Shown here piece by piece: positions 1 through 64,000 of a stretch of 64,000 bases of DNA. The notes beneath the pieces are model-generated. The model saw only the letters and a list, made by a program, of their open reading frames with translations, did no database searches and was not told where the DNA came from. How positions within the stretch are numbered: the stretch's first letter is position 1; each line of letters begins with the position of its first letter. Made by a program: the position numbers and the translations under genes. The DNA is taken from assembly GCF_024298765.1 (NCBI RefSeq), contig NZ_CP101210.1; one strand, given 5' to 3'. Source of the stretch: Escherichia coli (lineage in GTDB: Bacteria; Pseudomonadota; Gammaproteobacteria; Enterobacterales; Enterobacteriaceae).

Positions 1-1086
1 GCCACCGATGCGCTTTATACCACAATGCTTACCGGGATGGGGGCGCGACGTCAGCCACTGATGTGGGCCATCACCACCGCCGGGTACAACATTGAGGGGC
101 CGTGCTACGACAAGCGGCGGGAAGTCATCGAGATGCTCAACGGCTCGGTGCCTAACGATGAACTGTTCGGGATCATCTATACCGTTGATGAAGGTGACGA
201 CTGGACCGACCCGCAGGTGCTGGAAAAAGCCAATCCAAATATTGGCGTGTCGGTTTATCGCGAATTTTTGTTAAGTCAGCAGCAGCGTGCGAAAAATAAC
301 GCCCGTCTGGCAAACGTCTTTAAAACGAAACACCTCAATATCTGGGTGTCGGCACGTTCGGCGTATTTCAACCTGGTGAGCTGGCAGAGCTGCGAGGATA
401 AATCACTGACCCTTGAGCAGTTCGAGGGGCAGCCGTGCATTCTGGCCTTTGACCTGGCGCGTAAGCTGGATATGAACAGCATGGCGCGACTTTATACCCG
501 CGAGATTGACGGTAAAACGCATTACTACAGTGTGGCCCCGCGCTTCTGGGTACCGTATGACACGGTGTACAGCGTCGAGAAAAATGAAGATAGACGGACA
601 GCCGAACGCTTTCAGAAATGGGTGGAAATGGGCGTCCTGACCGTTACCGATGGTGCAGAGGTGGATTATCGCTACATCCTCGAAGAGGCCAAAGCGGCGA
701 ACAAAATCAGCCCGGTCAGTGAGTCACCCATCGACCCCTTCGGGGCGACCGGGCTGTCACATGACCTTGCTGATGAAGATCTGAATCCCGTCACTATCGT
801 CCAGAACTTCGCCAATATGTCCGATCCGATGAAAGAGCTGGAAGCAGCGATTGAATCGGGACGCTTTCATCATGACGGCAATCCCATCATGACCTGGTGT
901 ATCGGCAATGTGGTCGGCAAAAACATGCCTGGTAACGATGATTTAGTGAAGCCCGTCAAGGAGCAGGCGGAAAACAAAATCGATGGTGCGGTTGCACTGA
1001 TTATGACGATCGGTCGGGCAATGCTCAAAGAACCTGGCGATTTCCTCTCATCTCTTGATCCGGACGATGATCTCTTAATTCTATGA
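1..1086 (+). CDS. Terminase large subunit, C-terminal part (5' end outside window)
   Basis: Frame of ORF 25..1086 is open back to position 1; sits immediately upstream of portal, protease and capsid genes; stop overlaps next start as ATGA. Confidence 0.75.
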
Positions 1087-1244
1087 AATCACTAATTGCT
1101 GATGTTATCGGGCTGACTGGTTTTGGCCTGCTTACGTGCGGAGTTTACCTGCAGTTTGGTATGGCTCCGGCTCTGATTTTGTCCGGTGCTTTACTGCTGG
1201 TGGGTGCACTGGTTATGGTCAGAAGGGGGACGCGTGCTGCTTGA
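1083..1244 (+). CDS. Small hydrophobic protein, 53 aa (hypothetical)
   Basis: ATG at 1083 overlaps the terminase stop (ATGA); translation [53 protein letters not shown] looks like two membrane helices; below the ORF-track size cutoff. Confidence 0.3.
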
Positions 1245-2460
1245 TGCTCTGTTCAGAAGTAAATCACTGGAGAATCCTTCCACCCCGATAACCGGGGATG
1301 CCGTTGATACTGATGGGCTGTTCCGGGCAGACGTTTATGTCAGTCCTGAAACTGCGATGAAACTGGCTGCGGTGTATTCCTGTATCTATGTCCTGTCTTC
1401 CAGCCTTGCCCAGATGCCGTTGCATGTTATGCGCAGGCACAATGGGAAGGTTGAGCCCGCACGCGATCATCCGGCGTTTTATCTGGTTCATGATGAGCCC
1501 AATACCTGGCAAACCAGTTACAAATGGCGCGAACTGAAGCAACGTCACATCCTTGGCTGGGGGAATGGGTATACCTGGGTGAAACGTAATCGTCGCGGTG
1601 AAGTCATATCTCTGGATTGCTGTATGCCGTGGGAAACGACGCTGATGAATACTGGTGGCCGATACACCTACGGTTTGTACAACGAATATGGGGCGTTTGC
1701 GATCAGCCCCGACGATATGATCCACATCCGAGCGCTGGGTAATAATCAGAAGATGGGGCTGAGTCCGATTATGCAACATGCCGAAACAATAGGCATGGGG
1801 ATGAGCGGTCAGAAGTACACAGAAAGCTTCTTCAGCGGTAATGCCCGTCCGGCGGGGATAGTATCCGTTAAAAGCGGACTCAATAAGGAAAGCTGGGGCT
1901 GGCTTAAAGAACAGTGGCAGAAGGCATCGCAGGCGTTACGCCGCCAGGAAAACAAAACCATGCTGCTGCCAGCCGATCTGGATTACAAGGCACTGACTGT
2001 GTCGCCAGTTGACGCTCAGATCATTGACATGATGAAGCTGAACCGTTCAATGATCGCCGGTATTTTCAATATTCCTGCGCACATGATTAATGACCTCGAA
2101 AAAGCCACCTTCTCCAATATTTCTGCGCAGGCGATTCAGTTTGTCCGCTACACGATGATGCCGTGGGTGACGAACTGGGAGCAGGAGCTTAACCGTCGCT
2201 TGTTTACCCGCGCTGAGTTAGCCGCCGGGTATTACGTCAGGTTCAATCTGACGGGGCTTTTACGCGGAACTCCGCAGGAGCGCGCGCAATTCTATCACTT
2301 CGCTATTACCGATGGATGGATGAGCCGTAATGAGGCCCGCGCATTTGAGGATATGAATCCGGTTGAAGGGCTGGACGAGATGCTGGTAAGCGTGAATGCT
2401 GCTAACCCGGCAGGAGATTTTAAGCCCCCAAAAAACGATGAGGGAAAAACCAATGAATGA
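1186..2460 (+). CDS. Portal protein (HK97-like family)
   Basis: 424 aa ORF between terminase and prohead protease; ORF-track start is GTG at 1186, alternative GTG at 1234 has an AGGGGG Shine-Dalgarno just upstream. Confidence 0.85.
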   Translation: MLYCWWVHWLWSEGGRVLLDALFRSKSLENPSTPITGDAVDTDGLFRADVYVSPETAMKLAAVYSCIYVLSSSLAQMPLHVMRRHNGKVEPARDHPAFYLVHDEPNTWQTSYKWRELKQRHILGWGNGYTWVKRNRRGEVISLDCCMPWETTLMNTGGRYTYGLYNEYGAFAISPDDMIHIRALGNNQKMGLSPIMQHAETIGMGMSGQKYTESFFSGNARPAGIVSVKSGLNKESWGWLKEQWQKASQALRRQENKTMLLPADLDYKALTVSPVDAQIIDMMKLNRSMIAGIFNIPAHMINDLEKATFSNISAQAIQFVRYTMMPWVTNWEQELNRRLFTRAELAAGYYVRFNLTGLLRGTPQERAQFYHFAITDGWMSRNEARAFEDMNPVEGLDEMLVSVNAANPAGDFKPPKNDEGKTNE

Positions 2461-3055
2461 CCGTGAAATCCGTTGTTACAGCGGTGAGGTGCGTGCTGAG
2501 CGGCATGACGATAACCCGGCGCACATTATCGGTTATGGATCGGTGTTTGACTGTCGTTCTGAGCTGATATTCGGTTCATTCCGCGAAATCATCCGGCCCG
2601 GCGCTTTTGACGATGTGCTTGGTGATGATGTACGCGCACTGTTTAACCACGATCCTAATTTTATTCTTGGGCGTAGTGCAGCAGGCACGCTGAATCTTTC
2701 AGTTGATGAGCGCGGATTACGCTATGACATCCAGGCTCCGGAGACACAGACCATTCGTGATCTGGTGCTGGCCCCGATGCAACGTGGAGATATTAACCAG
2801 TCATCTTTCGCTTTCCGTGTCGCCCGTGACGGTGAGGAGTGGTATCAGGATGAGGACGGGGTTGTTATTCGCGAGATAACCCGCTTTTCCCGTCTGCTGG
2901 ATGTCAGTCCTGTGACATATCCTGCCTATCAGGAGGCTGACTCGGCTGTTCGCTCCATGAAAGCATGGCAGGAGGCGCGCAACAGTGGCGCGCTACAGAA
3001 AGCCATTAATCAACGTATGGCGCGTGAACGCGTCCTGACCCTTCTTAACGCGTAA
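2453..3055 (+). CDS. Prohead maturation protease (HK97 family)
   Basis: ATG at 2453 (MNDREIR...) overlapping the portal stop; position between portal and major capsid. Confidence 0.8.
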   Translation: MNDREIRCYSGEVRAERHDDNPAHIIGYGSVFDCRSELIFGSFREIIRPGAFDDVLGDDVRALFNHDPNFILGRSAAGTLNLSVDERGLRYDIQAPETQTIRDLVLAPMQRGDINQSSFAFRVARDGEEWYQDEDGVVIREITRFSRLLDVSPVTYPAYQEADSAVRSMKAWQEARNSGALQKAINQRMARERVLTLLNA

Positions 3056-3065
3056 AGGAAACATC

Positions 3066-4295
3066 ATGAAACTGCATGAACTGAAACAGAAACGTAATAC
3101 TATCGCAACTGACATGCGCGCCCTGAATGAAAAAATTGGTGATAACGCATGGACGGAAGAGCAGCGCACTGAGTGGAACAAAGCAAAATCCGAACTGGAA
3201 GCGCTTGATGAACGAATTGCACGCGAAGAAGAACTGCGTCGTCAGGATCAGGCGTACATTGAAAGCAATGAGGAAGAGCAGCGTCAGAATCTTGATCCGG
3301 AAAACAATCCGCAACAGGATGAGAAACGAGCTCAGGTTTTTGATAAGTGGATGCGTCACGGTGCCAGTGAGCTGACATCAGAAGAACGAAAGGCGTTGCG
3401 TGAACTTCGTGCCCAGGGTGTAGCTCAGGATGAAAAGGGCGGATATACCGTACCAGAAACATTCCTGGCGAAAGTTGTTGAGAAGATGAAATCCTACGGT
3501 GGCATCGCCAGTGTGGCGCAGATTCTGACCACTTCTGACGGTCGCACTATGGAGTGGGCAACAGCTGATGGTACTTCCGAAGTTGGTGTTCTGCTGGGCG
3601 AAAATGAAGAAGCCGGTGAAGAAGACACCGATTTCGGTATGGGAAGTCTTGGGGCGCTCAAAATGACATCGAAAATCATTCGTGTGTCTAATGAGTTGCT
3701 GCAGGACAGCGCGATCGATATGGAAGCTTATCTTGCCCGTCGCATTGCTGAACGTATTGGTCGTGGTGAAGCCCGTTATCTGATTCAGGGAACTGGTGCT
3801 GGTACGCCTAAACAACCCAAAGGGCTGGTCGCATCTGTGACCGGCACAACACAGACTGCCGCGGCAAATACGGTGAAGTGGCAGGAAATTCTGGCTCTGA
3901 AACACAGCATTGATCCTGCATATCGTCGCGGGCCGAAATTCCGCCTGGCGTTTAACGATAATACGCTGAAACTGATCAGTGAGATGGAAGACGGTCAGGG
4001 ACGCCCTTTATGGTTGCCGGATATTGTTGGTGTGGCACCTGCTTCAGTGTTGAATGTACCGTATGTCATTGATCAGGAAATTGATGATATCGGGGCGGGT
4101 AAAAAATTCATGTTCTGTGGTGACTTTGATCGCTTCATTATCCGTCGTGTGCGATACATGATTCTTAAACGTCTGGTTGAGCGTTACGCGGAATATGATC
4201 AGACTGGTTTTCTGGCCTTCCATCGTTTTGACTGTATCCTGGAAGACACCTCTGCCATTAAAGCGCTGGTGGGGAAAGGTAGCGTTGGTGGTTGA
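3066..4295 (+). CDS. Major capsid protein (HK97 fold, with charged N-terminal delta/scaffold domain)
   Basis: 409 aa; N-terminal ~100 residues highly charged and coiled-coil-like (EEQRTEWNKAKSELEALDERIAREEELRRQ), followed by capsid-like body; follows protease. Confidence 0.85.
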   Translation: MKLHELKQKRNTIATDMRALNEKIGDNAWTEEQRTEWNKAKSELEALDERIAREEELRRQDQAYIESNEEEQRQNLDPENNPQQDEKRAQVFDKWMRHGASELTSEERKALRELRAQGVAQDEKGGYTVPETFLAKVVEKMKSYGGIASVAQILTTSDGRTMEWATADGTSEVGVLLGENEEAGEEDTDFGMGSLGALKMTSKIIRVSNELLQDSAIDMEAYLARRIAERIGRGEARYLIQGTGAGTPKQPKGLVASVTGTTQTAAANTVKWQEILALKHSIDPAYRRGPKFRLAFNDNTLKLISEMEDGQGRPLWLPDIVGVAPASVLNVPYVIDQEIDDIGAGKKFMFCGDFDRFIIRRVRYMILKRLVERYAEYDQTGFLAFHRFDCILEDTSAIKALVGKGSVGG

Positions 4296-4320
4296 TTAGT
4301 CTTTTTACGTAATACAGCAC

Positions 4321-4363
4321 GCCGCGTAATGCGGTTTTTTTGTGCCCGCGTTCTGGCGGGCAC
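4321..4363 (+). terminator. Stem-loops with T-run after the capsid gene (putative partial terminator)
   Basis: CCGCGTAATGCGG followed by TTTTTTT, then perfect 8-bp stem GTGCCCGC-loop-GCGGGCAC immediately before the RBS of the next gene. Confidence 0.35.
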
Positions 4364-4373
4364 AGGAGGTTTT

Positions 4374-4697
4374 ATGCTGTTAAAAATGGAAGAGATTAAG
4401 CTTCAGCTCCGTCTGGATGATGATTTCTCTGATGAAGATGAGTTGCTTGAACTGCTTGGTAAGGCCGCTCAGAGTCGTACGGAAAACTTCCTTAACCGTA
4501 AGTTGTATGCAACCGCAGATGACAGGCCTGCGGATGATCCTGATGGGCTTGTGATATCTGATGATGTGAAGCTGGCGCTTCTGCTACTTGTCAGCCATTT
4601 CTACGAAAACCGCTCAACGGTTACAGACGTTGAGAAAATGGAGTTGCCAATGAGTTTTAACTGGTTGGTTGTTCCTTATCGCCTTATACCACTATGA
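4374..4697 (+). CDS. Head-tail connector protein (gp6-like)
   Basis: ATG at 4374 preceded by AGGAGG; small acidic protein in the expected position after capsid. Confidence 0.65.
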   Translation: MLLKMEEIKLQLRLDDDFSDEDELLELLGKAAQSRTENFLNRKLYATADDRPADDPDGLVISDDVKLALLLLVSHFYENRSTVTDVEKMELPMSFNWLVVPYRLIPL

Positions 4698-5104
4698 AAA
4701 TTCGTCAGGCGCAGACCAGCGCAACCTACATTCTGCCGGACCCCGGCGAACTGAATAAACGCGTCCTGATCCGCCAGCGGGTGGATATGCCCGCGGATAA
4801 CTTTGGCGTGGAGCCTCAATACCCGGTTGCGTTCCGGGCATGGGCGAAGGTTATCCAGACCAGTGCCACCACCTGGCAGGAAACCGCGCAGACCGGAGAC
4901 GCCATCACCCATTACATCACCATTCGCTACCGCCGGGGGATCACTGCTGATTATGAGGTGGTCTGTGATGACAGTGTGTACCGGGTGAAACGTCAGCGCG
5001 ATCTGAACGGGGCGCGGCGCTTTCTGCTGCTGGAGTGTACGGAACTGGGCGAATTTACGCAGAGTCACGGAGGCAGCAATGGCGACTCCCTTTTTTCACG
5101 TTGA
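4694..5104 (+). CDS. Head closure / head-tail adaptor protein
   Basis: 136 aa ORF coupled to neighbours by overlapping stop/start; position in head-completion block. Confidence 0.6.
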   Translation: MKIRQAQTSATYILPDPGELNKRVLIRQRVDMPADNFGVEPQYPVAFRAWAKVIQTSATTWQETAQTGDAITHYITIRYRRGITADYEVVCDDSVYRVKRQRDLNGARRFLLLECTELGEFTQSHGGSNGDSLFSR

Positions 5105-5585
5105 TGTTCAGCAGCCCGCGGAGATGCGCTTTAACCGCGCCCGTGTCCGGCGGGCGTTTGTCACGATTGGGCAGCGTCATATGCGTGATGCCCGTCGGCT
5201 GGTGATGCGCCGTGCGCGGTCGGCACCGGGTGAAAACCCCGGTTATCAGACCGGACGCCTGGCTCGTTCGATTGGTTACATGGTGCCGAGAGCCAGTAAA
5301 AAGCGAGCCGGTTTTATGACACGCATTGCCCCTAACCAGCGCAACGGGAAGGGGAACCGGATGATCTCTGGTGACTTCTATCCGGCGTTTCTGTTTTTTG
5401 GTGTCCGGGGAGGAGCAAAACGTCGTCGTAGTCATCATCGTGGTGCATCCGGTGGCAGCGGCTGGCGGCTGGCTCCACGTAATAACTTTATGGTGGAAAC
5501 GCTTGAAAAGAACCGCAGCTGGACACGCTATTTTCTGGCGCGGGAATTGCGTAAATCACTGAAGCCGGAGCGACGACACAGATGA
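5079..5585 (+). CDS. Neck/tail-completion protein (HK97 gp10-like)
   Basis: 168 aa basic protein in the head-tail joining block. Confidence 0.5.
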   Translation: MATPFFHVDVQQPAEMRFNRARVRRAFVTIGQRHMRDARRLVMRRARSAPGENPGYQTGRLARSIGYMVPRASKKRAGFMTRIAPNQRNGKGNRMISGDFYPAFLFFGVRGGAKRRRSHHRGASGGSGWRLAPRNNFMVETLEKNRSWTRYFLARELRKSLKPERRHR

Positions 5586-6142
5586 AACTGACGCCTGTTA
5601 TTGCTGCGCTGCGTGCCCGCTGCCCGTATTTTGAAAACCGGGTGGCAGGCGCGGCACAGTTCAAAAATCTGCCGGAGGTCGGAAAGCTGAGACTCCCGGC
5701 GGCGTATGTGGTACCGGGTGATGACTCTCCGGGAGAAAACAAAAGCCAGACCGACTACTGGCAGGAGCTGAAAGAGGGCTTCTCCGTGGTTGTCATACTG
5801 AGTAACGGGCGTGATGAGCGCGGTCAGTTTGCCTCGTATGATGTGGTGGACGATGTCCGGCAGATGCTCTTTAAGGCTCTGCTGGGCTGGAACCCGGAAG
5901 CGTGCGGTAACCCGATTACCTATGACGGCGGCACGCTGCTGGATCTGAATCGTCATGAGCTGATTTATCAGTTCGATTTTTCGGTCATCAGCGAGCTGAC
6001 CGAAGACGATACCCGCCAGCAGGATGACCTGAACAGTCTGGATGAACTGCGAACGCTGGCGATTGATGTTGATTATCTCGATCCCGGTAACGGGCCTGAC
6101 GGCGATATCGAACATCACACCGAAATAACCCTTCCTTCCTGA
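5582..6142 (+). CDS. Tail-completion/terminator-like protein (Mu gp37-like position)
   Basis: 186 aa ORF overlapping upstream stop; precedes tail sheath gene. Confidence 0.45.
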   Translation: MKLTPVIAALRARCPYFENRVAGAAQFKNLPEVGKLRLPAAYVVPGDDSPGENKSQTDYWQELKEGFSVVVILSNGRDERGQFASYDVVDDVRQMLFKALLGWNPEACGNPITYDGGTLLDLNRHELIYQFDFSVISELTEDDTRQQDDLNSLDELRTLAIDVDYLDPGNGPDGDIEHHTEITLPS

Positions 6143-6150
6143 GAATCTTC

Positions 6151-6321
6151 ATGTTTGTGAAACCTGTTAAAGGGCGGTCAGTTCCTGACCCTGCCCGCGG
6201 TGACCTTTTGCCCGCCGAGGGGCGAAATGTTGATGAGAACAACTACTGGCTGCGCCGTGAAGCAGCGGGTGATATCCGGCGCGTGAATGAAAAGGTGAAT
6301 ACCGATGACGATAAGCTTTAA
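6151..6321 (+). CDS. Small conserved phage protein upstream of tail sheath (56 aa)
   Basis: ATG at 6151, translation MFVKPVKGRSVPDPARGDLLPAEGRNVDENNYWLRREAAGDIRRVNEKVNTDDDKL; overlaps sheath start; not in ORF track (under 60 aa). Confidence 0.4.
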   Translation: MFVKPVKGRSVPDPARGDLLPAEGRNVDENNYWLRREAAGDIRRVNEKVNTDDDKL

Positions 6322-7801
6322 CACCATTCCGTCGAATACGCTGGTTCCGATTTTTTATGCGGAAATGGATAACCAGGCGGCGAATACTGCACAGGACAGC
6401 GGAGCATCGCTGCTGATTGGTCATGCCAATAACGGTGCAGAGATTGTTGCCAACAGTCTGGTGCTGATGCCATCGGCAGACTATGCACGCCAGATTTGTG
6501 GTGCGGGAAGTCAGCTGGCGCGTATGGTCGAGGCTTATCGCCAGACCGACCCGTTTGGTGAACTGTATGTGATTGCCGTTCCTGAATCCACGGGCGCGGC
6601 GGCAACAGTTACGCTGACGGTGACCGGCGCGGCAACCGAAACCGGCACGGTGAATGTTTATGTGGGACGTACCCGCGTGCAGGCTCCGGTGACCAACGGC
6701 GATAACGTCACGACGATTGCCAGCAGTATCCAGGATGCCATCAATGCCGTTCCGGCCCTGCCGTTTACGGCTTCATCTTCGGCAGGCGTGGTCACACTGA
6801 CCGCGCGTCATAAGGGGCTTTGCGGGAATGAAATTCCTGTCAGCCTCAATTACTACGGCTTTGGTGGGGGCGAAGTGCTGCCAGCGGGCGTACAGATTGC
6901 CGTGGCGACGGGGACCGCCGGTACGGGTGCTCCGGTTCTCACCGGCGCGGTGGCTGCAATGGCGGATGAGCCGTTTGATTATATCGGCCTGCCGTTCAAC
7001 GACACGGCCTCCGTTAACACGCTGGTGACCGAGATGAACGATACCAGCGGTCGCTGGAGCTATGCGCGTCAGCTGTATGGTCATGTGTATACGGCAAAGA
7101 TCGGCACGCTGTCAGAACTGGTGACCGCAGGTGACCAGTTTAACCAGCAGCACATTACCCTGGCGGGATACGAAAAAGAGACCCAGACGCCTGCCGACGA
7201 GCTGGCGGCAAGCCGTACCGCCCGCGCAGCGGTGTTTATTCGCAACGATCCGGCACGTCCCACGCAGACCGGTGAGCTGGTGGGTATGCTGCCTGCGCCG
7301 AAGGGGAAACGGTTCACGATGACTGAACAACAGACCCTGCTGTCTCATGGCGTGGCAACGGCGTATGTCGAAAGTGGGGTGCTGCGCATTCAGCGTGATG
7401 TCACCACGTACAGGAAAAACGCTTACGGTGTTGCGGATAACAGCTACCTCGACAGCGAGACGCTGCATACCAGTGCGTATGTACTGCGCAAACTGAAATC
7501 CGTCATTACCAGTAAGTACGGGCGTCACAAGCTTGCCAGCGACGGTACCCGCTTTGGTCCCGGTCAGGCGATTGTCACCCCGGCGGTGATCAAAGGGGAA
7601 CTGCTGGCAACCTACCGTCAGCTTGAGCGTGCGGGGATCGTGGAAAACTACGAACTGTTCAAGCAGTACCTGGTTGTGGAGCGTGATGCCAGCGATCCGA
7701 ACCGCCTGAACACGCTGTTCCCGCCTGACTATGTTAACCAGTTGCGTGTCTTTGCCGTGGTTAACCAGTTCCGTCTTCAGTATTCAGAGGAGTCTGCATA
7801 A
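6305..7801 (+). CDS. Tail sheath protein (contractile tail, Mu-like)
   Basis: 498 aa; followed by tube, chaperone with frameshift, and tape measure in the canonical myovirus order. Confidence 0.85.
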   Translation: MTISFNTIPSNTLVPIFYAEMDNQAANTAQDSGASLLIGHANNGAEIVANSLVLMPSADYARQICGAGSQLARMVEAYRQTDPFGELYVIAVPESTGAAATVTLTVTGAATETGTVNVYVGRTRVQAPVTNGDNVTTIASSIQDAINAVPALPFTASSSAGVVTLTARHKGLCGNEIPVSLNYYGFGGGEVLPAGVQIAVATGTAGTGAPVLTGAVAAMADEPFDYIGLPFNDTASVNTLVTEMNDTSGRWSYARQLYGHVYTAKIGTLSELVTAGDQFNQQHITLAGYEKETQTPADELAASRTARAAVFIRNDPARPTQTGELVGMLPAPKGKRFTMTEQQTLLSHGVATAYVESGVLRIQRDVTTYRKNAYGVADNSYLDSETLHTSAYVLRKLKSVITSKYGRHKLASDGTRFGPGQAIVTPAVIKGELLATYRQLERAGIVENYELFKQYLVVERDASDPNRLNTLFPPDYVNQLRVFAVVNQFRLQYSEESA

Positions 7802-8157
7802 TGGCCCGTATCGGGGGAACCTGTTATTTCAAAATTGACGGTCAGCAGCTATCGCTGACCGGCGGCATTGAGGTGCCCATGAACAGGATGGTTAATGATG
7901 ACATCATCGGCCTGGACGGTTCAGTGGACCGCAAGGAAACTCACCGTGCGCCTTATGTCAAAGGGACCTTCAAGGTGCCGAAGAATTTTCCGGTGGGCAA
8001 AATCACCTCGTCTGATGAGATGACAATCACTGCCGAGCTGGCGAACGGTCAGGTCTATGTACTGTCGTCTGCTTGGCTGCACGGCGAAGCGAACCATAAT
8101 GCCGAAGAAGGCACGGTCGATCTTGAGTTCCACGGTGAAGAAGGGGATTACCAGTAA
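7801..8157 (+). CDS. Tail tube protein
   Basis: 118 aa directly after sheath, start overlapping sheath stop (TAATG). Confidence 0.8.
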   Translation: MARIGGTCYFKIDGQQLSLTGGIEVPMNRMVNDDIIGLDGSVDRKETHRAPYVKGTFKVPKNFPVGKITSSDEMTITAELANGQVYVLSSAWLHGEANHNAEEGTVDLEFHGEEGDYQ

Positions 8158-8426
8158 TGAAAGAGCTTGAGTTAAAGAAACCGATTACCGCTCATGGCGA
8201 GACACTCTCCGTACTGGAGTTTGATGAGCCCACCGGGAAAGATGTCCGCGAGCTGGGGTATCCCTACCAGATGAATCAGGATGAGTCCGTCAGACTTCTG
8301 GCGCATGTGGTATCGAAATATATTGTGCGGCTGGCGAAAGTGCCGCAAAGCTCTGTCGACCAGATGTCTCCGGCAGACCTGAATGCAGCGGCGTGGCTTG
8401 TGGCTGGTTTTTTCCTCCAGGCCTGA
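8157..8426 (+). CDS. Tail assembly chaperone (short form)
   Basis: 89 aa ORF immediately before tape measure; ends just after a T-TTT-TTC slippery heptamer. Confidence 0.7.
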   Translation: MKELELKKPITAHGETLSVLEFDEPTGKDVRELGYPYQMNQDESVRLLAHVVSKYIVRLAKVPQSSVDQMSPADLNAAAWLVAGFFLQA

Positions 8427-8575
8427 CGGCTGAATACCTTACTGATCGCTTCTTTGATTGCGCCAGCTACTGGCGCATTAATCCTTTCGAATTGCTGAAT
8501 ATGCCGATCAGTGAAATTCCCTTGCTGGTCAGTCAGGCAAACAGGATAGAGCAGGAGAAACGCACACATGGCTGA
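8393..8575 (+). CDS. -1 frame extension of tail assembly chaperone (programmed frameshift product, long form 8157..8575)
   Basis: ORF in the -1 frame overlaps the chaperone 3' end; slippery heptamer T_TTT_TTC at 8408..8414; extension ends overlapping the tape measure start. Confidence 0.5.
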   Translation: MACGWFFPPGLTAEYLTDRFFDCASYWRINPFELLNMPISEIPLLVSQANRIEQEKRTHG

Positions 8576-10403
8576 ATTTGAGCTTAAGGCGTTGATCACC
8601 GGTGTCGACAGGCTTTCTCCCGCGCTGTCGAAAATGCAAAAGAAAATACGGGGATTTAAACGCCAGGCGGAAGAAGCGTCACAGGGTGGGCTGGCGCTTT
8701 GTGGCGGACTGGCAGCGGGTCTGACGCTTTCCCTGAAATCTTATGCCGATCAGGAAAACGCCGCCACCGGGCTGAAAGTCGCCATGATGGATGCGAATGG
8801 CGAGGTTGGAAAGCGCTTTCAGGACATCAATAAACTGGCTATTGGCCTGGGTAACCAGCTTCCCGGTACAACGGCTGATTTCCAGAACATGATGCAGATG
8901 CTGGTGCGTCAGGGGATCCCGGCAGAAAACATTCTTGGCGGTGTGGGTAAAGCGACAGCTTATCTTGCGGTACAACTGAAAAAAACACCGGAAGCGGCTG
9001 CTGAGTTTGCTGCAAAGATGCAGGATGCTACCGGAACGGCGTCAGAAGACATGATGGGGCTGTTCGACACTATCCAGAAGGCGTTTTATCTGGGCGTTGA
9101 CGATACCAACATGTTGTCCTTCTTCACTAAAACCAGTTCTGTTCTGAAGATGGTGAACAAGGACGGTCTTCAGGCTGCACAGAGCCTTGCCCCCATCAGC
9201 GTCATGATGGATCAGATGGGGATGAACGGGGAGTCGGCAGGTAATGCCCTGCGAAAAGTTATCCAGTCCGGATTAAGCGTTAAGAAAATCAGGGACGTCA
9301 ATAAAATCATGGCCCGCCAGAAACTCGGGGTACAGCTCGATTTTACTGACGGCAAAGGAAGTTTTGGCGGTCTTGATAACATGTTCAGGCAACTGGCAAA
9401 GCTGCGAAAACTGACCGACGTTAAGCGAACAGGTGTACTTAAGGCAATATTTGGTGATGATGCCGAAACCCTTCAGGTGGTCAATGCACTAATCGATAAA
9501 GGAAAGGATGGCTACGATCAGATCCAGCAGAAGATGAATAAACAGGCCAGCCTGAATAAACGTGTTCAGGCCCAGCTTGGTACGCTGTCCAACCTGTGGG
9601 AGGCAATGACGGGGACCGCAACTAACGGCCTTGCGGCTATTGGCGGCGCATTTTCTGGTGACGCCAAAAATATCACGCAATGGCTGGGGGAGTTGGGGGA
9701 AAAATTCACGAAGTTTGCGGATGAAAATCCCCGGGTTATTCGCGGCGTCGTCGGGCTTGCTGCCGGTCTTGCGATTCTGAAACTGGGATTGATGGGCGTT
9801 GGCAGTGCCATCAGTATTGTCAGCAGGCTCATGTCGATGACGCCGATTGGCATGATTGCGACGGCGATAGCCCTGGCTGCGGGATTAATTATCACTAACT
9901 GGGATGTTGTCGGACCTTATTTTAAGAAACTCTGGGAAACCATTGGTCCTTATTTTGAGACTGGCTGGGAACTCCTTAAGAAAGTTTTTGCCTGGTCGCC
10001 GCTGGGGATGGTGATCAATAACTGGGGGCCGGTTGTTAAGTGGTTTCAGGATATGTGGGACAAGCTGAAGCCAATTATTGAGTGGTTTACCGACAGTTCC
10101 GGTGACACGGTCGATGCCATTAACTCGGCGCAGTGGGGGGCGGGTGCTTATGATGCTTATGGGACGGGAATACCGGCACGGGGATACACACCTTATCCGG
10201 CGGTAGATCCGGCTCAGTCAAACAACGCCTCCGATGCCACAGGCCCGAATCCCTTCATGATTAACAAAGCTTCTGCGCCAAAAGTTGATGGTGAGATCAA
10301 GGTCTCTTTTGTGAATTCGCCTCCGGGTATGCGGGTTATGGAAACGCGATCCAGCGGTTTTGATGTCAGCCATGATGTTGGCTATACGCGCTTTGGCAGG
10401 TAA
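8568..10403 (+). CDS. Tail tape measure protein
   Basis: 611 aa, helix-rich with hydrophobic segment near C-terminus; follows chaperone pair. Confidence 0.85.
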   Translation: MAEFELKALITGVDRLSPALSKMQKKIRGFKRQAEEASQGGLALCGGLAAGLTLSLKSYADQENAATGLKVAMMDANGEVGKRFQDINKLAIGLGNQLPGTTADFQNMMQMLVRQGIPAENILGGVGKATAYLAVQLKKTPEAAAEFAAKMQDATGTASEDMMGLFDTIQKAFYLGVDDTNMLSFFTKTSSVLKMVNKDGLQAAQSLAPISVMMDQMGMNGESAGNALRKVIQSGLSVKKIRDVNKIMARQKLGVQLDFTDGKGSFGGLDNMFRQLAKLRKLTDVKRTGVLKAIFGDDAETLQVVNALIDKGKDGYDQIQQKMNKQASLNKRVQAQLGTLSNLWEAMTGTATNGLAAIGGAFSGDAKNITQWLGELGEKFTKFADENPRVIRGVVGLAAGLAILKLGLMGVGSAISIVSRLMSMTPIGMIATAIALAAGLIITNWDVVGPYFKKLWETIGPYFETGWELLKKVFAWSPLGMVINNWGPVVKWFQDMWDKLKPIIEWFTDSSGDTVDAINSAQWGAGAYDAYGTGIPARGYTPYPAVDPAQSNNASDATGPNPFMINKASAPKVDGEIKVSFVNSPPGMRVMETRSSGFDVSHDVGYTRFGR

Positions 10404-10427
10404 TGAAAAATTAATCTGTTAATGAGT

Positions 10428-10448
10428 CCCACTCCGGTGGGATTTTTT
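10428..10448 (+). terminator. Short hairpin plus T-run between tape measure and baseplate genes (putative attenuating terminator)
   Basis: CCCAC-TCCG-GTGGG followed by ATTTTTTAT. Confidence 0.3.
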
Positions 10449-10463
10449 ATGTACGGAGTTTAT

Positions 10464-11792
10464 ATGACGTGGAAAGACAGACTTCAGGACGCGTCATTTC
10501 GCGGTGTGCCGTTTAAGGTTGAAGAAGAAAGTGCGGGAACCGGTCGTCGTGTGGAAACGCACGAATACCCGAACCGCGACAAACCCTATACCGAAGACCT
10601 GGGGAAAATCACTTTCCGCCCGTCCATCACAGCTTATGTGGTGGGAGATGACTGCTTTGACCAGCGCGATCGCCTGATTGACGCGCTGAATAAACCCGGT
10701 CCCGGCACGCTTGTCCATCCGACTTACGGTGAGCTGAAAGTCTGTGTTGACGGGGAAGTTCGGGTCAGCACATCGAAGAGTGAAGGGCGTATTGTCCGCT
10801 TTGACCTGAAGTTTGTCGAAGCGGGAGAACTCTCTTACCCCACTTCAGGTGCGGCGACGGCGCAGACGCTGATGTCATCCTGTTCTGCACTGGATGACTG
10901 CATCAGTGACAGCTTCAGTGGTTTCAGTATCGATGGCGTGGCAGATTTTGTGCAGAACGACGTCGTCGGTAATGCCGGCACAATGCTGGGGTATGTTTCT
11001 GATGCGATGAAAGTGGTGGATTCTGCCGTATCGGATGCCGCCAGGCTGTTGCAGGGGGATATCTCGGTACTTCTGCCGCCGCCATCGTCAGGCAAAAATT
11101 TCGTTGAGCAGGTGCAGAAAATGTGGCGTACCGGGAAACGCCTTTATGGTAACGCCAGCGACCTGGTCACCATGATCAAAACGCTTTCCGGTGTCAGCCT
11201 CGGCAGCGATCTGCAACCGCGCGGTGTCTGGAAAACGGACAGTAAAACCACCGCCACGGCGACGCAGCAGCGTAACGTGGTTGCCAGCATCCTTCGTACG
11301 ACCGCAATCAGCGAAGCGGCGTATGCCGTCACCCGATTGCCTGCGCCAACAACTTCCGCGGTGATGCAGAATGCCGCAGTGGGGCAGGCAACAACACCCG
11401 CGCAGAGCACTGGCTGGCCTTCCGTCACGCATCCGGCACTGAACAATGCACCGGCGGTGAAAAACACGGTTGACCTGCCGACGTGGGAAGAACTGACTGA
11501 CATTCGCGACACACTGAATACGGCAATTGATAAGGAGTTGTCCCGTACAACCAGTGATGCGCTGTTTCTGGCGCTGCGCCGGGTGAAAGCAGATCTGAAT
11601 GCGGATATCAACACGCGCCTTGAACAGTCTGCACGGATCATTCAGCGCACGCCGGATGAGGTTTTACCCGCGCTGGTGCTGGCGGCGACCTGGTTTGATA
11701 ACGCGGCGCGTGACGCGGACATTATCCGGCGTAATGCCATTACACATCCCGGCTTTGTGCCGGTGATCCCTCTGAAGGTGCCAGTGCAATGA
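10464..11792 (+). CDS. DNA circulation protein (Mu gp43-like)
   Basis: N-terminus MTWKDRLQDASFRGVPFKVEEE resembles the Mu gp43 family; ATG at 10464 chosen over ORF-track start 10422. Confidence 0.7.
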   Translation: MTWKDRLQDASFRGVPFKVEEESAGTGRRVETHEYPNRDKPYTEDLGKITFRPSITAYVVGDDCFDQRDRLIDALNKPGPGTLVHPTYGELKVCVDGEVRVSTSKSEGRIVRFDLKFVEAGELSYPTSGAATAQTLMSSCSALDDCISDSFSGFSIDGVADFVQNDVVGNAGTMLGYVSDAMKVVDSAVSDAARLLQGDISVLLPPPSSGKNFVEQVQKMWRTGKRLYGNASDLVTMIKTLSGVSLGSDLQPRGVWKTDSKTTATATQQRNVVASILRTTAISEAAYAVTRLPAPTTSAVMQNAAVGQATTPAQSTGWPSVTHPALNNAPAVKNTVDLPTWEELTDIRDTLNTAIDKELSRTTSDALFLALRRVKADLNADINTRLEQSARIIQRTPDEVLPALVLAATWFDNAARDADIIRRNAITHPGFVPVIPLKVPVQ

Positions 11793-12868
11793 ACGACAAT
11801 GTCACGCTACGGGTAAATGGCCGGGAGTGGAATGGCTGGACATCGGTGCGCATCGGTGCCGGTATTGAACGGCTGGCGCGGGATTTCAGTGTGGAGATCA
11901 CTCGCCAGTGGCCGGGAGATGAGGGTATCACCACGCTTCAGCCGCGCATTAAAAACGGTTCAAAAGTGGAAGTGCTGATTGGTGATGAGCTGGTGATCAC
12001 CGGCTGGGTGGAGGCGACTCCCGTTCGTTACGATGCCCGTTCGGTCAGCACCGGTATTGCCGGACGTAGTCTGACGGCTGACCTGATTGACTGTGCAGCC
12101 GAACCGACACAGTTTAACGGACGCTCGCTGGTGCAGATTGCGCAGGCGCTTGCTGCGCCTTTCGGCATTGAGGTGGTGAACAGCGGTGCGCCGTCGGGTG
12201 TTATTCCTGATGTTCAGCCTGATCACGGTGAAACGGTGATTGAGGTGATCAACAAAATACTCGGTCAGCAGCAGGCGCTGGCTTACGACGACCCGCACGG
12301 CAGGCTGGTGATTGGCGGTATTGGCTCAACGCGGGCACATACCGCGCTGGTACTTGGGGAAAACATCCTTTCCTGTGATACGGAGAAGAGTATCCGGGAG
12401 CGGTTTTCTGTTTACCAGGTGGCGGGGCAGCGTGCCGGAAACGACGATGATTTCGGTGAGGCCACCACCACCGCGCTGCGGGCACGCACAGAGGACGCAT
12501 TTATTGCCCGTTACCGTCCGATGTATATCAGGCAGACAGGGCAGGCCACGGGGGCAGGTTGTATTGCGCGTGCTGACTTTGAAGCCCGACAACGGGCGGC
12601 GCGGACGGATGAAACCACCTATGTGGTGCAGGGCTGGCGACAGGGTAACGGTACGCTGTGGCAGCCCAACCAGCGGGTGATTGTCTTCGATCCGGTCTGT
12701 GGTTTCGACAATACCGAACTGCTTGTCTCGGAAGTCACGTTTACTCAGGACCAGAACGGCACCCTGACGGAAATCCGTGTCGGCCCACCTGATGCTTATC
12801 TGCCTGAACCCGAAGCCCCCGGCGCGCGGAAAAAGAAAAAAGCCAGAGTACAGGAGGACCCGTTCTGA
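11789..12868 (+). CDS. Baseplate hub protein (Mu gp44 / P-like)
   Basis: 359 aa; order after DNA circulation protein as in Mu-type tails. Confidence 0.7.
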   Translation: MNDNVTLRVNGREWNGWTSVRIGAGIERLARDFSVEITRQWPGDEGITTLQPRIKNGSKVEVLIGDELVITGWVEATPVRYDARSVSTGIAGRSLTADLIDCAAEPTQFNGRSLVQIAQALAAPFGIEVVNSGAPSGVIPDVQPDHGETVIEVINKILGQQQALAYDDPHGRLVIGGIGSTRAHTALVLGENILSCDTEKSIRERFSVYQVAGQRAGNDDDFGEATTTALRARTEDAFIARYRPMYIRQTGQATGAGCIARADFEARQRAARTDETTYVVQGWRQGNGTLWQPNQRVIVFDPVCGFDNTELLVSEVTFTQDQNGTLTEIRVGPPDAYLPEPEAPGARKKKKARVQEDPF

Positions 12869-13416
12869 TGAGGACGATTGAAGCCATGCAGCGACAACTC
12901 CTCGGCCTGATTGGGCGGGCCGTGGTGAAAAGCATCAGTGCCGCCACGAAATGTCAGACCGTGGATGTGTCCCTGATTGCCGGTGAACCCAAAGCCGGGG
13001 TTGAACATCTTGAACCCTACGGTTTTACCGCAAGGGCAAACAGCGGTGCGGAAGCGGTGGTGTTGTTTCCGGATGGCGACCGTTCTCATGCGGTGGTTGT
13101 TACGGTGTCGGACCGGCGCTACCGCCTGAAAGGGCTGCAGACGGGTGAGGTGGCTGTCTATGACGATCAGGGGCAGTCCGTGACGCTGACCCGGGAGGGG
13201 ATCGTGGTGGACGGTGCAGGTAAAACGATCACGTTTCGCAATTCACCTAAAGCACGTTTTGAAATGGACCTGGAAGTGACAGGACAGGTGAAAGACCTGT
13301 GCGACTCCAGCGGCACTACCATGTCAGCGATGCGGCTTGCCTATAACGGGCATCGTCACAGAGAGAACGGTCAGGGCAGTAACACCGACAAACCGGATAA
13401 AGCGATGGAGGCATGA
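12868..13416 (+). CDS. Baseplate spike/assembly protein (gpV / Mu gp45-like)
   Basis: 182 aa; position and coupling within baseplate cluster. Confidence 0.65.
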   Translation: MRTIEAMQRQLLGLIGRAVVKSISAATKCQTVDVSLIAGEPKAGVEHLEPYGFTARANSGAEAVVLFPDGDRSHAVVVTVSDRRYRLKGLQTGEVAVYDDQGQSVTLTREGIVVDGAGKTITFRNSPKARFEMDLEVTGQVKDLCDSSGTTMSAMRLAYNGHRHRENGQGSNTDKPDKAMEA

Positions 13417-13841
13417 TGGAACTGTGGCTGACGGTGAACGGTAAACGCACCTGCGCCAGCGCACCGCTGGATCCGCTGACCCGCGCCGTGGTGATTTCCC
13501 TGTTTACCTGGCGGCGGGCGGAGCCTGATGACAACGCCGACGTCCCGATGGGATGGTGGGGGGATACCTGGCCTGCGGTACAGAATGACCGTTACGGCTC
13601 CCGACTGTGGCTGCTTCAGCGCAGCAAACTGACCAATCAGCTGGTGCAGACAGTAAGGGGGTATATCCGCGAATGCCTGCAATGGATGATTGATGACGGC
13701 GTGGTGTCCCGTATTGATCTGGATATCCGCCGCACCGGGATTAATGAGCTGGGTAACAGTATCACCCTCTGGCGTCGTGACGGACCGGTAATGATTTCTT
13801 TTGATGATCTGTGGAGTGCGATAACGCATGGCGGACAGTGA
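13413..13841 (+). CDS. Baseplate wedge protein (Mu gp46 / gpW-like)
   Basis: 142 aa; position within baseplate cluster. Confidence 0.6.
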   Translation: MMELWLTVNGKRTCASAPLDPLTRAVVISLFTWRRAEPDDNADVPMGWWGDTWPAVQNDRYGSRLWLLQRSKLTNQLVQTVRGYIRECLQWMIDDGVVSRIDLDIRRTGINELGNSITLWRRDGPVMISFDDLWSAITHGGQ

Positions 13842-14886
13842 ATTTCAGCGCCCGACGCTGGCAGAAAATATCAGTATGCTCCGTAACGATTTATTCGCCA
13901 GGCTGGACGTCAGCGACACGCTCCGGCGCATGGATGAAGACGTGCGGGCAAAGGTGTATGCGGCGGCGCTGCATACGGTTTACGGTTACATCGATTATCT
14001 GGCAATGAACATGCTGCCTGATCTGTGCGATGAGTCCTGGCTGGCGCGACATGCTGCGATGAAACGGTGTCCGCGCAAGGGGGCCACGGCTGCCAGCGGG
14101 TATATGCGCTGGGAAGGTGTCAGCGATGGCCTGAAGGTGACCGCCGGGAGTGTTATTCAGCGCGATGACCTGGTTCAGTACACGGCAACTGCCGATGCAA
14201 CCAGCACTGGTGGTGTCCTGCGTGTGCCGATCACTTGCTCAACTACAGGCGCGGTCGGTAACGCTGACGACGGTACGGCATTAATCCTGGTCACACCGGT
14301 GAATGGTCTGCCGTCTTCCGGTGTGGCTGACACCCTGACAGGCGGATTTGATACTGAAGAGCTGGAAACGTGGCGCGCCCGCGTCATTGAGCGGTATTAC
14401 TGGACGCCTCAGGGCGGGGCTGACGGGGACTATGTCGTCTGGGCTAAAGAAGTGCCCGGCATTACCCGCGCATGGACATACCGACACTGGATGGGAACGG
14501 GGACTGTCGGTGTGATGATTGCCAGCAGTGACCTGATTAATCCCATTCCGGAAGAGTCAACGGAAACGGCGGCAAGACAACATATCGAGCCACTGGCCCC
14601 GGTGGCAGGCTCTGATTTGTATGTATTCAGGCCGGTGGCGCATAAAGTGGATTTTCATATCCGCGTGACGCCGGACACACCGGAAATACGGGCTGCCATC
14701 ACCGCCGAGTTGCGTTCGTTCCTGCTGCGTGATGGTTATCCGCAGGGAGAACTGAAGGTGTCACGTATCAGTGAAGCGATTTCCGGTGCGAACGGGGAAT
14801 ACAGCCATCAGTTGCTTGCACCGGCAGACAATATCGCCATTGCAAAAAATGAACTGGCGGTACTGGGGACGATTTCATGGACGTGA
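13828..14886 (+). CDS. Baseplate J-like protein (Mu gp47-like)
   Basis: 352 aa; position within baseplate cluster. Confidence 0.75.
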
Positions 14887-15461
14887 CAAACGATGATTAC
14901 ATCCGTCTGTTGTCGGCACTGTTGCCCCCCGGTCCGGCGTGGTCAGCCAGCGATCCGGCGATTGCCGGTGCGGCACCGTCATTAACCCGCGTTCATCAGC
15001 GTGCGGATGCCCTGATGCGGGAGCTGGATCCGCGCACTACCACTGAACTGATAAACCGCTGGGAGCGTCTGTGCGGTCTGCCGGATGAATGTATTCCCGC
15101 AGGGACACAGACCCTTCGCCAGCGTCAGCAACGGCTGGATGCGAAGGTTAACCTGTCGGGTGGCATCAACGAGGATTTTTATCTTGCACAGCTTGCTGCC
15201 CTGGGCAGACCAGATGCCACCATCACGCGATACGACAAAAGCACGTTCACCTGCTCATCGGCCTGTACTGACGCTGTGAACGCGCCTGAATGGCGGTATT
15301 ACTGGCAGGTCAACATGCCAGCCGCCACCAACACCACCTGGATGACATGTGGCGATCCCTGTGATTCCGCACTGCGTATCTGGGGCGACACCGTTGTCGA
15401 GTGTGTGCTTAACAAACTCTGCCCGTCGCATACCTACGTAATTTTTAAATATCCGGAGTAA
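14877..15461 (+). CDS. Tail protein, Mu gp48 / YmfQ-like
   Basis: 194 aa, same size and position as e14 YmfQ immediately upstream of the tail-fibre genes. Confidence 0.65.
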
Positions 15462-15464
15462 TCC

Positions 15465-16115
15465 ATGCATCGTATAGACACGAAAACCGCGCAGAAGGAT
15501 AAGTTCGGCGCGGGTAAGAACGGTTTTACCCGTGGTAACCCCCAGACCGGCACGCCTGCCACCGATCTGGATGATGACTACTTTGACATGTTGCAGGAGG
15601 AGCTTTGCAGCGTTGTGGAGGCGTCCGGTGCCAGCCTGGAGAAGGGGCGGCACGACCAGCTGCTTACCGCGCTTCGTGCGCTGCTGTTAAGCCGCAAGAA
15701 TCCGTTTGGTGATATCAAATCGGATGGCACGGTGAAAACGGCTCTCGAAAACCTTGGTTTGGGAGAAGCGGCGAAAAGGGATGTGGGCACAGGAGAAAAT
15801 CAGATACCGGATATGTCAGCCTGGAAAAGAAATCCGAGTTCTAATCGCTGGAGAAAATTGCCTGATGGAACCATCATTCAAATGGGAATATCAGCATCAG
15901 GGCCATTAGGCTCACCTGTAAATATCACCCTGCCGATATCTTTCAGCAATACCAATTATTGTGTTGTTGCATCGTACGATAATGCACGGTCAGGTGTGTC
16001 AACAATGGTTAGTTTTGCAGCGTTACCTGTTTCACCATCGCAATTTTCCCTGATGTCATCTGTGACTGAGCAAGGAATAAATCCTTTTGCTTACTGGATT
16101 GCTTTTGGAGATTAA
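15465..16115 (+). CDS. Side tail fibre protein (constant N-terminus fused to currently expressed variable C-terminus)
   Basis: 216 aa; invertase crossover site lies inside the gene at 15742..15767 (codons for LENLGLGE); sequence after the site is noticeably more AT-rich. Confidence 0.75.
15742..15767. repeat. Invertase crossover site (left), gix/pix-like 26-bp site
   Basis: CTCTCGAAAACCTTGGTTTGGGAGAA; its 14-bp arm TTGGTTTGGGAGAA is the exact inverted copy of 17607..17620. Confidence 0.6.
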
Positions 16116-16118
16116 TAA

Positions 16119-16538
16119 ATGGATAGATACTTCTATTCACAAAAAGAAAATGGTTTTTTTACCGATTTAAATAAAGCACCTTCAGATGCTGTTGAGATAA
16201 CCACGGATGAATGGCTGTTACTACTGGATGGTCAGGATAATGGCATGAAAATAGTCAGCAATCAGGAGGGATATCCGGTTTTGACAGAGCAACCACCTTT
16301 ATCAAAAGAAAACCTTATTGCATTGGCGGATTTGAAAAAAAGAAAACTTATTAATGAAGCCAACGAGCACATGAACAGCAGACAATGGCCAGGTAAAGCG
16401 GCGATTGGTCGCCTGAAAGGTGAGGAACTGGCGCAATATAATTTGTGGCTGGATTATCTGGACGCACTGGAACTGGTCGATACTTCCGGTGCGCCAGATA
16501 TTGAATGGCCTACGCCTCCGGCAGTTCAGGCCAGATGA
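16119..16538 (+). CDS. Tail fibre assembly protein (expressed orientation)
   Basis: 139 aa directly after the fibre gene; AT-rich like the expressed fibre C-terminus. Confidence 0.75.
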   Translation: MDRYFYSQKENGFFTDLNKAPSDAVEITTDEWLLLLDGQDNGMKIVSNQEGYPVLTEQPPLSKENLIALADLKKRKLINEANEHMNSRQWPGKAAIGRLKGEELAQYNLWLDYLDALELVDTSGAPDIEWPTPPAVQAR

Positions 16539-17115
16539 CGTCCGGCGCGGTGCTGGTATCTGTTGCCGTCACCGCGTCAATGTAATCCAGCACAGCGTTA
16601 AGTCGGGTGTTTTCTGTCTGCATCAGCTTCCGCCCGGCCTGCAATTTCAGTTGAATCAGACTAATGGAAGCCATTGCAGTATCAATCAGTGACTGACGCT
16701 GTGCTTCTGCCGCGTCTACTGCGGCGCTATGCTGTGCCTCAGTATCGGTCACCCATTTCTCACCATCCCATTTATCGTATGGCGTTAATGGGGCGATAGT
16801 GGTTGTATTTTCAGGGTAATCACCCGGAACTGTGATTTCTTTGGTATCTCCCGTTTCGGTACTATAGACAACTTCACCGCGATGGTCTGGCACATATTCC
16901 CATGAATTTAAATCTACAGAGCGACAGATTGCATAACCAGCTTTATGTGTACCTGGTGCATCCAAACAGGAACATGCCGGGATACCGACGCCGACAGCGA
17001 GATATTCAGTTGATGTAGAAATATATTCCCGCGTTTCACCATCATAATTATAAACGGTAATATCTCCCGCTTTTATGGCAATGAGTTCGCTATTTAATAC
17101 AGCTTTATTCATCAT
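16510..17115 (-). CDS. Tail fibre assembly protein (alternative, expressed after inversion)
   Basis: 201 aa on opposite strand, converging on and overlapping the 3' end of the other assembly gene. Confidence 0.75.
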   Translation of the reverse strand: MMNKAVLNSELIAIKAGDITVYNYDGETREYISTSTEYLAVGVGIPACSCLDAPGTHKAGYAICRSVDLNSWEYVPDHRGEVVYSTETGDTKEITVPGDYPENTTTIAPLTPYDKWDGEKWVTDTEAQHSAAVDAAEAQRQSLIDTAMASISLIQLKLQAGRKLMQTENTRLNAVLDYIDAVTATDTSTAPDVIWPELPEA

Positions 17116-17632
17116 GCGGCCCTCACAATATAATTAAAAGCGATGTTACGAGGACGAGTTTCTGTACCTACATTTTCACTAATTTCACCATAACGTTTAA
17201 CACTACGAGAGCTAATAGCTCGTAGTGAGGAAGGCACCTTAAGACCGGGTTCGTCCGTTTTAACTATTCCCCCGTCACCGTATGTAGCCAGTATTCCTGG
17301 GTTTACTCCTTCCCGTGCACTTCCTGCGGCGAGTCCGTCCCCTGTCCATAATTCCATATAGTGTGCATGGTCCAAAATTGTGTGTGGCTGCCAATTAAGC
17401 AAAGCGCGACCAGTATCAATCCCGCGACCGTCATCCCAGCCACGAATAAATTCACCGCGTAAATCAGGCAATTTATTGGTCGGGTAAGCCTTTGCCAGTT
17501 CCGGGTATTCTTCAGCAGAAAAAGCCGCACCGTTGCATTTCAGCCAGCCTGTTGGCGGAGTGGCGGAAGGCCACGGAACAGGCACACCAACGGGTAATGC
17601 CGAACCTTCTCCCAAACCAACGTTTATGAAAA
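17112..17632 (-). CDS. Alternative tail-fibre variable C-terminal segment (silent in this orientation)
   Basis: Minus-strand ORF 17112..17660 reads through the right crossover site; contains the conserved fibre motif PWPSATPPTGWLKCNGAAF...YPELAKAYP; would fuse to the constant N-terminus on inversion. Confidence 0.65.
17607..17632. repeat. Invertase crossover site (right), gix/pix-like 26-bp site
   Basis: TTCTCCCAAACCAACGTTTATGAAAA, about 55 bp upstream of the invertase start. Confidence 0.6.
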
Positions 17633-17686
17633 TGCAGAAATAACGAGCAAATGGCATCATTCCTGCTTTTGTCAGGGAGATCTACC

Positions 17687-18241
17687 ATGCTTATTGGCTA
17701 TGTACGTGTGTCAACAAATGACCAGAACACAGATCTACAGCGTAATGCGCTGAACTGTGCAGGATGCGAGCTGATTTTTGAAGACAAGATAAGCGGTACA
17801 AAGTCTGAAAGGCCGGGACTGAAAAAACTGCTCAGGACATTATCGGAAGGTGACACTCTGGTTGTCTGGAAGCTGGATCGGCTGGGGCGTAGTATGCGGC
17901 ATCTGGTCATTCTGGTTGAGGAGTTGCGCGAACGTGGCGTTAATTTTCGCAGCCTGACGGATGCTATTGATACCAGCACACCGATGGGGCGTTTTTTCTT
18001 TCATGTGATGGGTGCCCTAGCTGAAATGGAACGAGAACTGATTGTTGAACGAACAAAAGCTGGACTGGAAGCTGCTCGCGCACAGGGACGAATTGGTGGA
18101 CGTCGTCCCAAACTTACACCAGAACAATGGGCGCAGGCTGGGCGATTAATTGCATCAGGCGTTCCTCGCCAGAAGGTGGCGATCATCTATGATGTTGGTA
18201 TATCGACACTGTATAAGAAGTTTTCGGTCGGAGATAAATGA
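17687..18241 (+). CDS. pin: Serine DNA invertase, Pin/Gin/Cin family
   Basis: MLIGYVRVSTNDQ active-site serine motif at N-terminus, C-terminal HTH; very close to e14 PinE as recalled; ATG at 17687 inside ORF-track 17651..18241. Confidence 0.9.
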   Translation: MLIGYVRVSTNDQNTDLQRNALNCAGCELIFEDKISGTKSERPGLKKLLRTLSEGDTLVVWKLDRLGRSMRHLVILVEELRERGVNFRSLTDAIDTSTPMGRFFFHVMGALAEMERELIVERTKAGLEAARAQGRIGGRRPKLTPEQWAQAGRLIASGVPRQKVAIIYDVGISTLYKKFSVGDK

Positions 18242-18298
18242 AACCGTAGCACGTCGTATGCAAGATCGTGCTGCGGTTTATGCTTATCACTTAAAGAC

Positions 18299-19117
<819 letters not shown>

Positions 19118-19478
19118 TCATTGCAAGGGCTCACAACCAGTAGTGTTGAGAAAACCATCGGAGAAATGAGGCTAAGCCTTTGAATTTACATAGTACAAAA
19201 AAGATACTTTTCCTCATAATGTGAGCTAATTTTATGTTTCGTTTGATGATTGGACCGGTCTCGAAAACCGTAGACACATAGTATGCGTTAATTTATGAAC
19301 AAACTACTTGTCTGCTGTTTTTCTGTCATTAGTCGTATATAGAATGATTCTCTATGCCTAACAAAGCATCACCAGTGCTAGATTACGTTGTAGTCACTGT
19401 TTAAATATCCAGATAAAACATTTCCTTCTGGGTTGAATGAGTGATAAAGTTTCACCCATTAGACCCCTTGGAGGAATT

Positions 19479-20912
19479 ATGTCTGAATTTGAAGTGTTGG
19501 CACAGCATCTGCTGAAGGAAGCCGAGGCGGAAGAAAAGCTGCGACAGGAAAATGATAAAAAGCTTATCGAGAAAGTGCTGGAAATCTATGATCAGAAGTA
19601 TGTGGCTGAATTACTGAGAAAAGTCGGAAAAAATGAGTGGAGCCGTGAAACCATTAACCGCTGGATTAATGGCAAGTGTTTACCAAAATCGTTGACTTCA
19701 GTAGAAGAGTCTCTTCTGCGTAAGATGCTACCAGAACCACCTGCAAACCATCCGGAATATGCTTTCCGCTTCATTGACTTATTTGCTGGAATTGGAGGGA
19801 TACGGAAAGGTTTTGAGGCCATTGGAGGCCAGTGTGTTTTTACCAGTGAATGGAATAAAGATGCTGTGCGTACATACAAGGCCAACTGGTTTAACGATGA
19901 ACAGGTGCATAAATTCAATCTCGATATTCGGGAAGTCACGCTGAGTGATAAAACCGATGTATTGGAAACGGATGCTTATGCATATATTGATGAGCATGTG
20001 CCGGATCATGATGTGCTTCTTGCGGGGTTCCCGTGCCAGCCATTTAGCCTTGCTGGTGTTAGTAAGAAAAACTCACTTGGTCGTGCGCATGGTTTTGAAT
20101 GTGAAGCACAAGGAACACTTTTTTTTGACGTGGCACGTATTATACGAGCAAAAAAACCGGCAATTTTTGTGCTGGAAAATGTCAAAAATCTGAAGAGCCA
20201 TGATAAGGGTAAAACTTTCAAAGTCATTATGGAGACCCTTGACGAGCTGGGCTACGAAGTTGCCGATGCTGCAGAAATGGGAAAAAACGATCCAAAGATT
20301 ATCGATGGGAAGCATTTTTTGCCTCAGCATCGTGAACGCATTGTTCTGGTCGGATTTAGACGAGATCTGAATATTCACAAGGGGTTTACCTTGCGTGATA
20401 TCAGTCGTTTTTATCCGGAACACCGCCCATCATTTGGTGAATTGCTGGAGCCTGTAGTCGACAGTAAATATATACTTACGCCAAAACTATGGGAGTACCT
20501 TTATAACTACGCCAAAAAGCATGCAGCCAAGGGGAATGGTTTTGGCTTTGGGTTGGTCAATCCTGAGAATAAGGAAAGCATTGCACGCACACTTTCTGCC
20601 AGATATCACAAAGACGGATCAGAAATTCTTATTGATCGTGGTTGGGATATGGCAACGGGAGAGGCTGACTTTATGAATGAGAGTAATCAGGCTCGTCGAC
20701 CACGCAGGCTGACTCCCCGAGAGTGCGCACGCCTTATGGGATTTGAAAAACCTGGAGGGAAACCATTCCGTATTCCGGTTTCAGATACTCAGTCATATCG
20801 GCAGTTCGGTAACTCAGTTGTGGTGCCAGTATTTGAAGCTGTTGCCAGACTTCTGGAACCCTATATCCTCAAAGCTGTTTCTGCTGATGCTGGTAAGACT
20901 GGGCAGCCTTGA
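19479..20912 (+). CDS. ecoRIIM: DNA cytosine-5 methyltransferase, M.EcoRII/Dcm type (predicted CCWGG)
   Basis: C5-MTase motifs [10 protein letters not shown] (I), [11 protein letters not shown] (IV), ENVKNL (VI), [10 protein letters not shown] (X); N-terminus [12 protein letters not shown] resembles M.EcoRII; 477 aa from ATG at 19479 with GGAGG RBS. Confidence 0.9.
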
Positions 20913-20918
20913 GAACAT

Positions 20919-20941
20919 CTCCCGGCCTTTTAAGCCGGGAG
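20919..20941. terminator. Bidirectional hairpin between convergent methyltransferase and endonuclease genes
   Basis: CTCCCGGC-CTTTTAA-GCCGGGAG, 8-bp stem, located in the 34-bp gap between the two stop codons. Confidence 0.5.
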
Positions 20942-20946
20942 TCAGC

Positions 20947-22161
20947 CTATGATAGTTCAGCGTAAAGCTCTATCAGCTCAGTAATGAATGCTCCGAGCGT
21001 TATTAATTCTTCTCTAACTGCTTCTGGGTATTTTTTATGTAAAGTTGATGGTACAACGAGTCTGACACCCGCATCTTTCATTTCTCGGTATTGTGCTGAA
21101 GAAACACCTTCTTGCAGTGTAAATAAATGTACCTGATGGATTTTATCTGCTTCATTCAGTATCTGACGCCAGCGATCTTTGCAGGTGGTCTTTACTGCCA
21201 GCATACGTAAGTTTTCTACAGGAAATTCAACGTTATGATATGCCTCTGCTGAAGGAAACAGGAAATCTGGTTTTTTATTACCTTCAGTAACTGCCTGAGT
21301 GGAGAAATGCCGTAGTCCGTGCTCGATAAAAAGCTTCTCTAGGTGAAGTTCAAGTGATTTGCCTGCCCTTGATTTACGTCGATTACTGACAGAGTTGGCT
21401 AATGCAATAAACTCATCTACAGAATCGAATCCTTTCTTAATAATATCAAGAACATGTAATTCCTCGACGAGTAGAAAAATATCATACTCGACACGCCGAC
21501 GGTCAATCAGTTGCTCATCTGGATCCTTGGAGTTTTTAGCATAATGGCCAGCAGCATATTGAATAATTTCGTTTCCAGAAGGAAAACGCTTCTTCCAGTC
21601 TTCAGGAATAACATATTTATGATTTACTGGAGTTTGCTGAAGAGACAATCCGCCCAAAATTTGTCCGGCAGGGCCGGAAATTAGGGTTCCAGGTATGATT
21701 TCGCCAATAGCAGACTCGATGATATCCTCTTCATCGGGATTGACGCAGACCCATATATCTACCTCGGAACAGTCAGTGTTCTGTTCGTTTAACCTGAAAG
21801 CAAGAATTGTGAGGGCTCCTGTATTTTCAGGGTTCTGTAATGGACTTCCTCTCCCCCAGCGCGTAATTCTTTTTTCGTTTCGGGTCTTACCAAAATAACG
21901 GTTGTTGTAATAAATTGCGCGTGCTTGGGTATCAGGGCAATCATGGGATGATACATGCGCAGTAAGGAAGACTGAAGGGTTCAGTTCGCGAGTATGATTG
22001 ATAGATGGAAAAAGCTTTTCAACGATATTTGAGGGGATATAAAGTCCGACCTGATGGCCACCTGTTGCGCCTGTGTCGTTTGCAGAAAGGCGTTTGATGT
22101 AGATAAAGTAATTCCCGCTTGCGATATCAAGCAGCCAGTTATGAAAAACCGACATATACAT
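20947..22161 (-). CDS. ecoRIIR: Type IIE restriction endonuclease, EcoRII-like
   Basis: 404 aa, same length as EcoRII; N-terminus MSVFHNWLLDIASGNYFIYIKRLSANDTGATGGHQVGLYIP closely matches EcoRII as recalled; convergent with the methyltransferase. Confidence 0.9.
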   Translation of the reverse strand: MYMSVFHNWLLDIASGNYFIYIKRLSANDTGATGGHQVGLYIPSNIVEKLFPSINHTRELNPSVFLTAHVSSHDCPDTQARAIYYNNRYFGKTRNEKRITRWGRGSPLQNPENTGALTILAFRLNEQNTDCSEVDIWVCVNPDEEDIIESAIGEIIPGTLISGPAGQILGGLSLQQTPVNHKYVIPEDWKKRFPSGNEIIQYAAGHYAKNSKDPDEQLIDRRRVEYDIFLLVEELHVLDIIKKGFDSVDEFIALANSVSNRRKSRAGKSLELHLEKLFIEHGLRHFSTQAVTEGNKKPDFLFPSAEAYHNVEFPVENLRMLAVKTTCKDRWRQILNEADKIHQVHLFTLQEGVSSAQYREMKDAGVRLVVPSTLHKKYPEAVREELITLGAFITELIELYAELS

Positions 22162-22237
22162 CCCTTTGTTAACATACAGTCAGGGTTAACATTTTTCCAT
22201 AGTTATAGATAAGCGGCTAGGAACTTAAGGGAAAAAC

Positions 22238-22263
22238 AAAAAGCCCGCATAAGCGGGCTTTTG
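22238..22263. terminator. Intrinsic terminator hairpin between ssrA and the endonuclease gene
   Basis: AAAAAGCCCGC-ATAA-GCGGGCTTTTTG with A/T runs on both sides. Confidence 0.5.
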
Positions 22264-22389
22264 TGTCACTCGAGAGCCGCGGCTCCTTTGCGTATCCTTT
22301 TTTATCTCCTCACCGTCTGGTCGGTGTCCTGCTGAGACTGCTAACTTCCTGTTTTTGTTGGTGTTGTCCTTACACCGTCCAATCATGAT

Positions 22390-22752
22390 TGGTGGAGCTG
22401 GCGGGAGTTGAACCCGCGTCCGAAATTCCTACATCCTCGGTACTACATGCTTAGTCAGTCTTTACATTCGCTTGCCAGCTGCGGACGGACACGCCACTAA
22501 CAAACTAGCCTGATTAAGTTTTAACGCTTCAACCCCAGGCAGGGCTTCCACGCGATCTCTTTTGGGTTTGACCTCTCTTGATCCCCGTCCTAAGAGCGGA
22601 GGCTAGGGAGAGAGGGCTCTAAGCAGGTTATTAAGCTGCTAAAGCGTAGTTTTCGTCGTTTGCGACTATTTTTTGCGGCTTTTTACGAGGCCAACCGCCC
22701 CTCGGCATGCACCTTGGGTTTCGCAAATCCCGTCGAATCCAGAATCAGCCCC
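22390..22752 (-). ncRNA. ssrA: tmRNA (SsrA), 363 nt
   Basis: Reverse complement matches E. coli tmRNA from GGGGCUGAUUCUGGAUUCGACGGG to CCAGCUCCACCA; tag reading frame encodes ANDENYALAA. Confidence 0.95.
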
Positions 22753-22966
22753 AATGTGTAACGGTAAGTATACCAGATTCATGAGTGCCATGACCAGCCT
22801 CAATGGCGTTATCGTTAAAGATTTAGCACCCATGTAGCCTGATTTTTATTCGATTAAGCAATGGGATGGCAACATTTGGGTCGGATGTGATAGCCAATAA
22901 GATGTGCATTCGCGCCGCCGGAGAGGGAGGCGCGGTGAGGAGCGGATCAATAATTGCAGTGCAGGT

Positions 22967-23449
22967 TTAACGGTGGGCGTTTTTCATGATACGCGCTTTA
23001 TCCACCTGCCATTCGCGTTCTTTGATATCTGAACGTTTATCATGCTGTTTCTTACCTTTGGCGACGCCGATTTTCACTTTGCACCAGGCATTTTTCCAGT
23101 ACAGGGAGAGCGCCACTACGGTATAGCCTTCTCGATTGACGCGACCGTACAATGAGTCCAGTTCGCGCTGGTTGAGAAGTAACTTGCGGGTACGGGTAGG
23201 ATCGCACACCACATGCGTGGAGGCCACAGCCATTGGCGTGATGTTAGCGCCAAACAGAAATGCCTCTCCGTCACGCAGAAGGACGTAGCTGTCGCTGATA
23301 TTGGCTTTTCCTGCACGCAGGGATTTAACCTCCCAGCCTTGCAGGGCAAGTCCCGCCTCGAACTCTTCTTCGATAAAGTATTCGTGCCGGGCGCGCTTGT
23401 TAAGCGCGATGGTCGCTGAACCAGGTTTATGTGCTTTTTTCTTCGTCAT
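22967..23449 (-). CDS. smpB: SsrA-binding protein SmpB
   Basis: 160 aa, matches SmpB; adjacent to ssrA. Confidence 0.95.
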
Positions 23450-23580
23450 AAGCGTCGTGAATCATCGGTAATCTGAAATCGAAAACACCCCATATCAATC
23501 CTGCGGGGGACAAGGCTCTATCTTAGCATGAACCCGATGTTACCCAGCGCCGGGATAGCGTTTTTTTTACAGCAGGATAA

Positions 23581-24057
23581 ATGATATTATTTGTTGGATT
23601 TTTGTTGATGGAAATTGTTATGCCTCAGATTAGCCGGACCGCACTGGTACCCTACAGCGCGGAGCAAATGTATCAGTTAGTGAATGACGTTCAGTCTTAT
23701 CCTCAGTTTTTGCCGGGTTGTACCGGAAGTCGGATTCTGGAGTCCACTCCTGGGCAGATGACTGCGGCGGTAGATGTCTCTAAGGCTGGGATCAGCAAAA
23801 CGTTTACTACCCGCAACCAGTTGACCAGTAACCAAAGTATTCTTATGAATCTGGTGGATGGGCCGTTCAAGAAATTGATCGGTGGATGGAAGTTTACGCC
23901 GCTGAGTCAGGAGGCGTGCCGTATCGAGTTTCATCTCGATTTTGAGTTTACCAATAAGTTGATTGAACTCGCCTTTGGCCGCGTGTTTAAAGAACTGGCG
24001 GCTAATATGGTCCAGGCTTTTACGGTTCGTGCGAAAGAGGTTTACAGTGCCAGGTAA
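23581..24057 (+). CDS. ratA: Ribosome association toxin RatA
   Basis: 158 aa, synteny with smpB/ratB. Confidence 0.9.
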
Positions 24058-24337
24058 AATTGCCGTTGAGGTGGCTTATGCGCTACCTGAGAAGCAGTAC
24101 CTGCAGCGTGTGACGCTGCAGGAGGGTGCGACGGTTGAAGAAGCTATTCGCGCCAGTGGCTTGCTGGAATTGCGTACCGATATCGATTTAACTAAAAACA
24201 AAGTCGGCATTTATAGCCGTCCGGCAAAACTGAGCGATAGTGTGCATGATGGCGATCGGGTGGAGATTTATCGCCCTCTCATTGCCGATCCGAAAGAGCT
24301 GCGCAGGCAACGAGCAGAAAAATCAGCGAATAAATAA
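24047..24337 (+). CDS. ratB: RatB (YfjF), GTG start
   Basis: 96 aa from GTG at 24047 overlapping ratA 3' end; ORF-track 23963..24337 is an N-terminal over-extension. Confidence 0.8.
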
Positions 24338-24398
24338 CAGACAGAAAAAAGGTGCTCATTGAGCACCTTTTTTAACGTCTTTGAGAGCAACTTTATGA

Positions 24399-24740
24399 TT
24401 AGTTACCACTCAGCGCAGGTTTATTATCAATATTGGTCAACACCCCGCTACTATTAAAGGTCAGCGTCAGCGTTTGCTGCGTTACACCTTCATGACCTGG
24501 TTGCTGGCGGAAGACATAGAACCAGGTATTCGTACCAAATGGATCGGACATCAGCGGTGTACCCAATGCGTACGCAACTTGTTGTTGCGTCATGCCAACG
24601 CGTATTTTGGATACGTCGTTAGCGGTCAGATAATTCCCCTGGTTGATGTCAGGACGGTAAACCACTCGCTCCAGAGTGGAACAGCCTGCGGTCAACATCA
24701 ATAGTACTGCTGCTGCAGCAGTCAGCGTTTTACAGCGCAT
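24399..24740 (-). CDS. bamE: Outer membrane assembly lipoprotein BamE
   Basis: 113 aa with lipoprotein signal (LTAGCS). Confidence 0.9.
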
Positions 24741-24888
24741 AGTGATTTGATTCCTTTTCGGGCCCGAGCAGTACGTGGCTCATCTGTAATATGCCGATGA
24801 TAATAGACCTTTCATCACTTTAAAACCTTTTGCTTTCCGGTCTTACGGCGTTTTGCTGTTTACTCTGACCGTGAAGCAGGAAAAAAGT

Positions 24889-26550
24889 TTACGCCGCAAG
24901 CAGTTCTTTCGCATTCGCCAGTGTGTTACGTGTGACTTCACTGCCCCCAAGCAGGCGCGCCAGCTCTTGTAACCGCGCTTTTTTATCCAGGGATTGCATG
25001 TGTGTTTCTGTCATCGCACCATCGGTTTCTTTGCTGACAAAATAGTGTTGATGACCACATCCCGCGACTTGTGGCAGGTGGGTAACACACATCACCTGAG
25101 TTGATTCGCCAAGTTGACGCAGCAGTTTGCCGACAACTGCCGCTGTTGGACCGCTAATCCCTACATCCACTTCATCAAAAATCAGTGCCGGGGTTTCCAT
25201 TTTACGCGCCGTGATGACCTGAATTGCCAATGCGATGCGTGACAATTCACCACCGGATGCGACTTTGGCAATAGGCTGCATTGGCTGACCTGGGTTGGTG
25301 GTTACCCGAAACTCAATACGATCGGCACCGTCAGCGCCCAGGTGATGCTCGTCAAATTTAACATCGATCGTAAACTGCCCATGCGGCATTGAGAGCGCAT
25401 GCATACTGTCGGTGATCAGCAGTGCAAGTTCTTCTGCATACTGCTGGCGTTGCTGGTGTAATGCGCGCGCGGTTTCCAGTGCCTGCTGATGATGTTTCGT
25501 TACCGCCAGCGCGAGCGTTTCTTGTGAGTCGGCCTGATCGTCCAGTTGCTGCTGTTCTTCCAGTAGCGACTGGTAATACTGTGGCAATGCCTCAGGGCTG
25601 ACGTGATGTTTACGTGCCAGCGAAATCTGTTTTGAGATGCGCTGTTCAAGTTCAAACAGTCGGTTGGGATCGAGATCCAGACGATCGCAGTAGTGGCGCA
25701 GTTCATCGCTGGCTTCAGCAATCTGGATGGTAGCTTCTTCCAGCATATCAAGTACGCCGGACAGTTTGCTGTCCATGCCAATCAATTCGCTCACCAGTTG
25801 TTTAGCCGTGTAAAGCTGACTTTGCAGGTTTGCGTCTTCACCGTCGGCCATTACTGCCAATGCATTCTGGCTGGTAGTCAGCAATTGACCGCTGTTCGCC
25901 AGACGTTTGTACTCTTCGTCGATTTGCTCAAACTCTCCGGGCTGCGGATTAAATTCGTTAAGTTCTTTTAATTGGTATTGCAGCAGTTCCGCACGGGCGG
26001 CGCGTTCCTGACTTAACTGTTGATGATGCGCGAGGTCACGGCAGCTTTGATGCCACAACTGATAACGTGCGGTCATTTCCTGGAGCAGAGAGGTTTCATT
26101 GGCATAGCCATCAAGCAGGAATTTTTGGTGCTCGGGTTTGGTGAGTAACTGATGGGCGTGCTGACCATGGATCTGAATCAGCAACTGGCCCAGTTCGCGA
26201 AGTTGTGACAGAGGAACAGCTGTACCGTTGATAAAACCTCGTGAGCGACCATCGCTACTGATTACGCGACGAAGCAAACATTCATGACCGTCTTCAAGCT
26301 GGTTTTCTTCCAGCCAGCGCAGGGCCGCTGGCGTATCTTTCAGAGAAAAACGGGCGCACAGGTCGGCACGAGCAGCGCCGGTACGCACCATGTCGGCTTC
26401 AGCGCGACCACCGAGACAAAGGCCGAGGGCATCTATTGCAATAGATTTACCCGCGCCGGTCTCGCCAGTTATTACGGTCATGCCGCTATGAAAATCAATC
26501 TCAAGCTCACGAACGATAGCAAAGTTGCTGATGGTCAGTTGTGCCAACAT
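24889..26550 (-). CDS. recN: DNA repair protein RecN
   Basis: 553 aa, Walker A GETGAGKS at N-terminus, SMC-like coiled coil. Confidence 0.95.
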
Positions 26551-26635
26551 AGTTGTTTTCCTGTATGAAAAACCATTACTGTTATTGTGTACAGTATAAA
26601 CTGGTTTTATATACAGTAAAGAGGCTGGCGTAAAA

Positions 26636-27514
26636 TTAGAATAATTTTTTTGACCAGCCGAGCTTGGTGCTTAATGTATTGAAATAACTGTAATCTTTCG
26701 GATGAATCAGATTCAGATGGTAATCACAGCGACGAATCAGGACATCTTCACCTTCCTGAATCGGCAGTGCTATCTGGCTGTCGCAACTGATTTCCAGGTC
26801 GTTACGGCGATGCGAAAAACGCAGACGGATCGTGCTGCTGCTGTTTATCACCAGTGGTCGTGCTGACAACGTATGCGGGAACATGGGCACCAGGGTAATC
26901 GCATCCAGAGAGGGGGTCAGAATAGGACCGCCCGCAGAGAGGGAATAGGCGGTGGAGCCTGTTGGCGTCGAAATAATCAGTCCATCGGAACGCTGAGAAA
27001 ACGCAAAGATCTCGTCGATATACACTTCGAACTCAATCATATGCGCCACTTTGCCAGGATGAAGTACCACTTCGTTAATCGCGGTGCTGATGCGTTTCTG
27101 GCAATCTTGCTGACAAACTTGCGCTTCCAGCAAAAAACGTTTCTCGCTGATGTAGTGGCCTTCCAGCACATCGGCTAATTGTTGCTGGGCGTTATCGGGG
27201 TCAAGGTCAGTCAGGAAACCCAGGTTGCCACGGTTGATTCCAATAACTTTAATATCGTAACGGGCGAGTGTGCGCGCCGCGCCCAGCATATTACCGTCGC
27301 CACCAACGACTACCGCGAGATCAGCCAGTTGCCCAATCTCCGCGAGCGTGCCAGTCTTCACATTCTTCAGTTGCAGTTCGTGAGCGATTTGCTGCTCAAC
27401 GATGACCTCGTAACCTTTTGTGCACAGCCAGCGGTAGAGCATTTCATGTGTTGTCAGTGCAGTGGGGTGCCGTGGGTGTCCCACAATGCCAATACACTTG
27501 AAATGATTATTCAT
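26636..27514 (-). CDS. nadK: NAD kinase
   Basis: 292 aa, GGDG motif ([14 protein letters not shown]). Confidence 0.95.
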
Positions 27515-27560
27515 TTTTCCGAGGTCCTTGTTGCGAAGATTGATGACAATGTGAGTGCTT

Positions 27561-27592
27561 CCCTTGAAACCCTGAAACTGATCCCCATAATA
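27561..27592 (+). promoter_or_regulatory. sigma32 heat-shock promoter of grpE
   Basis: CCCTTGAAA (-35) and CCCCATAAT (-10) with 12-13 bp spacing upstream of grpE. Confidence 0.6.
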
Positions 27593-27603
27593 AGCGAAGT
27601 TAG

Positions 27604-28230
<627 letters not shown>

Positions 28231-28284
28231 TTTCTGTTTTCGTAATAATTCACGGCCCTGCATGCGAATGCAGGGCCGTTTTCG

Positions 28285-29547
28285 TTACTCCGCCACACTC
28301 TCGCGCAGCGGTTTTACAGGAAAAACTTTTACCTGCTTAATCATATTGTCCTGTACGTCGAGAATATCGATATCGTACTCGCCAATACGCACGCGGGTGC
28401 CTGCGACAGGGATCTCTTCCAGTGCCTCAAGAATGACGCCATTAACCGTGCGGGCATCATCTTCCGGTAGATGCCAGTTAAAGGCTTTGTTGATTTCTCG
28501 CACGTTGGCGGTGCCATCGATAATCACCGAACCGTCGTTTTGCGGCGTGACCTCTTCGGCAAGTGTTGGCGACATCGAGGTAGTGAAATCGCCGACAATC
28601 TCTTCCAGAATATCTTCAACCGTCACCAGCCCCTGAATGTCTCCATATTCGTTGACGACCAGGCCGACTTTCTTTTTGTTGCGCTGAAACTTGACCAGCT
28701 GTGTGCTGAGCGGCGTACCCTCCGGGACAAAATAGATCTCGTCCGCGGCGCGTAGCATGGTTTCTTTGGTGAACTCTTTTTTCTCCGACATGAGTCGCCA
28801 GGCTTCACGCACACGCAGCATACTGATGGCGTCGTCCAGCGAATCACGGTAGAGCACGATGCGCCCGTGAGGTGAGTGGGAGAGTTGGCGCAGAATCGAT
28901 TTCCAGTCATCGTTGATATCAATACCGATAATTTCACTTCGCGGCACCATGATGTCATCGACGGTCATCTTTTCCAGATCGAGCACCGACAGCAGCATAT
29001 CCTGATTGCGACGGGAAATTTGTGAGCGTGATTCGTGCACGATAGTACGCAACTCTTCTTTGCTCAAAGAGCCGCTAACCACGATATCGGTTTTGATGCC
29101 CATCATGCGCATTAACATGCGGGTAATAGCATTCAGCAACCAGACCAGCGGCATCATCAAAATTTGCAGCGGAGCCAGTAAAAAACTACTCGGATAAGCG
29201 ACTTTTTCCGGGTACAGCGCGGCAATGGTTTTCGGCAATACCTCAGCAAAAACCAGCACGACAAAAGTCAGCACACCAGTCGCAATTGCCACGCCCGCAT
29301 CGCCGTACAAACGCATCCCAACAATAGTGCCGAGCGCGGAGGCAAGAATATTGACCAGGTTATTGCCGATTAACACCAGGCTTATCAGGCGGTCTGGCTT
29401 ACGCAGCAATTTTTCGACGCGTTTGGCCGAGCGATTACCCTGTTTCGCCATATGTCGAAGACGATAGCGGTTGAGAGTCATCATTCCGGTTTCGGACCCG
29501 GAAAAATAGGCTGAAATGACCACCATGATGATCAGAATAATGATCAA
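28285..29547 (-). CDS. yfjD: CNNM/CorC-family inner membrane protein YfjD
   Basis: 420 aa ORF with DUF21 membrane domain, CBS pair and CorC C-terminal domain; true start may lie a few codons upstream at a non-ATG codon. Confidence 0.85.
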   Translation of the reverse strand: MIIILIIMVVISAYFSGSETGMMTLNRYRLRHMAKQGNRSAKRVEKLLRKPDRLISLVLIGNNLVNILASALGTIVGMRLYGDAGVAIATGVLTFVVLVFAEVLPKTIAALYPEKVAYPSSFLLAPLQILMMPLVWLLNAITRMLMRMMGIKTDIVVSGSLSKEELRTIVHESRSQISRRNQDMLLSVLDLEKMTVDDIMVPRSEIIGIDINDDWKSILRQLSHSPHGRIVLYRDSLDDAISMLRVREAWRLMSEKKEFTKETMLRAADEIYFVPEGTPLSTQLVKFQRNKKKVGLVVNEYGDIQGLVTVEDILEEIVGDFTTSMSPTLAEEVTPQNDGSVIIDGTANVREINKAFNWHLPEDDARTVNGVILEALEEIPVAGTRVRIGEYDIDILDVQDNMIKQVKVFPVKPLRESVAE

Positions 29548-29591
29548 CGTAGTAGTAGAAATGTGTTCCAGGGGAAACTCCTTTTCTGGGT

Positions 29592-30383
29592 TTAGCTGAT
29601 TAACTGCTGAAAAATTCGGCTGCCGAAGTAGGCCAGTGTCAGAATGACTGCACCCGCAACGTTAAACCAGACGACGCGGCGTCCACGCCATCCTTCATGA
29701 TAATGTCCCCACAGCAGCACAATATAGACAAACCACGCCACGATAGAGAGCACGGCCTTGTCGATATTTTCCATGCTAAATAAGTTGTGCATGTAGAACA
29801 GGCCAGTGCAAAGAGTGAGCGTTAGCAGCACCACGCCAATCTGCGTGATATGGAACATTTTACGCTCGATACTCATCAATGGCGGCATTTCCTGGTTAAA
29901 TGCCAGCTTCTTGTTCTTCAGTTGGTAATCAATCCACGCCAGTTGCAGCGCGTACAGGGCAGCGATAATTAGCGTGGCATAGGAAAAAAGCGATAAGCCA
30001 ATGTGCACCAGCATCCCCGGCGTTGCTTCCAGATGGGTGATGTATTCATTGGGCATGAAGGTCGCCAGCGCCAGGTTGATAAGCGCAAAGGCATAGACAA
30101 TGGGTAGCAACAACCAGCCACGATTGCGAGAAGCCACAATGGTCATTACCGTACAGATCATCAAACTGACCAATGAACCAACGTTCAGCAGGCTGAGGTT
30201 TTGTCCGCTATCACCGTCGGGCAGGATGCGGGCTTCCAGAGCGATTGCGTGGCAGACCAGCGCAATGACCGCAGAAATAATAGCCATGCGCCGCCAGCCG
30301 CCGTTTTTTTGCAGCAGACCGGGAACAATCAGCGCAAGACTGACGGAGTAGGCGACAAGCGCGAGCAGAGCAAAAACGGGCAT
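29592..30383 (-). CDS. ypjD: Inner membrane protein YpjD (cytochrome c assembly-like)
   Basis: Polytopic membrane protein; start placed at internal ATG to give 263 aa as in K-12. Confidence 0.8.
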   Translation of the reverse strand: MPVFALLALVAYSVSLALIVPGLLQKNGGWRRMAIISAVIALVCHAIALEARILPDGDSGQNLSLLNVGSLVSLMICTVMTIVASRNRGWLLLPIVYAFALINLALATFMPNEYITHLEATPGMLVHIGLSLFSYATLIIAALYALQLAWIDYQLKNKKLAFNQEMPPLMSIERKMFHITQIGVVLLTLTLCTGLFYMHNLFSMENIDKAVLSIVAWFVYIVLLWGHYHEGWRGRRVVWFNVAGAVILTLAYFGSRIFQQLIS

Positions 30384-30549
30384 AGTAATGTCGACAGTTT
30401 GAGCAATAAGAAAGAGAAGCAGTATAGCGTCAGGTGAACGCTGCTCCAACCGTTGCATAACAACAAAGACGCCTTCATGTTATACTGCGGCAAAATACTG
30501 ATGATGTGTCGCGATTGCGGCCAACCGTTTCCACCCCAGGCGAGAGACA

Positions 30550-31911
30550 ATGTTTGATAATTTAACCGATCGTTTGTCGCGCACGCTGCGCAATATCAGT
30601 GGCCGTGGACGCCTCACTGAAGACAACGTAAAAGATACGCTGCGCGAAGTGCGCATGGCGCTGCTGGAGGCGGACGTCGCTCTGCCGGTAGTGCGTGAGT
30701 TTATCAATCGCGTAAAAGAGAAAGCGGTTGGTCATGAAGTTAATAAGAGCCTGACGCCGGGGCAGGAGTTCGTCAAAATCGTCCGTAACGAACTGGTTGC
30801 GGCGATGGGCGAAGAGAACCAGACCCTGAACCTGGCTGCGCAACCGCCTGCGGTCGTGCTGATGGCGGGCCTGCAAGGTGCCGGTAAAACAACCAGCGTT
30901 GGTAAACTCGGTAAGTTCCTGCGCGAGAAGCACAAGAAGAAAGTGCTGGTGGTTTCTGCCGACGTTTATCGCCCGGCGGCAATCAAACAGCTTGAGACGT
31001 TGGCAGAGCAGGTGGGCGTTGATTTCTTCCCTTCTGATGTTGGTCAGAAGCCGGTAGATATCGTTAACGCGGCGCTGAAAGAAGCCAAACTGAAATTCTA
31101 CGACGTGCTGCTGGTGGATACCGCTGGTCGTCTGCACGTTGACGAAGCGATGATGGACGAGATCAAACAAGTCCATGCGTCGATTAACCCGGTTGAAACC
31201 CTATTTGTGGTTGACGCCATGACCGGTCAGGATGCGGCCAATACGGCAAAAGCATTCAATGAAGCGTTACCGCTTACCGGCGTAGTGTTGACCAAAGTGG
31301 ACGGCGATGCCCGCGGCGGTGCGGCGCTCTCTATTCGTCACATCACTGGCAAACCGATCAAGTTCCTCGGTGTTGGCGAGAAAACTGAGGCGCTGGAGCC
31401 GTTCCATCCGGACCGCATCGCGTCGCGTATTCTCGGCATGGGCGACGTACTGTCACTGATCGAAGATATCGAAAGCAAAGTTGACCGCGCGCAGGCAGAG
31501 AAATTAGCCAGCAAGTTAAAAAAAGGCGACGGCTTCGATCTCAACGACTTCCTTGAGCAACTGCGCCAGATGAAAAATATGGGCGGCATGGCCAGCTTGA
31601 TGGGCAAACTGCCGGGCATGGGGCAGATCCCGGATAACGTCAAGTCGCAGATGGACGATAAAGTGCTGGTGCGTATGGAAGCCATCATCAACTCGATGAC
31701 GATGAAAGAGCGCGCTAAGCCAGAAATCATCAAAGGTTCGCGTAAACGCCGTATCGCTGCCGGTTGCGGTATGCAGGTGCAGGACGTTAACCGTCTTCTG
31801 AAACAGTTCGACGACATGCAGCGCATGATGAAGAAAATGAAGAAGGGCGGGATGGCGAAGATGATGAGAAGCATGAAGGGTATGATGCCGCCGGGATTTC
31901 CTGGTCGCTAA
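30550..31911 (+). CDS. ffh: Signal recognition particle protein Ffh
   Basis: 453 aa, GTPase motifs and methionine-rich C-terminal M domain. Confidence 0.95.
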   Translation: MFDNLTDRLSRTLRNISGRGRLTEDNVKDTLREVRMALLEADVALPVVREFINRVKEKAVGHEVNKSLTPGQEFVKIVRNELVAAMGEENQTLNLAAQPPAVVLMAGLQGAGKTTSVGKLGKFLREKHKKKVLVVSADVYRPAAIKQLETLAEQVGVDFFPSDVGQKPVDIVNAALKEAKLKFYDVLLVDTAGRLHVDEAMMDEIKQVHASINPVETLFVVDAMTGQDAANTAKAFNEALPLTGVVLTKVDGDARGGAALSIRHITGKPIKFLGVGEKTEALEPFHPDRIASRILGMGDVLSLIEDIESKVDRAQAEKLASKLKKGDGFDLNDFLEQLRQMKNMGGMASLMGKLPGMGQIPDNVKSQMDDKVLVRMEAIINSMTMKERAKPEIIKGSRKRRIAAGCGMQVQDVNRLLKQFDDMQRMMKKMKKGGMAKMMRSMKGMMPPGFPGR

Positions 31912-32081
31912 TCGGCCTGGCTTGTTTGCCATTTTGGCACCGGGGTGTGCTCGTCATCCTCACGTATTGCGTGTACGCTCCGGTGACTGCGCGCACTCCG
32001 GCACCAAACTGGCTGCACCGCCGACGGCCTTTTACAGCAGAGTTAGCAACTGTTGATTGCAATTTCTGCAAAAATGAGTAA

Positions 32082-32408
<327 letters not shown>

Positions 32409-32426
32409 TCTGTCACGGTGGTCATG

Positions 32427-32975
32427 ATGAGCAAACAACTCACCGCGCAAGCACCTGTTGATCCCATCGTTTTGGGAAAAATGGGTTCGTCTTACGGTAT
32501 TCGTGGGTGGCTCAGAGTGTTTTCTTCCACCGAAGACGCCGAAAGCATTTTTGACTATCAGCCCTGGTTTATCCAGAAGGCGGGTCAGTGGCAGCAAGTC
32601 CAGCTGGAAAGCTGGAAGCACCACAATCAGGACATGATCATCAAGCTGAAAGGCGTTGACGATCGTGATGCGGCGAACCTGCTGACGAATTGTGAAATTG
32701 TCGTGGATTCATCGCAGCTGCCTCAGCTTGAAGAGGGTGACTACTACTGGAAAGACCTGATGGGCTGCCAGGTAGTAACCACTGAAGGCTACGATCTCGG
32801 TAAAGTCGTCGATATGATGGAAACCGGATCTAATGACGTTCTCGTCATTAAGGCAAACCTGAAAGATGCGTTTGGTATCAAGGAACGTCTCGTACCGTTC
32901 CTCGATGGGCAGGTTATCAAGAAAGTCGATCTCACTACTCGTTCAATCGAAGTAGATTGGGATCCTGGTTTTTAA
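32427..32975 (+). CDS. rimM: Ribosome maturation factor RimM
   Basis: 182 aa from [10 protein letters not shown]. Confidence 0.95.
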
Positions 32976-33005
32976 ACCACCGGATAAACGGTAAAAGACG
33001 GCGCT

Positions 33006-33773
33006 ATGTGGATTGGCATAATTAGCCTGTTTCCTGAAATGTTCCGCGCAATTACCGATTACGGGGTAACTGGCCGGGCAGTTAAAAATGGCCTGCTGAG
33101 CATCCAGAGTTGGAGTCCTCGCGACTTCACGCATGACCGGCACCGTACCGTGGACGATCGTCCTTACGGCGGCGGACCGGGGATGTTAATGATGGTGCAA
33201 CCCTTGCGGGACGCCATTCATGCAGCAAAAGCCGCGGCGGGTGAAGGCGCAAAGGTGATTTATCTGTCACCACAGGGACGCAAGCTTGATCAAGCGGGCG
33301 TCAGCGAACTGGCAACGAATCAAAAATTGATTCTGGTGTGCGGTCGCTACGAAGGTATAGATGAGCGCGTGATCCAAACCGAAATTGACGAAGAATGGTC
33401 AATCGGCGATTACGTTCTCAGTGGTGGTGAGTTACCAGCAATGACGCTGATTGACTCCGTTTCCCGGTTTATTCCGGGAGTACTGGGACATGAAGCCTCG
33501 GCAACGGAAGATTCCTTTGCTGAAGGATTGCTGGATTGCCCGCACTATACGCGGCCTGAGGTGTTAGAAGGGATGGAAGTTCCGCCAGTGTTACTGTCGG
33601 GCAACCATGCCGAGATACGTCGCTGGCGTTTGAAACAGTCGCTGGGCCGTACCTGGCTTAGAAGACCTGAACTTCTGGAAAACCTGGCTCTGACTGAAGA
33701 GCAAGCAAGGTTGCTGGCGGAGTTCAAAACGGAACACGCACAACAGCAACATAAACATGATGGGATGGCGTAA
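33006..33773 (+). CDS. trmD: tRNA (guanine37-N1)-methyltransferase TrmD
   Basis: 255 aa, operon position after rimM. Confidence 0.95.
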
Positions 33774-33811
33774 GCCCCCGAGATATCAGTTTACCCAGGA
33801 TAAGAGATTAA

Positions 33812-34162
<351 letters not shown>

Positions 34163-34238
34163 GATTTCGCTTAAGCGACATCCTGTTAAGAAGGGCTGGC
34201 CAATTGGCTGGCCCTTTTTTTGTCTGTTTGCTCGTGTT

Positions 34239-34721
34239 TTAAGGGGTTGTAATCACCACTGCGACGCGGCGGTTCTCGGCGCGGCCCTGGGCGGTCTTGT
34301 TACTGGCTATGGGATATTTTTTTCCTAAACCCTGTGTGGTGAGATTGCTGCGTGGAATTTGTCCACCAATAGCCCATGCATCGGCCACGACATTCGCCCG
34401 TTTCAATGATAAGCCTTCGTTGTAACTGTCTTCACCATAGTTATCGGTGTGTCCATCCATACGGGCATGTGTTAGCCCTGTCGAGGCCAATTTGGCTGCC
34501 ATGGTTTGGATCTGTTGCTGGCTTTCCGGGAGCAATTTGTAGTCATTTTTTGCGAACAGAATGGCATCTGATAAGCCCAGCGACCAGTCGCCGGCGGATT
34601 CAGTAAATCCATAAGATTGCATAGCGGCGACTTGCTCAGGAGTAAACTTTCCCTGAGGGGACTGGCAGCCAGTCAGTATTAGCGAGGTGAAAATCAGGGG
34701 TGCTACCAGGTGCTTTATCAT
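34239..34721 (-). CDS. yfiB: OmpA-family lipoprotein YfiB (YfiBNR c-di-GMP module)
   Basis: 160 aa, lipobox LTGCQ, OmpA-like C-terminus. Confidence 0.9.
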   Translation of the reverse strand: MIKHLVAPLIFTSLILTGCQSPQGKFTPEQVAAMQSYGFTESAGDWSLGLSDAILFAKNDYKLLPESQQQIQTMAAKLASTGLTHARMDGHTDNYGEDSYNEGLSLKRANVVADAWAIGGQIPRSNLTTQGLGKKYPIASNKTAQGRAENRRVAVVITTP

Positions 34722-34736
34722 ATCGATATATCCTTG

Positions 34737-35963
34737 TTATCTCACCAGCTTTTCGGCACGCTGGTGTTTGGCCTGATACATATTGTGATCGGCAAGCTCT
34801 TGTAATTTTTCCGCAGAGGCGTGCTCAATGGTCATCGCGTAACCAATGCTTAATGTCATGGTGGTCTGATGGCCATTATGAAGATCAAACGGGAGATTAA
34901 AGATTTGTGTCAGTGCTGAGCATATCTGCTGCACTTCAGATTCCGACTGTACATCATAGAGCACCATAGCGAATTCATCGCCGCCCAGGCGGTATGCTTT
35001 ATGTCGCAGCCCGCCAAATTCAGCTAACCGTTTTGCGATTTCAATCAAGACTCTATCGCCCGTCGCATGACCCCAGGTATCATTGATATATTTGAAATTA
35101 TCGCCATCAAGAAATAGTAACGCCGACGTTTTTCGGGCGTCGGAACTGCTCATCAATGTGTTGATGCCGCTACGAAACGCTGCGCGGTTAGCCAGCCCGG
35201 TTAATGGGTCATGTAGCGCGGTACGCAGAAGCTGCGCATTTTTGGCCTGTAAACGAAGCTGCCACTCTTCCATTTCATCAAGCAGACTGTTGAAGTCGAG
35301 AGCGAAGCGGTGAAACTCAGCGATACGTTCTTCCGAAACTCGTCGGGAAAAATTGCGGTTGGAACGCACATCATGTACGACATCGGTGATATTTTTCAGT
35401 GCTTCCACCAGGCCATTGTGCAAATGGCGGGTGAGGGTAATTGCGATTCCTGATGCCAGCAGAATACAACCGGTCAGTACGGCGAGCGAAAACCAGATGA
35501 AATGGCTGATTGAACTGTCGCGAGCGGTTAAGCGTACTTCGCCAATGGTTTCGCCATTGTGACGAATCGGCTGAATGATGGGGGCAGGGAAGAGCCAGTG
35601 GCTTATGAAATTGCTGAAAGTATCGCCTGGATCCTTACGGGTGTAATGCCAGGATGCCAGAATATTTTGCTGCTTATCACGTACTTCTGCAGTTGAAAAT
35701 TGCCCTTGCTGGCCCAGCGCTGCCAGTGTTTCAGTTGCTGCAGGGCCATCGGCAAAAACGACCGCTGCTTCCAGACTGTAAGTCATTGTTGCTGCTGTCA
35801 GTGCCAGGTTTTTTTGCGCGTACTGTTTCAGGGTCAGCACCGAGGTCACGGAAAGCAGCAACCAGATCAGCATCATAGTGATAAATATGCTGGTCATACT
35901 GATGTTGCGTAATGCTCTTTTAAACGTGGGGCGCTTATTAAGAGAATTATCGTTATCCATCAT
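34737..35963 (-). CDS. dgcN: Diguanylate cyclase DgcN (YfiN)
   Basis: 408 aa, membrane N-terminus and GGDEF domain (RLGGDEF). Confidence 0.9.
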
Positions 35964-36471
35964 TTTTCTTCCGTGCGAGCATCAAGACATCCGGGTTGAC
36001 CTTTACACCGCTACGCGATAAGGCATCCAGGTTTACGGCAAATCTGACGTCATTATTGTGGATGATCAGACAAAAGGCGCTACCAATAATGCACTCGGTA
36101 TTTTGTTCGGCAATTAATAATAACGCCTTTGACGGATATTGTTCGGTTAATTCCATCTGGAATGTCGGTGACTCATTGCCAAAATAAAAACCATTGCAGC
36201 CTGAAATCATCGCCTCTTGTTGAGTGTGAATGATGACAGGCAGATAAGGCAAAGATGTCGCGGCATTCTCTTGTAGGGCGGTACTAAAACGTGAAGATGA
36301 AAAGATACATAACTTTGGTGGCCCTGATAGCGCAGGCCAGCGGGTGTAACTGACAATACCGGAAACCATCATACGCACGTTTTTCGCAACGTCAGAAGGC
36401 TCCTGAGCGAGTATTGGTGCTCCCGTCAGCAGGAGAATCAGAAGTAAGAACAGTCGGTGAGAAAAACGCAT
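35953..36471 (-). CDS. yfiR: Periplasmic repressor YfiR
   Basis: 172 aa with signal peptide; overlaps dgcN start. Confidence 0.9.
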
Positions 36472-36620
36472 TCAGGGATCCCCACCATCTTCGCTCGAAA
36501 TGCATCGATATTTTTTCAGAATGCTCATTAAAATATCATTTTTTCATGCGATCGTCATCATTGTGAGAAATAAAACATAATGAGTAAAATCTTATGTTTA
36601 ATTTATTTGTGGGGTTTTAA

Positions 36621-36986
36621 TTAATTTAATCGTATTGTGCTGGCATTTTCATCAGCCCCTTTTTGCCATACTTCATGCAGTTGGCTTGTATTTTCAACAT
36701 TGTTGCAGCTGGCAGGAAAGCTTTTACCGGAAAGTCCTCGGGCATAAGTAAAATCGGTCTGGCAAGTTTTCTTTTGTCCTTCGGCATATCCTTTAAGGTA
36801 TAGACCGCGATCCGCCTGTGAATCGCTAAATGCATCGTCATCTTTTATGGTGCTGCCCGATATCGCATCTTCCATACCGCCATCATACCAGTCGGTGCTG
36901 GTCAAGGTTGGCGCGTGAGTATAAGGATCAATCTGACATCCGCTAACCAGTAAAGCCAACAAGGGGGCAATAAACTTTTTCATCAT
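36621..36986 (-). CDS. yfiL: Lipoprotein YfiL
   Basis: Start at internal ATG giving MMKKFIAPLLALLVSGCQ lipoprotein signal. Confidence 0.75.
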   Translation of the reverse strand: MMKKFIAPLLALLVSGCQIDPYTHAPTLTSTDWYDGGMEDAISGSTIKDDDAFSDSQADRGLYLKGYAEGQKKTCQTDFTYARGLSGKSFPASCNNVENTSQLHEVWQKGADENASTIRLN

Positions 36987-37031
36987 TTCTTTCTCCTTTT
37001 TCAAAGCATAGCGGATTGTTTTCAAAGGTGG

Positions 37032-37124
37032 TGTAAATTTATTTATACATAAACAAGGGTTAAAAGCGCGAATAAATTGCTTGTGTAAAGAAAAATGTAC
37101 GAAATATGGATTGAAAACTTTACT
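37032..37124 (+). promoter_or_regulatory. aroF control region with three TyrR-box-like sites
   Basis: TGTAAATTTATTTATACA (37032..37049), TGTAAAGAAAAATGTACG (37084..37101), TGGATTGAAAACTTTACT (37107..37124) fit TGTAAA-N6-TTTACA. Confidence 0.5.
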
Positions 37125-37195
37125 TTATGTGTTATCGTTACGTCATCCTCGCTGAGGATCAACTATCGCAAACGAGCATAAACAGGATCGCCATC

Positions 37196-38266
37196 ATGCA
37201 AAAAGACGCGCTGAATAACGTACATATTACCGACGAACAAGTTTTAATGACTCCGGAACAACTGAAGGCCGCTTTTCCATTAAGCCTGCAACAGGAAGCC
37301 CAGATTGCTGACTCGCGTAAAACCATTTCAGATATTATCGCCGGGCGCGATCCTCGTCTGTTGGTAGTCTGTGGTCCTTGTTCCATTCATGATCCGGAAA
37401 CTGCTCTGGAATATGCTCGTCGATTTAAAGCCCTTGCCGCAGAGGTCAGCGATAGCCTCTATCTGGTAATGCGCGTCTATTTTGAAAAACCCCGTACCAC
37501 TGTCGGTTGGAAAGGGTTGATTAACGATCCCCATATGGATGGCTCTTTTGATGTAGAAGCCGGGCTGCAGATCGCGCGTAAATTGCTGCTTGAGCTGGTG
37601 AATATGGGACTGCCACTGGCGACGGAAGCGTTAGATCCTAATAGCCCGCAATACCTGGGCGATCTGTTTAGCTGGTCAGCAATTGGTGCTCGTACAACGG
37701 AATCGCAAACACACCGTGAAATGGCCTCCGGGCTTTCCATGCCGGTTGGTTTTAAAAACGGCACCGACGGCAGCCTTGCAACGGCTATTAACGCTATGCG
37801 TGCCGCCGCCCAGCCGCACCGTTTTGTTGGCATTAACCAGGCAGGGCAGGTGGCGTTGCTACAAACTCAGGGGAATCCGGACGGGCATGTGATCCTGCGC
37901 GGTGGTAAAGCGCCGAACTATAGCCCTGCGGATGTTGCGCAATGTGAAAAAGAGATGGAACAGGCGGGACTGCGCCCGTCTCTGATGGTAGATTGCAGCC
38001 ACGGTAATTCCAATAAAGATTATCGCCGTCAGCCTGCGGTGGCAGAATCCGTGGTTGCTCAAATCAAAGATGGCAATCGCTCAATTATTGGTCTGATGAT
38101 CGAAAGTAATATCCACGAGGGCAATCAGTCTTCCGAGCAACCGCGCAGTGAAATGAAATACGGTGTATCCGTAACCGATGCCTGCATTAGCTGGGAAATG
38201 ACCGATGCCTTGCTGCGTGAAATTCATCAGGATCTGAACGGGCAGCTGACGGCTCGCGTGGCTTAA
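37196..38266 (+). CDS. aroF: DAHP synthase, Tyr-sensitive (AroF)
   Basis: 356 aa from [15 protein letters not shown]. Confidence 0.95.
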
Positions 38267-38276
38267 GAGGTTTATT

Positions 38277-39398
38277 ATGGTTGCTGAATTGACCGCATTA
38301 CGCGATCAAATTGATGAAGTCGATAAAGCGCTGCTGAATTTATTAGCGAAGCGTCTGGAACTGGTTGCTGAAGTGGGCGAGGTGAAAAGCCGCTTTGGAC
38401 TGCCTATTTATGTTCCGGAGCGCGAGGCATCTATATTGGCCTCGCGTCGTGCAGAGGCGGAAGCTCTGGGTGTACCGCCAGATCTGATTGAGGATGTTTT
38501 GCGTCGGGTGATGCGTGAATCTTACTCCAGTGAAAACGACAAAGGATTTAAAACGCTTTGTCCGTCACTGCGCCCGGTGGTTATCGTCGGCGGTGGCGGT
38601 CAGATGGGACGCCTGTTCGAGAAGATGCTGACACTATCGGGTTATCAGGTGCGGATTCTGGAGCAACATGACTGGGATCGAGCGGCTGAGATAGTTGCCG
38701 ATGCCGGAATGGTGATTGTTAGTGTGCCCATCCACGTTACTGAACAAGTTATTGGCAAATTACCGCCTTTACCGAAAGATTGTATTCTGGTCGATCTGGC
38801 ATCGGTGAAAAATGGACCATTACAGGCCATGCTGGCGGCGCATGATGGTCCGGTGCTGGGGTTACACCCGATGTTCGGCCCGGACAGCGGTAGCCTGGCA
38901 AAACAAGTTGTGGTCTGGTGTGATGGACGTAAGCCGGAAGCATACCAATGGTTTCTGGAGCAAATTCAGGTCTGGGGCGCTCGGCTGCATCGTATTAGCG
39001 CTGTCGAGCACGATCAGAATATGGCGTTTATTCAGGCACTGCGCCACTTTGCTACTTTTGCTTATGGGCTGCACCTGGCAGAAGAAAATGTTCAGCTTGA
39101 GCAACTTCTGGCGCTTTCTTCGCCGATTTACCGCCTTGAGCTGGCGATGGTTGGGCGACTGTTTGCCCAGGATCCGCAACTGTATGCCGACATTATTATG
39201 TCGTCAGAGCGTAATCTGGCGTTAATCAAACGTTACTATAAGCGTTTCGGCGAGGCGATTGAGTTGCTGGAGCAGGGCGATAAGCAGGCGTTTATTGACA
39301 GTTTCCGCAAGGTGGAGCACTGGTTCGGCGATTACGCACAGCGTTTTCAGAGTGAAAGCCGCGTGTTATTGCGTCAGGCGAATGACAACCGTCACTAA
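38277..39398 (+). CDS. tyrA: Chorismate mutase / prephenate dehydrogenase (TyrA)
   Basis: 373 aa. Confidence 0.95.
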
Positions 39399-39440
39399 TA
39401 ATCCAGTGCCGGGTGATTCACATCATCCGGCACCTTTTCA

Positions 39441-40601
39441 TCAGGTTGGATCAACAGGCACTACGTTCTCACTTGGGTAACAGCCCAATACCTTCATCGA
39501 ACGGGTGATGTCCCCTAACTCTTTCAATGCTTTTTGCATTTCCGCTGATTCAAGATTGGCCTGAATATCCAGATAAAACATCTCTTCCCATGGATTACCG
39601 TGAATCGGGCGTGACTCCAGACGGGTCATAATCAGATTGTGGTTGCGCAGTACCAGCAACGCTTCAACCAGCGCACCAGCTTGTTGCCCGGTCGCCATTA
39701 ACAACGTCGTTTTCGCTGGAACCTGGTCAGACACGTTAATGGCTTTACGTGCCAACACTACAAATCGGGTGAAGTTTTGTCGCTGATTCGCTTCAATACG
39801 CTCCAGTACCTGCAAACCGTACAAAGTGCCGCCAGCTTCGCTTCCCAACGCAGCAACATGCGGTGATTTTGCCTGTGCAACCTTTTCCATTGCCGCAGAC
39901 GTACTTTCGGTATATTCAATCTTCCATTGCGGATAACGATTAAGGAATTTGCTGCATTGCTGGAATGGCTGCGGATGGCTGTAGACCGTATTGATGGTGG
40001 ATAAATCAGTAGTGCCGGAGACCAACAAACAATGGTCGATAGTTAACGTCATCTCGCCAACAATCGACAAACTGGTATGTTGCAGCAGATCGTAAACGTC
40101 ATTTATGGCACCGGAGCTGGTATTTTCAATCGGTACGACGGCATAGTCGGCCTGGCCGGTTTCCACCTGATTAAAAATATCGGCAAATTTGGCGCAGCCA
40201 CTTTCAATGAATTGCTCAAAGTGACGGGCAGCATACTGGCGCGCCGCAAGATGGGAATAAGAACCTTTGGGGCCGAGAAAAGCGATGCGTGCTGAGTGCG
40301 GATTAATTTTATTGAGATGTTGCTGGAGCAAAGCCTGCTGAGTTAATACGGAATCTTCAATGATGAGCTGGAACAGGCGAGTAATGTAATGGGCGTCCAG
40401 ATGGTGCGCTTTACCGAGCGTAATTAATCTTTCCAGCAAATCGCGTTCACGATCAATATCACGTACCGGGCGATGCGAGAGCAGTTTGGCTTTTCCCACC
40501 TCGACGGCCAGTTCGCGTCGCTCTGCCAGTAATGCTAATAATTTTTCATCCAGCGCGCTGATTTTCTCTCGCAGCGCCAGTAACGGGTTTTCCGATGTCA
40601 T
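39441..40601 (-). CDS. pheA: Chorismate mutase / prephenate dehydratase (PheA)
   Basis: 386 aa. Confidence 0.95.
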
Positions 40602-40620
40602 AGTGTTGCCTTTTTGTTAT

Positions 40621-40651
40621 CAATAAAAAAGGCCCCCCGATTTGGGAGGCC
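40621..40651 (-). promoter_or_regulatory. pheA attenuator terminator hairpin
   Basis: GGCCTCCCAAATCGGGGGGCC followed by U-run on the minus strand, between pheL and pheA. Confidence 0.6.
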
Positions 40652-40699
40652 TTATTGTTCGTCTTCGCATTCTGTTTCACACGACGAAACGCCTCCCAT

Positions 40700-40747
40700 T
40701 CAGGGGAAGGTAAAAAAGAATGCGAAGAAAAACGGTGTGTGTTTCAT
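40700..40747 (-). CDS. pheL: pheA leader peptide, MKHTPFFFAFFFTFP
   Basis: 15-codon Phe-rich ORF (7 Phe) directly upstream of the attenuator. Confidence 0.8.
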   Translation of the reverse strand: MKHTPFFFAFFFTFP

Positions 40748-40850
40748 GTTTGTTTCCTTAAGTGACTTTAGTACAGTACCCGTACTGTTTTCACGCTGTC
40801 AACAAAAAACGCGCCCGAAGGCGCGTTGGCGATACACTCAATATAAAGGA

Positions 40851-41246
<396 letters not shown>

Positions 41247-41439
41247 TCAAAATGTGTGATGGAAATCTCATAATTTTGTCACTTTTTGTCAACGAATCTT
41301 TTTTGTGAGAAATCGCAGGAAGAGGTGTTTTTTTACTTGAGGAATATCTCAAAGCGAGCCATATTTGATGAGATCGATAGTGACTAAATCGCTTCAGTTT
41401 CACAACTAACAGAATAAAAAAACGGCAGCTCAAGGGCTG

Positions 41440-42866
41440 TAATGCCGATCAGTTAAGCAACTGACTGGCTCTTTTTCGGGGCTGTGGGGTATTTCCAGGG
41501 CCTCTCCTTTACCACTCTCGGGAAGGCCCTTTCCCTTCTTGTCGGTAATTTCACAAGTTGTCCCATACTTGCAAGATCGCGCATCAGCTCCGGTATACGT
41601 CCCGGTGAAGCGCCCTGCAATGTCATCAGCATTCTCATCACCATTCCGCATGATTCTGAGAAACTCAGTTGATTCGGCCAGTAACCTTTCAGATGTTCCG
41701 CCATTTTAATCATCTGATATCTCACCAGATTATAAGCCAGTAAGACACCCCACAGCTCTTGCTCCACAAGCTCCGGCTTTTTACTTCTCAGCGTCAGCCT
41801 GCTCAGTTGCATCGTCTGTTTTATCTCCCTGTATCCCAGTTCGATTTCCCAGCGATGACTGTACAGATCCGCCATTTCTCCTCCGGGGAAGCGCATGGCG
41901 TCCGTCATCGACGTCAGCAGATGGCAGACTTTTCCTTTGCGCGTCACGGTCAGCAGGCGGGCTGTCACTTCATTTCCCAGTCCCGGCCACTTTTTTCGTG
42001 CCTGCGGGCTGGTTTTCAGCTTCACCAGATGATCGCCTTTACCCAGTTTTCTGATCTCTTCATATTGCGCTCCCTTTCTGAGAGGTATCATCCAGTGGCG
42101 GTGTTCTCCCGCCAGGCTCCAGGCATTTAACAGTCCCAGTGAGTAATAACCTTTATCCATTAACGTCAGAGTGTTATCGCCGGTTTGTTCTATAAGTTGC
42201 TCAGCAAGCTCATTTTCGCTGTTCTTCATCGTGCCGAAGGCTGCAGCCGTCAGCAGATGGCTGGTCAGTTCCATCTGGCAGACCATTTTGACCTGCGGGT
42301 AGAGCGCCGGGTTCCCGTCATGTGTCTGGCGGGGGAAGGCTGCATCGTTCTCTGGTGTATCCGGTGTGCGCCAGAACACACCATCGATGGCCAGCAGGGT
42401 CAGGCCGCACCAGTGCGGATGCGGCGTGGCGTTATGCCAGAGCTGCGCTGTTTTCGTGAACACGCGGCGGACAGCCTCACTTCCCAGGCGCTGGCGGGCC
42501 TGAATAACGGCACTGGGGGGCAACGAAGGGGCGATTGCCCGGCAGCATGATGTCCAGGCGATTCACAATCTGGTGAAGAGGTTCTTTACGCTCAAGCGCC
42601 ATGCCAACAATACACCAGACCATCATTTCGAGGGGAAGACGGCGCTTGCGTAGCGTTACAGTACCTGATTCGGCAAGGCAACGAGAGATGAGTTCGGGGT
42701 CGAGGTAATCCCCCAGAGAAGTCAGTGGGTTACGCAGAGAATCGTAACGGGATACCAGATCAAGAGCCTGTCCAATGTGCATAAAAAAATCCGGAAACAA
42801 GTGAGCGTTTCCGGATTCTTACACAGCCACTGGATCGGTCAACTGATCCTTAACTGATCGGCATTA
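41440..42866 (-). mobile_element. IS4 insertion sequence (1427 bp) with perfect 18-bp terminal inverted repeats
   Basis: TAATGCCGATCAGTTAAG at 41440..41457 and its reverse complement at 42849..42866; flanked by direct repeat CAGCTCAAGGGCTG (41426..41439 and 42867..42880). Confidence 0.85.
41453..42800 (-). pseudogene. insG: IS4 transposase, interrupted by a frameshift near 42515..42520
   Basis: Two overlapping ORFs (42477..42800 and 41453..42523) together match IS4 transposase; a six-C run on the coding strand (six G at 42515..42520) puts the N-terminal 107 aa out of frame. Confidence 0.8.
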
Positions 42867-42903
42867 CAGCTCAAGGGCTGCCGTTTTGTGTTTCAGGTTT
42901 CTG

Positions 42904-43641
42904 TTATGTATTGCTGCTGTTTGCGGCGATGATTTTCGCTACTTTTTCAGCTTGCGCATTCAACTGCATCTGACGGTATGCATTTTCCATCAGCGGCAGC
43001 GCATCACGCGTAGCCTGGGTATCCGGGTAGTCGCGCAACATGCCTTCTACGCGGTTAACGACGGCAACCCATGCACCACGTTCTGTATAGTACTCGGCAA
43101 CGGAGTATTCATATTTCGCCAGACGATCTTTCAGGAATACCAGACGTTTGGTGGCATCGGTGGTGTACTGACTGTTCGGATAGCCGCGCACCAGTTTGGA
43201 AAAGTCACTAAACGCAGCTCGTGCATGTTGAGGATCGCGATCGCTACGGTCAACGCCAAAGAACCCTTGCAGCGCACTGTCATCCAGCGCCATATTGGTC
43301 AGGCCACGCATGTACATGACATAATCGATATTCGGATGGGTCGGGTTAAGGCGAATAAAACGATCGATGGCAGCCTGTGCTAACGGCAAATCGGCGTTTT
43401 TATAGTAGGCGTAGATGAGATCCAGCTGCACCTGCTGCGAATACGGACCAAACGGATAGCGATTATCTAACGCTTCCAGTTGCGTTATTGCCTGTCTCCA
43501 GTTACCGTCCTGCAGCTTTTGTTGTGCAGTCGCGTAAATTTCATTTGGCGGATTATCAGGTACTTCTTCCTTTGACCCCGAGCAACCCGCCAAAAACAGG
43601 CTTAGTGTGGCGGCTGCCACCAGATATTTCATGCGCGTCAT
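42904..43641 (-). CDS. bamD: Outer membrane assembly lipoprotein BamD
   Basis: 245 aa, lipobox LAGCS. Confidence 0.95.
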
Positions 43642-43775
43642 GACGTTTTGACTTTCCTCAAAATGTAATACGGGAGATTCTCTGTTCCTGCTCCCGGTTA
43701 AGACCAGCTACAATAGCACACTATATTAAACGGCAAAGCCGTAAAACCCCAACGATAAACGAAGAAGCAGTATAT

Positions 43776-44756
43776 ATGGCACAACGAGTACAGCTCACTG
43801 CAACGGTGTCCGAAAACCAACTCGGTCAACGCTTAGATCAGGCTTTGGCCGAAATGTTCCCGGATTATTCACGTTCGCGAATAAAAGAATGGATCCTCGA
43901 CCAGCGCGTGCTGGTTAACGGCAAAGTTTGTGATAAGCCGAAAGAAAAAGTATTGGGTGGCGAGCAGGTGGCCATCAACGCTGAGATTGAAGAAGAAGCG
44001 CGTTTTGAACCGCAGGATATCCCGCTGGATATCGTCTATGAAGATGAAGATATCATCGTCATTAATAAACCACGCGACCTGGTGGTACATCCTGGCGCGG
44101 GTAACCCGGATGGTACGGTACTGAATGCGTTGCTTCATTATTATCCGCCCATTGCCGATGTACCGCGTGCGGGCATCGTCCATCGTCTGGATAAAGACAC
44201 CACCGGCCTGATGGTTGTGGCAAAAACCGTTCCGGCTCAGACGCGTTTAGTCGAATCTTTGCAACGGCGTGAAATTACTCGTGAGTATGAAGCGGTGGCA
44301 ATTGGTCATATGACCGCTGGCGGTACAGTAGATGAACCAATCAGCCGCCACCCGACCAAACGTACTCACATGGCGGTGCATCCGATGGGTAAACCGGCGG
44401 TCACTCACTATCGCATCATGGAACACTTCCGTGTGCACACGCGTCTGCGGTTGCGTCTGGAAACCGGACGTACGCACCAGATCCGCGTGCATATGGCCCA
44501 TATCACTCATCCGCTGGTGGGCGATCCGGTTTATGGTGGCCGTCCGCGTCCGCCAAAAGGTGCTTCGGAAGCGTTTATCTCCACGCTGCGTAAGTTTGAC
44601 CGCCAGGCGCTTCATGCAACCATGCTGCGTCTTTATCACCCGATCTCCGGTATCGAAATGGAATGGCATGCGCCTATTCCAGAAGATATGGTGGAGCTGA
44701 TTGAGGTGATGCGCGCCGATTTCGAAGAGCATAAGGATGAAGTGGACTGGTTATGA
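43776..44756 (+). CDS. rluD: 23S rRNA pseudouridine synthase RluD
   Basis: 326 aa, S4 domain N-terminus and RluA-family core. Confidence 0.95.
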   Translation: MAQRVQLTATVSENQLGQRLDQALAEMFPDYSRSRIKEWILDQRVLVNGKVCDKPKEKVLGGEQVAINAEIEEEARFEPQDIPLDIVYEDEDIIVINKPRDLVVHPGAGNPDGTVLNALLHYYPPIADVPRAGIVHRLDKDTTGLMVVAKTVPAQTRLVESLQRREITREYEAVAIGHMTAGGTVDEPISRHPTKRTHMAVHPMGKPAVTHYRIMEHFRVHTRLRLRLETGRTHQIRVHMAHITHPLVGDPVYGGRPRPPKGASEAFISTLRKFDRQALHATMLRLYHPISGIEMEWHAPIPEDMVELIEVMRADFEEHKDEVDWL

Positions 44757-45484
44757 GTAAGCTGATTGTCCCGCAGTGGCCGCTGCCAAAAGGTGTTGCG
44801 GCCTGTAGCTCCACTCGTATCGGCGGCGTGAGCTTGCCCCCGTATGATTCGCTCAACCTCGGTGCTCATTGTGGCGATAACCCGGATCACGTTGAAGAGA
44901 ATCGCAAGCGACTTTTTGCTGCGGGCAATTTGCCTTCAAAACCGGTCTGGCTTGAGCAGGTACACGGCAAAGATGTGCTTAAGCTTACTGGCGAACCTTA
45001 TGCCTCAAAACGAGCAGATGCCTCTTATAGCAACACGCCGGGCACGGTTTGCGCAGTGATGACTGCCGACTGCCTCCCCGTGCTGTTTTGCAATCGAGCG
45101 GGAACGGAAATCGCCGCCGCTCATGCTGGCTGGCGTGGACTGTGCTCAGGCGTGCTGGAAGAGACGGTTTCCTGTTTTGCTGATAATCCGGAAAATATTC
45201 TCGCCTGGTTAGGGCCGGCAATTGGTCCACGCGCGTTTGAAGTGGGGGCGGAGGTTCGCGAGGCGTTTATGGCAGTAGACGCCAAAGCGAGTACAGCTTT
45301 CATTCAGCATGGTGATAAGTATCTGGCAGATATTTATCAGCTTGCCCGGCAGCGTCTGGCGAGCGTTGGTGTTGAACAAATTTTCGGCGGCGACCGTTGT
45401 ACATATACGGAAAATGAGACTTTCTTCTCTTATCGTCGCGACAAGACCACCGGTCGTATGGCAAGTTTCATTTGGCTGATATAA
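44753..45484 (+). CDS. yfiH: YfiH (PgeF) purine nucleoside phosphorylase / laccase-domain protein
   Basis: 243 aa, overlaps rluD stop. Confidence 0.9.
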   Translation: MSKLIVPQWPLPKGVAACSSTRIGGVSLPPYDSLNLGAHCGDNPDHVEENRKRLFAAGNLPSKPVWLEQVHGKDVLKLTGEPYASKRADASYSNTPGTVCAVMTADCLPVLFCNRAGTEIAAAHAGWRGLCSGVLEETVSCFADNPENILAWLGPAIGPRAFEVGAEVREAFMAVDAKASTAFIQHGDKYLADIYQLARQRLASVGVEQIFGGDRCTYTENETFFSYRRDKTTGRMASFIWLI

Positions 45485-45546
45485 CCTAAAGAATCAAGAC
45501 GATCCGGTACGCGTGATTTTCTTTTCACATTAATCTGGTCAATAAC

Positions 45547-45576
45547 CTTGAATAATTGAGGGATGACCTCATTTAA
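45547..45576 (+). promoter_or_regulatory. sigma32 heat-shock promoter of clpB
   Basis: CTTGAAT (-35) and CCTCATTTAA (-10-like) upstream of clpB. Confidence 0.5.
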
Positions 45577-45613
45577 TCTCCAGTAGCAACTTTGATCCGT
45601 TATGGGAGGAGTT

Positions 45614-48187
45614 ATGCGTCTGGATCGTCTTACTAATAAATTCCAGCTTGCTCTTGCCGATGCCCAATCACTTGCACTCGGGCACGACAACCAATTCATC
45701 GAACCACTTCATTTAATGAGCGCCCTGCTGAATCAGGAAGGGGGTTCGGTTAGTCCTTTATTAACATCCGCTGGCATTAATGCTGGCCAGTTGCGCACAG
45801 ATATCAATCAGGCATTAAATCGTTTACCGCAGGTTGAAGGTACTGGTGGTGATGTCCAGCCATCACAGGATCTGGTGCGCGTTCTTAATCTTTGCGACAA
45901 GCTGGCGCAAAAACGTGGTGATAACTTTATCTCGTCAGAACTGTTCGTTCTGGCGGCACTTGAGTCTCGCGGCACGCTGGCCGACATCCTGAAAGCAGCA
46001 GGGGCGACCACCGCCAACATTACTCAAGCGATTGAACAAATGCGTGGAGGTGAAAGCGTGAACGATCAAGGTGCTGAAGACCAACGTCAGGCTTTGAAAA
46101 AATATACCATCGACCTTACAGAACGAGCCGAACAGGGCAAACTCGATCCGGTGATTGGTCGTGATGAAGAAATTCGCCGTACCATTCAGGTGCTGCAACG
46201 TCGTACTAAAAATAACCCGGTACTGATTGGTGAACCAGGCGTCGGTAAAACTGCCATCGTTGAAGGTCTGGCGCAGCGTATCATCAACGGCGAAGTGCCG
46301 GAAGGGTTGAAAGGCCGCCGCGTACTGGCGCTGGATATGGGCGCGCTGGTGGCTGGGGCGAAATATCGCGGTGAGTTTGAAGAACGTTTAAAAGGCGTAC
46401 TTAACGATCTTGCTAAACAGGAAGGCAACGTCATCCTGTTTATCGACGAATTACATACCATGGTCGGCGCGGGTAAAGCCGATGGCGCAATGGACGCCGG
46501 AAACATGCTGAAACCGGCGCTGGCGCGTGGTGAATTGCACTGCGTAGGTGCCACGACGCTTGACGAATATCGCCAGTACATCGAAAAAGATGCTGCGCTG
46601 GAACGTCGTTTCCAGAAAGTGTTTGTTGCCGAGCCTTCTGTTGAAGATACCATTGCGATTCTGCGTGGCCTGAAAGAACGTTACGAATTGCACCACCATG
46701 TGCAAATTACTGACCCGGCAATTGTTGCAGCGGCGACGTTGTCTCATCGCTACATTGCTGACCGTCAGCTGCCGGATAAAGCCATCGACCTGATCGATGA
46801 AGCAGCATCCAGCATTCGTATGCAGATTGACTCAAAACCAGAAGAACTCGACCGACTCGATCGCCGTATCATCCAGCTTAAACTGGAACAACAGGCGTTA
46901 ATGAAAGAGTCTGATGAAGCCAGTAAAAAACGCCTGGATATGCTCAACGAAGAACTGAGCGACAAAGAACGTCAGTACTCCGAGTTAGAAGAAGAGTGGA
47001 AAGCAGAGAAAGCATCGCTTTCTGGTACGCAGACCATTAAAGCGGAACTGGAACAAGCGAAAATCGCTATTGAACAGGCTCGCCGTGTGGGGGACCTGGC
47101 GCGGATGTCTGAACTGCAATACGGCAAAATCCCGGAACTGGAAAAGCAACTGGAAGCCGCAACGCAGCTCGAAGGCAAAACTATGCGTCTGTTGCGTAAT
47201 AAAGTGACCGATGCCGAAATTGCTGAAGTGCTGGCGCGTTGGACGGGGATTCCGGTTTCTCGCATGATGGAAAGCGAGCGCGAAAAACTGCTGCGTATGG
47301 AGCAAGAACTGCACCATCGCGTTATTGGTCAGAACGAAGCGGTTGATGCGGTATCTAACGCTATTCGTCGTAGCCGTGCGGGGCTGGCGGATCCAAATCG
47401 CCCGATTGGTTCATTCCTGTTCCTCGGCCCAACCGGTGTGGGGAAAACTGAGCTTTGTAAGGCGCTGGCGAACTTTATGTTTGATAGCGACGAGGCGATG
47501 ATCCGTATCGATATGTCCGAGTTTATGGAGAAACACTCTGTGTCTCGTCTGGTTGGTGCGCCTCCGGGATATGTCGGTTATGAAGAAGGTGGCTACCTGA
47601 CCGAAGCTGTGCGTCGTCGTCCGTATTCCGTCATCCTGCTGGATGAAGTGGAAAAAGCGCATCCGGATGTCTTCAACATTCTGTTGCAGGTACTGGATGA
47701 TGGGCGTCTGACTGACGGGCAGGGGAGAACGGTCGACTTCCGTAATACGGTTGTCATTATGACCTCTAACCTCGGTTCCGATTTGATTCAGGAACGCTTC
47801 GGTGAACTGGATTATGCGCACATGAAAGAGCTGGTGCTCGGTGTGGTAAGCCATAACTTCCGTCCGGAATTCATTAACCGTATCGATGAAGTGGTGGTCT
47901 TCCATCCGCTGGGTGAACAGCACATTGCGTCGATTGCGCAGATTCAGTTGAAACGTCTGTACAAACGTCTGGAAGAACGTGGTTATGAAATCCACATTTC
48001 TGACGAGGCGCTGAAACTGCTGAGCGAGAACGGTTACGATCCGGTCTATGGTGCACGTCCGCTGAAACGTGCTATCCAGCAGCAGATCGAAAACCCGCTG
48101 GCACAGCAAATACTGTCTGGTGAATTGGTTCCGGGTAAAGTTATTCGCCTGGAAGTTAATGAAGACCGGATTGTCGCCGTCCAGTAA
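45614..48187 (+). CDS. clpB: Chaperone disaggregase ClpB
   Basis: 857 aa from [11 protein letters not shown]; two AAA+ modules with Walker A GEPGVGKT and GPTGVGKT. Confidence 0.95.
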
Positions 48188-48301
48188 TGATAAAACGAGC
48201 CCTTCGGGGCTCGTTTTTGTCTATAAATTAGACGGAAAAGGCTATGTTTAAGATGTTTTGCCTGAAAAATGAGCGAACGATAAAGTTTTTATATTTTTTG
48301 C

Positions 48302-48329
48302 TTGTCAGGCCGGAATAACTCCCTATAAT
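48302..48329 (+). promoter_or_regulatory. rRNA operon promoter P1
   Basis: TTGTCA (-35), 16-bp spacer, TATAAT (-10), AT-rich UP-like element upstream. Confidence 0.6.
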
Positions 48330-48420
48330 GCGCCACCACTGACACGGAACAACGGCAAACACGCCGCCGGGTTAGCGGGGTTCTCCTGAGAATTCCGGCA
48401 GAGAAAGCAAAAACAAATGC

Positions 48421-48448
48421 TTGACTCTGTAGCGGGAAAGCGTATTAT
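48421..48448 (+). promoter_or_regulatory. rRNA operon promoter P2
   Basis: TTGACT (-35) and TATTAT (-10). Confidence 0.55.
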
Positions 48449-48629
48449 GCACACCCCGCGCCGCTGAGAAAAAGCGAAGCGGCACTGCTCTTTAACAATT
48501 TATCAGACAATCTGTGTGGGCACTCGAAGATACGGATTCTTAACGTCGCAAGACGAAAAATGAATACCAAGTCTCAAGAGTGAACACGTAATTCATTACG
48601 AAGTTTAATTCTTTGAGCATCAAACTTTT

Positions 48630-50171
<1,542 letters not shown>

Positions 50172-50239
50172 CCTTAAAGAAGCGTTCTTTGCAGTGCTCA
50201 CACAGATTGTCTGATGAAAATGAGCAGTAAAACCTCTAC

Positions 50240-50316
<77 letters not shown>

Positions 50317-50358
50317 AATTTGCACGGCAAATTTGAAGAGGTTTTAACTACATGTTAT

Positions 50359-50434
50359 GGGGCTATAGCTCAGCTGGGAGAGCGCCTGCTTTGCACGCAG
50401 GAGGTCTGCGGTTCGATCCCGCATAGCTCCACCA
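50359..50434 (+). tRNA. tRNA-Ala (anticodon TGC)
   Basis: GGGGCTATAGCTCAGCTGGGAGAGCGCCTGCTTTGCACGCAGGAGGTCTGCGGTTCGATCCCGCATAGCTCCACCA. Confidence 0.95.
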
Positions 50435-50608
50435 TCTCTGTAGTGATTAAATAAAAAATACTTCAGAGTGTACCTGCAAAGGTTCACTGCGAAGTTTTGC
50501 TCTTTAAAAATCTGGATCAAGCTGAAAATTGAAACACTGAACAACGAAAGTTGTTCGTGAGTCTCTCAAATTTTCGCAACTCTGAAGTGAAACATCTTCG
50601 GGTTGTGA

Positions 50609-53514
<2,906 letters not shown>

Positions 53515-53612
53515 ACAACGCCGAAGGTGTTTTGGCGGATAGAGAGAAGATTTTCAGCCTGATACAGATTAAATCGACAGGTCATAACGAGACGTGTTGA
53601 TAAAACAGAATT

Positions 53613-53732
53613 TGCCTGGCGGCCTTAGCGCGGTGGTCCCACCTGACCCCATGCCGAACTCAGAAGTGAAACGCCGTAGCGCCGATGGTAGTGTGGGGTC
53701 TCCCCATGCGAGAGTAGGGAACTGCCAGGCAT
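53613..53732 (+). rRNA. rrf: 5S ribosomal RNA
   Basis: TGCCTGGCGGCC...GGGAACTGCCAGGCAT, 120 nt. Confidence 0.95.
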
Positions 53733-53744
53733 CAAATTAAGCAG

Positions 53745-53772
53745 AAGGCCATCCTGACGGATGGCCTTTTTG
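53745..53772 (+). terminator. rRNA operon terminator hairpin
   Basis: AAGGCCATCC-TGACGG-ATGGCCTT followed by TTTT. Confidence 0.6.
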
Positions 53773-54055
53773 CGCTGGTGCGGAATAAATGCCGGATGTG
53801 ACGCTGGCGCGTCTTATACTCCCACATAAGCTAGATTCAGCAGCGAATACGGCTTCCCCAACTTGCCCACCTCCATACGTGTCCTCCTTACCAGAAATTT
53901 ATCCTTAAGCTCCTCAATAACCATTTTCCTGCTAACTAAATTCGTGGTTAAGGTTGCATAATGATATGCAACAAATGTATAACATTTTCTTTACCAATAG
54001 AAATAAACAAAAGCGACCGACAAAAGCATCGGATTACGGCAGGAGACATAATGGC

Positions 54056-55354
54056 ATGGCTGAAAGTACTGTAATGGCAGACAGCAAACTGACAAGTAGT
54101 GATACTCGTCGCCGCATTTGGGCAATTGTGGGGGCCTCTTTAGGTAATCTGGTCGAGTGGTTCGATTTCTATGTCTACTCGTTCTGTTCACTCTACTTCG
54201 CCCACATTTTCTTCCCTTCCGGGAACACGACGACTCAACTACTACAAACAGCAGGTGTTTTTGCTGCGGGATTCCTGATGCGCCCAATAGGCGGTTGGCT
54301 ATTTGGCCGCATAGCCGATAAACATGGTCGCAAAAAATCGATGCTGTTATCGGTGTGTATGATGTGTTTCGGATCGCTGGTTATCGCCTGCCTCCCAGGT
54401 TATGAAACTATAGGTACGTGGGCTCCGGCATTATTGCTTCTCGCTCGTTTATTTCAGGGATTATCCGTTGGCGGAGAATATGGCACCAGCGCCACCTATA
54501 TGAGTGAAGTTGCCGTTGAAGGGCGCAAAGGTTTTTACGCATCATTTCAGTATGTGACGTTGATCGGCGGACAACTGCTAGCCCTACTGGTTGTCGTGGT
54601 TTTACAACATACCATGGAAGACGCTGCACTCAGAGAGTGGGGATGGCGTATTCCTTTCGCGTTAGGAGCTGTGTTAGCTGTTGTGGCGTTGTGGTTACGT
54701 CGTCAGTTAGATGAAACTTCGCAACAAGAAACGCGCGCTTTAAAAGAAGCTGGATCTCTGAAAGGATTATGGCGCAATCGCCGTGCATTCATCATGGTTC
54801 TCGGTTTTACCGCTGCGGGCTCCCTTTGTTTCTATACCTTCACCACTTATATGCAGAAGTATCTGGTAAATACTGCGGGAATGCATGCCAACGTGGCGAG
54901 TGGCATTATGACTGCCGCATTGTTTGTATTCATGCTTATTCAACCACTCATTGGCGCGCTGTCGGATAAGATTGGTCGCCGTACCTCAATGTTATGTTTC
55001 GGTTCGCTGGCAGCCATTTTTACCGTTCCTATTCTCTCAGCATTACAAAACGTTTCCTCGCCTTATGCCGCTTTTGGTCTGGTGATGTGTGCCCTGCTGA
55101 TCGTGAGTTTTTATACTTCAATCAGTGGAATACTGAAGGCTGAGATGTTCCCGGCACAGGTTCGTGCATTAGGTGTTGGTCTGTCATATGCGGTCGCCAA
55201 TGCTATATTTGGTGGTTCGGCGGAGTACGTAGCGTTGTCGCTGAAATCAATAGGAATGGAAACAGCCTTCTTCTGGTATGTGACCTTGATGGCCGTGGTG
55301 GCGTTTCTGGTTTCTTTGATGCTACATCGCAAAGGGAAGGGGATGCGTCTTTAG
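54056..55354 (+). CDS. kgtP: Alpha-ketoglutarate permease KgtP (MFS)
   Basis: 432 aa from [20 protein letters not shown]; ORF-track start 53954 is an over-extension. Confidence 0.95.
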
Positions 55355-55674
55355 TGACGGGTCAGTTGCCAGACGGTATAGCCAGTAGTTGCACCGGCGA
55401 CATCCCAGGTAAAATCTTTCCAGCTCCAGCCGCTCCCCTCGGGGCGGCTATCCCAAAGTTCTTTTGACGCGCCCAGCCCAACAGAGAACATCAGCCCGAA
55501 AGTGGCACTGCGATCGCGACTCATCCCCTGATGCTGTGCATATTCATTTCCGGCGGCGGAAAGCATCGCCGAGGCGATAAAGTGTTGAGCTTTATCCTGC
55601 CCGCTCCAGCTATCGTTAGCCATATGGCTGCATCCAGAAAGTAACAATAGCGAACAGACAAAAAGAATACGCAA
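55351..55674 (-). CDS. yfiM: Lipoprotein YfiM
   Basis: 107 aa, lipobox LLSGCS. Confidence 0.9.
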
Positions 55675-55717
55675 AACGTGGCCTCCAAAACAAACCCCGT
55701 ACAGGACGGGGTTGTGA

Positions 55718-57073
55718 TTACAGGATGCGGCTAATTAATCGGTCGATGCGGATACGGCGCAAACGACGGATGAGTTTACGAACCTTCACCGGATAATCGG
55801 CAATACTTTGCAGATCGCGATAGTGCTTAACGATGGTGGTATGCTCGCGGATCAGCTCCAGTTCTTTCTCTCGCTGTGGCGCAAGCTCCAGTTGCGGATC
55901 GTGGATCAAAATGGCGTTTTCCAGATCCAGACGCCAGGCGCGCGGGTTCAGGTTATTACCGGTGATCAACATCCACTTATCATCAACCCACATCCCTTTT
56001 AGGTGATAGGTGTTGTCGTCATCTTTCCATAACCGAACCACTAGCTGGTCAGTATTGACGTAATACTGCAAACGGCTCAGGAAACGACGCAGATTGATCT
56101 CATAGAGATAAGGCAATGCGCCAATTATCTTGAAAGGTTCATCTTCCGGAATGTAGAAGTCGTTCGCGGTTTTATCACCAACAATAATTTCGACCTTTTT
56201 CCCTTCGCGCAGCAACTGGATAATATTGCGCACAAGGATTGCTGGCAGGTTGAAGTATGGCGTACAGATGGTTAGTTTCTGCTCGGCACAAGGCATAAGA
56301 TGGAAAATGGTCTTGTTCAACAGACTCGATTTCCCCAGCCCCACTAGCGGCGTTACGGAAAGCTGATCGTTGTCGGCATCGCCCTGGAAATGATAAGCGG
56401 CATCACGCAGCTCCTGGCGGAACAGGCGAATGTCGTTCTTGATTTCCGGGCTTTTTGGCCGATTAACATCATCCAGACGATTAACGCCGCGGCCATTCAT
56501 AATATTCTGTGTAACCCATTCAAACATAATGTCTGACATCTTACGGTTACGGATCAGATGATAACGGTCGTAGCGATATTTATCGTGCTGATGCAGGTAA
56601 ACATCGTTCAGGCTGGCACCGCTATAAAGTACGCTATCGTCGATGATAAAGCCTTTAAAGTGCAGAACACCAAGGGCTTCACGGGTATTGATTGGAACGC
56701 CATAAACCGGAACATCTACGCCCGGATTTTCCTGCGCCATGCGGCAGTACCAGTCAGCGTTAGTGTTAGATGCCGCAGCGCCAATGCGTCCACGTTGTGC
56801 ACGATGCCAGTCGACCAGCACCCGCACATCCAGTTCCGGACGCTGCCTTTTAGCCTCATACAACGCGTTCAGAATGCCTTTGCCACCGTCATCCTGTTCG
56901 AGATACAGGGCAACAATGCAAATGCGCTGCTTCGCGCTGGCTATTTTTTCCAGCAACGTCTCCCGGAAGTCGGCGGGAGCGTAAAAGAAATCGACATCAT
57001 CAACTGATTGAGAAATCTTGGGTAGTTGGGCAAGGTGTTGTTGATGTTTATTACGCTTAAATTTTGACAACAT
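55718..57073 (-). CDS. pssA: Phosphatidylserine synthase PssA
   Basis: 451 aa from [19 protein letters not shown]. Confidence 0.95.
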
Positions 57074-57186
57074 CACAGTGCATTTCTTCTCTGTTCATTG
57101 AAGGGTCCTCTGTGCAATGCAGACGACATAAGCGGGCAATAATAACACCAGTCCCGATTAAGTGGTCAACATTTCCAGTACCTTAC

Positions 57187-59847
57187 TCATGATTCCTCGC
57201 GCTGGGCAAGATTTAGCGTAAGCCCAACGATCCCCTCTTCGAGCTGGATATCAACGTTAAACCCGAGCTTGCGGGCCAGCGCCACCATGCCACGATTGTT
57301 TGGCATCGTAATACCATTCAGACGTTGTAGTCCGTGATCTCGCGTATAGGTAATCAACTTTTCCATTAAGCGTCGACCTAAGCCTAACCCTTTGAGATCC
57401 GAGCGAACCAGCACGGCAAATTCGGCATCGATGTTATCAGGGTCGGAGATCGCACGCGTGACGCCGAGGATCTCTTCTGTTTGATCAATACGTCGTACCG
57501 CCACAAAAGCCATTTCCCGATCGTAGTCGATCTGCGTCATGTTGGCTAAATCTTCATGGGTAAATTCGTTGATCTCGCTAAAGTAGCGGTAATAAAGATC
57601 TTCTTTGGTGACTCGCGAAATGAATTGCTGAAGCTGTGGCTCATCTTCTGGCAAAATCGGGCGGAACAAGCAGCGTTCACCGTTTTTCAATTCTACCCAT
57701 TCTTCCAGCTGATGCGGATAAGGGCGCACTGCCAGCCGACTCTCGTTATCGCCTTCAAACGGCGCGATATCCAGCGTGACATCCAGCGCGGTAAATTCAC
57801 TGCCAGAAGCCAGCAAAGGATGAATATCCAGACGCTGAATTTCCGGGCAATCGACAATCAAGTTAGAAACCTGCACCAGAAGCTGGCTCAAGCCTGCAAC
57901 ATCTAATGGGCGTAGCGCACTGCGCGCACGAATCTTTTTACTTTTGATCCCCTGAATAACCAGATAGCGGGCCAGGTTCATGTTCAGCGGCGGTAGTGCG
58001 ACGACGGCTTGATCTTCAGGACGCCACTCCACACCGCCTTCGCCCAGCATGATCAACGGCCCGAAAACCGGATCGTGCTCAACCACAACCCGCAACTCCT
58101 GAGCGCCAGCACGGTTAGCCATACTTTGCACCAACAGGCCGTGGATCCGCGCCTGCGGCCAGGCCATTTTTACGCGATCGAAAATAGCGTTTGCCGCTTG
58201 CTGGACTTCATTAGCTGTACGCAGGTAGAGCATTACGCCCTGAACTTCCGATTTATGTGGAATATCCGGCGAACGCAATTTCAGCGCCACCGGATAACCA
58301 ATCTGTTCGGCAATATGCACCGCTTCGGTGCTATCGCTGGCAATCCAGGTGGGGAGCGTGTTCATGCCATACGCTTGCAGGATGGGCTGAACTTCATGGG
58401 TATCGAGCGACGTAGCCCCTTCGGCAATCGCCTGTTGCAACAGAAGATGCGCTTCTGCGGTATTAGAGGTCAGATTGCTGGGCAACGCCGGCGTTTCGCG
58501 TAGTTGCTTCTGATTACGTCGGTACTCCACCATATGCATAAAAGCAGTGATGGTTCCTTCCGGCGTGCGATAGGTCGGCAGCCCGGCTTCACTGAATAAT
58601 CGTCGTGCCTCTTGCGAGGAGTGCTCGCCGCACCAGTTCGTCAGCAGAGAAACATACTTGCTGCGGGGATGATGCTTTACCGCTTCAATTAATGCTTGCG
58701 CACTTTCTGTTGCGGGAGCAGCGGCGCTGGGCGAATGAATAACCATCAGCGCGTCAAAATCCTGGCTGTGGAGCAGAATATCCAGCGTTTTAATATAGTG
58801 CTCACTGCTGGCGTCATCGCGTAGATCGAGCGGGTTAGAGATTGCCACATGTTCTGGCAGTGCATCGCGCAGTTTCTGGCAGGTTTCTTCGCTTAGCGTT
58901 GCCAGCTTGCCATTGCGTGACCATAAGGCATCCAGCGCCAGCGCGGCAGGCGCAGCACCGTTGCTGATAATCATCAGCCGGTCGCCACGCAGCGGGCGCA
59001 TATGGCTGAGGGTTTCCACCGCCGAAAACAGCTCGTGAGTATCCTGTACCCGCAACAAACCGGCACGCTGAATAGCCGCATCCCACGCCGGATCCATTCC
59101 TGCCGTGGTGTTCAACAGACGTTGAGCCGCCGGGCTACGTCCGCTTTTAATCACCAGAATCGGTTTGTTGCGAGAGGCACTACGGGCCGCCGAAACAAAG
59201 CGTCGTGCGTCGCTTAACTGTTCGAGATAGAGCAGGATGGCGCTGGTTTTACTGTCGCGGGCCAGATAGTCGAGCAATTCATCAACGTCGATATCCAGGC
59301 TGTCGCCGAGCGCAATAAAGTAGGAAAAGCCCATCTCACGCTGTTGCGCCCAGTCGAGGATGGTATTGGAGACGGCAGCCGATTGCGAAATAAACGCCAG
59401 CTTGCCGCGTTTAATCGGCACAGGCGAAAAGCTGGCATTCAGACCTTGCCAGGGAGCCAGTAACCCCAGACTGTTTGGTCCTAGCAGGCGCATGTTATGG
59501 CGCAGGGCGCAGGCGCGGAGATCTTCATGTTGCGATGCCGGGGCGGAAAGAATAATGCAGGTTTTACAGCCTTTCTCGCCGAGCTCTTCCAGAAGAGCAA
59601 GATTACGGCTGGCATTGGTACATAAAACCGCAAGGTCGGGTGTAAAGGGCAAGCTGGCAATATCCGGCCAGGCCAACACACCCAACACCGCTTTCCAGGC
59701 TGGCGTCACCGGGAGTACCGGTCCGTTAAAGCCTCCCGCCAGCAGGTTACGCATCATCAGGTAACCTGCTCGATTGGATTTCATCGATGCGCCAATTACC
59801 GCAATCGATTTTGGTCGCAGTAGTGCTTCCAGTCCTCGCTGACTCAT
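57187..59847 (-). CDS. patZ: Protein lysine acetyltransferase PatZ (Pka/YfiQ)
   Basis: 886 aa, CoA-ligase-like N-terminal region and C-terminal GNAT domain. Confidence 0.95.
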   Translation of the reverse strand: MSQRGLEALLRPKSIAVIGASMKSNRAGYLMMRNLLAGGFNGPVLPVTPAWKAVLGVLAWPDIASLPFTPDLAVLCTNASRNLALLEELGEKGCKTCIILSAPASQHEDLRACALRHNMRLLGPNSLGLLAPWQGLNASFSPVPIKRGKLAFISQSAAVSNTILDWAQQREMGFSYFIALGDSLDIDVDELLDYLARDSKTSAILLYLEQLSDARRFVSAARSASRNKPILVIKSGRSPAAQRLLNTTAGMDPAWDAAIQRAGLLRVQDTHELFSAVETLSHMRPLRGDRLMIISNGAAPAALALDALWSRNGKLATLSEETCQKLRDALPEHVAISNPLDLRDDASSEHYIKTLDILLHSQDFDALMVIHSPSAAAPATESAQALIEAVKHHPRSKYVSLLTNWCGEHSSQEARRLFSEAGLPTYRTPEGTITAFMHMVEYRRNQKQLRETPALPSNLTSNTAEAHLLLQQAIAEGATSLDTHEVQPILQAYGMNTLPTWIASDSTEAVHIAEQIGYPVALKLRSPDIPHKSEVQGVMLYLRTANEVQQAANAIFDRVKMAWPQARIHGLLVQSMANRAGAQELRVVVEHDPVFGPLIMLGEGGVEWRPEDQAVVALPPLNMNLARYLVIQGIKSKKIRARSALRPLDVAGLSQLLVQVSNLIVDCPEIQRLDIHPLLASGSEFTALDVTLDIAPFEGDNESRLAVRPYPHQLEEWVELKNGERCLFRPILPEDEPQLQQFISRVTKEDLYYRYFSEINEFTHEDLANMTQIDYDREMAFVAVRRIDQTEEILGVTRAISDPDNIDAEFAVLVRSDLKGLGLGRRLMEKLITYTRDHGLQRLNGITMPNNRGMVALARKLGFNVDIQLEEGIVGLTLNLAQREES

Positions 59848-59878
59848 ACCGGTCTCCCGCAGAAGTGACCGAATGATT

Positions 59879-60577
59879 TTAAACGCTTTCTAACTGTTCT
59901 GCTGTGATGCTACCCAGATGTTGCGTTTTTCCTGCCAGATAGCGCGTTTTAAAACGAGTGAAATGCTCGCCTAAGCCCGTTGCGGCTTCGGTATCGCCGG
60001 CCATATCTAACAGTGCGATGGCTACCTCGGCAGTACAATATTGGCCTTCAGCCTGGGCTTCACGCAGGCGATAGGCAGAAAGCCGGGAAAGATCGACGGA
60101 AATGACGGGAAGATTATCCAGATACGGACTTTTACGAAACATCTTGCGAGCTTCAGGCCAGGTACCATCGAGCATGATAAATAGCGGAGGCTTACCGGCA
60201 GGTGGTGTGAAGATCACTTCCCGTTGCTCATCAGCATACGAGGCGGGAAAGACCACCATTGGCTGATAGTCCGGGTTTTGTACCAGATCCAGCAAATCTA
60301 GCGAGGGTTCGGTACGCGACCATTGAAACGCAACGGTATCAGGCAAAATATCAGCAATCAGACGCCCGGTATTACTGGGCTTCATTGGCTCGGTGTCGAA
60401 CATCAGCAAACAGAAGCGACTTTTTGCTTGTGCTGGGGTAATTGTCGAACAGAGACATAATGTCTCTGGCAAAAGACAGCGTTGGCAGCGACGAACGCGA
60501 TTACCGCGGGCAAGAAAAGGACGTGTTGCGCGCGCAATACGCTCGGCGCGTAACTGGAGAACAGCGTTTTCGGTCAT
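59879..60577 (-). CDS. tapT: tRNA-uridine aminocarboxypropyltransferase TapT (YfiP), DTW domain
   Basis: Start at internal ATG (MTENAVLQLRAERIARATRPF) giving 232 aa; DTW motif (MLDGTWPEARKMF). Confidence 0.85.
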   Translation of the reverse strand: MTENAVLQLRAERIARATRPFLARGNRVRRCQRCLLPETLCLCSTITPAQAKSRFCLLMFDTEPMKPSNTGRLIADILPDTVAFQWSRTEPSLDLLDLVQNPDYQPMVVFPASYADEQREVIFTPPAGKPPLFIMLDGTWPEARKMFRKSPYLDNLPVISVDLSRLSAYRLREAQAEGQYCTAEVAIALLDMAGDTEAATGLGEHFTRFKTRYLAGKTQHLGSITAEQLESV

Positions 60578-60645
60578 AAGAGAGCGTCGAAAAAACGCCA
60601 TTGTCGCAGAGGAGAAAACGGGGCACAAGATGCGCCCCGGTAAGA

Positions 60646-61065
60646 TTAAAGAGATTCGTTCAGCCAGCTATCAAACGGCGCTTTCGGTACTGCGCCATTA
60701 AGCATGTCGACAACCTGACCGTTTTTGAAAATCATGATCGTCGGTATACTACGAATTCCAAAGTGACTGCTCAATTCACGTTCAGCTTCGGTATTCACTT
60801 TCACAAAGCGCACTTTACCGCTACGCTCTTGCGCGACATCTTCAAAAATTGGTGCGAAATTACGGCAGGGGCCGCACCACGGTGCCCAGAAGTCGATCAC
60901 CACAGGTAGATCATCTTTCAGCAATTTGTCGAGCGTTTCACCGGTCGCATTAATCACCTCTCCGTCAAACAAGTCGTGACCGCAGCGTCCGCATTTTGCC
61001 GCATCTTCGATCCGATCGTCGGGAATGCGATTGATGGCCTGACAATGGGTACAAACGGTATTCAT
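60646..61065 (-). CDS. trxC: Thioredoxin 2
   Basis: 139 aa, N-terminal zinc-finger cysteines and WCGPC active site. Confidence 0.95.
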
Positions 61066-61271
61066 AACTAACCTCGGGATGAGTAAGGAGACTTATCGGC
61101 AACGACGCCGGTATGTTTCTAATATGTTACATATTATCGGGGACATTGTTCCAGACAACAATCTGTTTTATTCAATAGGTATGATAGTCGCAGGCTTTGG
61201 TACGAAATCATGGCGAACCGCGCGGACTTCGGGTAATCTGCGCGCTTCGCGCAGCGCTGGTGGAGAAAAGC

Positions 61272-62309
61272 ATGAACGATGAAATGAAAGGTAAAAGCGG
61301 CAAGGTCAAAGTGATGTATGTCCGCAGTGATGATGATTCTGATAAACGTACCCACAACCCGCGTACCGGGAAAGGGGGCGGGCGTCCAGGAAAATCTCGT
61401 GCTGACGGTGGCCGTCGCCCCGCCCGCGATGACAAACAGAGTCAGCCCCGTGACCGCAAGTGGGAAGAGTCGCCGTGGCGCACAGTTTCCCGCGCGCCGG
61501 GTGATGAGACGCCGGAAAAGGCCGATCACGGTGGCATCAGTGGTAAAAGTTTTATTGATCCGGAAGTGTTGCGTCGTCAGCGTGCGGAAGAAACCCGCGT
61601 CTACGGCGAAAATGCCTGTCAGGCACTGTTCCAGAGCCGTCCGGAAGCGATTGTTCGCGCCTGGTTTATCCAGAGTGTAACGCCGCGTTTTAAAGAAGCC
61701 TTGCGCTGGATGGCAGCAAACCGCAAAGCGTACCATGTGGTAGATGAAGCGGAACTGACAAAAGCGTCAGGCACGGAACATCACGGCGGCGTTTGCTTCC
61801 TGATCAAAAAGCGTAACGGTACAACCGTGCAGCAGTGGGTAAGCCAGGCAGGCGCGCAGGATTGTGTACTGGCGCTGGAAAACGAATCTAACCCGCATAA
61901 CCTGGGTGGCATGATGCGCAGCTGCGCGCACTTCGGCGTGAAAGGCGTTGTGGTGCAGGATGCGGCACTGCTGGAGTCGGGGGCGGCTATCCGTACCGCA
62001 GAAGGCGGCGCAGAGCACGTTCAGCCGATTACTGGCGACAACATTGTTAACGTGCTGGATGATTTCCGTCAGGCAGGTTACACCGTAGTGACCACTTCCA
62101 GCGAGCAGGGGAAACCGCTGTTCAAAACCAGTCTGCCAGCGAAAATGGTACTGGTGCTGGGTCAGGAATATGAAGGGTTACCGGATGCCGCACGCGATCC
62201 GAACGATTTGCGCGTGAAGATTGATGGTACTGGCAACGTTGCCGGGCTAAATATCTCTGTTGCAACCGGCGTTTTGCTTGGTGAATGGTGGCGTCAGAAT
62301 AAAGCCTGA
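61272..62309 (+). CDS. yfiF: SpoU-family RNA methyltransferase YfiF
   Basis: 345 aa from [14 protein letters not shown]; basic low-complexity N-terminus then SpoU-like domain. Confidence 0.9.
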
Positions 62310-62356
62310 TAAATCAGCCGGGTGGCAACGCTGCCATCCGGCGTTTTCCTGCAAAT

Positions 62357-63046
62357 TTACTCACTTTCTGCCGGTAATACTGGCATCCAGTCAATCGGTT
62401 TCTCGCCACGTTGTTCCAGCCACTGATTTGCCAGCACAAAATGGTTGCAGCCAAAGAACCCACGATGCGCAGAAAGCGGTGATGGATGCGGCGCTTTCAG
62501 TATGTGATGGCGTTGCTTATCAATAATCGCCCCTTTCTTTTGCGCATGTGAGCCCCACAACAAAAACACCACGCCTTCGCGGTGCTGGTTAATCAGGCTG
62601 ATTACTTTATCGGTGAAGGTCTCCCAGCCGAGGCTGGCGTGGGAATGTGCCTGACCTGCGCGAACCGTCAACACAGTATTGAGTAGCAGAACGCCCTGAC
62701 GCGCCCAGCTTTCAAGATAACCATGATTAGGGCGGGTGAAACCGGGAATAGTATTTTCCAGCTCTTTATACATATTCAGCAGTGACGGCGGTGTCGCAAT
62801 GCCGGGGCGAACGGAAAATGCCAGACCATGCGCCTGTCCCGGTCCGTGATAAGGATCCTGGCCGAGAATCACCACTTTAACGTCACCCAACTCTGTAAAG
62901 CGGAACGCGTTAAAGACATCTTTTTGTGGCGGATAGATAGTGACGCCGGACTGCCGCTCGCTGGCGACGGTCTGTAGGGTATTAAGAAAATAGGGTTGCT
63001 GCTTCTCTTCAGCCAGCACATCATGCCAGGTTAATTCGTTTGCCAT
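62357..63046 (-). CDS. ung: Uracil-DNA glycosylase
   Basis: 229 aa [30 protein letters not shown] motif. Confidence 0.95.
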
Positions 63047-63350
63047 CTCGCTCTCCCGCGAATCTTCAATCCGCCTAGCTTAACTGCTTCTTTCTACAGA
63101 ACAAAATCATGCTCATTTTTTAGACTTAAACGAGTGCAAAAAAATGTAAATTGGTAAAATTTCACACCTGCATAAGTTGATGTAAAACAATAAAATCCAT
63201 TTGCAACCATACTTGATGTGTGGTTTTTATTGATTTAAATCAAAGATTCAAGGGTGTTTGAGGAGTATATATACACTCAAGCAACAATGGTTTTACCAAT
63301 TGGCCGCGACAGGCTGAACAAATCAAATAATTTTGCCGGGGAGGCATCAC

Positions 63351-63734
63351 ATGATTACAGGTATCCAGATTACTAAAGCCGCTAACGACGATCTGCTGAA
63401 CTCTTTCTGGCTGCTGGACAGCGAAAAAGGCGAAGCGCGTTGCATCGTTGCGAAAGCAGGTTTTGCAGAAGACGAAGTGGTTGCAGTAAGCAAACTGGGT
63501 GACATTGAGTACCGTGAAGTTCCAGTAGAAGTGAAACCAGAAGTTCGCGTTGAAGGTGGTCAACACCTGAACGTAAACGTTCTGCGTCGTGAAACTCTGG
63601 AAGATGCAGTTAAGCATCCGGAAAAATATCCGCAGCTGACCATCCGTGTATCCGGTTATGCAGTTCGCTTTAACTCTCTGACTCCGGAACAGCAGCGCGA
63701 CGTTATCGCTCGTACCTTTACTGAAAGCCTGTAA
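63351..63734 (+). CDS. grcA: Autonomous glycyl radical cofactor GrcA (YfiD)
   Basis: 127 aa from [13 protein letters not shown]; glycyl radical motif RVSGYAV. Confidence 0.95.
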
Positions 63735-63788
63735 GGCTTAAGTAGCAAGTTACTAAGCGGAAGAGGGCGACCTCTTCCGCTTTTTTCA

Positions 63789-64000
63789 TTAATAGAAAAT
63801 GCGTACCGCGCAATAGACCAGCAGCAGCGCGAGCACGATATTTAACTGGCGACCATACTGGCGAAACAATCGCTGAAACAGGTGCCCCGCCAGCGCCCAG
63901 CACACATTGCCAAACGTCCCAATCACCGCCAGCAAAACGCTGACGCCAATTATCCAGCTTAGCGCCTGCGTTTGCGGCAGGACAAACGTCGACAGTGCTG
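63789..64000 (-). CDS. eamB: Cysteine/O-acetylserine exporter EamB (YfiK), C-terminal part (5' end outside window)
   Basis: Minus-strand frame ends ...GRQLNIVLALLLVYCAVRIFY-stop, matching the EamB C-terminus as recalled; open to the window edge. Confidence 0.7.
   Translation of the reverse strand, partial: ALSTFVLPQTQALSWIIGVSVLLAVIGTFGNVCWALAGHLFQRLFRQYGRQLNIVLALLLVYCAVRIFY

Follow-up and report, generated by a model that had tools for sequence, protein, structure and literature searches.

A Pin-Type Tail-Fibre Inversion Switch in an Escherichia coli Prophage

Introduction

At the end of a prophage tail operon in the window (the whole 64-kb stretch of Escherichia coli DNA that was analyzed), a tail-fibre gene and a second, reversed fibre tip are separated by two tail-fibre assembly genes and bounded by two short sites in inverted orientation (Table 1). 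This layout raises the question of whether the DNA between the sites is an invertible tail-fibre segment, as a first-pass annotation of the sequence had proposed, and of how such a segment would relate to inversion systems that have already been described. The proposal is borne out by the sites themselves, by the constant N-terminus of the fibre, by the two pairs of tip and assembly genes and by the neighboring recombinase gene, and the locus is best explained as a switch for site-specific DNA inversion, of the Pin type (Gin/Cin/Hin/Pin family), that is located where the operon ends (probability about 0.93). The feature is already known: it is a textbook phase-variation switch, its genes have been named by the NCBI pipeline, and it matters little beyond correct annotation.

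Table 1. Coordinates of the crossover sites, fibre modules, invertase gene and associated elements in the window.
Feature	Position	Strand	Details
Tail-fibre gene, whole ORF	15465-16115	+	LGLGE in frame at left site
Tail-fibre constant N-terminal part, 101 codons, ending ...ALENLGLGE	15465..15767	+	Outside segment up to crossover; common to both fibre forms
Left crossover site, pix-type, 26 bp	15742..15767		CTCTCGAAAACC-TT-GGTTTGGGAGAA; core dinucleotide TT at 15754-15755
Variable fibre tip A, now expressed, gp53-like C-terminal domain	15768..16115	+	Pfam Gp53-like_C PF21882, E=8.1e-13, residues 131-215
Tail-fibre assembly gene A, paired with tip A; 139 aa	16119..16538	+	Inside segment; phrog_188 tail fiber assembly protein, E=1.7e-52
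Tail-fibre assembly gene B, paired with tip B; 201 aa, TfaE-like	16510..17115	-	phrog_105 tail fiber assembly, E=1.2e-97
Variable fibre tip B, phage tail collar domain	17112..17606	-	Now unjoined to fibre N-terminus; Pfam Collar PF07484, phrog_523
Right crossover site, pix-type, 26 bp	17607..17632		TTCTCCCAAACC-AA-CGTTTATGAAAA; core dinucleotide AA at 17619-17620
Short leader, ATG at 17660 or 17657	17633..17660	-	Outside segment; in frame with whichever tip faces pin
pin, serine DNA invertase, 184 aa	17687..18241	+	Outside segment; Pfam Resolvase + HTH_7; phrog_125
Putative Fis-bound recombinational enhancer	17708..17771		Inside 5′ end of pin; homology only

Crossover Sites

The two 26-bp sites had been described as resembling gix, pix and cix and as sharing an exact 14-bp inverted arm, and this description can be made more precise: each site is the same, base for base (26/26), as its counterpart in the P segment of the K-12 element e14 (NC_000913, 1207778 for the left site and 1209605 for the right), from which it follows that the system is one already known. 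As for Fis-dependent invertases, the sites are inverted with respect to each other, and each has a 2-bp core flanked by two imperfect 12-bp half-sites. Within a site, the half-sites agree at 9/12 positions in one case and at 8/12 in the other, and the left and right sites match at 21/26 positions when aligned in the inverted register. In that register the core dinucleotide is also the same, AA at the right site being TT on the other strand, and a core that is common to both sites enables the staggered ends to be religated after rotation.

The 14-mer TTGGTTTGGGAGAA occurs in two exact copies in the 64-kb window, one on each strand; further copies, which the first-pass annotation had named as a point against its proposal, were absent from the window even when up to two mismatches were allowed. 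Extended to 20 nt, the inverted repeat is 95% complementary, and no longer one was found within 15300-18300. Across 64 kb, chance alone would give about 7.6 exact 14-nt inverted pairs (about 0.017 within 3 kb), so that the arm by itself might be taken for a chance match, or for a mere reflection of paralogy between two fibre genes, without any role in recombination. This explanation is refuted by the full 26-bp dyad consensus, which matches at these two places only (0.00 matches in 100 shuffles), by natural inversions that break exactly at the sites (see section Orientation in Related Genomes) and by the presence of an invertase gene 55 bp from the right site. The 26-bp consensus likewise yields no additional crossover site in a multi-site, shufflon-like arrangement. 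Relaxed regular-expression matches (27209 and 51903) look unlike the sites and were rejected as crossover sites.

Fibre Tips and Assembly Genes

The arrangement of the genes is that of a host-range switch, with a constant N-terminus outside the segment and, inside it on opposite strands, alternative C-termini with their cognate assembly genes. PHROG tail fibre families match residues 1-103 of the fibre. The two assembly genes converge and their ends overlap by 29 bp, and the stop codon of tip B overlaps the start of assembly gene B (ATGA). PHROGs, Pfam and a PDB sequence search were informative in place of NCBIfam, in which no family was found for either fibre tip or either assembly protein. 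For tip B, the Pfam Collar match (E=4.7e-15) was obtained on the fibre fused in silico, and the match to phrog_523 (tail collar fiber protein) has E=1.6e-70. On the basis of the LGLGE codons at the left site and the NVGLGE codons at the right site, it had been proposed that inversion swaps the C-terminus and its assembly protein in frame. The reading frames agree with this proposal, NVGLGE being encoded within the minus-strand ORF 17112-17660, as does inversion in silico, which converts the present 216-aa fibre into an uninterrupted, in-frame fibre of 265 aa.

GC content is 42.5% in the expressed half of the segment (43.4% in tip A), 48.6% in the unexpressed half, 56.1% in the constant part of the fibre and 51.0% in the window. 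The expressed part had been called markedly more AT-rich than the silent alternative; the difference is real, but at about 6 points it is modest. The accompanying suggestion that the modules were acquired separately is supported by mosaicism, in that homology to K-12 e14 ends at 15768, one base beyond the left site. It is evident from the mosaic tips that exchange of receptor-binding modules takes place at the recombination site, a phenomenon that is already known.

Pin and the Putative Enhancer

The product of pin has the size (about 180-190 aa) and the organization of a small serine recombinase, in which an N-terminal catalytic domain with the active-site serine (Pfam Resolvase, residues 3-135, E=7.7e-52) is followed by a C-terminal helix-turn-helix (HTH_7, residues 138-179, E=1.6e-12), and it matches phrog_125 (DNA invertase) with E=6.9e-97. 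It is identical to K-12 PinE at 173/184 residues (94%) and to Mu Gin at 78.7%, and the latter alignment is gap-free over residues 1-178 and pairs Ser9 with Ser9 of Gin. In a consensus scan, the interval from the right site to pin contained nothing that resembles a promoter.

The putative enhancer was recognized from two 15-mers of the form G-N13-C (17708-17722 and 17757-17771), which constitute the ends of a 64-bp stretch and, measured from the right site, are centered at distances of about 96 and 145 bp. Both 15-mers occupy the same gene positions in pinE and Mu gin; they are degenerate motifs within conserved coding sequence, and their conservation alone is no proof of function. The G-N13-C cores start 49 bp apart, a figure to be read with the exact putative Fis cores as approximate, and the Fis sites of Hin are 48 bp apart from center to center. 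The geometry of the stretch agrees with that of the published Hin enhancer, which is 65 bp long, has a Fis site at each end and lies about 100 bp from hix.

By analogy with the family, Pin dimers would bind both 26-bp sites, and an invertasome would be assembled with Fis on the enhancer in the 5′ end of pin. Both sites would then be cut at the central 2 bp (TT/AA), one pair of subunits would be rotated by 180° and the ends would be religated; both the dependence on Fis and the enhancer and this chemistry are taken from the family, whose members also depend on DNA supercoiling. Strand exchange of this kind would flip about 1.87 kb. The first 101 codons of the fibre and its transcription signals would stay fixed, and the flip would thus join them in frame either to the gp53-like tip with gene A (216 aa) or to the collar tip with gene B (265 aa). 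A lysogen population would shed particles of two receptor specificities. As in other members of the family, the two tips probably recognize different receptors, and this particular copy is probably capable of switching.

Orientation in Related Genomes

In a census of complete E. coli genomes, 22 had the segment arranged as in the window and 28 had it flipped. The first-pass annotation had named orientation as a check on its proposal, and public genomes do contain both orientations; some pairs of isolates from the same lineage differ by exactly this inversion. CX07 and CX15, which belong to one lineage, are identical over 8,845 bp save an exact inversion between sites that are the same as those of the window. 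In EC974 and EC1515, a one-base difference between the inner arms travels with the segment, so that the exchange must lie within TTGGTTT (site positions 13-19), an interval that includes the central dinucleotide. Close relatives (CX07/CX15 and EC974/EC1515) carry the segment in either orientation, and the breaks lie at the cores of the sites. In K-12, mixed orientation has been detected within clonal cultures by sequencing and PCR (PMC4272514), and recombination at TTGGTTTGGGAGAAGG by PinE, PinQ and PinR flips the e14 P segment, which is 1797 bp long (PMC12529663).

Comparison With Known Inversion Systems

The gene order of the e14 P segment is the same as that of the window (ymfQ, fibre constant part, tip, tfa, reversed tfa, reversed tip, pin), and the orientation is that of the K-12 reference, with the gp53-like tip on the fibre N-terminus. 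Inversion switches in Mu, P1 and Salmonella were described before that of e14, whose invertible P segment was reportedly described by Plasterk and van de Putte in 1985. Nucleotide identity to e14 is 96.7% over 14877-15768 (ymfQ-stfP), the flanking DNA is 92-97% identical, and the product of assembly gene B is identical to K-12 TfaE at 181/201 residues; both sites and the invertase mark the switch module as orthologous to that of e14. The contents of the segments differ: the fibre with tip A is identical to its e14 counterpart at 134/234 aligned positions, nearly all of them in the constant part, and tip A has no megablast-level similarity to the StfP tip; the product of assembly gene A is identical at 73/146 aligned positions; and the middle of tip B differs. 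In addition, the perfect inverted repeat is 14 bp in the window and 16 bp in e14, and the site cores are 1865 bp apart in the window, compared with a published e14 segment of 1797 bp.

In the Mu G segment, as here, the constant fibre N-terminus lies outside, two pairs of tip and assembly genes lie inside, and the invertase gene is located just beyond the right site, although the segment is longer (about 3 kb) and the tips are much longer. Mu gix also has 26 bp and the same AAACC-NN-GGTTT center, but differs in its core (TC/GA instead of TT/AA) and in the outer positions of the half-sites. The Salmonella Hin/hix system has a recombinase of the same subfamily, sites that are likewise 26 bp long and a Fis-bound enhancer, whose counterpart here is putative, but it flips a promoter and contains hin inside the segment, whereas here coding ends are recombined and pin is outside.

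The carrier of the switch is an intact-looking E. coli myovirus-type prophage at ssrA that is distinct from e14. It adjoins the tmRNA gene (ssrA, 22390-22752), and its upstream structural genes (terminase, portal, protease, capsid, sheath, tape measure and baseplate) look intact; the left end of the prophage lies beyond the window, and "intact-looking" refers to the structural operon. An EcoRII restriction-modification pair and a GIY-YIG gene follow pin, and NCBIfam held no family for the GIY-YIG protein or the restriction enzyme. K-12 e14 is a defective lambdoid element in icd, with pseudogenes, mcrA beside pinE, and icdC. Identification of the prophage as e14 itself was rejected, given ssrA in place of icd, the EcoRII pair and GIY-YIG gene in place of mcrA, and intact-looking head and tail genes in place of pseudogenes; the switch module is therefore common to both elements, whereas the prophages are different.

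Minus-Strand Leader ORF and Alternative Explanations

Together with the codons of the outer arm, the short leader on the minus strand encodes 17-18 residues, M(M)PFARYFCIFINVGLGE, and translation in both orientations gives a minus-strand ORF of 181/182 aa now and of 132/133 aa after inversion. This ORF had been described as a promoterless ORF encoding NVGLGE at the right site. The coding assignment stands and the start codon (17657/17660) is located outside the segment, but the absence of a promoter is unproven: a sigma-70 and terminator consensus scan of 15300-18400 gave sites no commoner than in shuffles, with none near pin or the leader, and a scan that does no better than shuffles neither supports nor refutes the term. 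As read from the sequence, AGGA stands 0 to 3 nt from the leader ATGs, a poor spacing for a ribosome-binding site. K-12 has a near-identical leader; the equivalent ORF in e14 is named stfE, and the chimera formed by inversion is called StfE2. The chimera is claimed to be functional in K-12, where StfE2 is reported to block T2 adsorption after inversion of the P segment (Kirigo et al., 2025; PMC12529663).

The K-12 findings suggest a different reading of the locus, as mainly an anti-phage device of the host and not a host-range device of the phage, in which the leader and the gp53-like tip would form a free 132-aa receptor-masking protein as claimed for StfE2. The leader is in frame with either tip and is conserved in K-12, but most of its sequence is fixed by the crossover site and by the region upstream of pin, so that conservation is no evidence of coding. 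The poor AGGA spacing, the lack of a promoter-like site near the leader in the scan and the difference of the tip from the K-12 tip also argue against such a role, as does the dependence of the K-12 result largely on plasmid overexpression and docking (PMC12529663). The structural operon, unlike that of defective e14, looks intact, which makes fibre function the simpler reading, and a mainly anti-phage role is unlikely. Still less probable is that the locus is a frozen relic, in which the sites and pin have been kept but inversion of this copy has ceased, for instance through silencing or inactivity of pin. The failure of the consensus scan to find a promoter-like site upstream of pin would fit such a state; Pin, however, is full length, retains Ser9 and is identical at 183/184 residues to Pin of KSC1031 and at 176/184 to Pin of CX07/CX15, the pair that differs by inversion. 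Furthermore, both sites are intact and identical to the active e14 sites, the two orientations are about evenly split among genomes, and inversion can also be carried out in trans by further Pin-type invertases of the same cell (PMC12529663).

A Pin-type inversion switch of the fibre might also be combined with a masking function. In an intact prophage, each flip could have two outputs, changing the virion tip and fusing the other tip to the 17-codon leader as a free receptor-masking protein that excludes outside phages. This extension by analogy with K-12 is unlikely; if it were true, host range and superinfection exclusion would toggle together.

The inversion switch has a direct bearing on annotation. 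RefSeq names the genes of the nearest relatives stfP, tfaE and pinE, and the two orientations yield different fibre gene calls, several of which are marked as partial or frameshifted. Caution is warranted in assembly and annotation, as isolates of the same lineage may differ by the flip alone.

Organization of the Inversion Switch

Sequence comparison and public genomes support the assignment of the ~1.87-kb segment between two 26-bp sites to the Hin/Gin/Cin/Pin inversion systems, as an orthologue of the P segment of the Escherichia coli K-12 cryptic prophage e14 that is carried by a different, apparently complete prophage. Switches of this kind are already known and are routinely annotated.

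Features of the switch and its downstream flank in the window
Feature	Coordinates	Strand	Description
Left site	15742-15767		CTCTCGAAAACC-TT-GGTTTGGGAGAA
Right site	17607-17632		TTCTCCCAAACC-AA-CGTTTATGAAAA
Fibre gene	15465-16115	+	216 aa; crosses left site at LGLGE codons
Assembly gene A	16119-16538	+	139 aa; follows fibre gene; tail-fibre assembly family (PHROG)
Assembly gene B	16510-17115	-	201 aa; tail-fibre assembly family (PHROG)
Tip B ORF	17112-17660	-	Crosses right site at NVGLGE
pin	17687-18241	+	184 aa; next gene after tip B ORF
Candidate enhancer 15-mers	17708-17722; 17757-17771		G-N13-C; within 5′ end of pin
GIY-YIG gene	18299-19072	-	257 aa; directly after pin
EcoRII-type restriction-modification pair	19437-22161		Cargo between pin and prophage end
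ssrA	22390-22752		tmRNA (tag ANDENYALAA); downstream end of prophage
smpB	22967-23449		Beside ssrA, just past prophage

In each site, two 12-bp half-sites flank a 2-bp core and form an imperfect dyad. When one site is inverted relative to the other, 21 of the 26 positions are the same in both, and these cover the core as well as all of the inner arm. The inverted repeat reaches 20 nt at 95% complementarity, the longest such repeat found in 15300-18300. The shared 14-mer has no third occurrence in the window, even when up to two mismatches are tolerated; by chance, a 14-nt inverted pair is expected about 7.6 times in 64 kb and about 0.017 times within 3 kb. When the 26-bp dyad consensus was searched for, exactly these two sites matched, and 100 shuffles gave no match. 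The first-pass annotation, which had called them pix-like inverted sites, is thus borne out, and both are e14 sites rather than merely similar ones.

The 184-residue Pin has a Resolvase catalytic domain and an HTH_7 domain, matches the PHROG family 'DNA invertase' (E=6.9e-97) and is 78.7% identical to Mu Gin, with the active-site Ser9 conserved. Translation of the ORFs recovers the peptides that had been noted at the sites. Inversion in silico between the cores joins the first 101 fibre codons in frame to the minus-strand ORF, yielding a 265-aa fibre with the 201-aa assembly gene directly downstream, in agreement with the earlier proposal that fibre C-terminus and assembly protein are swapped together. 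The currently expressed tip (tip A) carries a Gp53-like C-terminal domain (E=8.1e-13), and the alternative (tip B) a phage tail collar domain (E=4.7e-15).

The two assembly genes are convergent and overlap by 29 bp (16510-16538). An 18-nt inverted repeat (16448-16465/16574-16591; 83% complementarity) lies within the C-terminal coding parts of both, where the translations are alike (LWLDYLDAL... and LNAVLDYIDAV...). In some genomes, RefSeq marks fibre or assembly genes of the switch as partial or frameshifted pseudogenes (6066-6377 and 7098-8238 in record L001; 2566-2874 in L003), which seems to be at least partly an annotation effect of orientation or unfamiliar tips and not true decay.

Relationship to e14 and Prophage Context

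In E. coli, the top-matching genes bear the names stfP, tfaE and pinE, those of prophage e14. When the e14 region of K-12 MG1655 was aligned directly to the window, both 26-bp sites were identical, PinE matched Pin at 173 of 184 residues, TfaE matched the 201-aa protein at 181 of 201, and the constant region from ymfQ into the fibre gene showed 96.7% identity. The published e14 repeat, TTGGTTTGGGAGAAGG, includes the shared 14-mer (PMC12529663).

The prophage itself is not e14. It lies at ssrA, whereas e14 lies at icd; its structural genes appear intact, whereas e14 has pseudogenes instead; and pin is followed by the GIY-YIG gene and the restriction-modification pair in place of mcrA. The late operon upstream of the switch is uninterrupted in the window, running from the terminase large subunit (truncated where the window begins), portal, protease and major capsid protein through connector proteins, sheath and tape measure to the baseplate hub, V, gp46-like, J/gp47-like and YmfQ proteins. 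Because ssrA directly follows the prophage, it is likely the attachment site. The prophages of strains KSC1031 and EC1515 are likewise at ssrA and the relative in strain CX07 adjoins dusA, with its own integrase, which indicates that the same switch module is carried by prophages at different integration sites.

Inversion in Public Genomes

Public genomes were used in place of the PCR proposed in the first-pass annotation, and both orientations were found. At the left junction, 15 genomes carry the window's form as contiguous sequence and 513 carry the form predicted once the segment has inverted; a count of the complete 2.9-kb arrangement, restricted to the module pair of the window, gave 22 genomes in the window's orientation and 28 in the flipped one. 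The genomes of strains CX07 and CX15, of equal length (4,949,018 bp), are identical over 8,845 bp apart from a single exact inversion, whose bounding sites are the same as those of the window; their Pin matches the window Pin at 176 of 184 residues. In the urinary isolates EC974 and EC1515 (Taiwan), identical flanking proteins enclose a related segment in opposite orientations, and a single base distinguishes the two inner arms (GGTTTGGG vs GGTTTTGG). As this base travels with the segment and the outer arms remain in place, exchange is confined to TTGGTTT (site positions 13-19, including the core dinucleotide), as predicted for a serine invertase making a staggered cut at the central 2 bp (PMC3798978). 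By list membership, JE86-ST05 and JE86-ST02, and the O103:H2 strains 129 and 12009, also fall on opposite orientation lists. In clonal K-12 cultures, both e14 orientations coexist, as seen by sequencing and PCR (Goldberg et al., 2014; PMC4272514), and the e14 segment is inverted by PinE, PinQ and PinR (Kirigo et al., 2025; PMC12529663).

Strain APEC E18005 has two copies of such a switch: the chromosomal copy (NZ_CP126946.1) is in the flipped arrangement, and the copy on a second replicon of 205 kb (NZ_CP126947.1; 204,838 bp) has the window-type junction. Since Pin-type invertases act in trans (PMC12529663), cross-talk between these copies is possible.

Model for Inversion

The window provides the sites, cores, reading frames and intact invertase gene, and natural breakpoints fall at the sites in public genomes. 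By analogy with the family, Pin dimers on both sites would, on supercoiled DNA, enter a synapse with an enhancer occupied by Fis; all four strands would be cut at the core, half of the tetramer would rotate by 180°, and the ends would be religated (PMC3798978). The candidate enhancer is a 64-bp stretch bounded by two 15-mers, whose centres lie ~96 and ~145 bp away from the right site; pinE and Mu gin have both 15-mers at equivalent places in the gene. Because the stretch doubles as conserved protein-coding DNA, it is treated as a candidate and not as an established enhancer. Its geometry agrees with that of the Hin enhancer, which is 65 bp long with Fis sites at both ends and lies ~100 bp from a hix site (PMC3798978).

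Leader ORF and Tip Modules

The description of the minus-strand ORF as promoterless is not established: its start codon (17657 or 17660) is outside the segment, so that with each flip the other tip also becomes fused to a leader of 17 codons (181 aa now, 132 aa after inversion). The fusion may be a functional phage-blocking protein, given that its K-12 counterpart, the chimera StfE2, is claimed to block adsorption of phage T2 (Kirigo et al., 2025; PMC12529663). However, the leader sequence is largely set by the recombination site itself, its ribosome-binding context, as read from the sequence, is poor, and a consensus scan found no promoter near it; for these reasons, a StfE2-like function is kept as a minority reading. 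In the Mu record (L008), the ORF annotated for the currently unexpressed S′ tip (2576-3562) likewise has its start codon outside the segment, just past gixR (G-segment boundary, 3534). The parallel could reflect a by-product of the site sequence or a general feature.

Nucleotide homology to K-12 ends at 15768, one base beyond the left site; it picks up once more within assembly gene A and later within tip B (16371-17164; 17403). These breaks suggest that the tips are mosaic modules, probably swapped both inside genes and at, or close to, the site, which fits the earlier view that they were acquired separately. GC content points the same way (expressed half, 42.5%; unexpressed half, 48.6%; constant part, 56.1%): the expressed half is AT-richer, as had been claimed, but the contrast is modest rather than marked.

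Cargo and Neighboring Genes

The GIY-YIG protein is annotated by RefSeq as 'LEM-3-like GIY-YIG domain' and matches phrog_5356, a family of unknown function (E=2.3e-143). The restriction-modification pair comprises a 491-aa cytosine-5 methyltransferase (NCBIfam PRK10458, 927 bits) and a convergent 404-aa endonuclease matching EcoRII (PDB 1na6, E=3e-243). The same EcoRII-type cargo, flanked likewise, is present in 128 E. coli genomes; K-12 e14 has mcrA at the equivalent position. Farther along, adjacent tRNA-Ile(GAT) and tRNA-Ala(TGC) genes (50240-50434), arranged as in a ribosomal RNA operon spacer, belong to ordinary chromosomal context unrelated to the switch.

Follow-up and report, generated by a model that had tools for sequence, protein, structure and literature searches.

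Near the 3' end of ssrA, the window (the whole 64-kb stretch of DNA that was analyzed) carries a methyltransferase gene (M) at 19479-20912 on the plus strand and an endonuclease gene (R) at 20947-22161 on the minus strand, which, according to the list of open reading frames, form a convergent pair separated by a spacer of 34 bp. The features of this region are as follows.

18299-19072, minus strand: PD-T4-3/CMoRE, a GIY-YIG type IV nuclease, cargo gene (PADLOC, PDB, Pfam).
19397-19478, plus strand: conserved 82-bp region upstream of M, candidate promoter/operator.
19479-20912, plus strand: M, a C5-cytosine DNA methyltransferase of the M.EcoRII type, 477 aa (Pfam, NCBIfam, identity, motifs).
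20913-20946, no strand: tail-to-tail spacer of 34 bp with a conserved hairpin (folding, five-allele comparison).
20947-22161, minus strand: R, a type IIE restriction endonuclease of the EcoRII family, 404 aa (PDB, Pfam, PADLOC, residues).
22190-22220, minus strand: conserved block upstream of R with a -10-like hexamer, TATAAC (22202-22207), candidate R promoter.
22239-22262, minus strand: strong intrinsic terminator downstream of ssrA (terminator scan, folding).
22389-22419, no strand: 31-bp attachment core, attR (right prophage boundary), identical to the ssrA 3' end (repeat in M37H).
22390-22752, minus strand: tmRNA (ssrA).
22967-23449, minus strand: smpB.

Our data bear out the original prediction of an EcoRII-type restriction-modification (RM) pair. 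The open reading frame of M spans 19437-20912 on the plus strand; its internal ATG at 19479 is preceded by a Shine-Dalgarno sequence, GGAGG (19470-19474), and the RefSeq annotation gives the same 477-aa protein from this ATG. Both the canonical C5-MTase motifs and the M.EcoRII-like N terminus that had been ascribed to this protein were found, the latter as the Pfam domain DNA_meth_N (PF18284, residues 28-84, E 4.6e-26), which precedes DNA_methylase (residues 96-457, E 8.7e-78), and the former as motifs I (FxGxG, 102), IV (PCQ, 185, with the catalytic Cys186), VI (ENV, 233), VIII (QxRxR, 283), and X (GNSV, 444). M scores 927.4 bits against the Dcm-type NCBIfam model PRK10458 (NF007772; cut-off, 710), and the PDB entry most similar to it is Shigella Dcm (3ME5). 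It is 91% identical to the plasmid-encoded M.EcoRII, to which it is equal in length. From this identity, and from the small number of substitutions that separate the two proteins between motifs VIII and X, where the target-recognition region lies, we predict that M methylates the inner cytosine of CCWGG.

The endonuclease had been likened to EcoRII at its N-terminal effector domain, and this likeness holds but is not confined to that domain, as R matches the EcoRII structure 1NA6 over its whole length (residues 1-403, E 3e-243). R combines an N-terminal effector-DNA-binding domain (Pfam EcoRII-N, residues 18-165, E 5.5e-61) with a C-terminal PD-(D/E)XK catalytic domain (EcoRII-C, residues 229-393, E 4e-71) and is recognized by the PADLOC model REase_II (E 2e-234). 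Its true start is probably 22155, giving 402 aa; RefSeq places the start there, and the Shine-Dalgarno spacing is better than at 22161. Using the functional residues named for EcoRII in PMC2770665 (active site, readout, pocket, and effector contacts), we found all 27 kept in R. The PD-(D/E)XK core is free of inactivating changes, with Glu271, Asp299, Lys324, and Glu337 (4/4) at matching positions. Likewise retained are the CC:GG readout residues Asn260, Lys328, Asp329, and Arg330 (4/4), the pocket for the flipped base formed by Arg222, Glu225, Tyr226, Phe229, Arg265, and Ala266 (6/6), and the 13 EcoRII-N contacts to CCWGG, namely, Asn28, His36, Gln37, Tyr41, Arg81, Tyr85, Lys92, Thr93, Arg94, Glu96, Arg98, Thr100, and Arg101. 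By homology, CCWGG would be the target of both enzymes.

A 34-bp gap with an 8-bp-stem hairpin had been predicted between the two genes, and its size, its stem, and its folding in both orientations were all recovered. A U-tract, in contrast, is absent, as neither strand has a T-run beside the hairpin, and the terminator scan gives no call there. The stem pairs CTCCCGGC (20919-20926) with GCCGGGAG (20934-20941) around a loop of 7 nt, forming 8 pairs as plus-strand RNA (z -1.9) and, with G-U pairs, 10 pairs as minus-strand RNA (z -2.3). Across five alleles the stem is kept (95.6% of cells paired), while loop and flanks diverge; covariation amounts to one compensatory change from C-G to A-U in the five sequences, which is equaled by 103 of 500 shuffles. 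The hairpin may serve as a 3'-end structure in the two convergent transcripts.

Homology to the plasmid EcoRII cassettes begins sharply at 19397, and from there to 19478 the sequence is nearly invariant in five alleles, whereas farther upstream it is unrelated. This block contains an inverted repeat, CCAGA (19409-19413) and TCTGG (19427-19431) spaced by 13 nt, in addition to the Shine-Dalgarno sequence of M. Autorepression through the N-terminal domain has been published for M.EcoRII-type enzymes (PMC3874152), and the block is a candidate promoter/operator for autorepression of M. Upstream of R, the block CT(A/G)GC..TATAA(C/T)TATG(G/A)AAAAATG occurs both in the window and in four plasmid alleles, the sequence beyond it being unrelated, and it may serve as the R promoter. 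Because the promoter scan found no sigma-70 consensus upstream of M or R, these regulatory sites are proposed from cross-allele conservation only. The R gene is separated from the co-oriented ssrA by the terminator at 22239-22262 (10-bp stem with a T-run, -27.8 kcal/mol, z -5.0), which insulates it from ssrA transcription.

With respect to location, the cassette was correctly described as prophage cargo next to ssrA, since it lies inside the attachment core at 22389-22419. In the near-identical prophage of strain M37H, an identical copy of this 31-bp core lies at the opposite end, past the integrase (L004 19329-19359). PD-T4-3, M, and R are also found in a circular 43.7-kb phage genome, with the tail-fibre genes on one side and the integrase on the other. 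The cassette is furthermore present in prophages with differing structural modules, of both the siphovirus and the myovirus type. Direct or inverted repeats flanking the cassette, as a sign of transposon-like insertion, were not found. An Rfam scan of the window gave nothing in the cassette and, elsewhere, tmRNA, rRNA, tRNAs, a Phe leader, and known sRNAs; PADLOC gave no matches for the three genes that separate the integrase from attL in related prophages. We conclude that the locus is very probably an intact EcoRII-type (type IIE) RM system within the accessory region that a temperate phage, resident at the ssrA 3' end, carries next to its attachment site.

This allele was found in 260 of 5,426 complete Escherichia coli genomes by an allele-specific junction count; a count of 376 genomes mixes the allele with classical plasmid EcoRII. 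Searching for the junction of R with ssrA yielded at least 128 genomes, a lower bound compared with the 260 obtained by the allele junction, and in three carriers checked individually this junction aligns over its full length. The exact M and R proteins occur on at least 1,000 contigs. Relative to the plasmid allele, dN/dS is 0.033 for M and 0.048 for R (0.064 for the N-terminal effector domain of R), with a dS of about 1.65, at which synonymous sites are saturated. Since dN/dS is this low (0.03 to 0.05) at saturated synonymous sites, the prophage allele is an old lineage under selection rather than a decaying copy. Classical EcoRII is widespread among conjugative plasmids of enterobacteria (568 plasmid records at ≥80% query coverage and about 80% nucleotide identity). 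In the literature on EcoRII in connection with prophages, ssrA, or methylomes, we did not find the prophage-borne allele described; the methylome paper on the ST131 strain EC958 names no m5C enzymes other than Dcm and an Eco31I homologue.

Redundancy between the cassette and the Dcm of its host, as suggested by the original prediction, turned out to be the rule, because chromosomal dcm-vsr is present in 5,358 of the 5,426 complete E. coli genomes (98.7%), and Dcm is reported to neutralize host killing by EcoRII (PMC3874152). The absence of a vsr gene beside the methyltransferase likewise held up, as tblastn with K-12 Vsr found no Vsr-like sequence across the 64-kb window (best E 0.47); no vsr overlaps the 3' end of M, and the downstream gene is the convergent endonuclease. 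Since nearly all E. coli carry a chromosomal Dcm with the same target together with Vsr, the cassette needs no vsr of its own. Counting CCWGG sites had been proposed as a check, and here the outcome was negative: the prophage has 2.1 sites per kb versus 2.55 for the chromosome (observed/Markov-expected, 0.62 versus 0.76), which is no clear sign of avoidance and provides no independent signature of restriction pressure.

The cassette is a diverged copy of the textbook EcoRII system, and its mechanism is already well understood. By homology, M would add a 5-methyl group to the inner cytosine in both strands of CCWGG, and autorepression of its promoter, mediated by the N-terminal domain, is probable. 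R would act as a dimer that is auto-inhibited by its N-terminal domains; once these bind additional unmethylated CCWGG, the C-terminal domains would flip out the central A:T pair and cleave the DNA. Incoming DNA with several unmethylated CCWGG sites would be destroyed and methylated DNA spared, so that a lysogen, in which the cassette is presumably expressed, would restrict only DNA from Dcm-negative or under-methylated sources. With Dcm in nearly every E. coli, it is questionable how much the cassette protects against coliphages propagated on ordinary hosts; by the same token, gain or loss of the cassette should not kill the host.

This last point bears on the possibility that the pair is chiefly a selfish addiction module, in which a cell that loses the prophage is killed by leftover endonuclease, so that the prophage is retained. 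Postsegregational killing by EcoRII is documented (PMC3874152), and the cassette occupies the extreme end of the prophage, adjoining the attachment site. The same review, however, reports that chromosomal Dcm attenuates this killing, and given dcm-vsr in 98.7% of the genomes, at least 192 of the 260 allele carriers must have both. We therefore regard addiction as an unlikely main function. In a second scenario, which we consider less likely still, the lysogen expresses an intact R gene little or not at all, and the locus serves mainly as a second Dcm-like methyltransferase that protects phage DNA from hosts with EcoRII plasmids. This would fit the lack of a consensus promoter for R, the strong terminator between R and ssrA transcription, and the frequency of classical EcoRII on plasmids. 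Decay would be the expected fate of a silent gene, though, whereas purifying selection on R, including its effector domain, is as strong as on M, and the alleles share a conserved -10-like block ahead of R.

Drift to another specificity, for example, CCNGG as in SsoII/Ecl18kI, is highly improbable. R is 87% identical to EcoRII and thus differs at 13% of its residues (M differs at 9%), and the catalytic domains of Ecl18kI and PspGI combine very similar pockets with different central-base specificities (PMC2770665); nevertheless, both enzymes match R only weakly (E about 1e-4). Finally, the GC content of 40 to 46% over 19 to 22 kb (versus 53 to 59% for most prophage structural genes) and O157:H7 relatives of the prophage that lack the cassette, with homology stopping at 19273, might suggest a separate small genomic island between prophage and ssrA, outside the phage, but the attachment core lies beyond the cassette with its second copy past the integrase at the other prophage end, the circular phage genome includes all three genes, and no repeats flank the cassette, leaving this idea with next to no likelihood.

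Within the phage accessory region, the EcoRII-type pair and the neighboring PD-T4-3/CMoRE gene (PADLOC, E 5e-140; PDB 9U75, E 2e-171; Pfam LEM-3_GIY-YIG) constitute a small defence island. CMoRE cuts DNA containing 5hmC and glucosyl-5hmC and spares 5mC-DNA (PMC12923530), and, in 242 of the 260 allele carriers, its gene directly adjoins M. This opens the way for a hypothesis that we put forward tentatively and hold to be possible rather than probable, namely, that these genes are not chance neighbors and form a co-inherited 4.2-kb "cytosine-state" defence module (18241-22419) that moves with the attachment region between unrelated temperate-phage chassis and is selected as a unit. In such a module, the EcoRII-type enzyme would cut unmodified CCWGG, CMoRE would cut the hydroxymethylated or glucosylated cytosine DNA that escapes restriction, and 5-methylcytosine, as the self mark, would be spared by both. 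We did not find a pairing of EcoRII-type enzymes with CMoRE described in the literature searched.

As EcoRII is among the best-studied restriction enzymes, our analysis adds little to its mechanism. Its ecological value is modest: about 5% of complete E. coli genomes, ST131, O103, and O121 strains among them, have received an old, divergent EcoRII lineage through temperate phages, and the same site is already methylated in nearly all of these hosts. The locus also offers a natural case in which to ask what benefit a restriction system brings if nearly every potential donor already has the target protected, and whether a hydroxymethylcytosine-dependent nuclease at its side widens the range of protection. 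In strain engineering, DNA made in dcm-negative cloning hosts should be restricted by lysogens of this prophage.

Among known systems, the closest is plasmid EcoRII (PDB 1NA6/3HQF/3HQG; M.EcoRII), with equal protein lengths (404 and 477 aa), the same domain architecture, and all published functional residues identical. Four plasmid cassettes share the convergent order, the 33- to 34-bp spacer with a hairpin, and the conserved block upstream of M. The amino acid identities of 87% (R) and 91% (M) contrast with a nucleotide identity of only about 80%, which, together with the saturated synonymous sites (dS about 1.65), marks the prophage allele as a separate, old lineage. The two also differ upstream of the -10-like block of R, where the sequences are unrelated, and in their vehicles, the prophage allele being carried by temperate phages at ssrA and classical EcoRII by conjugative plasmids. 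Chromosomal Dcm-Vsr shares with M the methyltransferase subfamily (PRK10458), the DNA_meth_N domain, and the presumed target; unlike it, the cassette is mobile, and its M is 68.6% identical to K-12 Dcm, lacks an overlapping vsr, and is paired with an endonuclease. PspGI and Ecl18kI/SsoII (CCWGG/CCNGG; CCGG family) have a catalytic domain distantly related to that of R and the same base-flipping mechanism (PMC2770665), but their similarity extends over about 90 to 140 residues, and they lack the EcoRII-N effector domain and need no second site. Like other accessory defence genes of prophages, the cassette is attachment site proximal, follows the tail-fibre genes, and lies beside a validated antiphage nuclease, PD-T4-3/CMoRE, a placement that is mechanistically nothing new.

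Our analysis showed that the gene pair at 19479-22161, a predicted C5-cytosine methyltransferase gene (M) and a convergent endonuclease gene (R), belongs to the EcoRII family by all testable features, and we consider it very probably an intact EcoRII-type system. The originally predicted coordinates and lengths were correct, agreeing with the ORF list, the RefSeq proteins and the 34 bp between the two stop codons. The surrounding DNA is E. coli chromosome, many complete E. coli genomes being 100% identical to stretches of it, and from 22967 to 64000 the content is ordinary (smpB, ratA, yfjF, bamE, recN onward). The features of the window are as follows.

17651-18241, plus strand: Pin/Gin-like serine invertase
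18299-19072, minus strand: PD-T4-3, a GIY-YIG type IV nuclease gene (PADLOC, E = 5e-140)
19409-19431: inverted repeat CCAGA-N13-TCTGG, within the 82-bp block upstream of M
19437-20912, plus strand: M open reading frame (ORF list)
19479, plus strand: M start ATG, preceded by GGAGG at good spacing; 477-aa product
20947-22161, minus strand: R open reading frame (ORF list), 404 aa
22202-22207, minus strand: -10-like TATAAC upstream of R, in a block common to all alleles
22239-22262, minus strand: strong intrinsic terminator (z -5) between ssrA and the co-oriented R
22390-22752, minus strand: tmRNA, followed by smpB
40623-40748: pheA leader
45495-45633: sRNA RyfD
48630-53730: complete rRNA operon with tRNA-Ile and tRNA-Ala

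The RefSeq annotation of the cassette is correct, though generic. The M product is WP_001288444.1 (477 aa), and RefSeq starts R two codons later, at 22155 (WP_000110239.1, 402 aa), where the Shine-Dalgarno spacing is better than at 22161.

The endonuclease had been likened to EcoRII at its N-terminal effector domain; the likeness holds, but it is not restricted to that domain, as the match spans the entire protein. R aligns with 1NA6, the EcoRII crystal-structure sequence, over residues 1-403 (E = 3e-243), also matches the separately crystallized N- and C-terminal domains, contains the Pfam domains EcoRII-N (18-165) and EcoRII-C (229-393), and is matched by the PADLOC type II REase model (E = 2e-234). 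All 27 of the 27 functional EcoRII residues named in PMC2770665 are identical in R, namely, the active site (Glu271, Asp299, Lys324, Glu337), the CC:GG readout residues (Asn260, Lys328, Asp329, Arg330), the pocket for the flipped central base (Arg222, Glu225, Tyr226, Phe229, Arg265, Ala266), and 13 effector-domain contacts (Asn28, His36, Gln37, Tyr41, Arg81, Tyr85, Lys92, Thr93, Arg94, Glu96, Arg98, Thr100, Arg101). With these residues kept, the PD-(D/E)XK core was found free of the inactivating changes that had been named earlier as what would refute the assignment.

The methyltransferase has the domains DNA_meth_N and DNA_methylase, reaches 927 bits on NCBIfam's curated Dcm-type model (cut-off, 710), and carries the expected canonical C5-methyltransferase motifs I, IV (Cys186), VI, VIII, and X. 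It is 91% identical and equal in length to the methyltransferase of plasmid EcoRII cassettes, one of which encodes an endonuclease with just a handful of differences from 1NA6; M and K-12 Dcm share 68.6% identity. Few differences from M.EcoRII fall between motifs VIII and X, where the target-recognition region lies. Since the functional residues of R are kept and M is close to M.EcoRII, CCWGG specificity is strongly predicted for both enzymes. That the lysogen expresses the pair and restricts DNA is likewise a prediction.

The cassette had been proposed to be prophage cargo, and the att boundaries bear this out. The window's first 19 kb hold capsid genes, contractile-tail genes, and an invertible tail-fiber segment with the Pin-like invertase. 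In this segment (15465-18241), the constant tail-fiber part lies on the plus strand, with alternative C-terminal/assembly ORFs at 16119-16538 (plus), 16510-17115, and 17112-17660 (both minus). The 31 bp of the ssrA 3' end (22389-22419) recur past the integrase at the opposite end of the near-identical M37H prophage, which places the cassette within the att boundaries; a CP4-57-like second integrase comes after this far copy. Furthermore, NZ_CP081794.1, a circular 43.7-kb record labeled plasmid, is a complete phage genome in which tail-fiber genes are followed by PD-T4-3, M and R, and then an integrase. A lambda-like siphovirus-type prophage at ssrA likewise contains the 4.2-kb segment 18241-22419, along with the same genes on the integrase side. 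The myovirus-type prophage has relatives in O157:H7 that carry PD-T4-3 but no restriction-modification (RM) genes, homology stopping at 19273.

Within 22162-22419, the 228 bp from R to the ssrA 3' end, including a replacement ssrA terminator, move with the cassette. NZ_CP081794.1 (L011) encodes a different integrase and has a diverged ssrA-like core (32120-32200; TGGTGGGGGACGGAGTTGAGACCGCAG), while in NZ_CP104634.1 (L002, 4769-4797) the core is unchanged over 29 bp; the two records share the sequences that lie past the core. Although filed as a plasmid, the latter record is not one: it contains prophage-end genes together with the chromosomal pao and ecp genes, and resembles either a misassembly or a piece of chromosome. 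Beyond the window, at the other prophage end, three genes (products of 307 aa, 113 aa [STAS-like], and 209 aa) lie together between phage integrase and attL in M37H (L004, 17299-19187) and in another prophage with a different structural module (L007, 12616-14504); PADLOC matches none of them, and they may be additional cargo near the att site. M37H also has Kiwa genes (KwaA and KwaB-like; L004, 5316-6727), annotated between the Q antiterminator and holin, and thus the phage carries defense cargo at a second hotspot.

Of 5426 complete E. coli genomes, 260 contain the allele-specific M/R junction, with 261 chromosomal placements and 3 on records labeled plasmid; in public data, at least 1000 contigs encode exactly these proteins. 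Annotation was inspected for 27 carriers, and in 26 of them the cassette adjoins ssrA. A database search at ≥80% coverage placed the R-ssrA junction in 128 genomes, fewer than the 260 with the M/R junction and taken as a lower bound; it aligned over its full 701 bp in three independently fetched carriers, which may or may not belong to the 128. Hundreds of enterobacterial plasmids carry classical EcoRII, which is about 80% identical in nucleotide sequence.

Comparing the window allele with four plasmid cassettes (IncX1 E. coli, Pantoea, Enterobacter ludwigii, and Salmonella), we found a conserved unit spanning 19397 to about 22220. The 82-bp block upstream of M is nearly invariant and is preceded by unrelated DNA. 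Modification enzymes of the M.EcoRII class, EcoRII included, are reported to repress their own promoter via an N-terminal helix-turn-helix domain (PMC3874152), and we propose this block as a candidate promoter-operator; a promoter scan detected no consensus promoter in it. An in-frame ATG 14 codons upstream of the accepted M start (19437-19478) is open in all five alleles, and because this extension lies inside the conserved block, it may have been kept for a regulatory role and not as coding sequence. The hairpin in the 34-bp spacer folds in either orientation, as originally described, and all five alleles retain the stem (95.6% of cells paired; Pantoea shows one compensatory change, C-G to A-U), while loop and flanks diverge. 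It has no U-tract, however, and is not called by a terminator scan, so a role as a bidirectional terminator is no more likely than one as an mRNA 3'-end stabilizer.

The idea that acquisition is easier in a dcm+ host agrees with the literature, as a review reports that Dcm attenuates host killing following EcoRII loss (PMC3874152). Complete E. coli genomes with dcm-vsr number 5358 of 5426, which means that both must be present in at least 192 of the 260 carriers. The reported lack of an accompanying vsr extends to the whole 64-kb window, which holds no Vsr-like sequence, and poses no problem, as the host can supply Vsr in trans. As most coliphage DNA comes already protected, the system would be limited to DNA from Dcm-negative or under-methylated sources. 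The proposed count of CCWGG sites gave no signal of avoidance in the prophage by site density.

PD-T4-3 directly abuts M in 242 of the 260 carriers, and its product matches the E. coli O157:H7 CMoRE structure (PDB 9U75, E = 2e-171). PD-T4-3 was recently characterized as CMoRE, which degrades 5hmC- and glucosyl-5hmC-DNA and spares 5mC and unmodified DNA (PMC12923530). It is compatible with 5mC from M and Dcm and covers T-even phages that evade EcoRII-type restriction. CMoRE and the RM pair may be selected as a unit, though this is less likely than not.

Against a plasmid allele, the nucleotide identity of the cassette is only 79-81%, synonymous sites are saturated (dS, about 1.65), and dN/dS stands at 0.033 (M) and 0.048 (R); constraint is also seen in the effector domain of R (0.064) and at the N terminus of M (0.066). 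The cassette represents an old lineage that is sister to the plasmid system, with purifying selection on both genes, and not a decaying copy or a recent plasmid-to-phage transfer.

A literature search found no published description of this prophage-borne EcoRII allele. The EcoRII kind of system is already known; from textbook EcoRII it is set apart by a diverged lineage (87% [R] and 91% [M] protein identity, with saturated synonymous divergence), a vehicle that is a temperate phage at ssrA instead of a conjugative plasmid, and CMoRE as a neighbor.

What the first reader, a model, noticed from the sequence alone, without database searches (positions are those of the whole stretch)
22162..22389. 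Junction between the R-M cargo and ssrA; same site occupied by CP4-57 in K-12
The tmRNA 3' end (22390) abuts the element, with an intrinsic terminator hairpin (22238..22263) and a palindrome CCAATCATGATTGG (22376..22389) in the junction. The K-12 placement of the CP4-57 prophage at ssrA is recalled knowledge. The integrase and second att copy must lie upstream of position 1, so the cargo block sits at the far end from the integrase. The region upstream of the endonuclease start also holds a GTTAAC...GTTAAC direct repeat (22170..22195) that could be an operator.
Basis: partly seen in the sequence, partly recalled or inferred. Interest (0 to 1): 0.4.

Follow-up and report, generated by a model that had tools for sequence, protein, structure and literature searches.

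The report
Prophage attachment junction at ssrA
This 228-base stretch is the ordinary joint between the E. coli tmRNA gene and a resident SfV-like prophage, but about 160 bases of it are the phage's own copy of the folded tail and stop signal that normally follow the tmRNA gene.

Summary
All the sequence features are real, with small coordinate errors. tmRNA ends at 22390 on the minus strand. The hairpin at 22239..22262 is a terminator on the ssrA strand. The palindrome lies at 22379..22392 and is no rarer than chance. The GTTAACAT repeat lies at 22168 and 22185.

The region is the integrase-distal attachment junction of an SfV-like temperate phage inserted in the 3' end of ssrA. In the closest genomes (M37H, UTAK-14) a displaced 30-31-nt copy of the ssrA end lies about 41 kb away. 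It sits next to a lambda-type integrase unrelated to CP4-57 IntA.

Window 22228..22389 is the phage P' arm. The same arm plus R-gene leader occurs in attP configuration in circular phage records, viral contigs and free phage LLS. It is homologous to the native ssrA 3' flank of 1,387 E. coli genomes with an empty site, and to the flank at the far end of CP4-57 in K-12.

Across 71 variants it keeps four hairpins with compensatory changes. The phage therefore restores the gene end, its structured trailer and its terminator, which shields the co-directional EcoRII-type endonuclease gene from ssrA read-through.

The operator idea for GTTAAC is unsupported. The junction is a known kind; the conserved trailer is a modest new lead.

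The parts
22390..22752 (-). ssrA (tmRNA), complete, tag peptide ANDENYALAA
   Evidence: ARAGORN. Rfam RF00023 scores 295.8 bits over the full model. It is 363/363 identical to K-12 ssrA.
22389..22419 (-). att identity block: the last 30 nt of ssrA plus 1 nt. The crossover must lie inside it. The ssrA bases 3' of the crossover point are phage-supplied.
   Evidence: An exact 31-nt second copy lies at M37H L003 7329..7359. A 30-nt copy lies at UTAK-14 L255 9639..9668. The sequences on both sides of those copies differ from those flanking ssrA.
22379..22392 (.). Perfect palindrome CCAATCATGATTGG spanning the tmRNA CCA end
   Evidence: It is not enriched over chance. It is conserved in E. coli-type arms but absent from Citrobacter-phage-type arms. 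Its centre lies outside the identity block, so it is not the crossover point.
22228..22389 (-). Phage P' arm, a copy of the native ssrA 3' trailer. It runs from the base after CCA to the end of the terminator T-tract.
   Evidence: It is 90% identical to the K-12 flank beyond psaA and 91% to the attP region of phage LLS. The same arm occurs in attP configuration, identical or nearly so, in viral contigs such as L016 and L021 and in the circular record CT01. An arm-like sequence is present in 4,162 of 5,426 E. coli genomes.
22360..22376 (-). Trailer hairpin HP1 (GGUGU-AAGGACA-ACACC)
   Evidence: Four of its 6 pairs change on both sides across 71 arms. Examples are GC:39/AU:27 at one pair and AU:35/UA:18/CG:12 at another.
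22304..22338 (-). Trailer hairpin HP2: outer stem GUCUC/GAGAU and inner stem CACCG-ACCAGA-CGGUG
   Evidence: It appears in the fold. The outer stem pair at columns 55/83 reads UA:35, UG:31, CG:3. The inner stem was the search motif, so its invariance carries no information.
22286..22296 (-). GATACGCAAAG, a candidate arm-type integrase site, or else a conserved single-stranded linker
   Evidence: The same 11-mer occurs as a direct repeat in the M37H P arm at -61. I saw similar TACGC..AAG motifs in the UTAK-14 and LLS P arms. The integrase has an Arm-DNA-bind_2 domain. This assignment is inference only.
22273..22286 (-). Trailer hairpin HP3 (GGAGC-CGCG-GCUCU)
   Evidence: Pair 108/113 reads CG:69, UA:2. 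Pair 104/117 reads GC:54, GU:15, AU:1.
22239..22262 (-). Intrinsic terminator hairpin HP4 of the ssrA transcript, with its T-tract at 22228..22238
   Evidence: Terminator scan, fold and covariation. Native-type arms carry a different but equally complementary stem, GCCCACAGAUGUGGGC.
22162..22226 (-). 5' leader and unlocated promoter of the EcoRII-type endonuclease gene, part of the R-M cassette. It holds the GTTAACAT repeat at 22168..22175 and 22185..22192.
   Evidence: Homology to plasmid EcoRII cassettes runs over window 19396..22223. Only TTCCTAGC..CTNTGGAAAAATG and the AGGGA Shine-Dalgarno motif are conserved there. The GTTAAC motifs are not.
20947..22161 (-). EcoRII-type restriction endonuclease gene. 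RefSeq relatives start at the ATG at 22155.
   Evidence: PDB 1na6 EcoRII, E = 3e-243 over residues 1-403. Pfam EcoRII-N and EcoRII-C.
19479..20912 (+). C5 cytosine methyltransferase, convergent with R, with an N-terminal DNA_meth_N domain
   Evidence: Pfam PF00145 and PF18284. PADLOC MTase_II. Start codon and Shine-Dalgarno sequence read from the sequence.

Best explanation
Window 22162..22389 is the integrase-distal attachment junction (the B-O-P' type) of an SfV-like temperate phage integrated by a tyrosine integrase into the 3' end of ssrA.

Crossover. It occurred within the last 30 nt of ssrA (22390..22419). The ssrA bases 3' of the crossover point, and everything at lower coordinates, are therefore phage DNA.

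The P' arm. The first ~160 nt after CCA (22228..22389) are the phage's P' arm. This arm is a close homologue of the native E. coli ssrA 3' trailer. It has four hairpins, and the last is the intrinsic terminator at 22239..22262 on the ssrA strand. Integration therefore rebuilds the whole ssrA transcription unit: gene end, structured trailer and terminator.

The cargo. Immediately after the terminator comes the phage's att-proximal cargo. Window 22162..22226 is the leader of an EcoRII-type endonuclease gene that reads in the same direction as ssrA.

Shown versus inferred. Shown: the anatomy, the homologies, the attP configuration and the displaced copy in relatives. Inferred: the terminator stops strong ssrA transcription from reading into the endonuclease gene; the trailer hairpins act at the RNA level; GATACGCAAAG may bind the integrase arm domain.
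For: - The tmRNA gene is complete and ends at 22390.
- Window 1..15815 is 97.8% identical to the phage SfV structural genes. The closest lysogens show a whole prophage running from ssrA to an integrase.
- Displaced 31-nt and 30-nt ssrA 3' copies lie at the integrase end in M37H and UTAK-14. The far junction was also found in other genomes.
- That integrase has Arm-DNA-bind_2 and Phage_integrase domains. It is 87% identical to the integrase of free phage LLS, whose record annotates a tmRNA pseudogene and attP at the homologous place.
- The same arm plus R leader is joined to a P arm and integrase in the circular 43.7-kb phage record CT01 and in viral contigs.
- The terminator is predicted on the ssrA strand and covaries.
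- 1,387 genomes have ssrA-arm-ypjA with nothing inserted, which defines the native trailer the phage copy resembles.
- On the 71-arm alignment the four-hairpin structure is 96% paired. Ten pairs change on both sides. None of 500 shuffles reach the observed values for four of the five measures, and the slid controls are far lower.
Against: - The window stops inside the prophage, so the integrase, the second att copy and the integrase type of this particular genome are not seen.
- Contigs with an identical arm carry a second, unrelated integrase type with a 23-nt identity block. The window's own integrase could therefore be either type.
- The arm is about 90% identical to the native flank, and identical over its first 49 nt. 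Sequence alone does not prove that this copy came in with the phage.
- No experiment or RNA data were available for termination, read-through toxicity or trailer function.
- Covariation counts sequences, not events. G.U pairs outnumber A.C mismatches 70 to 26 cells on the ssrA strand, but mainly through two common variants.
Confidence: 0.85

Rival explanations
1. The 160 nt after ssrA are the native chromosomal flank, not phage DNA. On this view the R-M genes and prophage were inserted downstream of the native terminator by some route that does not target ssrA.
For: The arm is homologous to the flank of 1,387 empty-site genomes and to the K-12 flank beyond psaA. Its first 49 nt are identical to the K-12 type.
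Against: From about arm position 50 onward, including the terminator stem, the window differs from the native type and matches the phage type. The same arm joined to the R leader occurs in attP configuration in a circular phage record and in viral contigs. Relatives carry a displaced ssrA 3' fragment at the integrase end, the signature of ssrA-targeted integration.
Confidence: 0.07
2. The element is a CP4-57-type island using the same att site and integrase family as in K-12.
For: Both occupy the ssrA 3' end.
Against: CP4-57 has IntA directly next to ssrA, a 14-15-nt repeat and a different trailer. Here the ssrA-proximal genes are R-M cargo. The integrase in relatives is under 25% identical to IntA and sits at the other end. 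In M37H and UTAK-14 a separate IntA-like island lies beyond the displaced copy as the older member of a tandem array.
Confidence: 0.02
3. The GTTAACAT direct repeat is an operator that controls the endonuclease gene, as C-boxes do in C-protein-regulated R-M systems.
For: Two exact 8-mers lie 17 bp apart just upstream of the R start. The methyltransferase has an N-terminal DNA_meth_N domain. By my recollection, this domain is a promoter-binding module in related systems.
Against: No controller gene lies in the cassette. Orthologous EcoRII cassettes on plasmids conserve the neighbouring bases but not the GTTAAC motifs. Two prophage copies (CT01, IAI39) have GCTAAC in one repeat. No GTTAAC lies upstream of the methyltransferase gene.
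Confidence: 0.07
4. The arm is conserved because it is a DNA platform for integrase arm domains, IHF and Xis, not because of any RNA structure.
For: It is a P' arm. The integrase has an arm-binding domain. GATACGCAAAG recurs in the P arm of M37H, and I saw similar motifs in the UTAK-14 and LLS P arms.
Against: The same arm follows ssrA fragments of 6 to 67 nt that belong to many different P arms, and it accompanies unrelated integrases. It is also kept in genomes with no element at ssrA. The stems show compensatory changes, which protein sites do not explain.
Confidence: 0.2

Closest known systems
Genomic islands and prophages integrated in tRNA/tmRNA genes (the Islander-type model; the tmRNA gene as an integration hotspot)
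   Same: A tyrosine integrase targets the 3' end of the gene. The element restores the gene, and a displaced 3' fragment marks the other end. The principle is quoted from the PMC4383910 abstract; the hotspot status is from PMC3603311. Tandem arrays also form, as seen here in M37H and UTAK-14.
   Different: The restored part extends about 160 nt beyond the gene, as a homologue of the native trailer and terminator. I did not find this point in the papers I could read.
Escherichia phage LLS (PQ299149), a free temperate phage with an annotated tmRNA pseudogene and attP
   Same: Its integrase is 87% identical to that of M37H. Its arm is 91% identical over the ssrA end plus trailer. It has the same order: int, small cargo, attP, terminator, cargo, invertase, tail fibres.
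   Different: LLS carries other cargo after the terminator and no EcoRII system. The window's own integrase is not visible.
CP4-57 cryptic prophage of K-12
   Same: It is integrated at the ssrA 3' end. Its excision biology is known to affect tmRNA (PMC10107115).
   Different: It has a P4-type IntA adjacent to ssrA, a 14-15-nt repeat whose displaced copy lacks T357, and an unrelated trailer. The sequence homologous to the window's junction lies at its far end.
Phage SfV and prophage e14 (SfV-like lambdoid myoviruses)
   Same: The structural module is 97.8% identical to SfV. Relatives annotate e14-type gene names: ymfK/T/L, ymfQ, tfaE and pinE. From my own recollection, cargo also sits between the tail-fibre/invertase genes and att in both phages (gtr genes in SfV, mcrA in e14).
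   Different: From recollection, the integration modules differ: SfV uses thrW and e14 uses icd. The cargo here is PD-T4-3 plus an EcoRII-type R-M system.
EcoRII restriction-modification system
   Same: R aligns with EcoRII (PDB 1na6) over residues 1-403 at E = 3e-243. M is a C5 methyltransferase. The genes are convergent.
   Different: It is prophage-borne rather than plasmid-borne, about 80% identical in DNA to the plasmid cassettes. Its specificity was not tested.

Membership tests
tmRNA-gene-integrated prophage (tDNA island model) | Intact target gene regenerated at one end of the element | tested here: met
   Full-length tmRNA, 363/363 identical to K-12, abuts the element at 22390.
tmRNA-gene-integrated prophage (tDNA island model) | Displaced 3' fragment of the target gene as a direct repeat at the other end | tested here: inconclusive
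   It is absent from the window, which ends inside the prophage. It is present in the nearest relatives: 31 nt in M37H and 30 nt in UTAK-14, about 41 kb away.
tmRNA-gene-integrated prophage (tDNA island model) | Tyrosine integrase encoded next to one att site | tested here: inconclusive
   It is outside the window. Relatives have an Arm-DNA-bind_2 plus Phage_integrase protein near the displaced copy.
tmRNA-gene-integrated prophage (tDNA island model) | attP (P arm, core and P' arm contiguous) exists in a free or circular form of the element | tested here: met
   Seen in the circular 43.7-kb record CT01, in viral contigs L016/L021/L034/L103, and in free phage LLS.
CP4-57 family island | P4-type IntA integrase directly adjacent to ssrA, with a 14-15-nt repeat | tested here: not met
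   The genes next to ssrA are R-M cargo. The relatives' integrase is under 25% identical to IntA, and the repeat is 30-31 nt.
Rho-independent terminator | G+C-rich hairpin followed by a U-tract on the transcribed strand | tested here: met
   A 10-bp stem with 6 G-C pairs, then UGUUUUU, on the ssrA strand. It is in the MFE and centroid folds and its stem shows compensatory changes. Termination itself was not measured.
C-protein-controlled R-M operator (C-box) | A controller (HTH) gene in the cassette, and conserved operator repeats upstream of it and of R | tested here: not met
   There is no controller ORF. The repeats are not conserved in orthologous cassettes and are absent upstream of M.
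EcoRII-type type II R-M system | EcoRII-N and EcoRII-C domains in R, plus a cognate C5 methyltransferase | tested here: met
   Pfam domains and PDB 1na6 at E = 3e-243. CCWGG specificity was not tested.
Described RNA family (Rfam) for the trailer | A match at or above a family's gathering score | tested here: not met
   In 22150..22420 only the tmRNA end matches convincingly (E 5e-16, just under gathering because the stretch cuts it short); the other matches are weak and overlap the terminator hairpin.

The most novel reading that the evidence does not exclude
The ~150-nt sequence after ssrA may be a functional, structured RNA: a conserved pre-tmRNA 3' trailer. It could serve as a processing or termination module, or be released as a 3'-derived small RNA. 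It is native to E. coli and its relatives. Many unrelated ssrA-integrating phages would then copy it faithfully in their attP, so that lysogeny leaves tmRNA biogenesis untouched. The shared 200-nt homology would also let phages and hosts swap integrase and cargo modules by homologous recombination.
Probability: 0.35. Interest if true: 0.55.

Novelty: new member of a known kind. Interest (0 to 1): 0.33.

Why it matters
The junction itself is textbook biology. A temperate phage sits in the tmRNA gene, with defence cargo (PD-T4-3 and an EcoRII-type R-M system) placed next to att.

Two points have practical value:
1. Boundary calls for ssrA islands in E. coli can be off by about 160 nt. The phage arm and the native flank are homologous, and in K-12 the 'native' flank sits at the far end of CP4-57.
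2. The ssrA gene appears to have a conserved, structured 3' trailer and terminator that many phages replace like for like. If that trailer has an RNA function, it is an unrecognised part of tmRNA biogenesis. It would also be an example of phages preserving host RNA processing signals, and here it keeps a restriction endonuclease gene from being driven by one of the strongest promoters in the cell.

Tried and rejected
- Second att copy in the window: a blastn-short search of the window with 22101..22520, which includes the last 131 nt of ssrA, gave only chance 11-12-mers.
- Small protein in the trailer: read directly, an ATG-started 60-codon frame exists in the window. It is stopped after 28 codons in K-12 and after 5 codons in LLS. 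Rejected.
- Palindrome as the crossover or a special site: it is not enriched over chance, and its centre lies outside the 31-nt identity block.
- GTTAAC as an operator: rejected on conservation grounds.
- Promoter for the R gene: the scan found nothing convincing upstream, and I could not place one by eye.
- Rfam at a permissive threshold: only weak matches overlapping the terminator hairpin.
I recognised only Lelliottia (L189) and L238 as real arms by script; the E. albertii locus (L144) later aligned as an arm with an internal gap.
- Strand of selection from G.U versus A.C counts: 70 versus 26 cells, but dominated by two variants, so only suggestive.
- Literature: Williams 2002 and 2003 are not held. 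Searches for a described ssrA trailer or a downstream sRNA found nothing relevant.

Full report
**1. What is in the sequence**

ARAGORN and Rfam both place a complete tmRNA gene at 22390..22752 on the minus strand. It is identical to K-12 ssrA at all 363 positions. smpB lies just upstream on the same strand, and the rest of the window is collinear with the K-12 pheA-rrnG region in reverse orientation.

The gene below the junction (20947..22161, minus strand) encodes an EcoRII homologue. It matches PDB 1na6 at E = 3e-243 and has the Pfam EcoRII-N and EcoRII-C domains. A convergent C5 methyltransferase gene lies at 19479..20912.

- The palindrome CCAATCATGATTGG is at 22379..22392 and includes the tmRNA CCA end.
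- The repeat is GTTAACAT at 22168..22175 and 22185..22192.
- The hairpin is called a terminator on the minus strand, stem 22262..22239 followed by a T-tract.

A perfect 14-nt palindrome is not unusual here: the window holds 3, against 3.8 expected in shuffles.

**2. The element is an SfV-like prophage, and its other end carries the displaced ssrA fragment**

Window 1..15815 is 97.8% identical to the structural genes of phage SfV. The best complete-genome match is strain M37H, at 99.4% over 23 kb and 100% over window 22101..22520, which spans the junction. It shows a full prophage running from ssrA through tail, head, lysis and early genes to an integrase.

An exact 31-nt copy of the ssrA 3' end (equal to window 22389..22419) lies in M37H about 40.6 kb from the ssrA end (ssrA end at record position 1863762, copy at 1904328-1904358). 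It comes after the integrase and three small cargo genes. UTAK-14 has the same layout with a 30-nt copy. The same far-end sequence occurs in seven genomes in full, and in D5 and elppa10 with a different outer flank.

Beyond the displaced copy, both M37H and UTAK-14 carry a second integrase. The M37H one is 48% identical to K-12 IntA and is preceded by a CP4-57-like trailer. This is a tandem array in which the phage is the newer arrival. The window itself contains no second copy.

**3. Relation to CP4-57**

In K-12, CP4-57 starts within the last 15 nt of ssrA, with intA immediately adjacent. It ends with the 14-nt psaA fragment, which lacks T357. The consequence of that deletion on excision is published (PMC10107115).

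The M37H-type integrase has Arm-DNA-bind_2 and Phage_integrase domains. It is 87% identical to the integrase of free phage LLS and under 25% identical to IntA. The two elements share the target gene end, but not the integrase family, the length of the identity block, or the orientation of the integrase relative to ssrA.

**4. Most of the 'junction' is a conserved module**

The about 150 nt that follow psaA at the far end of CP4-57 in K-12 are 90% identical to window 22389..22238. They include a terminator hairpin with a different but equally complementary stem.

An arm-like sequence occurs in 4,162 of 5,426 complete E. coli genomes. I built a composite of the K-12 ssrA end, the K-12 arm and the ypjA end. 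It is found intact in 1,387 genomes, and the 12 best are 100% identical. These genomes have an unoccupied site, so the arm is the native ssrA 3' flank and terminator.

The same arm is also carried by phages:
- Free phage LLS has a 39-nt tmRNA pseudogene followed by the arm, next to its integrase. The record annotates this as attP.
- Citrobacter phage phiNP and phage Ayreon carry more diverged copies.
- The circular 43.7-kb record CT01, filed as a plasmid, is a whole phage genome. In it the window-type R gene, leader and arm are contiguous with a P arm, a dinI-like gene and an integrase.
- More than 120 viral contigs contain the arm. In those that keep a CCACCA it nearly always begins right after it. 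It is preceded by 6 to 67 nt of exact ssrA identity, or by the whole gene. Several contigs (L016, L021, L034, L103) have an arm and R leader identical or nearly identical to the window over 189 nt, in attP configuration.

From about arm position 50 onward the window differs from the native K-12 type and matches the phage type. I therefore conclude that 22228..22389 is the phage P' arm. The rival reading, a native flank with the prophage inserted downstream, gets a low probability.

**5. Structure of the arm**

I aligned 71 distinct arms and tested a four-hairpin structure taken from the single-sequence fold.
- 96% of cells form standard pairs, and 10 pairs change on both sides.
- None of 500 column shuffles reach the observed values for four of the five measures.
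- Sliding the 3' partners drops pairing to about 40-49%.

HP1 (22360..22376) shows GC/AU and AU/UA/CG exchanges. The HP2 outer stem, HP3 and the terminator each have compensatory pairs.

G.U pairs outnumber A.C mismatches on the ssrA-sense strand, 70 to 26 cells. Two common variants dominate that count, so the strand assignment is only suggestive. No Rfam family matches. No reading frame is conserved, as read directly.

ssrA transcription must run through this stretch to reach the first terminator. I therefore read the arm as a structured pre-tmRNA trailer plus terminator. Its function beyond termination is unknown.

An 11-mer in a linker, GATACGCAAAG (22286..22296), recurs in the M37H P arm. 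I saw similar motifs in the UTAK-14 and LLS P arms. It may be an arm-type integrase site. Against that, the same arm accompanies unrelated integrases and also occurs at empty sites, so integrase binding is not the main reason the arm is conserved.

**6. The cargo side**

Homology to plasmid-borne EcoRII cassettes (about 80% identity) runs over window 19396..22223. The cassette therefore begins a few bases after the terminator T-tract.

Upstream of R, those cassettes conserve TTCCTAGC..CTNTGGAAAAATG and the AGGGA ribosome-binding motif, but not the GTTAAC motifs. Among prophage copies, 19 keep both repeats and 2 have GCTAAC in one. There is no controller gene and no GTTAAC upstream of the methyltransferase gene. 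The operator idea is unsupported, and I could not locate the R promoter.

R reads in the same direction as ssrA. The phage-borne terminator is thus the only visible barrier between a very strong promoter and an endonuclease gene. That it insulates R is my inference.

The neighbouring GIY-YIG gene (18299..19072) matches the PD-T4-3 defence protein at E = 5e-140. The att-proximal segment is therefore a small defence cluster. From recollection, it occupies the same map position as the gtr genes of SfV and mcrA of e14.

**7. Verdict**

The finding is a genuine but ordinary prophage-host junction at a known hotspot. The CP4-57 analogy is loose, and the operator suggestion fails.

The unexpected part is that the junction is largely a phage copy of a conserved, apparently structured ssrA trailer and terminator. 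That trailer is native to E. coli and is shared by many ssrA-integrating phages. This is a lead rather than a result.

Noticed in passing
window 18299..19072 (-): The GIY-YIG (LEM-3-like) gene next to the R-M system matches the single-gene anti-phage system PD-T4-3 at E = 4.7e-140. The att-proximal cargo is therefore a two-system defence cluster.
   Followed up: partly
L003 5299..7187 (M37H); L255 9790..11741 (UTAK-14); L005 3165..3980 (LLS): The slot between the integrase gene and the attP core holds different cargo in each relative. M37H has three unknown genes, one with a DUF4325 STAS-like domain. UTAK-14 has AbiLi/AbiLii. LLS has one unknown gene. It looks like a second variable defence hotspot reaching to within about 20-140 nt of the core.
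   Followed up: partly
L008 (NZ_CP081794.1), also NZ_CP081704.1 and NZ_CP104634.1: NZ_CP081794.1 (43.7 kb), a circular record filed as an E. coli plasmid, holds phage baseplate, tail-fibre and integrase genes around the R-M genes and arm. It looks like a whole SfV-like phage genome in attP configuration. Its ssrA-like core is degenerate (GGTCTCAACTCCGTCCCCCACCA). The other two records match the R-M region at 99.4-99.5% but were not inspected.
   Followed up: partly
L004 23173..23340 (K-12, beyond psaA): The sequence beyond the right end of CP4-57 in K-12 is the native ssrA trailer and terminator. It was displaced about 22 kb from ssrA, and the psaA copy lacks T357.
   Followed up: yes
L004 about 1157..1235 (K-12 CP4-57 attL trailer): The unrelated CP4-57-supplied trailer also has a hairpin whose loop contains ACCAGA, the same hexamer as the invariant HP2 loop of the native and phage trailer. 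This may be coincidence.
   Followed up: no
L002 7455..8866 (M37H prophage, outside the window): KwaA and KwaB (Kiwa defence) genes are annotated between the Q antiterminator and the lysis genes of the same prophage.
   Followed up: no
window 16510..18241: A Pin/Fin-type serine invertase gene (17651..18241) lies next to oppositely oriented ORFs (16510..17660). The matching genes in M37H are annotated as a tail-fibre assembly protein and a phage tail protein, so this is probably an invertible host-range segment.
   Followed up: no
L014 (strain MCJCHV-1): Here the arm follows a P4-like satellite and lies only about 530 nt from glaH. The whole ypjA-ileY region between ssrA and glaH is therefore dispensable and variable.
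   Followed up: no

Follow-up and report, generated by a model that had tools for sequence, protein, structure and literature searches.

An IS4 copy with a frameshifted transposase gene in the bamD terminator hairpin, a recurrently used insertion site of Escherichia coli

In IS10 and IS50, fold-back inhibition is exerted through the extra 5' segment of transcripts that come from outside the element, which pairs with the transposase start region, and the element's own promoter starts transcription within this segment. The target of IS231A is GGG-N5-CCC flanked by A- and T-tracts, and the consensus target of IS4 is reportedly AAA-N20-TTT. Members of the IS4 subgroup have ends with the signature -AATR--------WTW---- and generate duplications of 10-13 bp, with a specificity in the target arms described as 'spectacular', and hence target-arm specificity of this subgroup is already published (PMC2266710). 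Another member of the IS4 family, ISRm22, is a REP-targeting insertion sequence (PMC1525189). For IS200, a preprint cites, as its reference 33, a terminator-like hairpin at the upstream end, which limits read-through into the transposase gene (bioRxiv 10.1101/2025.07.22.666184).

The locus analysed here lies in a 64-kb stretch of E. coli DNA (the window) and contains, between bamD and raiA, a copy of IS4, an insertion sequence long familiar from E. coli (Table 1). Global alignment with the IS4 of E. coli K-12 (1426 bp) revealed 1420/1426 matching positions, six substitutions and one inserted G, with a DNA identity of 99.5% over the full length of this reference copy, and nearly identical loci in other genomes (one substitution in 2021 bp) are annotated as an IS4-like element. 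The ends consist of TAATGCCGATCAGTTAAG and its reverse complement and form a perfect 18-bp inverted repeat, because GA replaces the AG of K-12 at positions 8-9. The subgroup signature is found in TAATGCCGATCAGTTAAG as AATG at positions 2-5 and TTA at positions 14-16, and the length of 1427 bp falls within the 1400-1650 bp of the IS4 subgroup (PMC2266710, Table 1). The element has the single ORF of an IS4-type DDE transposase, though this ORF is interrupted in the present copy. The NCBIfam model of the IS4 family transposase (NF033592) matches both ORF pieces, with 252 bits for the C-terminal and 38 bits for the N-terminal piece, and the repaired 442-aa protein contains the Pfam domains Nterm_IS4 at 18-109 (E = 7.6e-33) and DDE_Tnp_1 at 126-352 (E = 3.6e-32). 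At the string level only, YREIK is visible in the InsG translation; the Y-R-E-K motif of the subgroup follows the catalytic E and has the spacing Y(2)R(3)E(6)K. No second IS4 copy or fragment was found within the window. A chance origin of the arrangement described is impossible. An initial sequence-only reading of this DNA had noticed a 1427-bp element with perfect 18-bp terminal inverted repeats between bamD and raiA and had named it IS4; the anatomy and the identity hold, as does every other checked detail of that observation.

Table 1. Features of the bamD-IS4-raiA region, in coordinates of the window
Feature	Position	Strand	Description and basis
raiA CDS	40851-41192	minus	113 aa; NCBIfam NF007654, 255.7 bits; 234-bp upstream region intact
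Remaining 3' arm (CCG) and U7 tract of the original bamD terminator	41416-41425	minus	now downstream of the IS
Target-site duplication, raiA-side copy	41426-41439		CAGCTCAAGGGCTG; repeat search
IS4	41440-42866	minus	1427 bp; global alignment with NC_000913.3 4502090-4503515
Terminal inverted repeat, transposase-distal, raiA-facing	41440-41457		GA at positions 8-9, AG in K-12 IS4
Rest of insG, out of frame with the start	41453-42523	minus	DDE domain and C-terminus; stop codon 13 bp from the IS end
Private substitution	42318		T in place of the G shared by all other IS4 copies compared; would give A155D once the frame is repaired
Truncated insG reading frame	42477-42782	minus	ATG 42782-42780, stop 42477-42479; translation
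Six-G run (C6 on the sense strand), +1 frameshift	42515-42520		five G in intact IS4; alignment with K-12 IS4
Internal hairpin and U7, predicted terminator	42783-42821	minus	5' arm within 42821-42807, loop ~42806-42799, 3' arm 42798-42790, U7 42789-42783
Predicted transposase promoter	42815-42842	minus	TTGACC, 16-nt spacer with TG, AAGAAT; consensus scan
Terminal inverted repeat, transposase-proximal, bamD-facing	42849-42866		identical over 18 bp to 41440-41457 in reverse complement
Target-site duplication, bamD-side copy	42867-42880		CAGCTCAAGGGCTG; hairpin loop with 4 bp of arm on either side
5' arm of the original bamD terminator	42877-42887	minus	AAAACGGCAGC on the minus strand; sequence and K-12 empty site
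bamD CDS	42904-43641	minus	245 aa; stop codon 42904-42906; NCBIfam NF008119, 528.7 bits against a cut-off of 363

The genes on either side were identified as bamD and raiA, whose products both score above the NCBIfam equivalog cut-offs. Two copies of the target-site duplication flank the element, are 100% identical, lie 1441 bp apart and cannot be extended on either side. When the element and one repeat copy were removed in silico, a 270-bp bamD-raiA spacer was obtained, which is colinear with that of K-12 MG1655 and differs from it by four substitutions, none of them in the hairpin. The restored hairpin, AAAACGGCAGC-CCTTGA-GCTGCCGTTTT followed by a T-run, folds at -19.7 kcal/mol (z = -4.4). 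It was thus borne out, as the sequence-only reading had proposed from a 14-bp direct repeat, that the insertion split the intrinsic terminator of bamD. IS4 would have transposed into this hairpin and duplicated the loop together with four bp of each arm; the final four nucleotides of the 5' arm (CAGC, 42877-42880) are shared with the bamD-side copy, and this arm is now parted from the 3' arm. The target reads AAA-CGGCAGCCCTTGAGCTGCCG-TTT, with exactly 20 bases separating the A- and T-tracts, and the own target of K-12 IS4 fits AAA-N20-TTT as well. At 14 bp, the duplication is one base beyond the range quoted for the subgroup. This deviation reflects the loop length of the bamD target and does not put the assignment to IS4 in doubt, because the latter rests on the 99.5% DNA identity.

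A structural feature overlooked by the sequence-only reading is a hairpin located about 45-85 nt inside the bamD-facing end, whose U7 abuts the insG start codon. Its predicted folding energy is -23.3 kcal/mol (z = -7.0), and it is built like an intrinsic terminator, with a core stem of 9-11 bp including five G-C pairs and followed by the U7. Among 33 divergent elements, 7 of the 14 predicted pairs exhibit compensatory changes. A generic terminator scan did not report the internal hairpin, which in our reading of the scan rule is due to a greedy stem absorbing the U-run. The hairpin is predicted to act on transcripts from outside as an intrinsic terminator and as a mask of the ribosome-binding site. 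The same segment contains the predicted transposase promoter, whose arrangement of the -35 TTGACC, a 16-nt spacer and the -10 is kept in 39/39 distinct IS4-subgroup elements and places the -10 in the basal part of the 5' arm; GATC sites flank and follow the -35. Taken alone, the promoter match does not exceed the chance level for this region (two sites found versus 2.5 expected), and conservation across elements is the sole argument for this predicted promoter. A transcript from the predicted start at ~42808 is calculated to be unstructured (-0.7 kcal/mol). Because the -10 element resides in the base of the 5' arm, the IS's own transcript should be unable to form the hairpin, and a bamD transcript entering IS4 would hold both arms and should terminate, or at least mask the transposase ribosome-binding site. 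From folding and conservation, we infer both terminator activity of the hairpin and promoter activity of the embedded site.

Since IS4 carries its own predicted terminator just inside the bamD-facing end, the insertion is probably harmless, with bamD and raiA undisturbed. The effect on the neighbours is expected to be small. The raiA gene retains its own 234-bp upstream region, and we infer that the insertion is neutral. The best explanation of the locus, and in our judgement a likely one, is a frameshifted IS4 inserted in a terminator at a hot spot, self-insulated by its internal hairpin and of small effect on its neighbours; it builds on direct observation of the identity, anatomy and frameshift of the element, its distribution among genomes, the pattern of its targets and the covariation in the hairpin. 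The alternative that survives best is the one put forward by the sequence-only reading, in which bamD transcription, no longer stopped by the split terminator, would continue across the IS into raiA and alter raiA expression. In its favour, the bamD terminator is destroyed, the bamD-side remnant together with the IS end folds only at -8.0 kcal/mol and lacks a U-run, and the transposase gene shares its strand, the minus strand, with bamD and raiA, as had been stated. The ATG of raiA is 234 bp past the raiA-side repeat copy and 247 bp past the IS end, in agreement with the earlier estimate of about 250 bp. On the raiA side, the remnant with its duplication copy forms only a 4-bp stem before U7 (-3.6 kcal/mol), and any transcript that came as far as this end of the IS would probably read on. 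A terminator rebuilt at this junction from the IS end, pairing CGG...CCG around a 5-nt bulge, was considered and rejected, since the minimum-energy fold prefers the IS-end hairpin and leaves the 4-bp stem. Read-through from bamD is, however, weakened by the conserved predicted hairpin and U7 at 42821-42783 (minus strand), which a bamD transcript would meet first, with its compensatory changes among the relatives. Moreover, 1.3 kb of untranslated pseudogene RNA would be exposed to Rho, the upstream region of raiA is kept and colinear with K-12, and the arrangement persists in hundreds of genomes in both orientations, as fits a near-neutral insertion. Taken together, altered raiA expression by this route is unlikely. 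Weak read-out toward raiA from transcripts made inside the IS is possible, because the raiA side offers only the 4-bp stem and no good terminator.

The insertion is not confined to a single strain. Among 5426 complete E. coli genomes, the bamD terminator site is occupied by IS4 in 406 (7.5%), with 336 having the same junction and orientation and 70 the same position in the opposite orientation. These counts are phylogenetically non-independent and demonstrate at least four distinguishable uses of the site rather than 406 separate ones. The cut positions are identical in all occupied sites. In both orientations the duplication comprises 14 bp with a 6-nt loop and 13 bp with a 5-nt loop, which defines at least four insertion classes by orientation and duplication length, and the empty site with the 5-nt loop is native in 944 genomes. 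In strain 2452, the IS at this site has 0 differences from K-12 IS4 and the flanks are K-12-like, with the same site empty in K-12. The bamD terminator is a natural IS4 hot spot, hit repeatedly in different E. coli lineages, and the present insertion is inherited within a clade. The possibility raised earlier, that the hairpin-plus-IS arrangement is the ancestral state, applies in part, namely to this clade; for the species, the empty site is ancestral. In mutation-accumulation lines, 8 new IS4 insertions are reported (Lee et al. 2016), and the literature search found no paper linking IS4 with bamD or raiA. A different account would trace every occupied site to one ancient insertion, disseminated by descent and recombination and lost from the other genomes, and the bamD terminator would then be no hot spot. 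At least one insertion is indeed old, as two degenerate copies, in 377323_2f and Z0117EC0005, have several substitutions in common and lack the same 336 internal bp, and homologous recombination could move the whole locus between lineages. Such an origin is nevertheless very improbable in view of the two orientations with identical cut positions, the tracking of the native loop variant by the 13- or 14-bp duplication in each orientation, the K-12-identical IS of strain 2452 beside flanks whose K-12 counterpart is empty, and the strong general preference for such hairpins of elements sharing the IS4 end.

Alignment with K-12 IS4 also substantiated the claim that the transposase frame is broken by an extra base in the six-G run. 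The truncated InsG comprises 101 aa, of which 88 are correct residues followed by 13 out-of-frame (break at codon 88/89), and it contains most of the Nterm_IS4 domain without the catalytic DDE domain. Taking out one G yields an uninterrupted 442-aa ORF. The present copy hence lacks the intact transposase frame of an autonomous insertion sequence. Around the private substitution, a 71-mer had no exact match among ~4900 IS4 places in the complete-genome collection. A 2021-bp query gave a single match place in most of the listed genomes, and thus this copy is their only IS4. In genome FCI1, which has the same haplotype, the run consists of five G and insG is intact, which may represent the ancestral condition, a back mutation or a difference in polishing. 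AMA1167 and KMi006, considered as candidates for five-G copies at the bamD locus, were discarded, since their IS4 copies occupy other loci, beside ISEcp1 and at the nanX site of K-12. It was conceivable from the outset that the sixth G is a homopolymer error of sequencing or assembly and the transposase really intact, as such errors are frequent in long-read assemblies and FCI1 has the five-G state. However, the six-G allele is present in 76 independent complete E. coli genome records from many laboratories and hosts, as against 1631 records with at least one five-G copy, and NCBI PGAP/RefSeq annotation of nearly identical genomes already marks the gene as a 'frameshifted' pseudogene. At least 59 of the 76 six-G copies are at the bamD-raiA locus, all on the one haplotype, and none of the 59 placed copies is at another locus. 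Random errors would not stay confined to one haplotype, and an artefact is therefore scarcely credible. Equally hard to credit is a tolerated or programmed frameshift, with ribosomal or transcriptional slippage on C6 yielding some full-length transposase and a mobile copy. Low-level slippage is possible on homopolymer runs, and in a few clade genomes IS4 is found at more than one place. Against this, the IS4 family encodes its transposases in one ORF and does not use frameshifting (PMC2266710), the common five-G allele has the uninterrupted ORF, most six-G genomes have only one IS4 copy and none of the 59 placed six-G copies lies elsewhere. In the reading preferred here, the copy of the present lineage would later have gained one G in its G5 run, truncating the transposase before the DDE catalytic domain, so that it would be an immobile pseudogene inherited vertically.

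The choice of the bamD hairpin agrees with a more general pattern. For elements that carry this 18-bp end, 110 distinct junctions from metagenomes were compared with a control. A palindromic tip was present in 69% (10% in the control), TTTT at nt 10-26 in 71% (9% in the control), and 69% lay no more than 200 nt from the stop codon of an ORF directed toward the IS (18% in the control). T occupies 80-88% of positions 16-19 in related-element junctions. IS4 of AMA1167 likewise resides in another terminator hairpin, with the 11-bp duplication CAGC-CTA-GCTG, and the duplications known here comprise 11 bp in AMA1167, 12 bp for K-12 IS4, and 13 and 14 bp at the bamD site. As a rule, IS4-like elements with this 18-bp end occupy hairpins that resemble terminators and lie just 3' of genes, and the bamD hairpin between its A-tract and T-tract would be the kind of target preferred by IS4 and its relatives. 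It is tentatively suggested, as an idea we favour less than its negation, that IS4 and the elements with its 18-bp end are 'terminator swappers', whose transposase recognizes hairpins and which replace the terminator they destroy by a module of their own. In such a scheme, the transposase may recognize intrinsic-terminator hairpins via their arms or shape, and the strand-transfer points would be anchored at a depth of four bp in either arm whatever the length of the loop, which would account for the 11-, 13- and 14-bp duplications at CAGC-loop-GCTG sites. The covarying hairpin of the element with its U-run and start codon, also housing the promoter, would then take the place of the destroyed terminator. 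If true, insertion 3' of genes would be nearly neutral, and the 7.5% occupancy of the terminator of an essential gene, bamD, in complete E. coli genomes would be explained. Neither the terminator reading nor the loop-dependent duplication nor the conserved promoter-in-hairpin module was found in the literature searched.

Taken by itself, the feature is commonplace, a dead IS4 whose pseudogene is annotated already, and IS4 is an element known from textbooks. The insertion and the six-G allele mark a clade with many avian-pathogenic O78:H4 isolates, and a recurrent IS4 site in the bamD-raiA spacer can mislead comparisons that take shared insertions as shared ancestry. Target choice, loop-tracking duplication and the promoter-in-terminator module bear on how insertion sequences find low-harm sites, and also on how they shield themselves from outside transcription.

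As compared to the IS4 of K-12 (insG, b4278; NC_000913.3 4502090-4503515), the present copy agrees in its 18-bp ends, in the single ORF for a 442-aa transposase with Nterm_IS4 and DDE_Tnp_1, and in its internal hairpin and promoter-like site. It differs in that the frame, intact in K-12, is destroyed by the extra G, in perfect rather than 16/18 inverted repeats, in three amino-acid substitutions, one of which is private to the window, and in a duplication of 14 bp instead of 12 bp at another chromosomal site. The arrangement of IS4 follows the fold-back logic of IS10 and IS50, as far as sequence and folding tell, and no paper describing fold-back-type protection for IS4 was found. Unlike in IS10 and IS50, the IS4 structure has the full anatomy of an intrinsic terminator, with a GC-rich stem, U7 and AUG, and is therefore predicted to stop transcription and not translation alone. 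With IS200, IS4 shares a terminator-like hairpin at the upstream end; IS200, however, belongs to the IS200/IS605 family with a single-strand HUH transposase and has no sequence relation to IS4, in which, furthermore, the promoter is embedded in the hairpin. Finally, IS231A, the REP-targeting ISRm22 and IS4 all prefer intergenic targets in which A/T tracts enclose a short GC-rich palindrome, but the targets of the IS4 type look like real intrinsic terminators just 3' of genes and not like REP repeats, and the duplication of IS4 varies with the loop, comprising 11, 13 or 14 bp at CAGC-loop-GCTG.

The element in the spacer between bamD and raiA is IS4 itself rather than a relative. In a global alignment with the 1426-bp IS4 of K-12 MG1655, it differs by six substitutions and one extra G, and two of these substitutions (positions 8-9 at the raiA-facing end) render the 18-bp terminal inverted repeat (TAATGCCGATCAGTTAAG) perfect, as compared to 16/18 in K-12 IS4. 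An exact 14-bp direct repeat, CAGCTCAAGGGCTG, is present on both sides. Of the features typical of IS4 that were examined, all were found except for an intact reading frame and a duplication within the quoted range, which is exceeded by one base because the target loop is of 6 nt. In silico excision of the element with one repeat copy leaves a spacer of 270 bp that aligns colinearly with the unoccupied K-12 site (four substitutions, none in the hairpin) and restores the bamD terminator, AAAACGGCAGC-CCTTGA-GCTGCCGTTTT followed by further T, 23 bp past the bamD stop codon with a fold of -19.7 kcal/mol (z = -4.4). Thus, the 1427-bp element, 18-bp repeats, 14-bp duplication, restorable terminator and extra base in the G run, as described in an earlier sequence-only reading, were correct in each detail checked.

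Coordinates of features in the window
Feature	Position	Strand	Remark
ssrA (tmRNA)	22390-22752	minus	tag ANDENYALAA
raiA	40851-41192	minus	passes NCBIfam equivalog cut-off
Direct repeat, raiA side	41426-41439
IS4 element	41440-42866		1427 bp, between raiA and bamD
Weaker terminator-like hairpin	41520-41535	plus	GGGAAGGCCCTTTCCC then TTCTTGT
Substitution	42318		T in window
G run	42515-42520		six G
insG ATG	42782-42780	minus
IS4-internal hairpin, U7 and insG AUG	42821-42780	minus	AAGAAUCCGGAAAC-loop-GUUUCCGGAUU
Promoter-like site	42842-42815	minus	TTGACC, 16 nt, AAGAAT; consensus scan
IS4 end with GATC sites	42815-42866
Direct repeat, bamD side	42867-42880
bamD	42904-43641	minus	passes NCBIfam equivalog cut-off
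rRNA operon	48630-53730		downstream of clpB
Spacer of rRNA operon	50240-50434		tRNA-Ile(GAT), tRNA-Ala(TGC)

The bamD target has the form AAA, 20 bases, TTT, like the site of IS4 in K-12, and a target consensus of this form was reportedly described for IS4 by Mayaux et al. in 1984. For the IS4 subgroup, duplications of 10-13 bp and a 'spectacular' specificity in the target arms are documented (De Palmenaer et al. 2008, PMC2266710). Scanning of metagenome contigs for the 18-base IS4 end provided at least 110 distinct junctions, contributed by a wide variety of elements; their flanks show two GC-rich stretches (positions 1-4 and 8-14) separated by an AT-rich one (5-7), with T in 80-88% at positions 16-19. 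A palindromic tip was observed in 69% of junctions vs 10% of positions drawn at random from these contigs. TTTT occurred at nt 10-26 in 71% vs 9% of controls, and an ORF (100 aa or longer) pointing at the element and ending within 200 nt in 66/96 junctions vs 18% of controls. Hence, IS4 and its relatives enter terminator-like hairpins just past genes, the bamD terminator being an example. Sites reconstructed from two ends are textbook hairpins with an A-tract on one side and a T-tract on the other, and the target of IS4 in strain AMA1167 is CCCCCAGC-CTA-GCTGGGGG-TTTT with an 11-bp duplication. The exact 18-base end CTTAACTGATCGGCATTA is common, among the matches listed (loci L018-L137), to many clearly distinct elements from soil, marine, sediment and gut metagenomes, which differ in the sequence immediately inside the repeat. 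A 155-bp element in a hairpin of contig Ga0157370_10018755 (L026, ~760-777), bounded by two IS4-type ends and a 12-bp duplication, has the appearance of a MITE, a miniature non-autonomous element derived from a member of the IS4 subgroup.

Insertion at the bamD terminator is recurrent. An 80-nt probe for the IS-bamD junction matched 336/5426 genomes and the opposite-orientation probe a further 70. In all 13 occupied loci retrieved the IS position is identical, the flanks are of differing haplotypes (as many as 55 differences per 1800 bp on the bamD side) and only a few positions distinguish the IS4 copies from one another. In strain 2452 the flanks are K-12-like and the IS shows no difference from K-12 IS4, while the site is empty in K-12; this copy hence represents a separate, recent insertion. 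Where the terminator loop is one base shorter, as in the native empty-site sequence of 944 genomes, ST131 strains among them, the duplication is of 13 bp rather than 14 in both orientations (ZH063, same; CE10, opposite). Orientation and duplication length define four distinguishable classes and therefore at least four insertions; the number probably exceeds four. Clearly old copies are present in 377323_2f (L010, 1465-2456) and Z0117EC0005 (L011, 1033-2313), whose degenerate IS4 share a 336-bp internal deletion; an IS200/IS605 transposase gene (tnpA) is nested inside one of the two, and in Z0117EC0005 one duplication copy is of 13 bp and the other of 14, the difference being a single G. In UMNF18 (L017, 1-395), a DNA-methyltransferase gene adjoins raiA at the usual pheL-pheA place, which points to a further insertion or an island in the raiA-pheL interval.

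The extra base converts C5 to C6 on the sense strand at codon 88/89 of insG, and the frame stops after 101 residues. With one base removed, insG encodes a 442-aa protein with three residues unlike K-12 InsG, comprising Pfam Nterm_IS4 (residues 18-109) and a DDE domain (126-352), so the 101-residue product lacks the catalytic domain. An assembly error, which the sequence-only reading had envisaged, is ruled out: a 76-nt probe over the G run gave exact six-G matches in 76 records among the complete genomes (five G, likewise exact, in 1631), and a 620-nt probe joining the run to the bamD junction placed six G at the bamD locus in 59 of the best 60 records. In one six-G genome, RefSeq labels insG 'frameshifted'. 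A 2021-bp probe matched a single place in most six-G genomes, which is therefore their sole IS4, and the frameshifted copy is stranded. FCI1 (L005, NZ_CM172811.1, 1474-2820) carries the flanks and IS haplotype of the six-G clade, yet its insG is intact, with five G; an ancestral state, a reversion or differing polishing could each account for this. At 42318 the window has T (A155D in repaired InsG) where all other IS4 copies have G, and the surrounding 71-mer found no exact match among the ~4900 places occupied by IS4 in a collection of 5426 complete E. coli genomes, from which the window's own genome is apparently absent; on the sequences compared, this substitution is private to the window.

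Elsewhere in the window, the rRNA operon has a tRNA-Ile/tRNA-Ala spacer. The K-12 operon at that position is presumably rrnG with a tRNA-Glu spacer and, if so, spacer type is strain-dependent here. Islands commonly integrate at the ssrA gene.

Inward from the bamD-facing end, IS4 contains a hairpin of -23.3 kcal/mol (z = -7.0) followed by U7 and the insG AUG. It was unreported in a generic terminator scan, which is attributed to a greedy stem consuming the U-run. Among metagenome element interiors, 30/52 score as terminator-like on the hairpin strand vs 9 on the other, and RNAalifold on 33 distinct sequences gave 14 pairs, of which seven retain pairing via two-sided changes in 7 to 16 sequences each. 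The promoter-like site, taken singly, matches no better than chance. However, in 39/39 distinct elements a -35 with at least 4/6 matches is accompanied by an xAxAAT -10 directly ahead of the 5' arm CCG, with a spacer of 16 nt in 37 and 17 nt in two. A transcript starting ~7 bases past the -10 (near 42808) does not contain the 5' arm and, at -0.7 kcal/mol, is unstructured. We infer that transcripts from outside would be terminated or translationally masked at the hairpin, with the IS4 element's own transcript exempt. In these elements GATC often follows the -35; Dam sites within the IS4 end and right behind the conserved -35 (TTGACCGATC) occur in the window and in many IS4-subgroup elements (loci L021-L135). 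This placement suggests methylation control of promoter or end, as in IS10 and IS50.

The insertion destroys the bamD terminator: the bamD-side remnant, IS end included, folds at only -8.0 kcal/mol without a U-run, and a mere 4-bp stem precedes U7 on the raiA side. This part of the sequence-only reading stands, while its suggested read-through into raiA is countered by the internal hairpin with U7 and is probably wrong. The bamD 3' end would instead move ~100 nt downstream, to that hairpin. The raiA gene retains 234 bp of upstream region, and weak transcription leaving IS4 toward raiA is possible. The weaker hairpin, facing inward from the transposase-distal end, could be relevant to the 70 opposite-orientation genomes.

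Hundreds of public genomes carry this insertion in their annotation, and hence the finding as first given was already known. Somewhat beyond the literature searched are the interpretation of the IS4 target as a terminator, the duplication length tracking the loop at a single site, and the covarying hairpin with its embedded conserved promoter. That these jointly constitute an undescribed 'terminator-swap' strategy is a tentative proposal, which we consider less likely than not. The protective logic proposed for the IS4 hairpin and promoter, which shuts out external transcripts and spares the element's own, is known from IS10 and IS50. The IS4-internal hairpin also agrees with a recent IS survey, which describes sequences resembling terminators both upstream of ISs and, for certain families, internally before the transposase gene (bioRxiv 10.1101/2025.07.22.666184).
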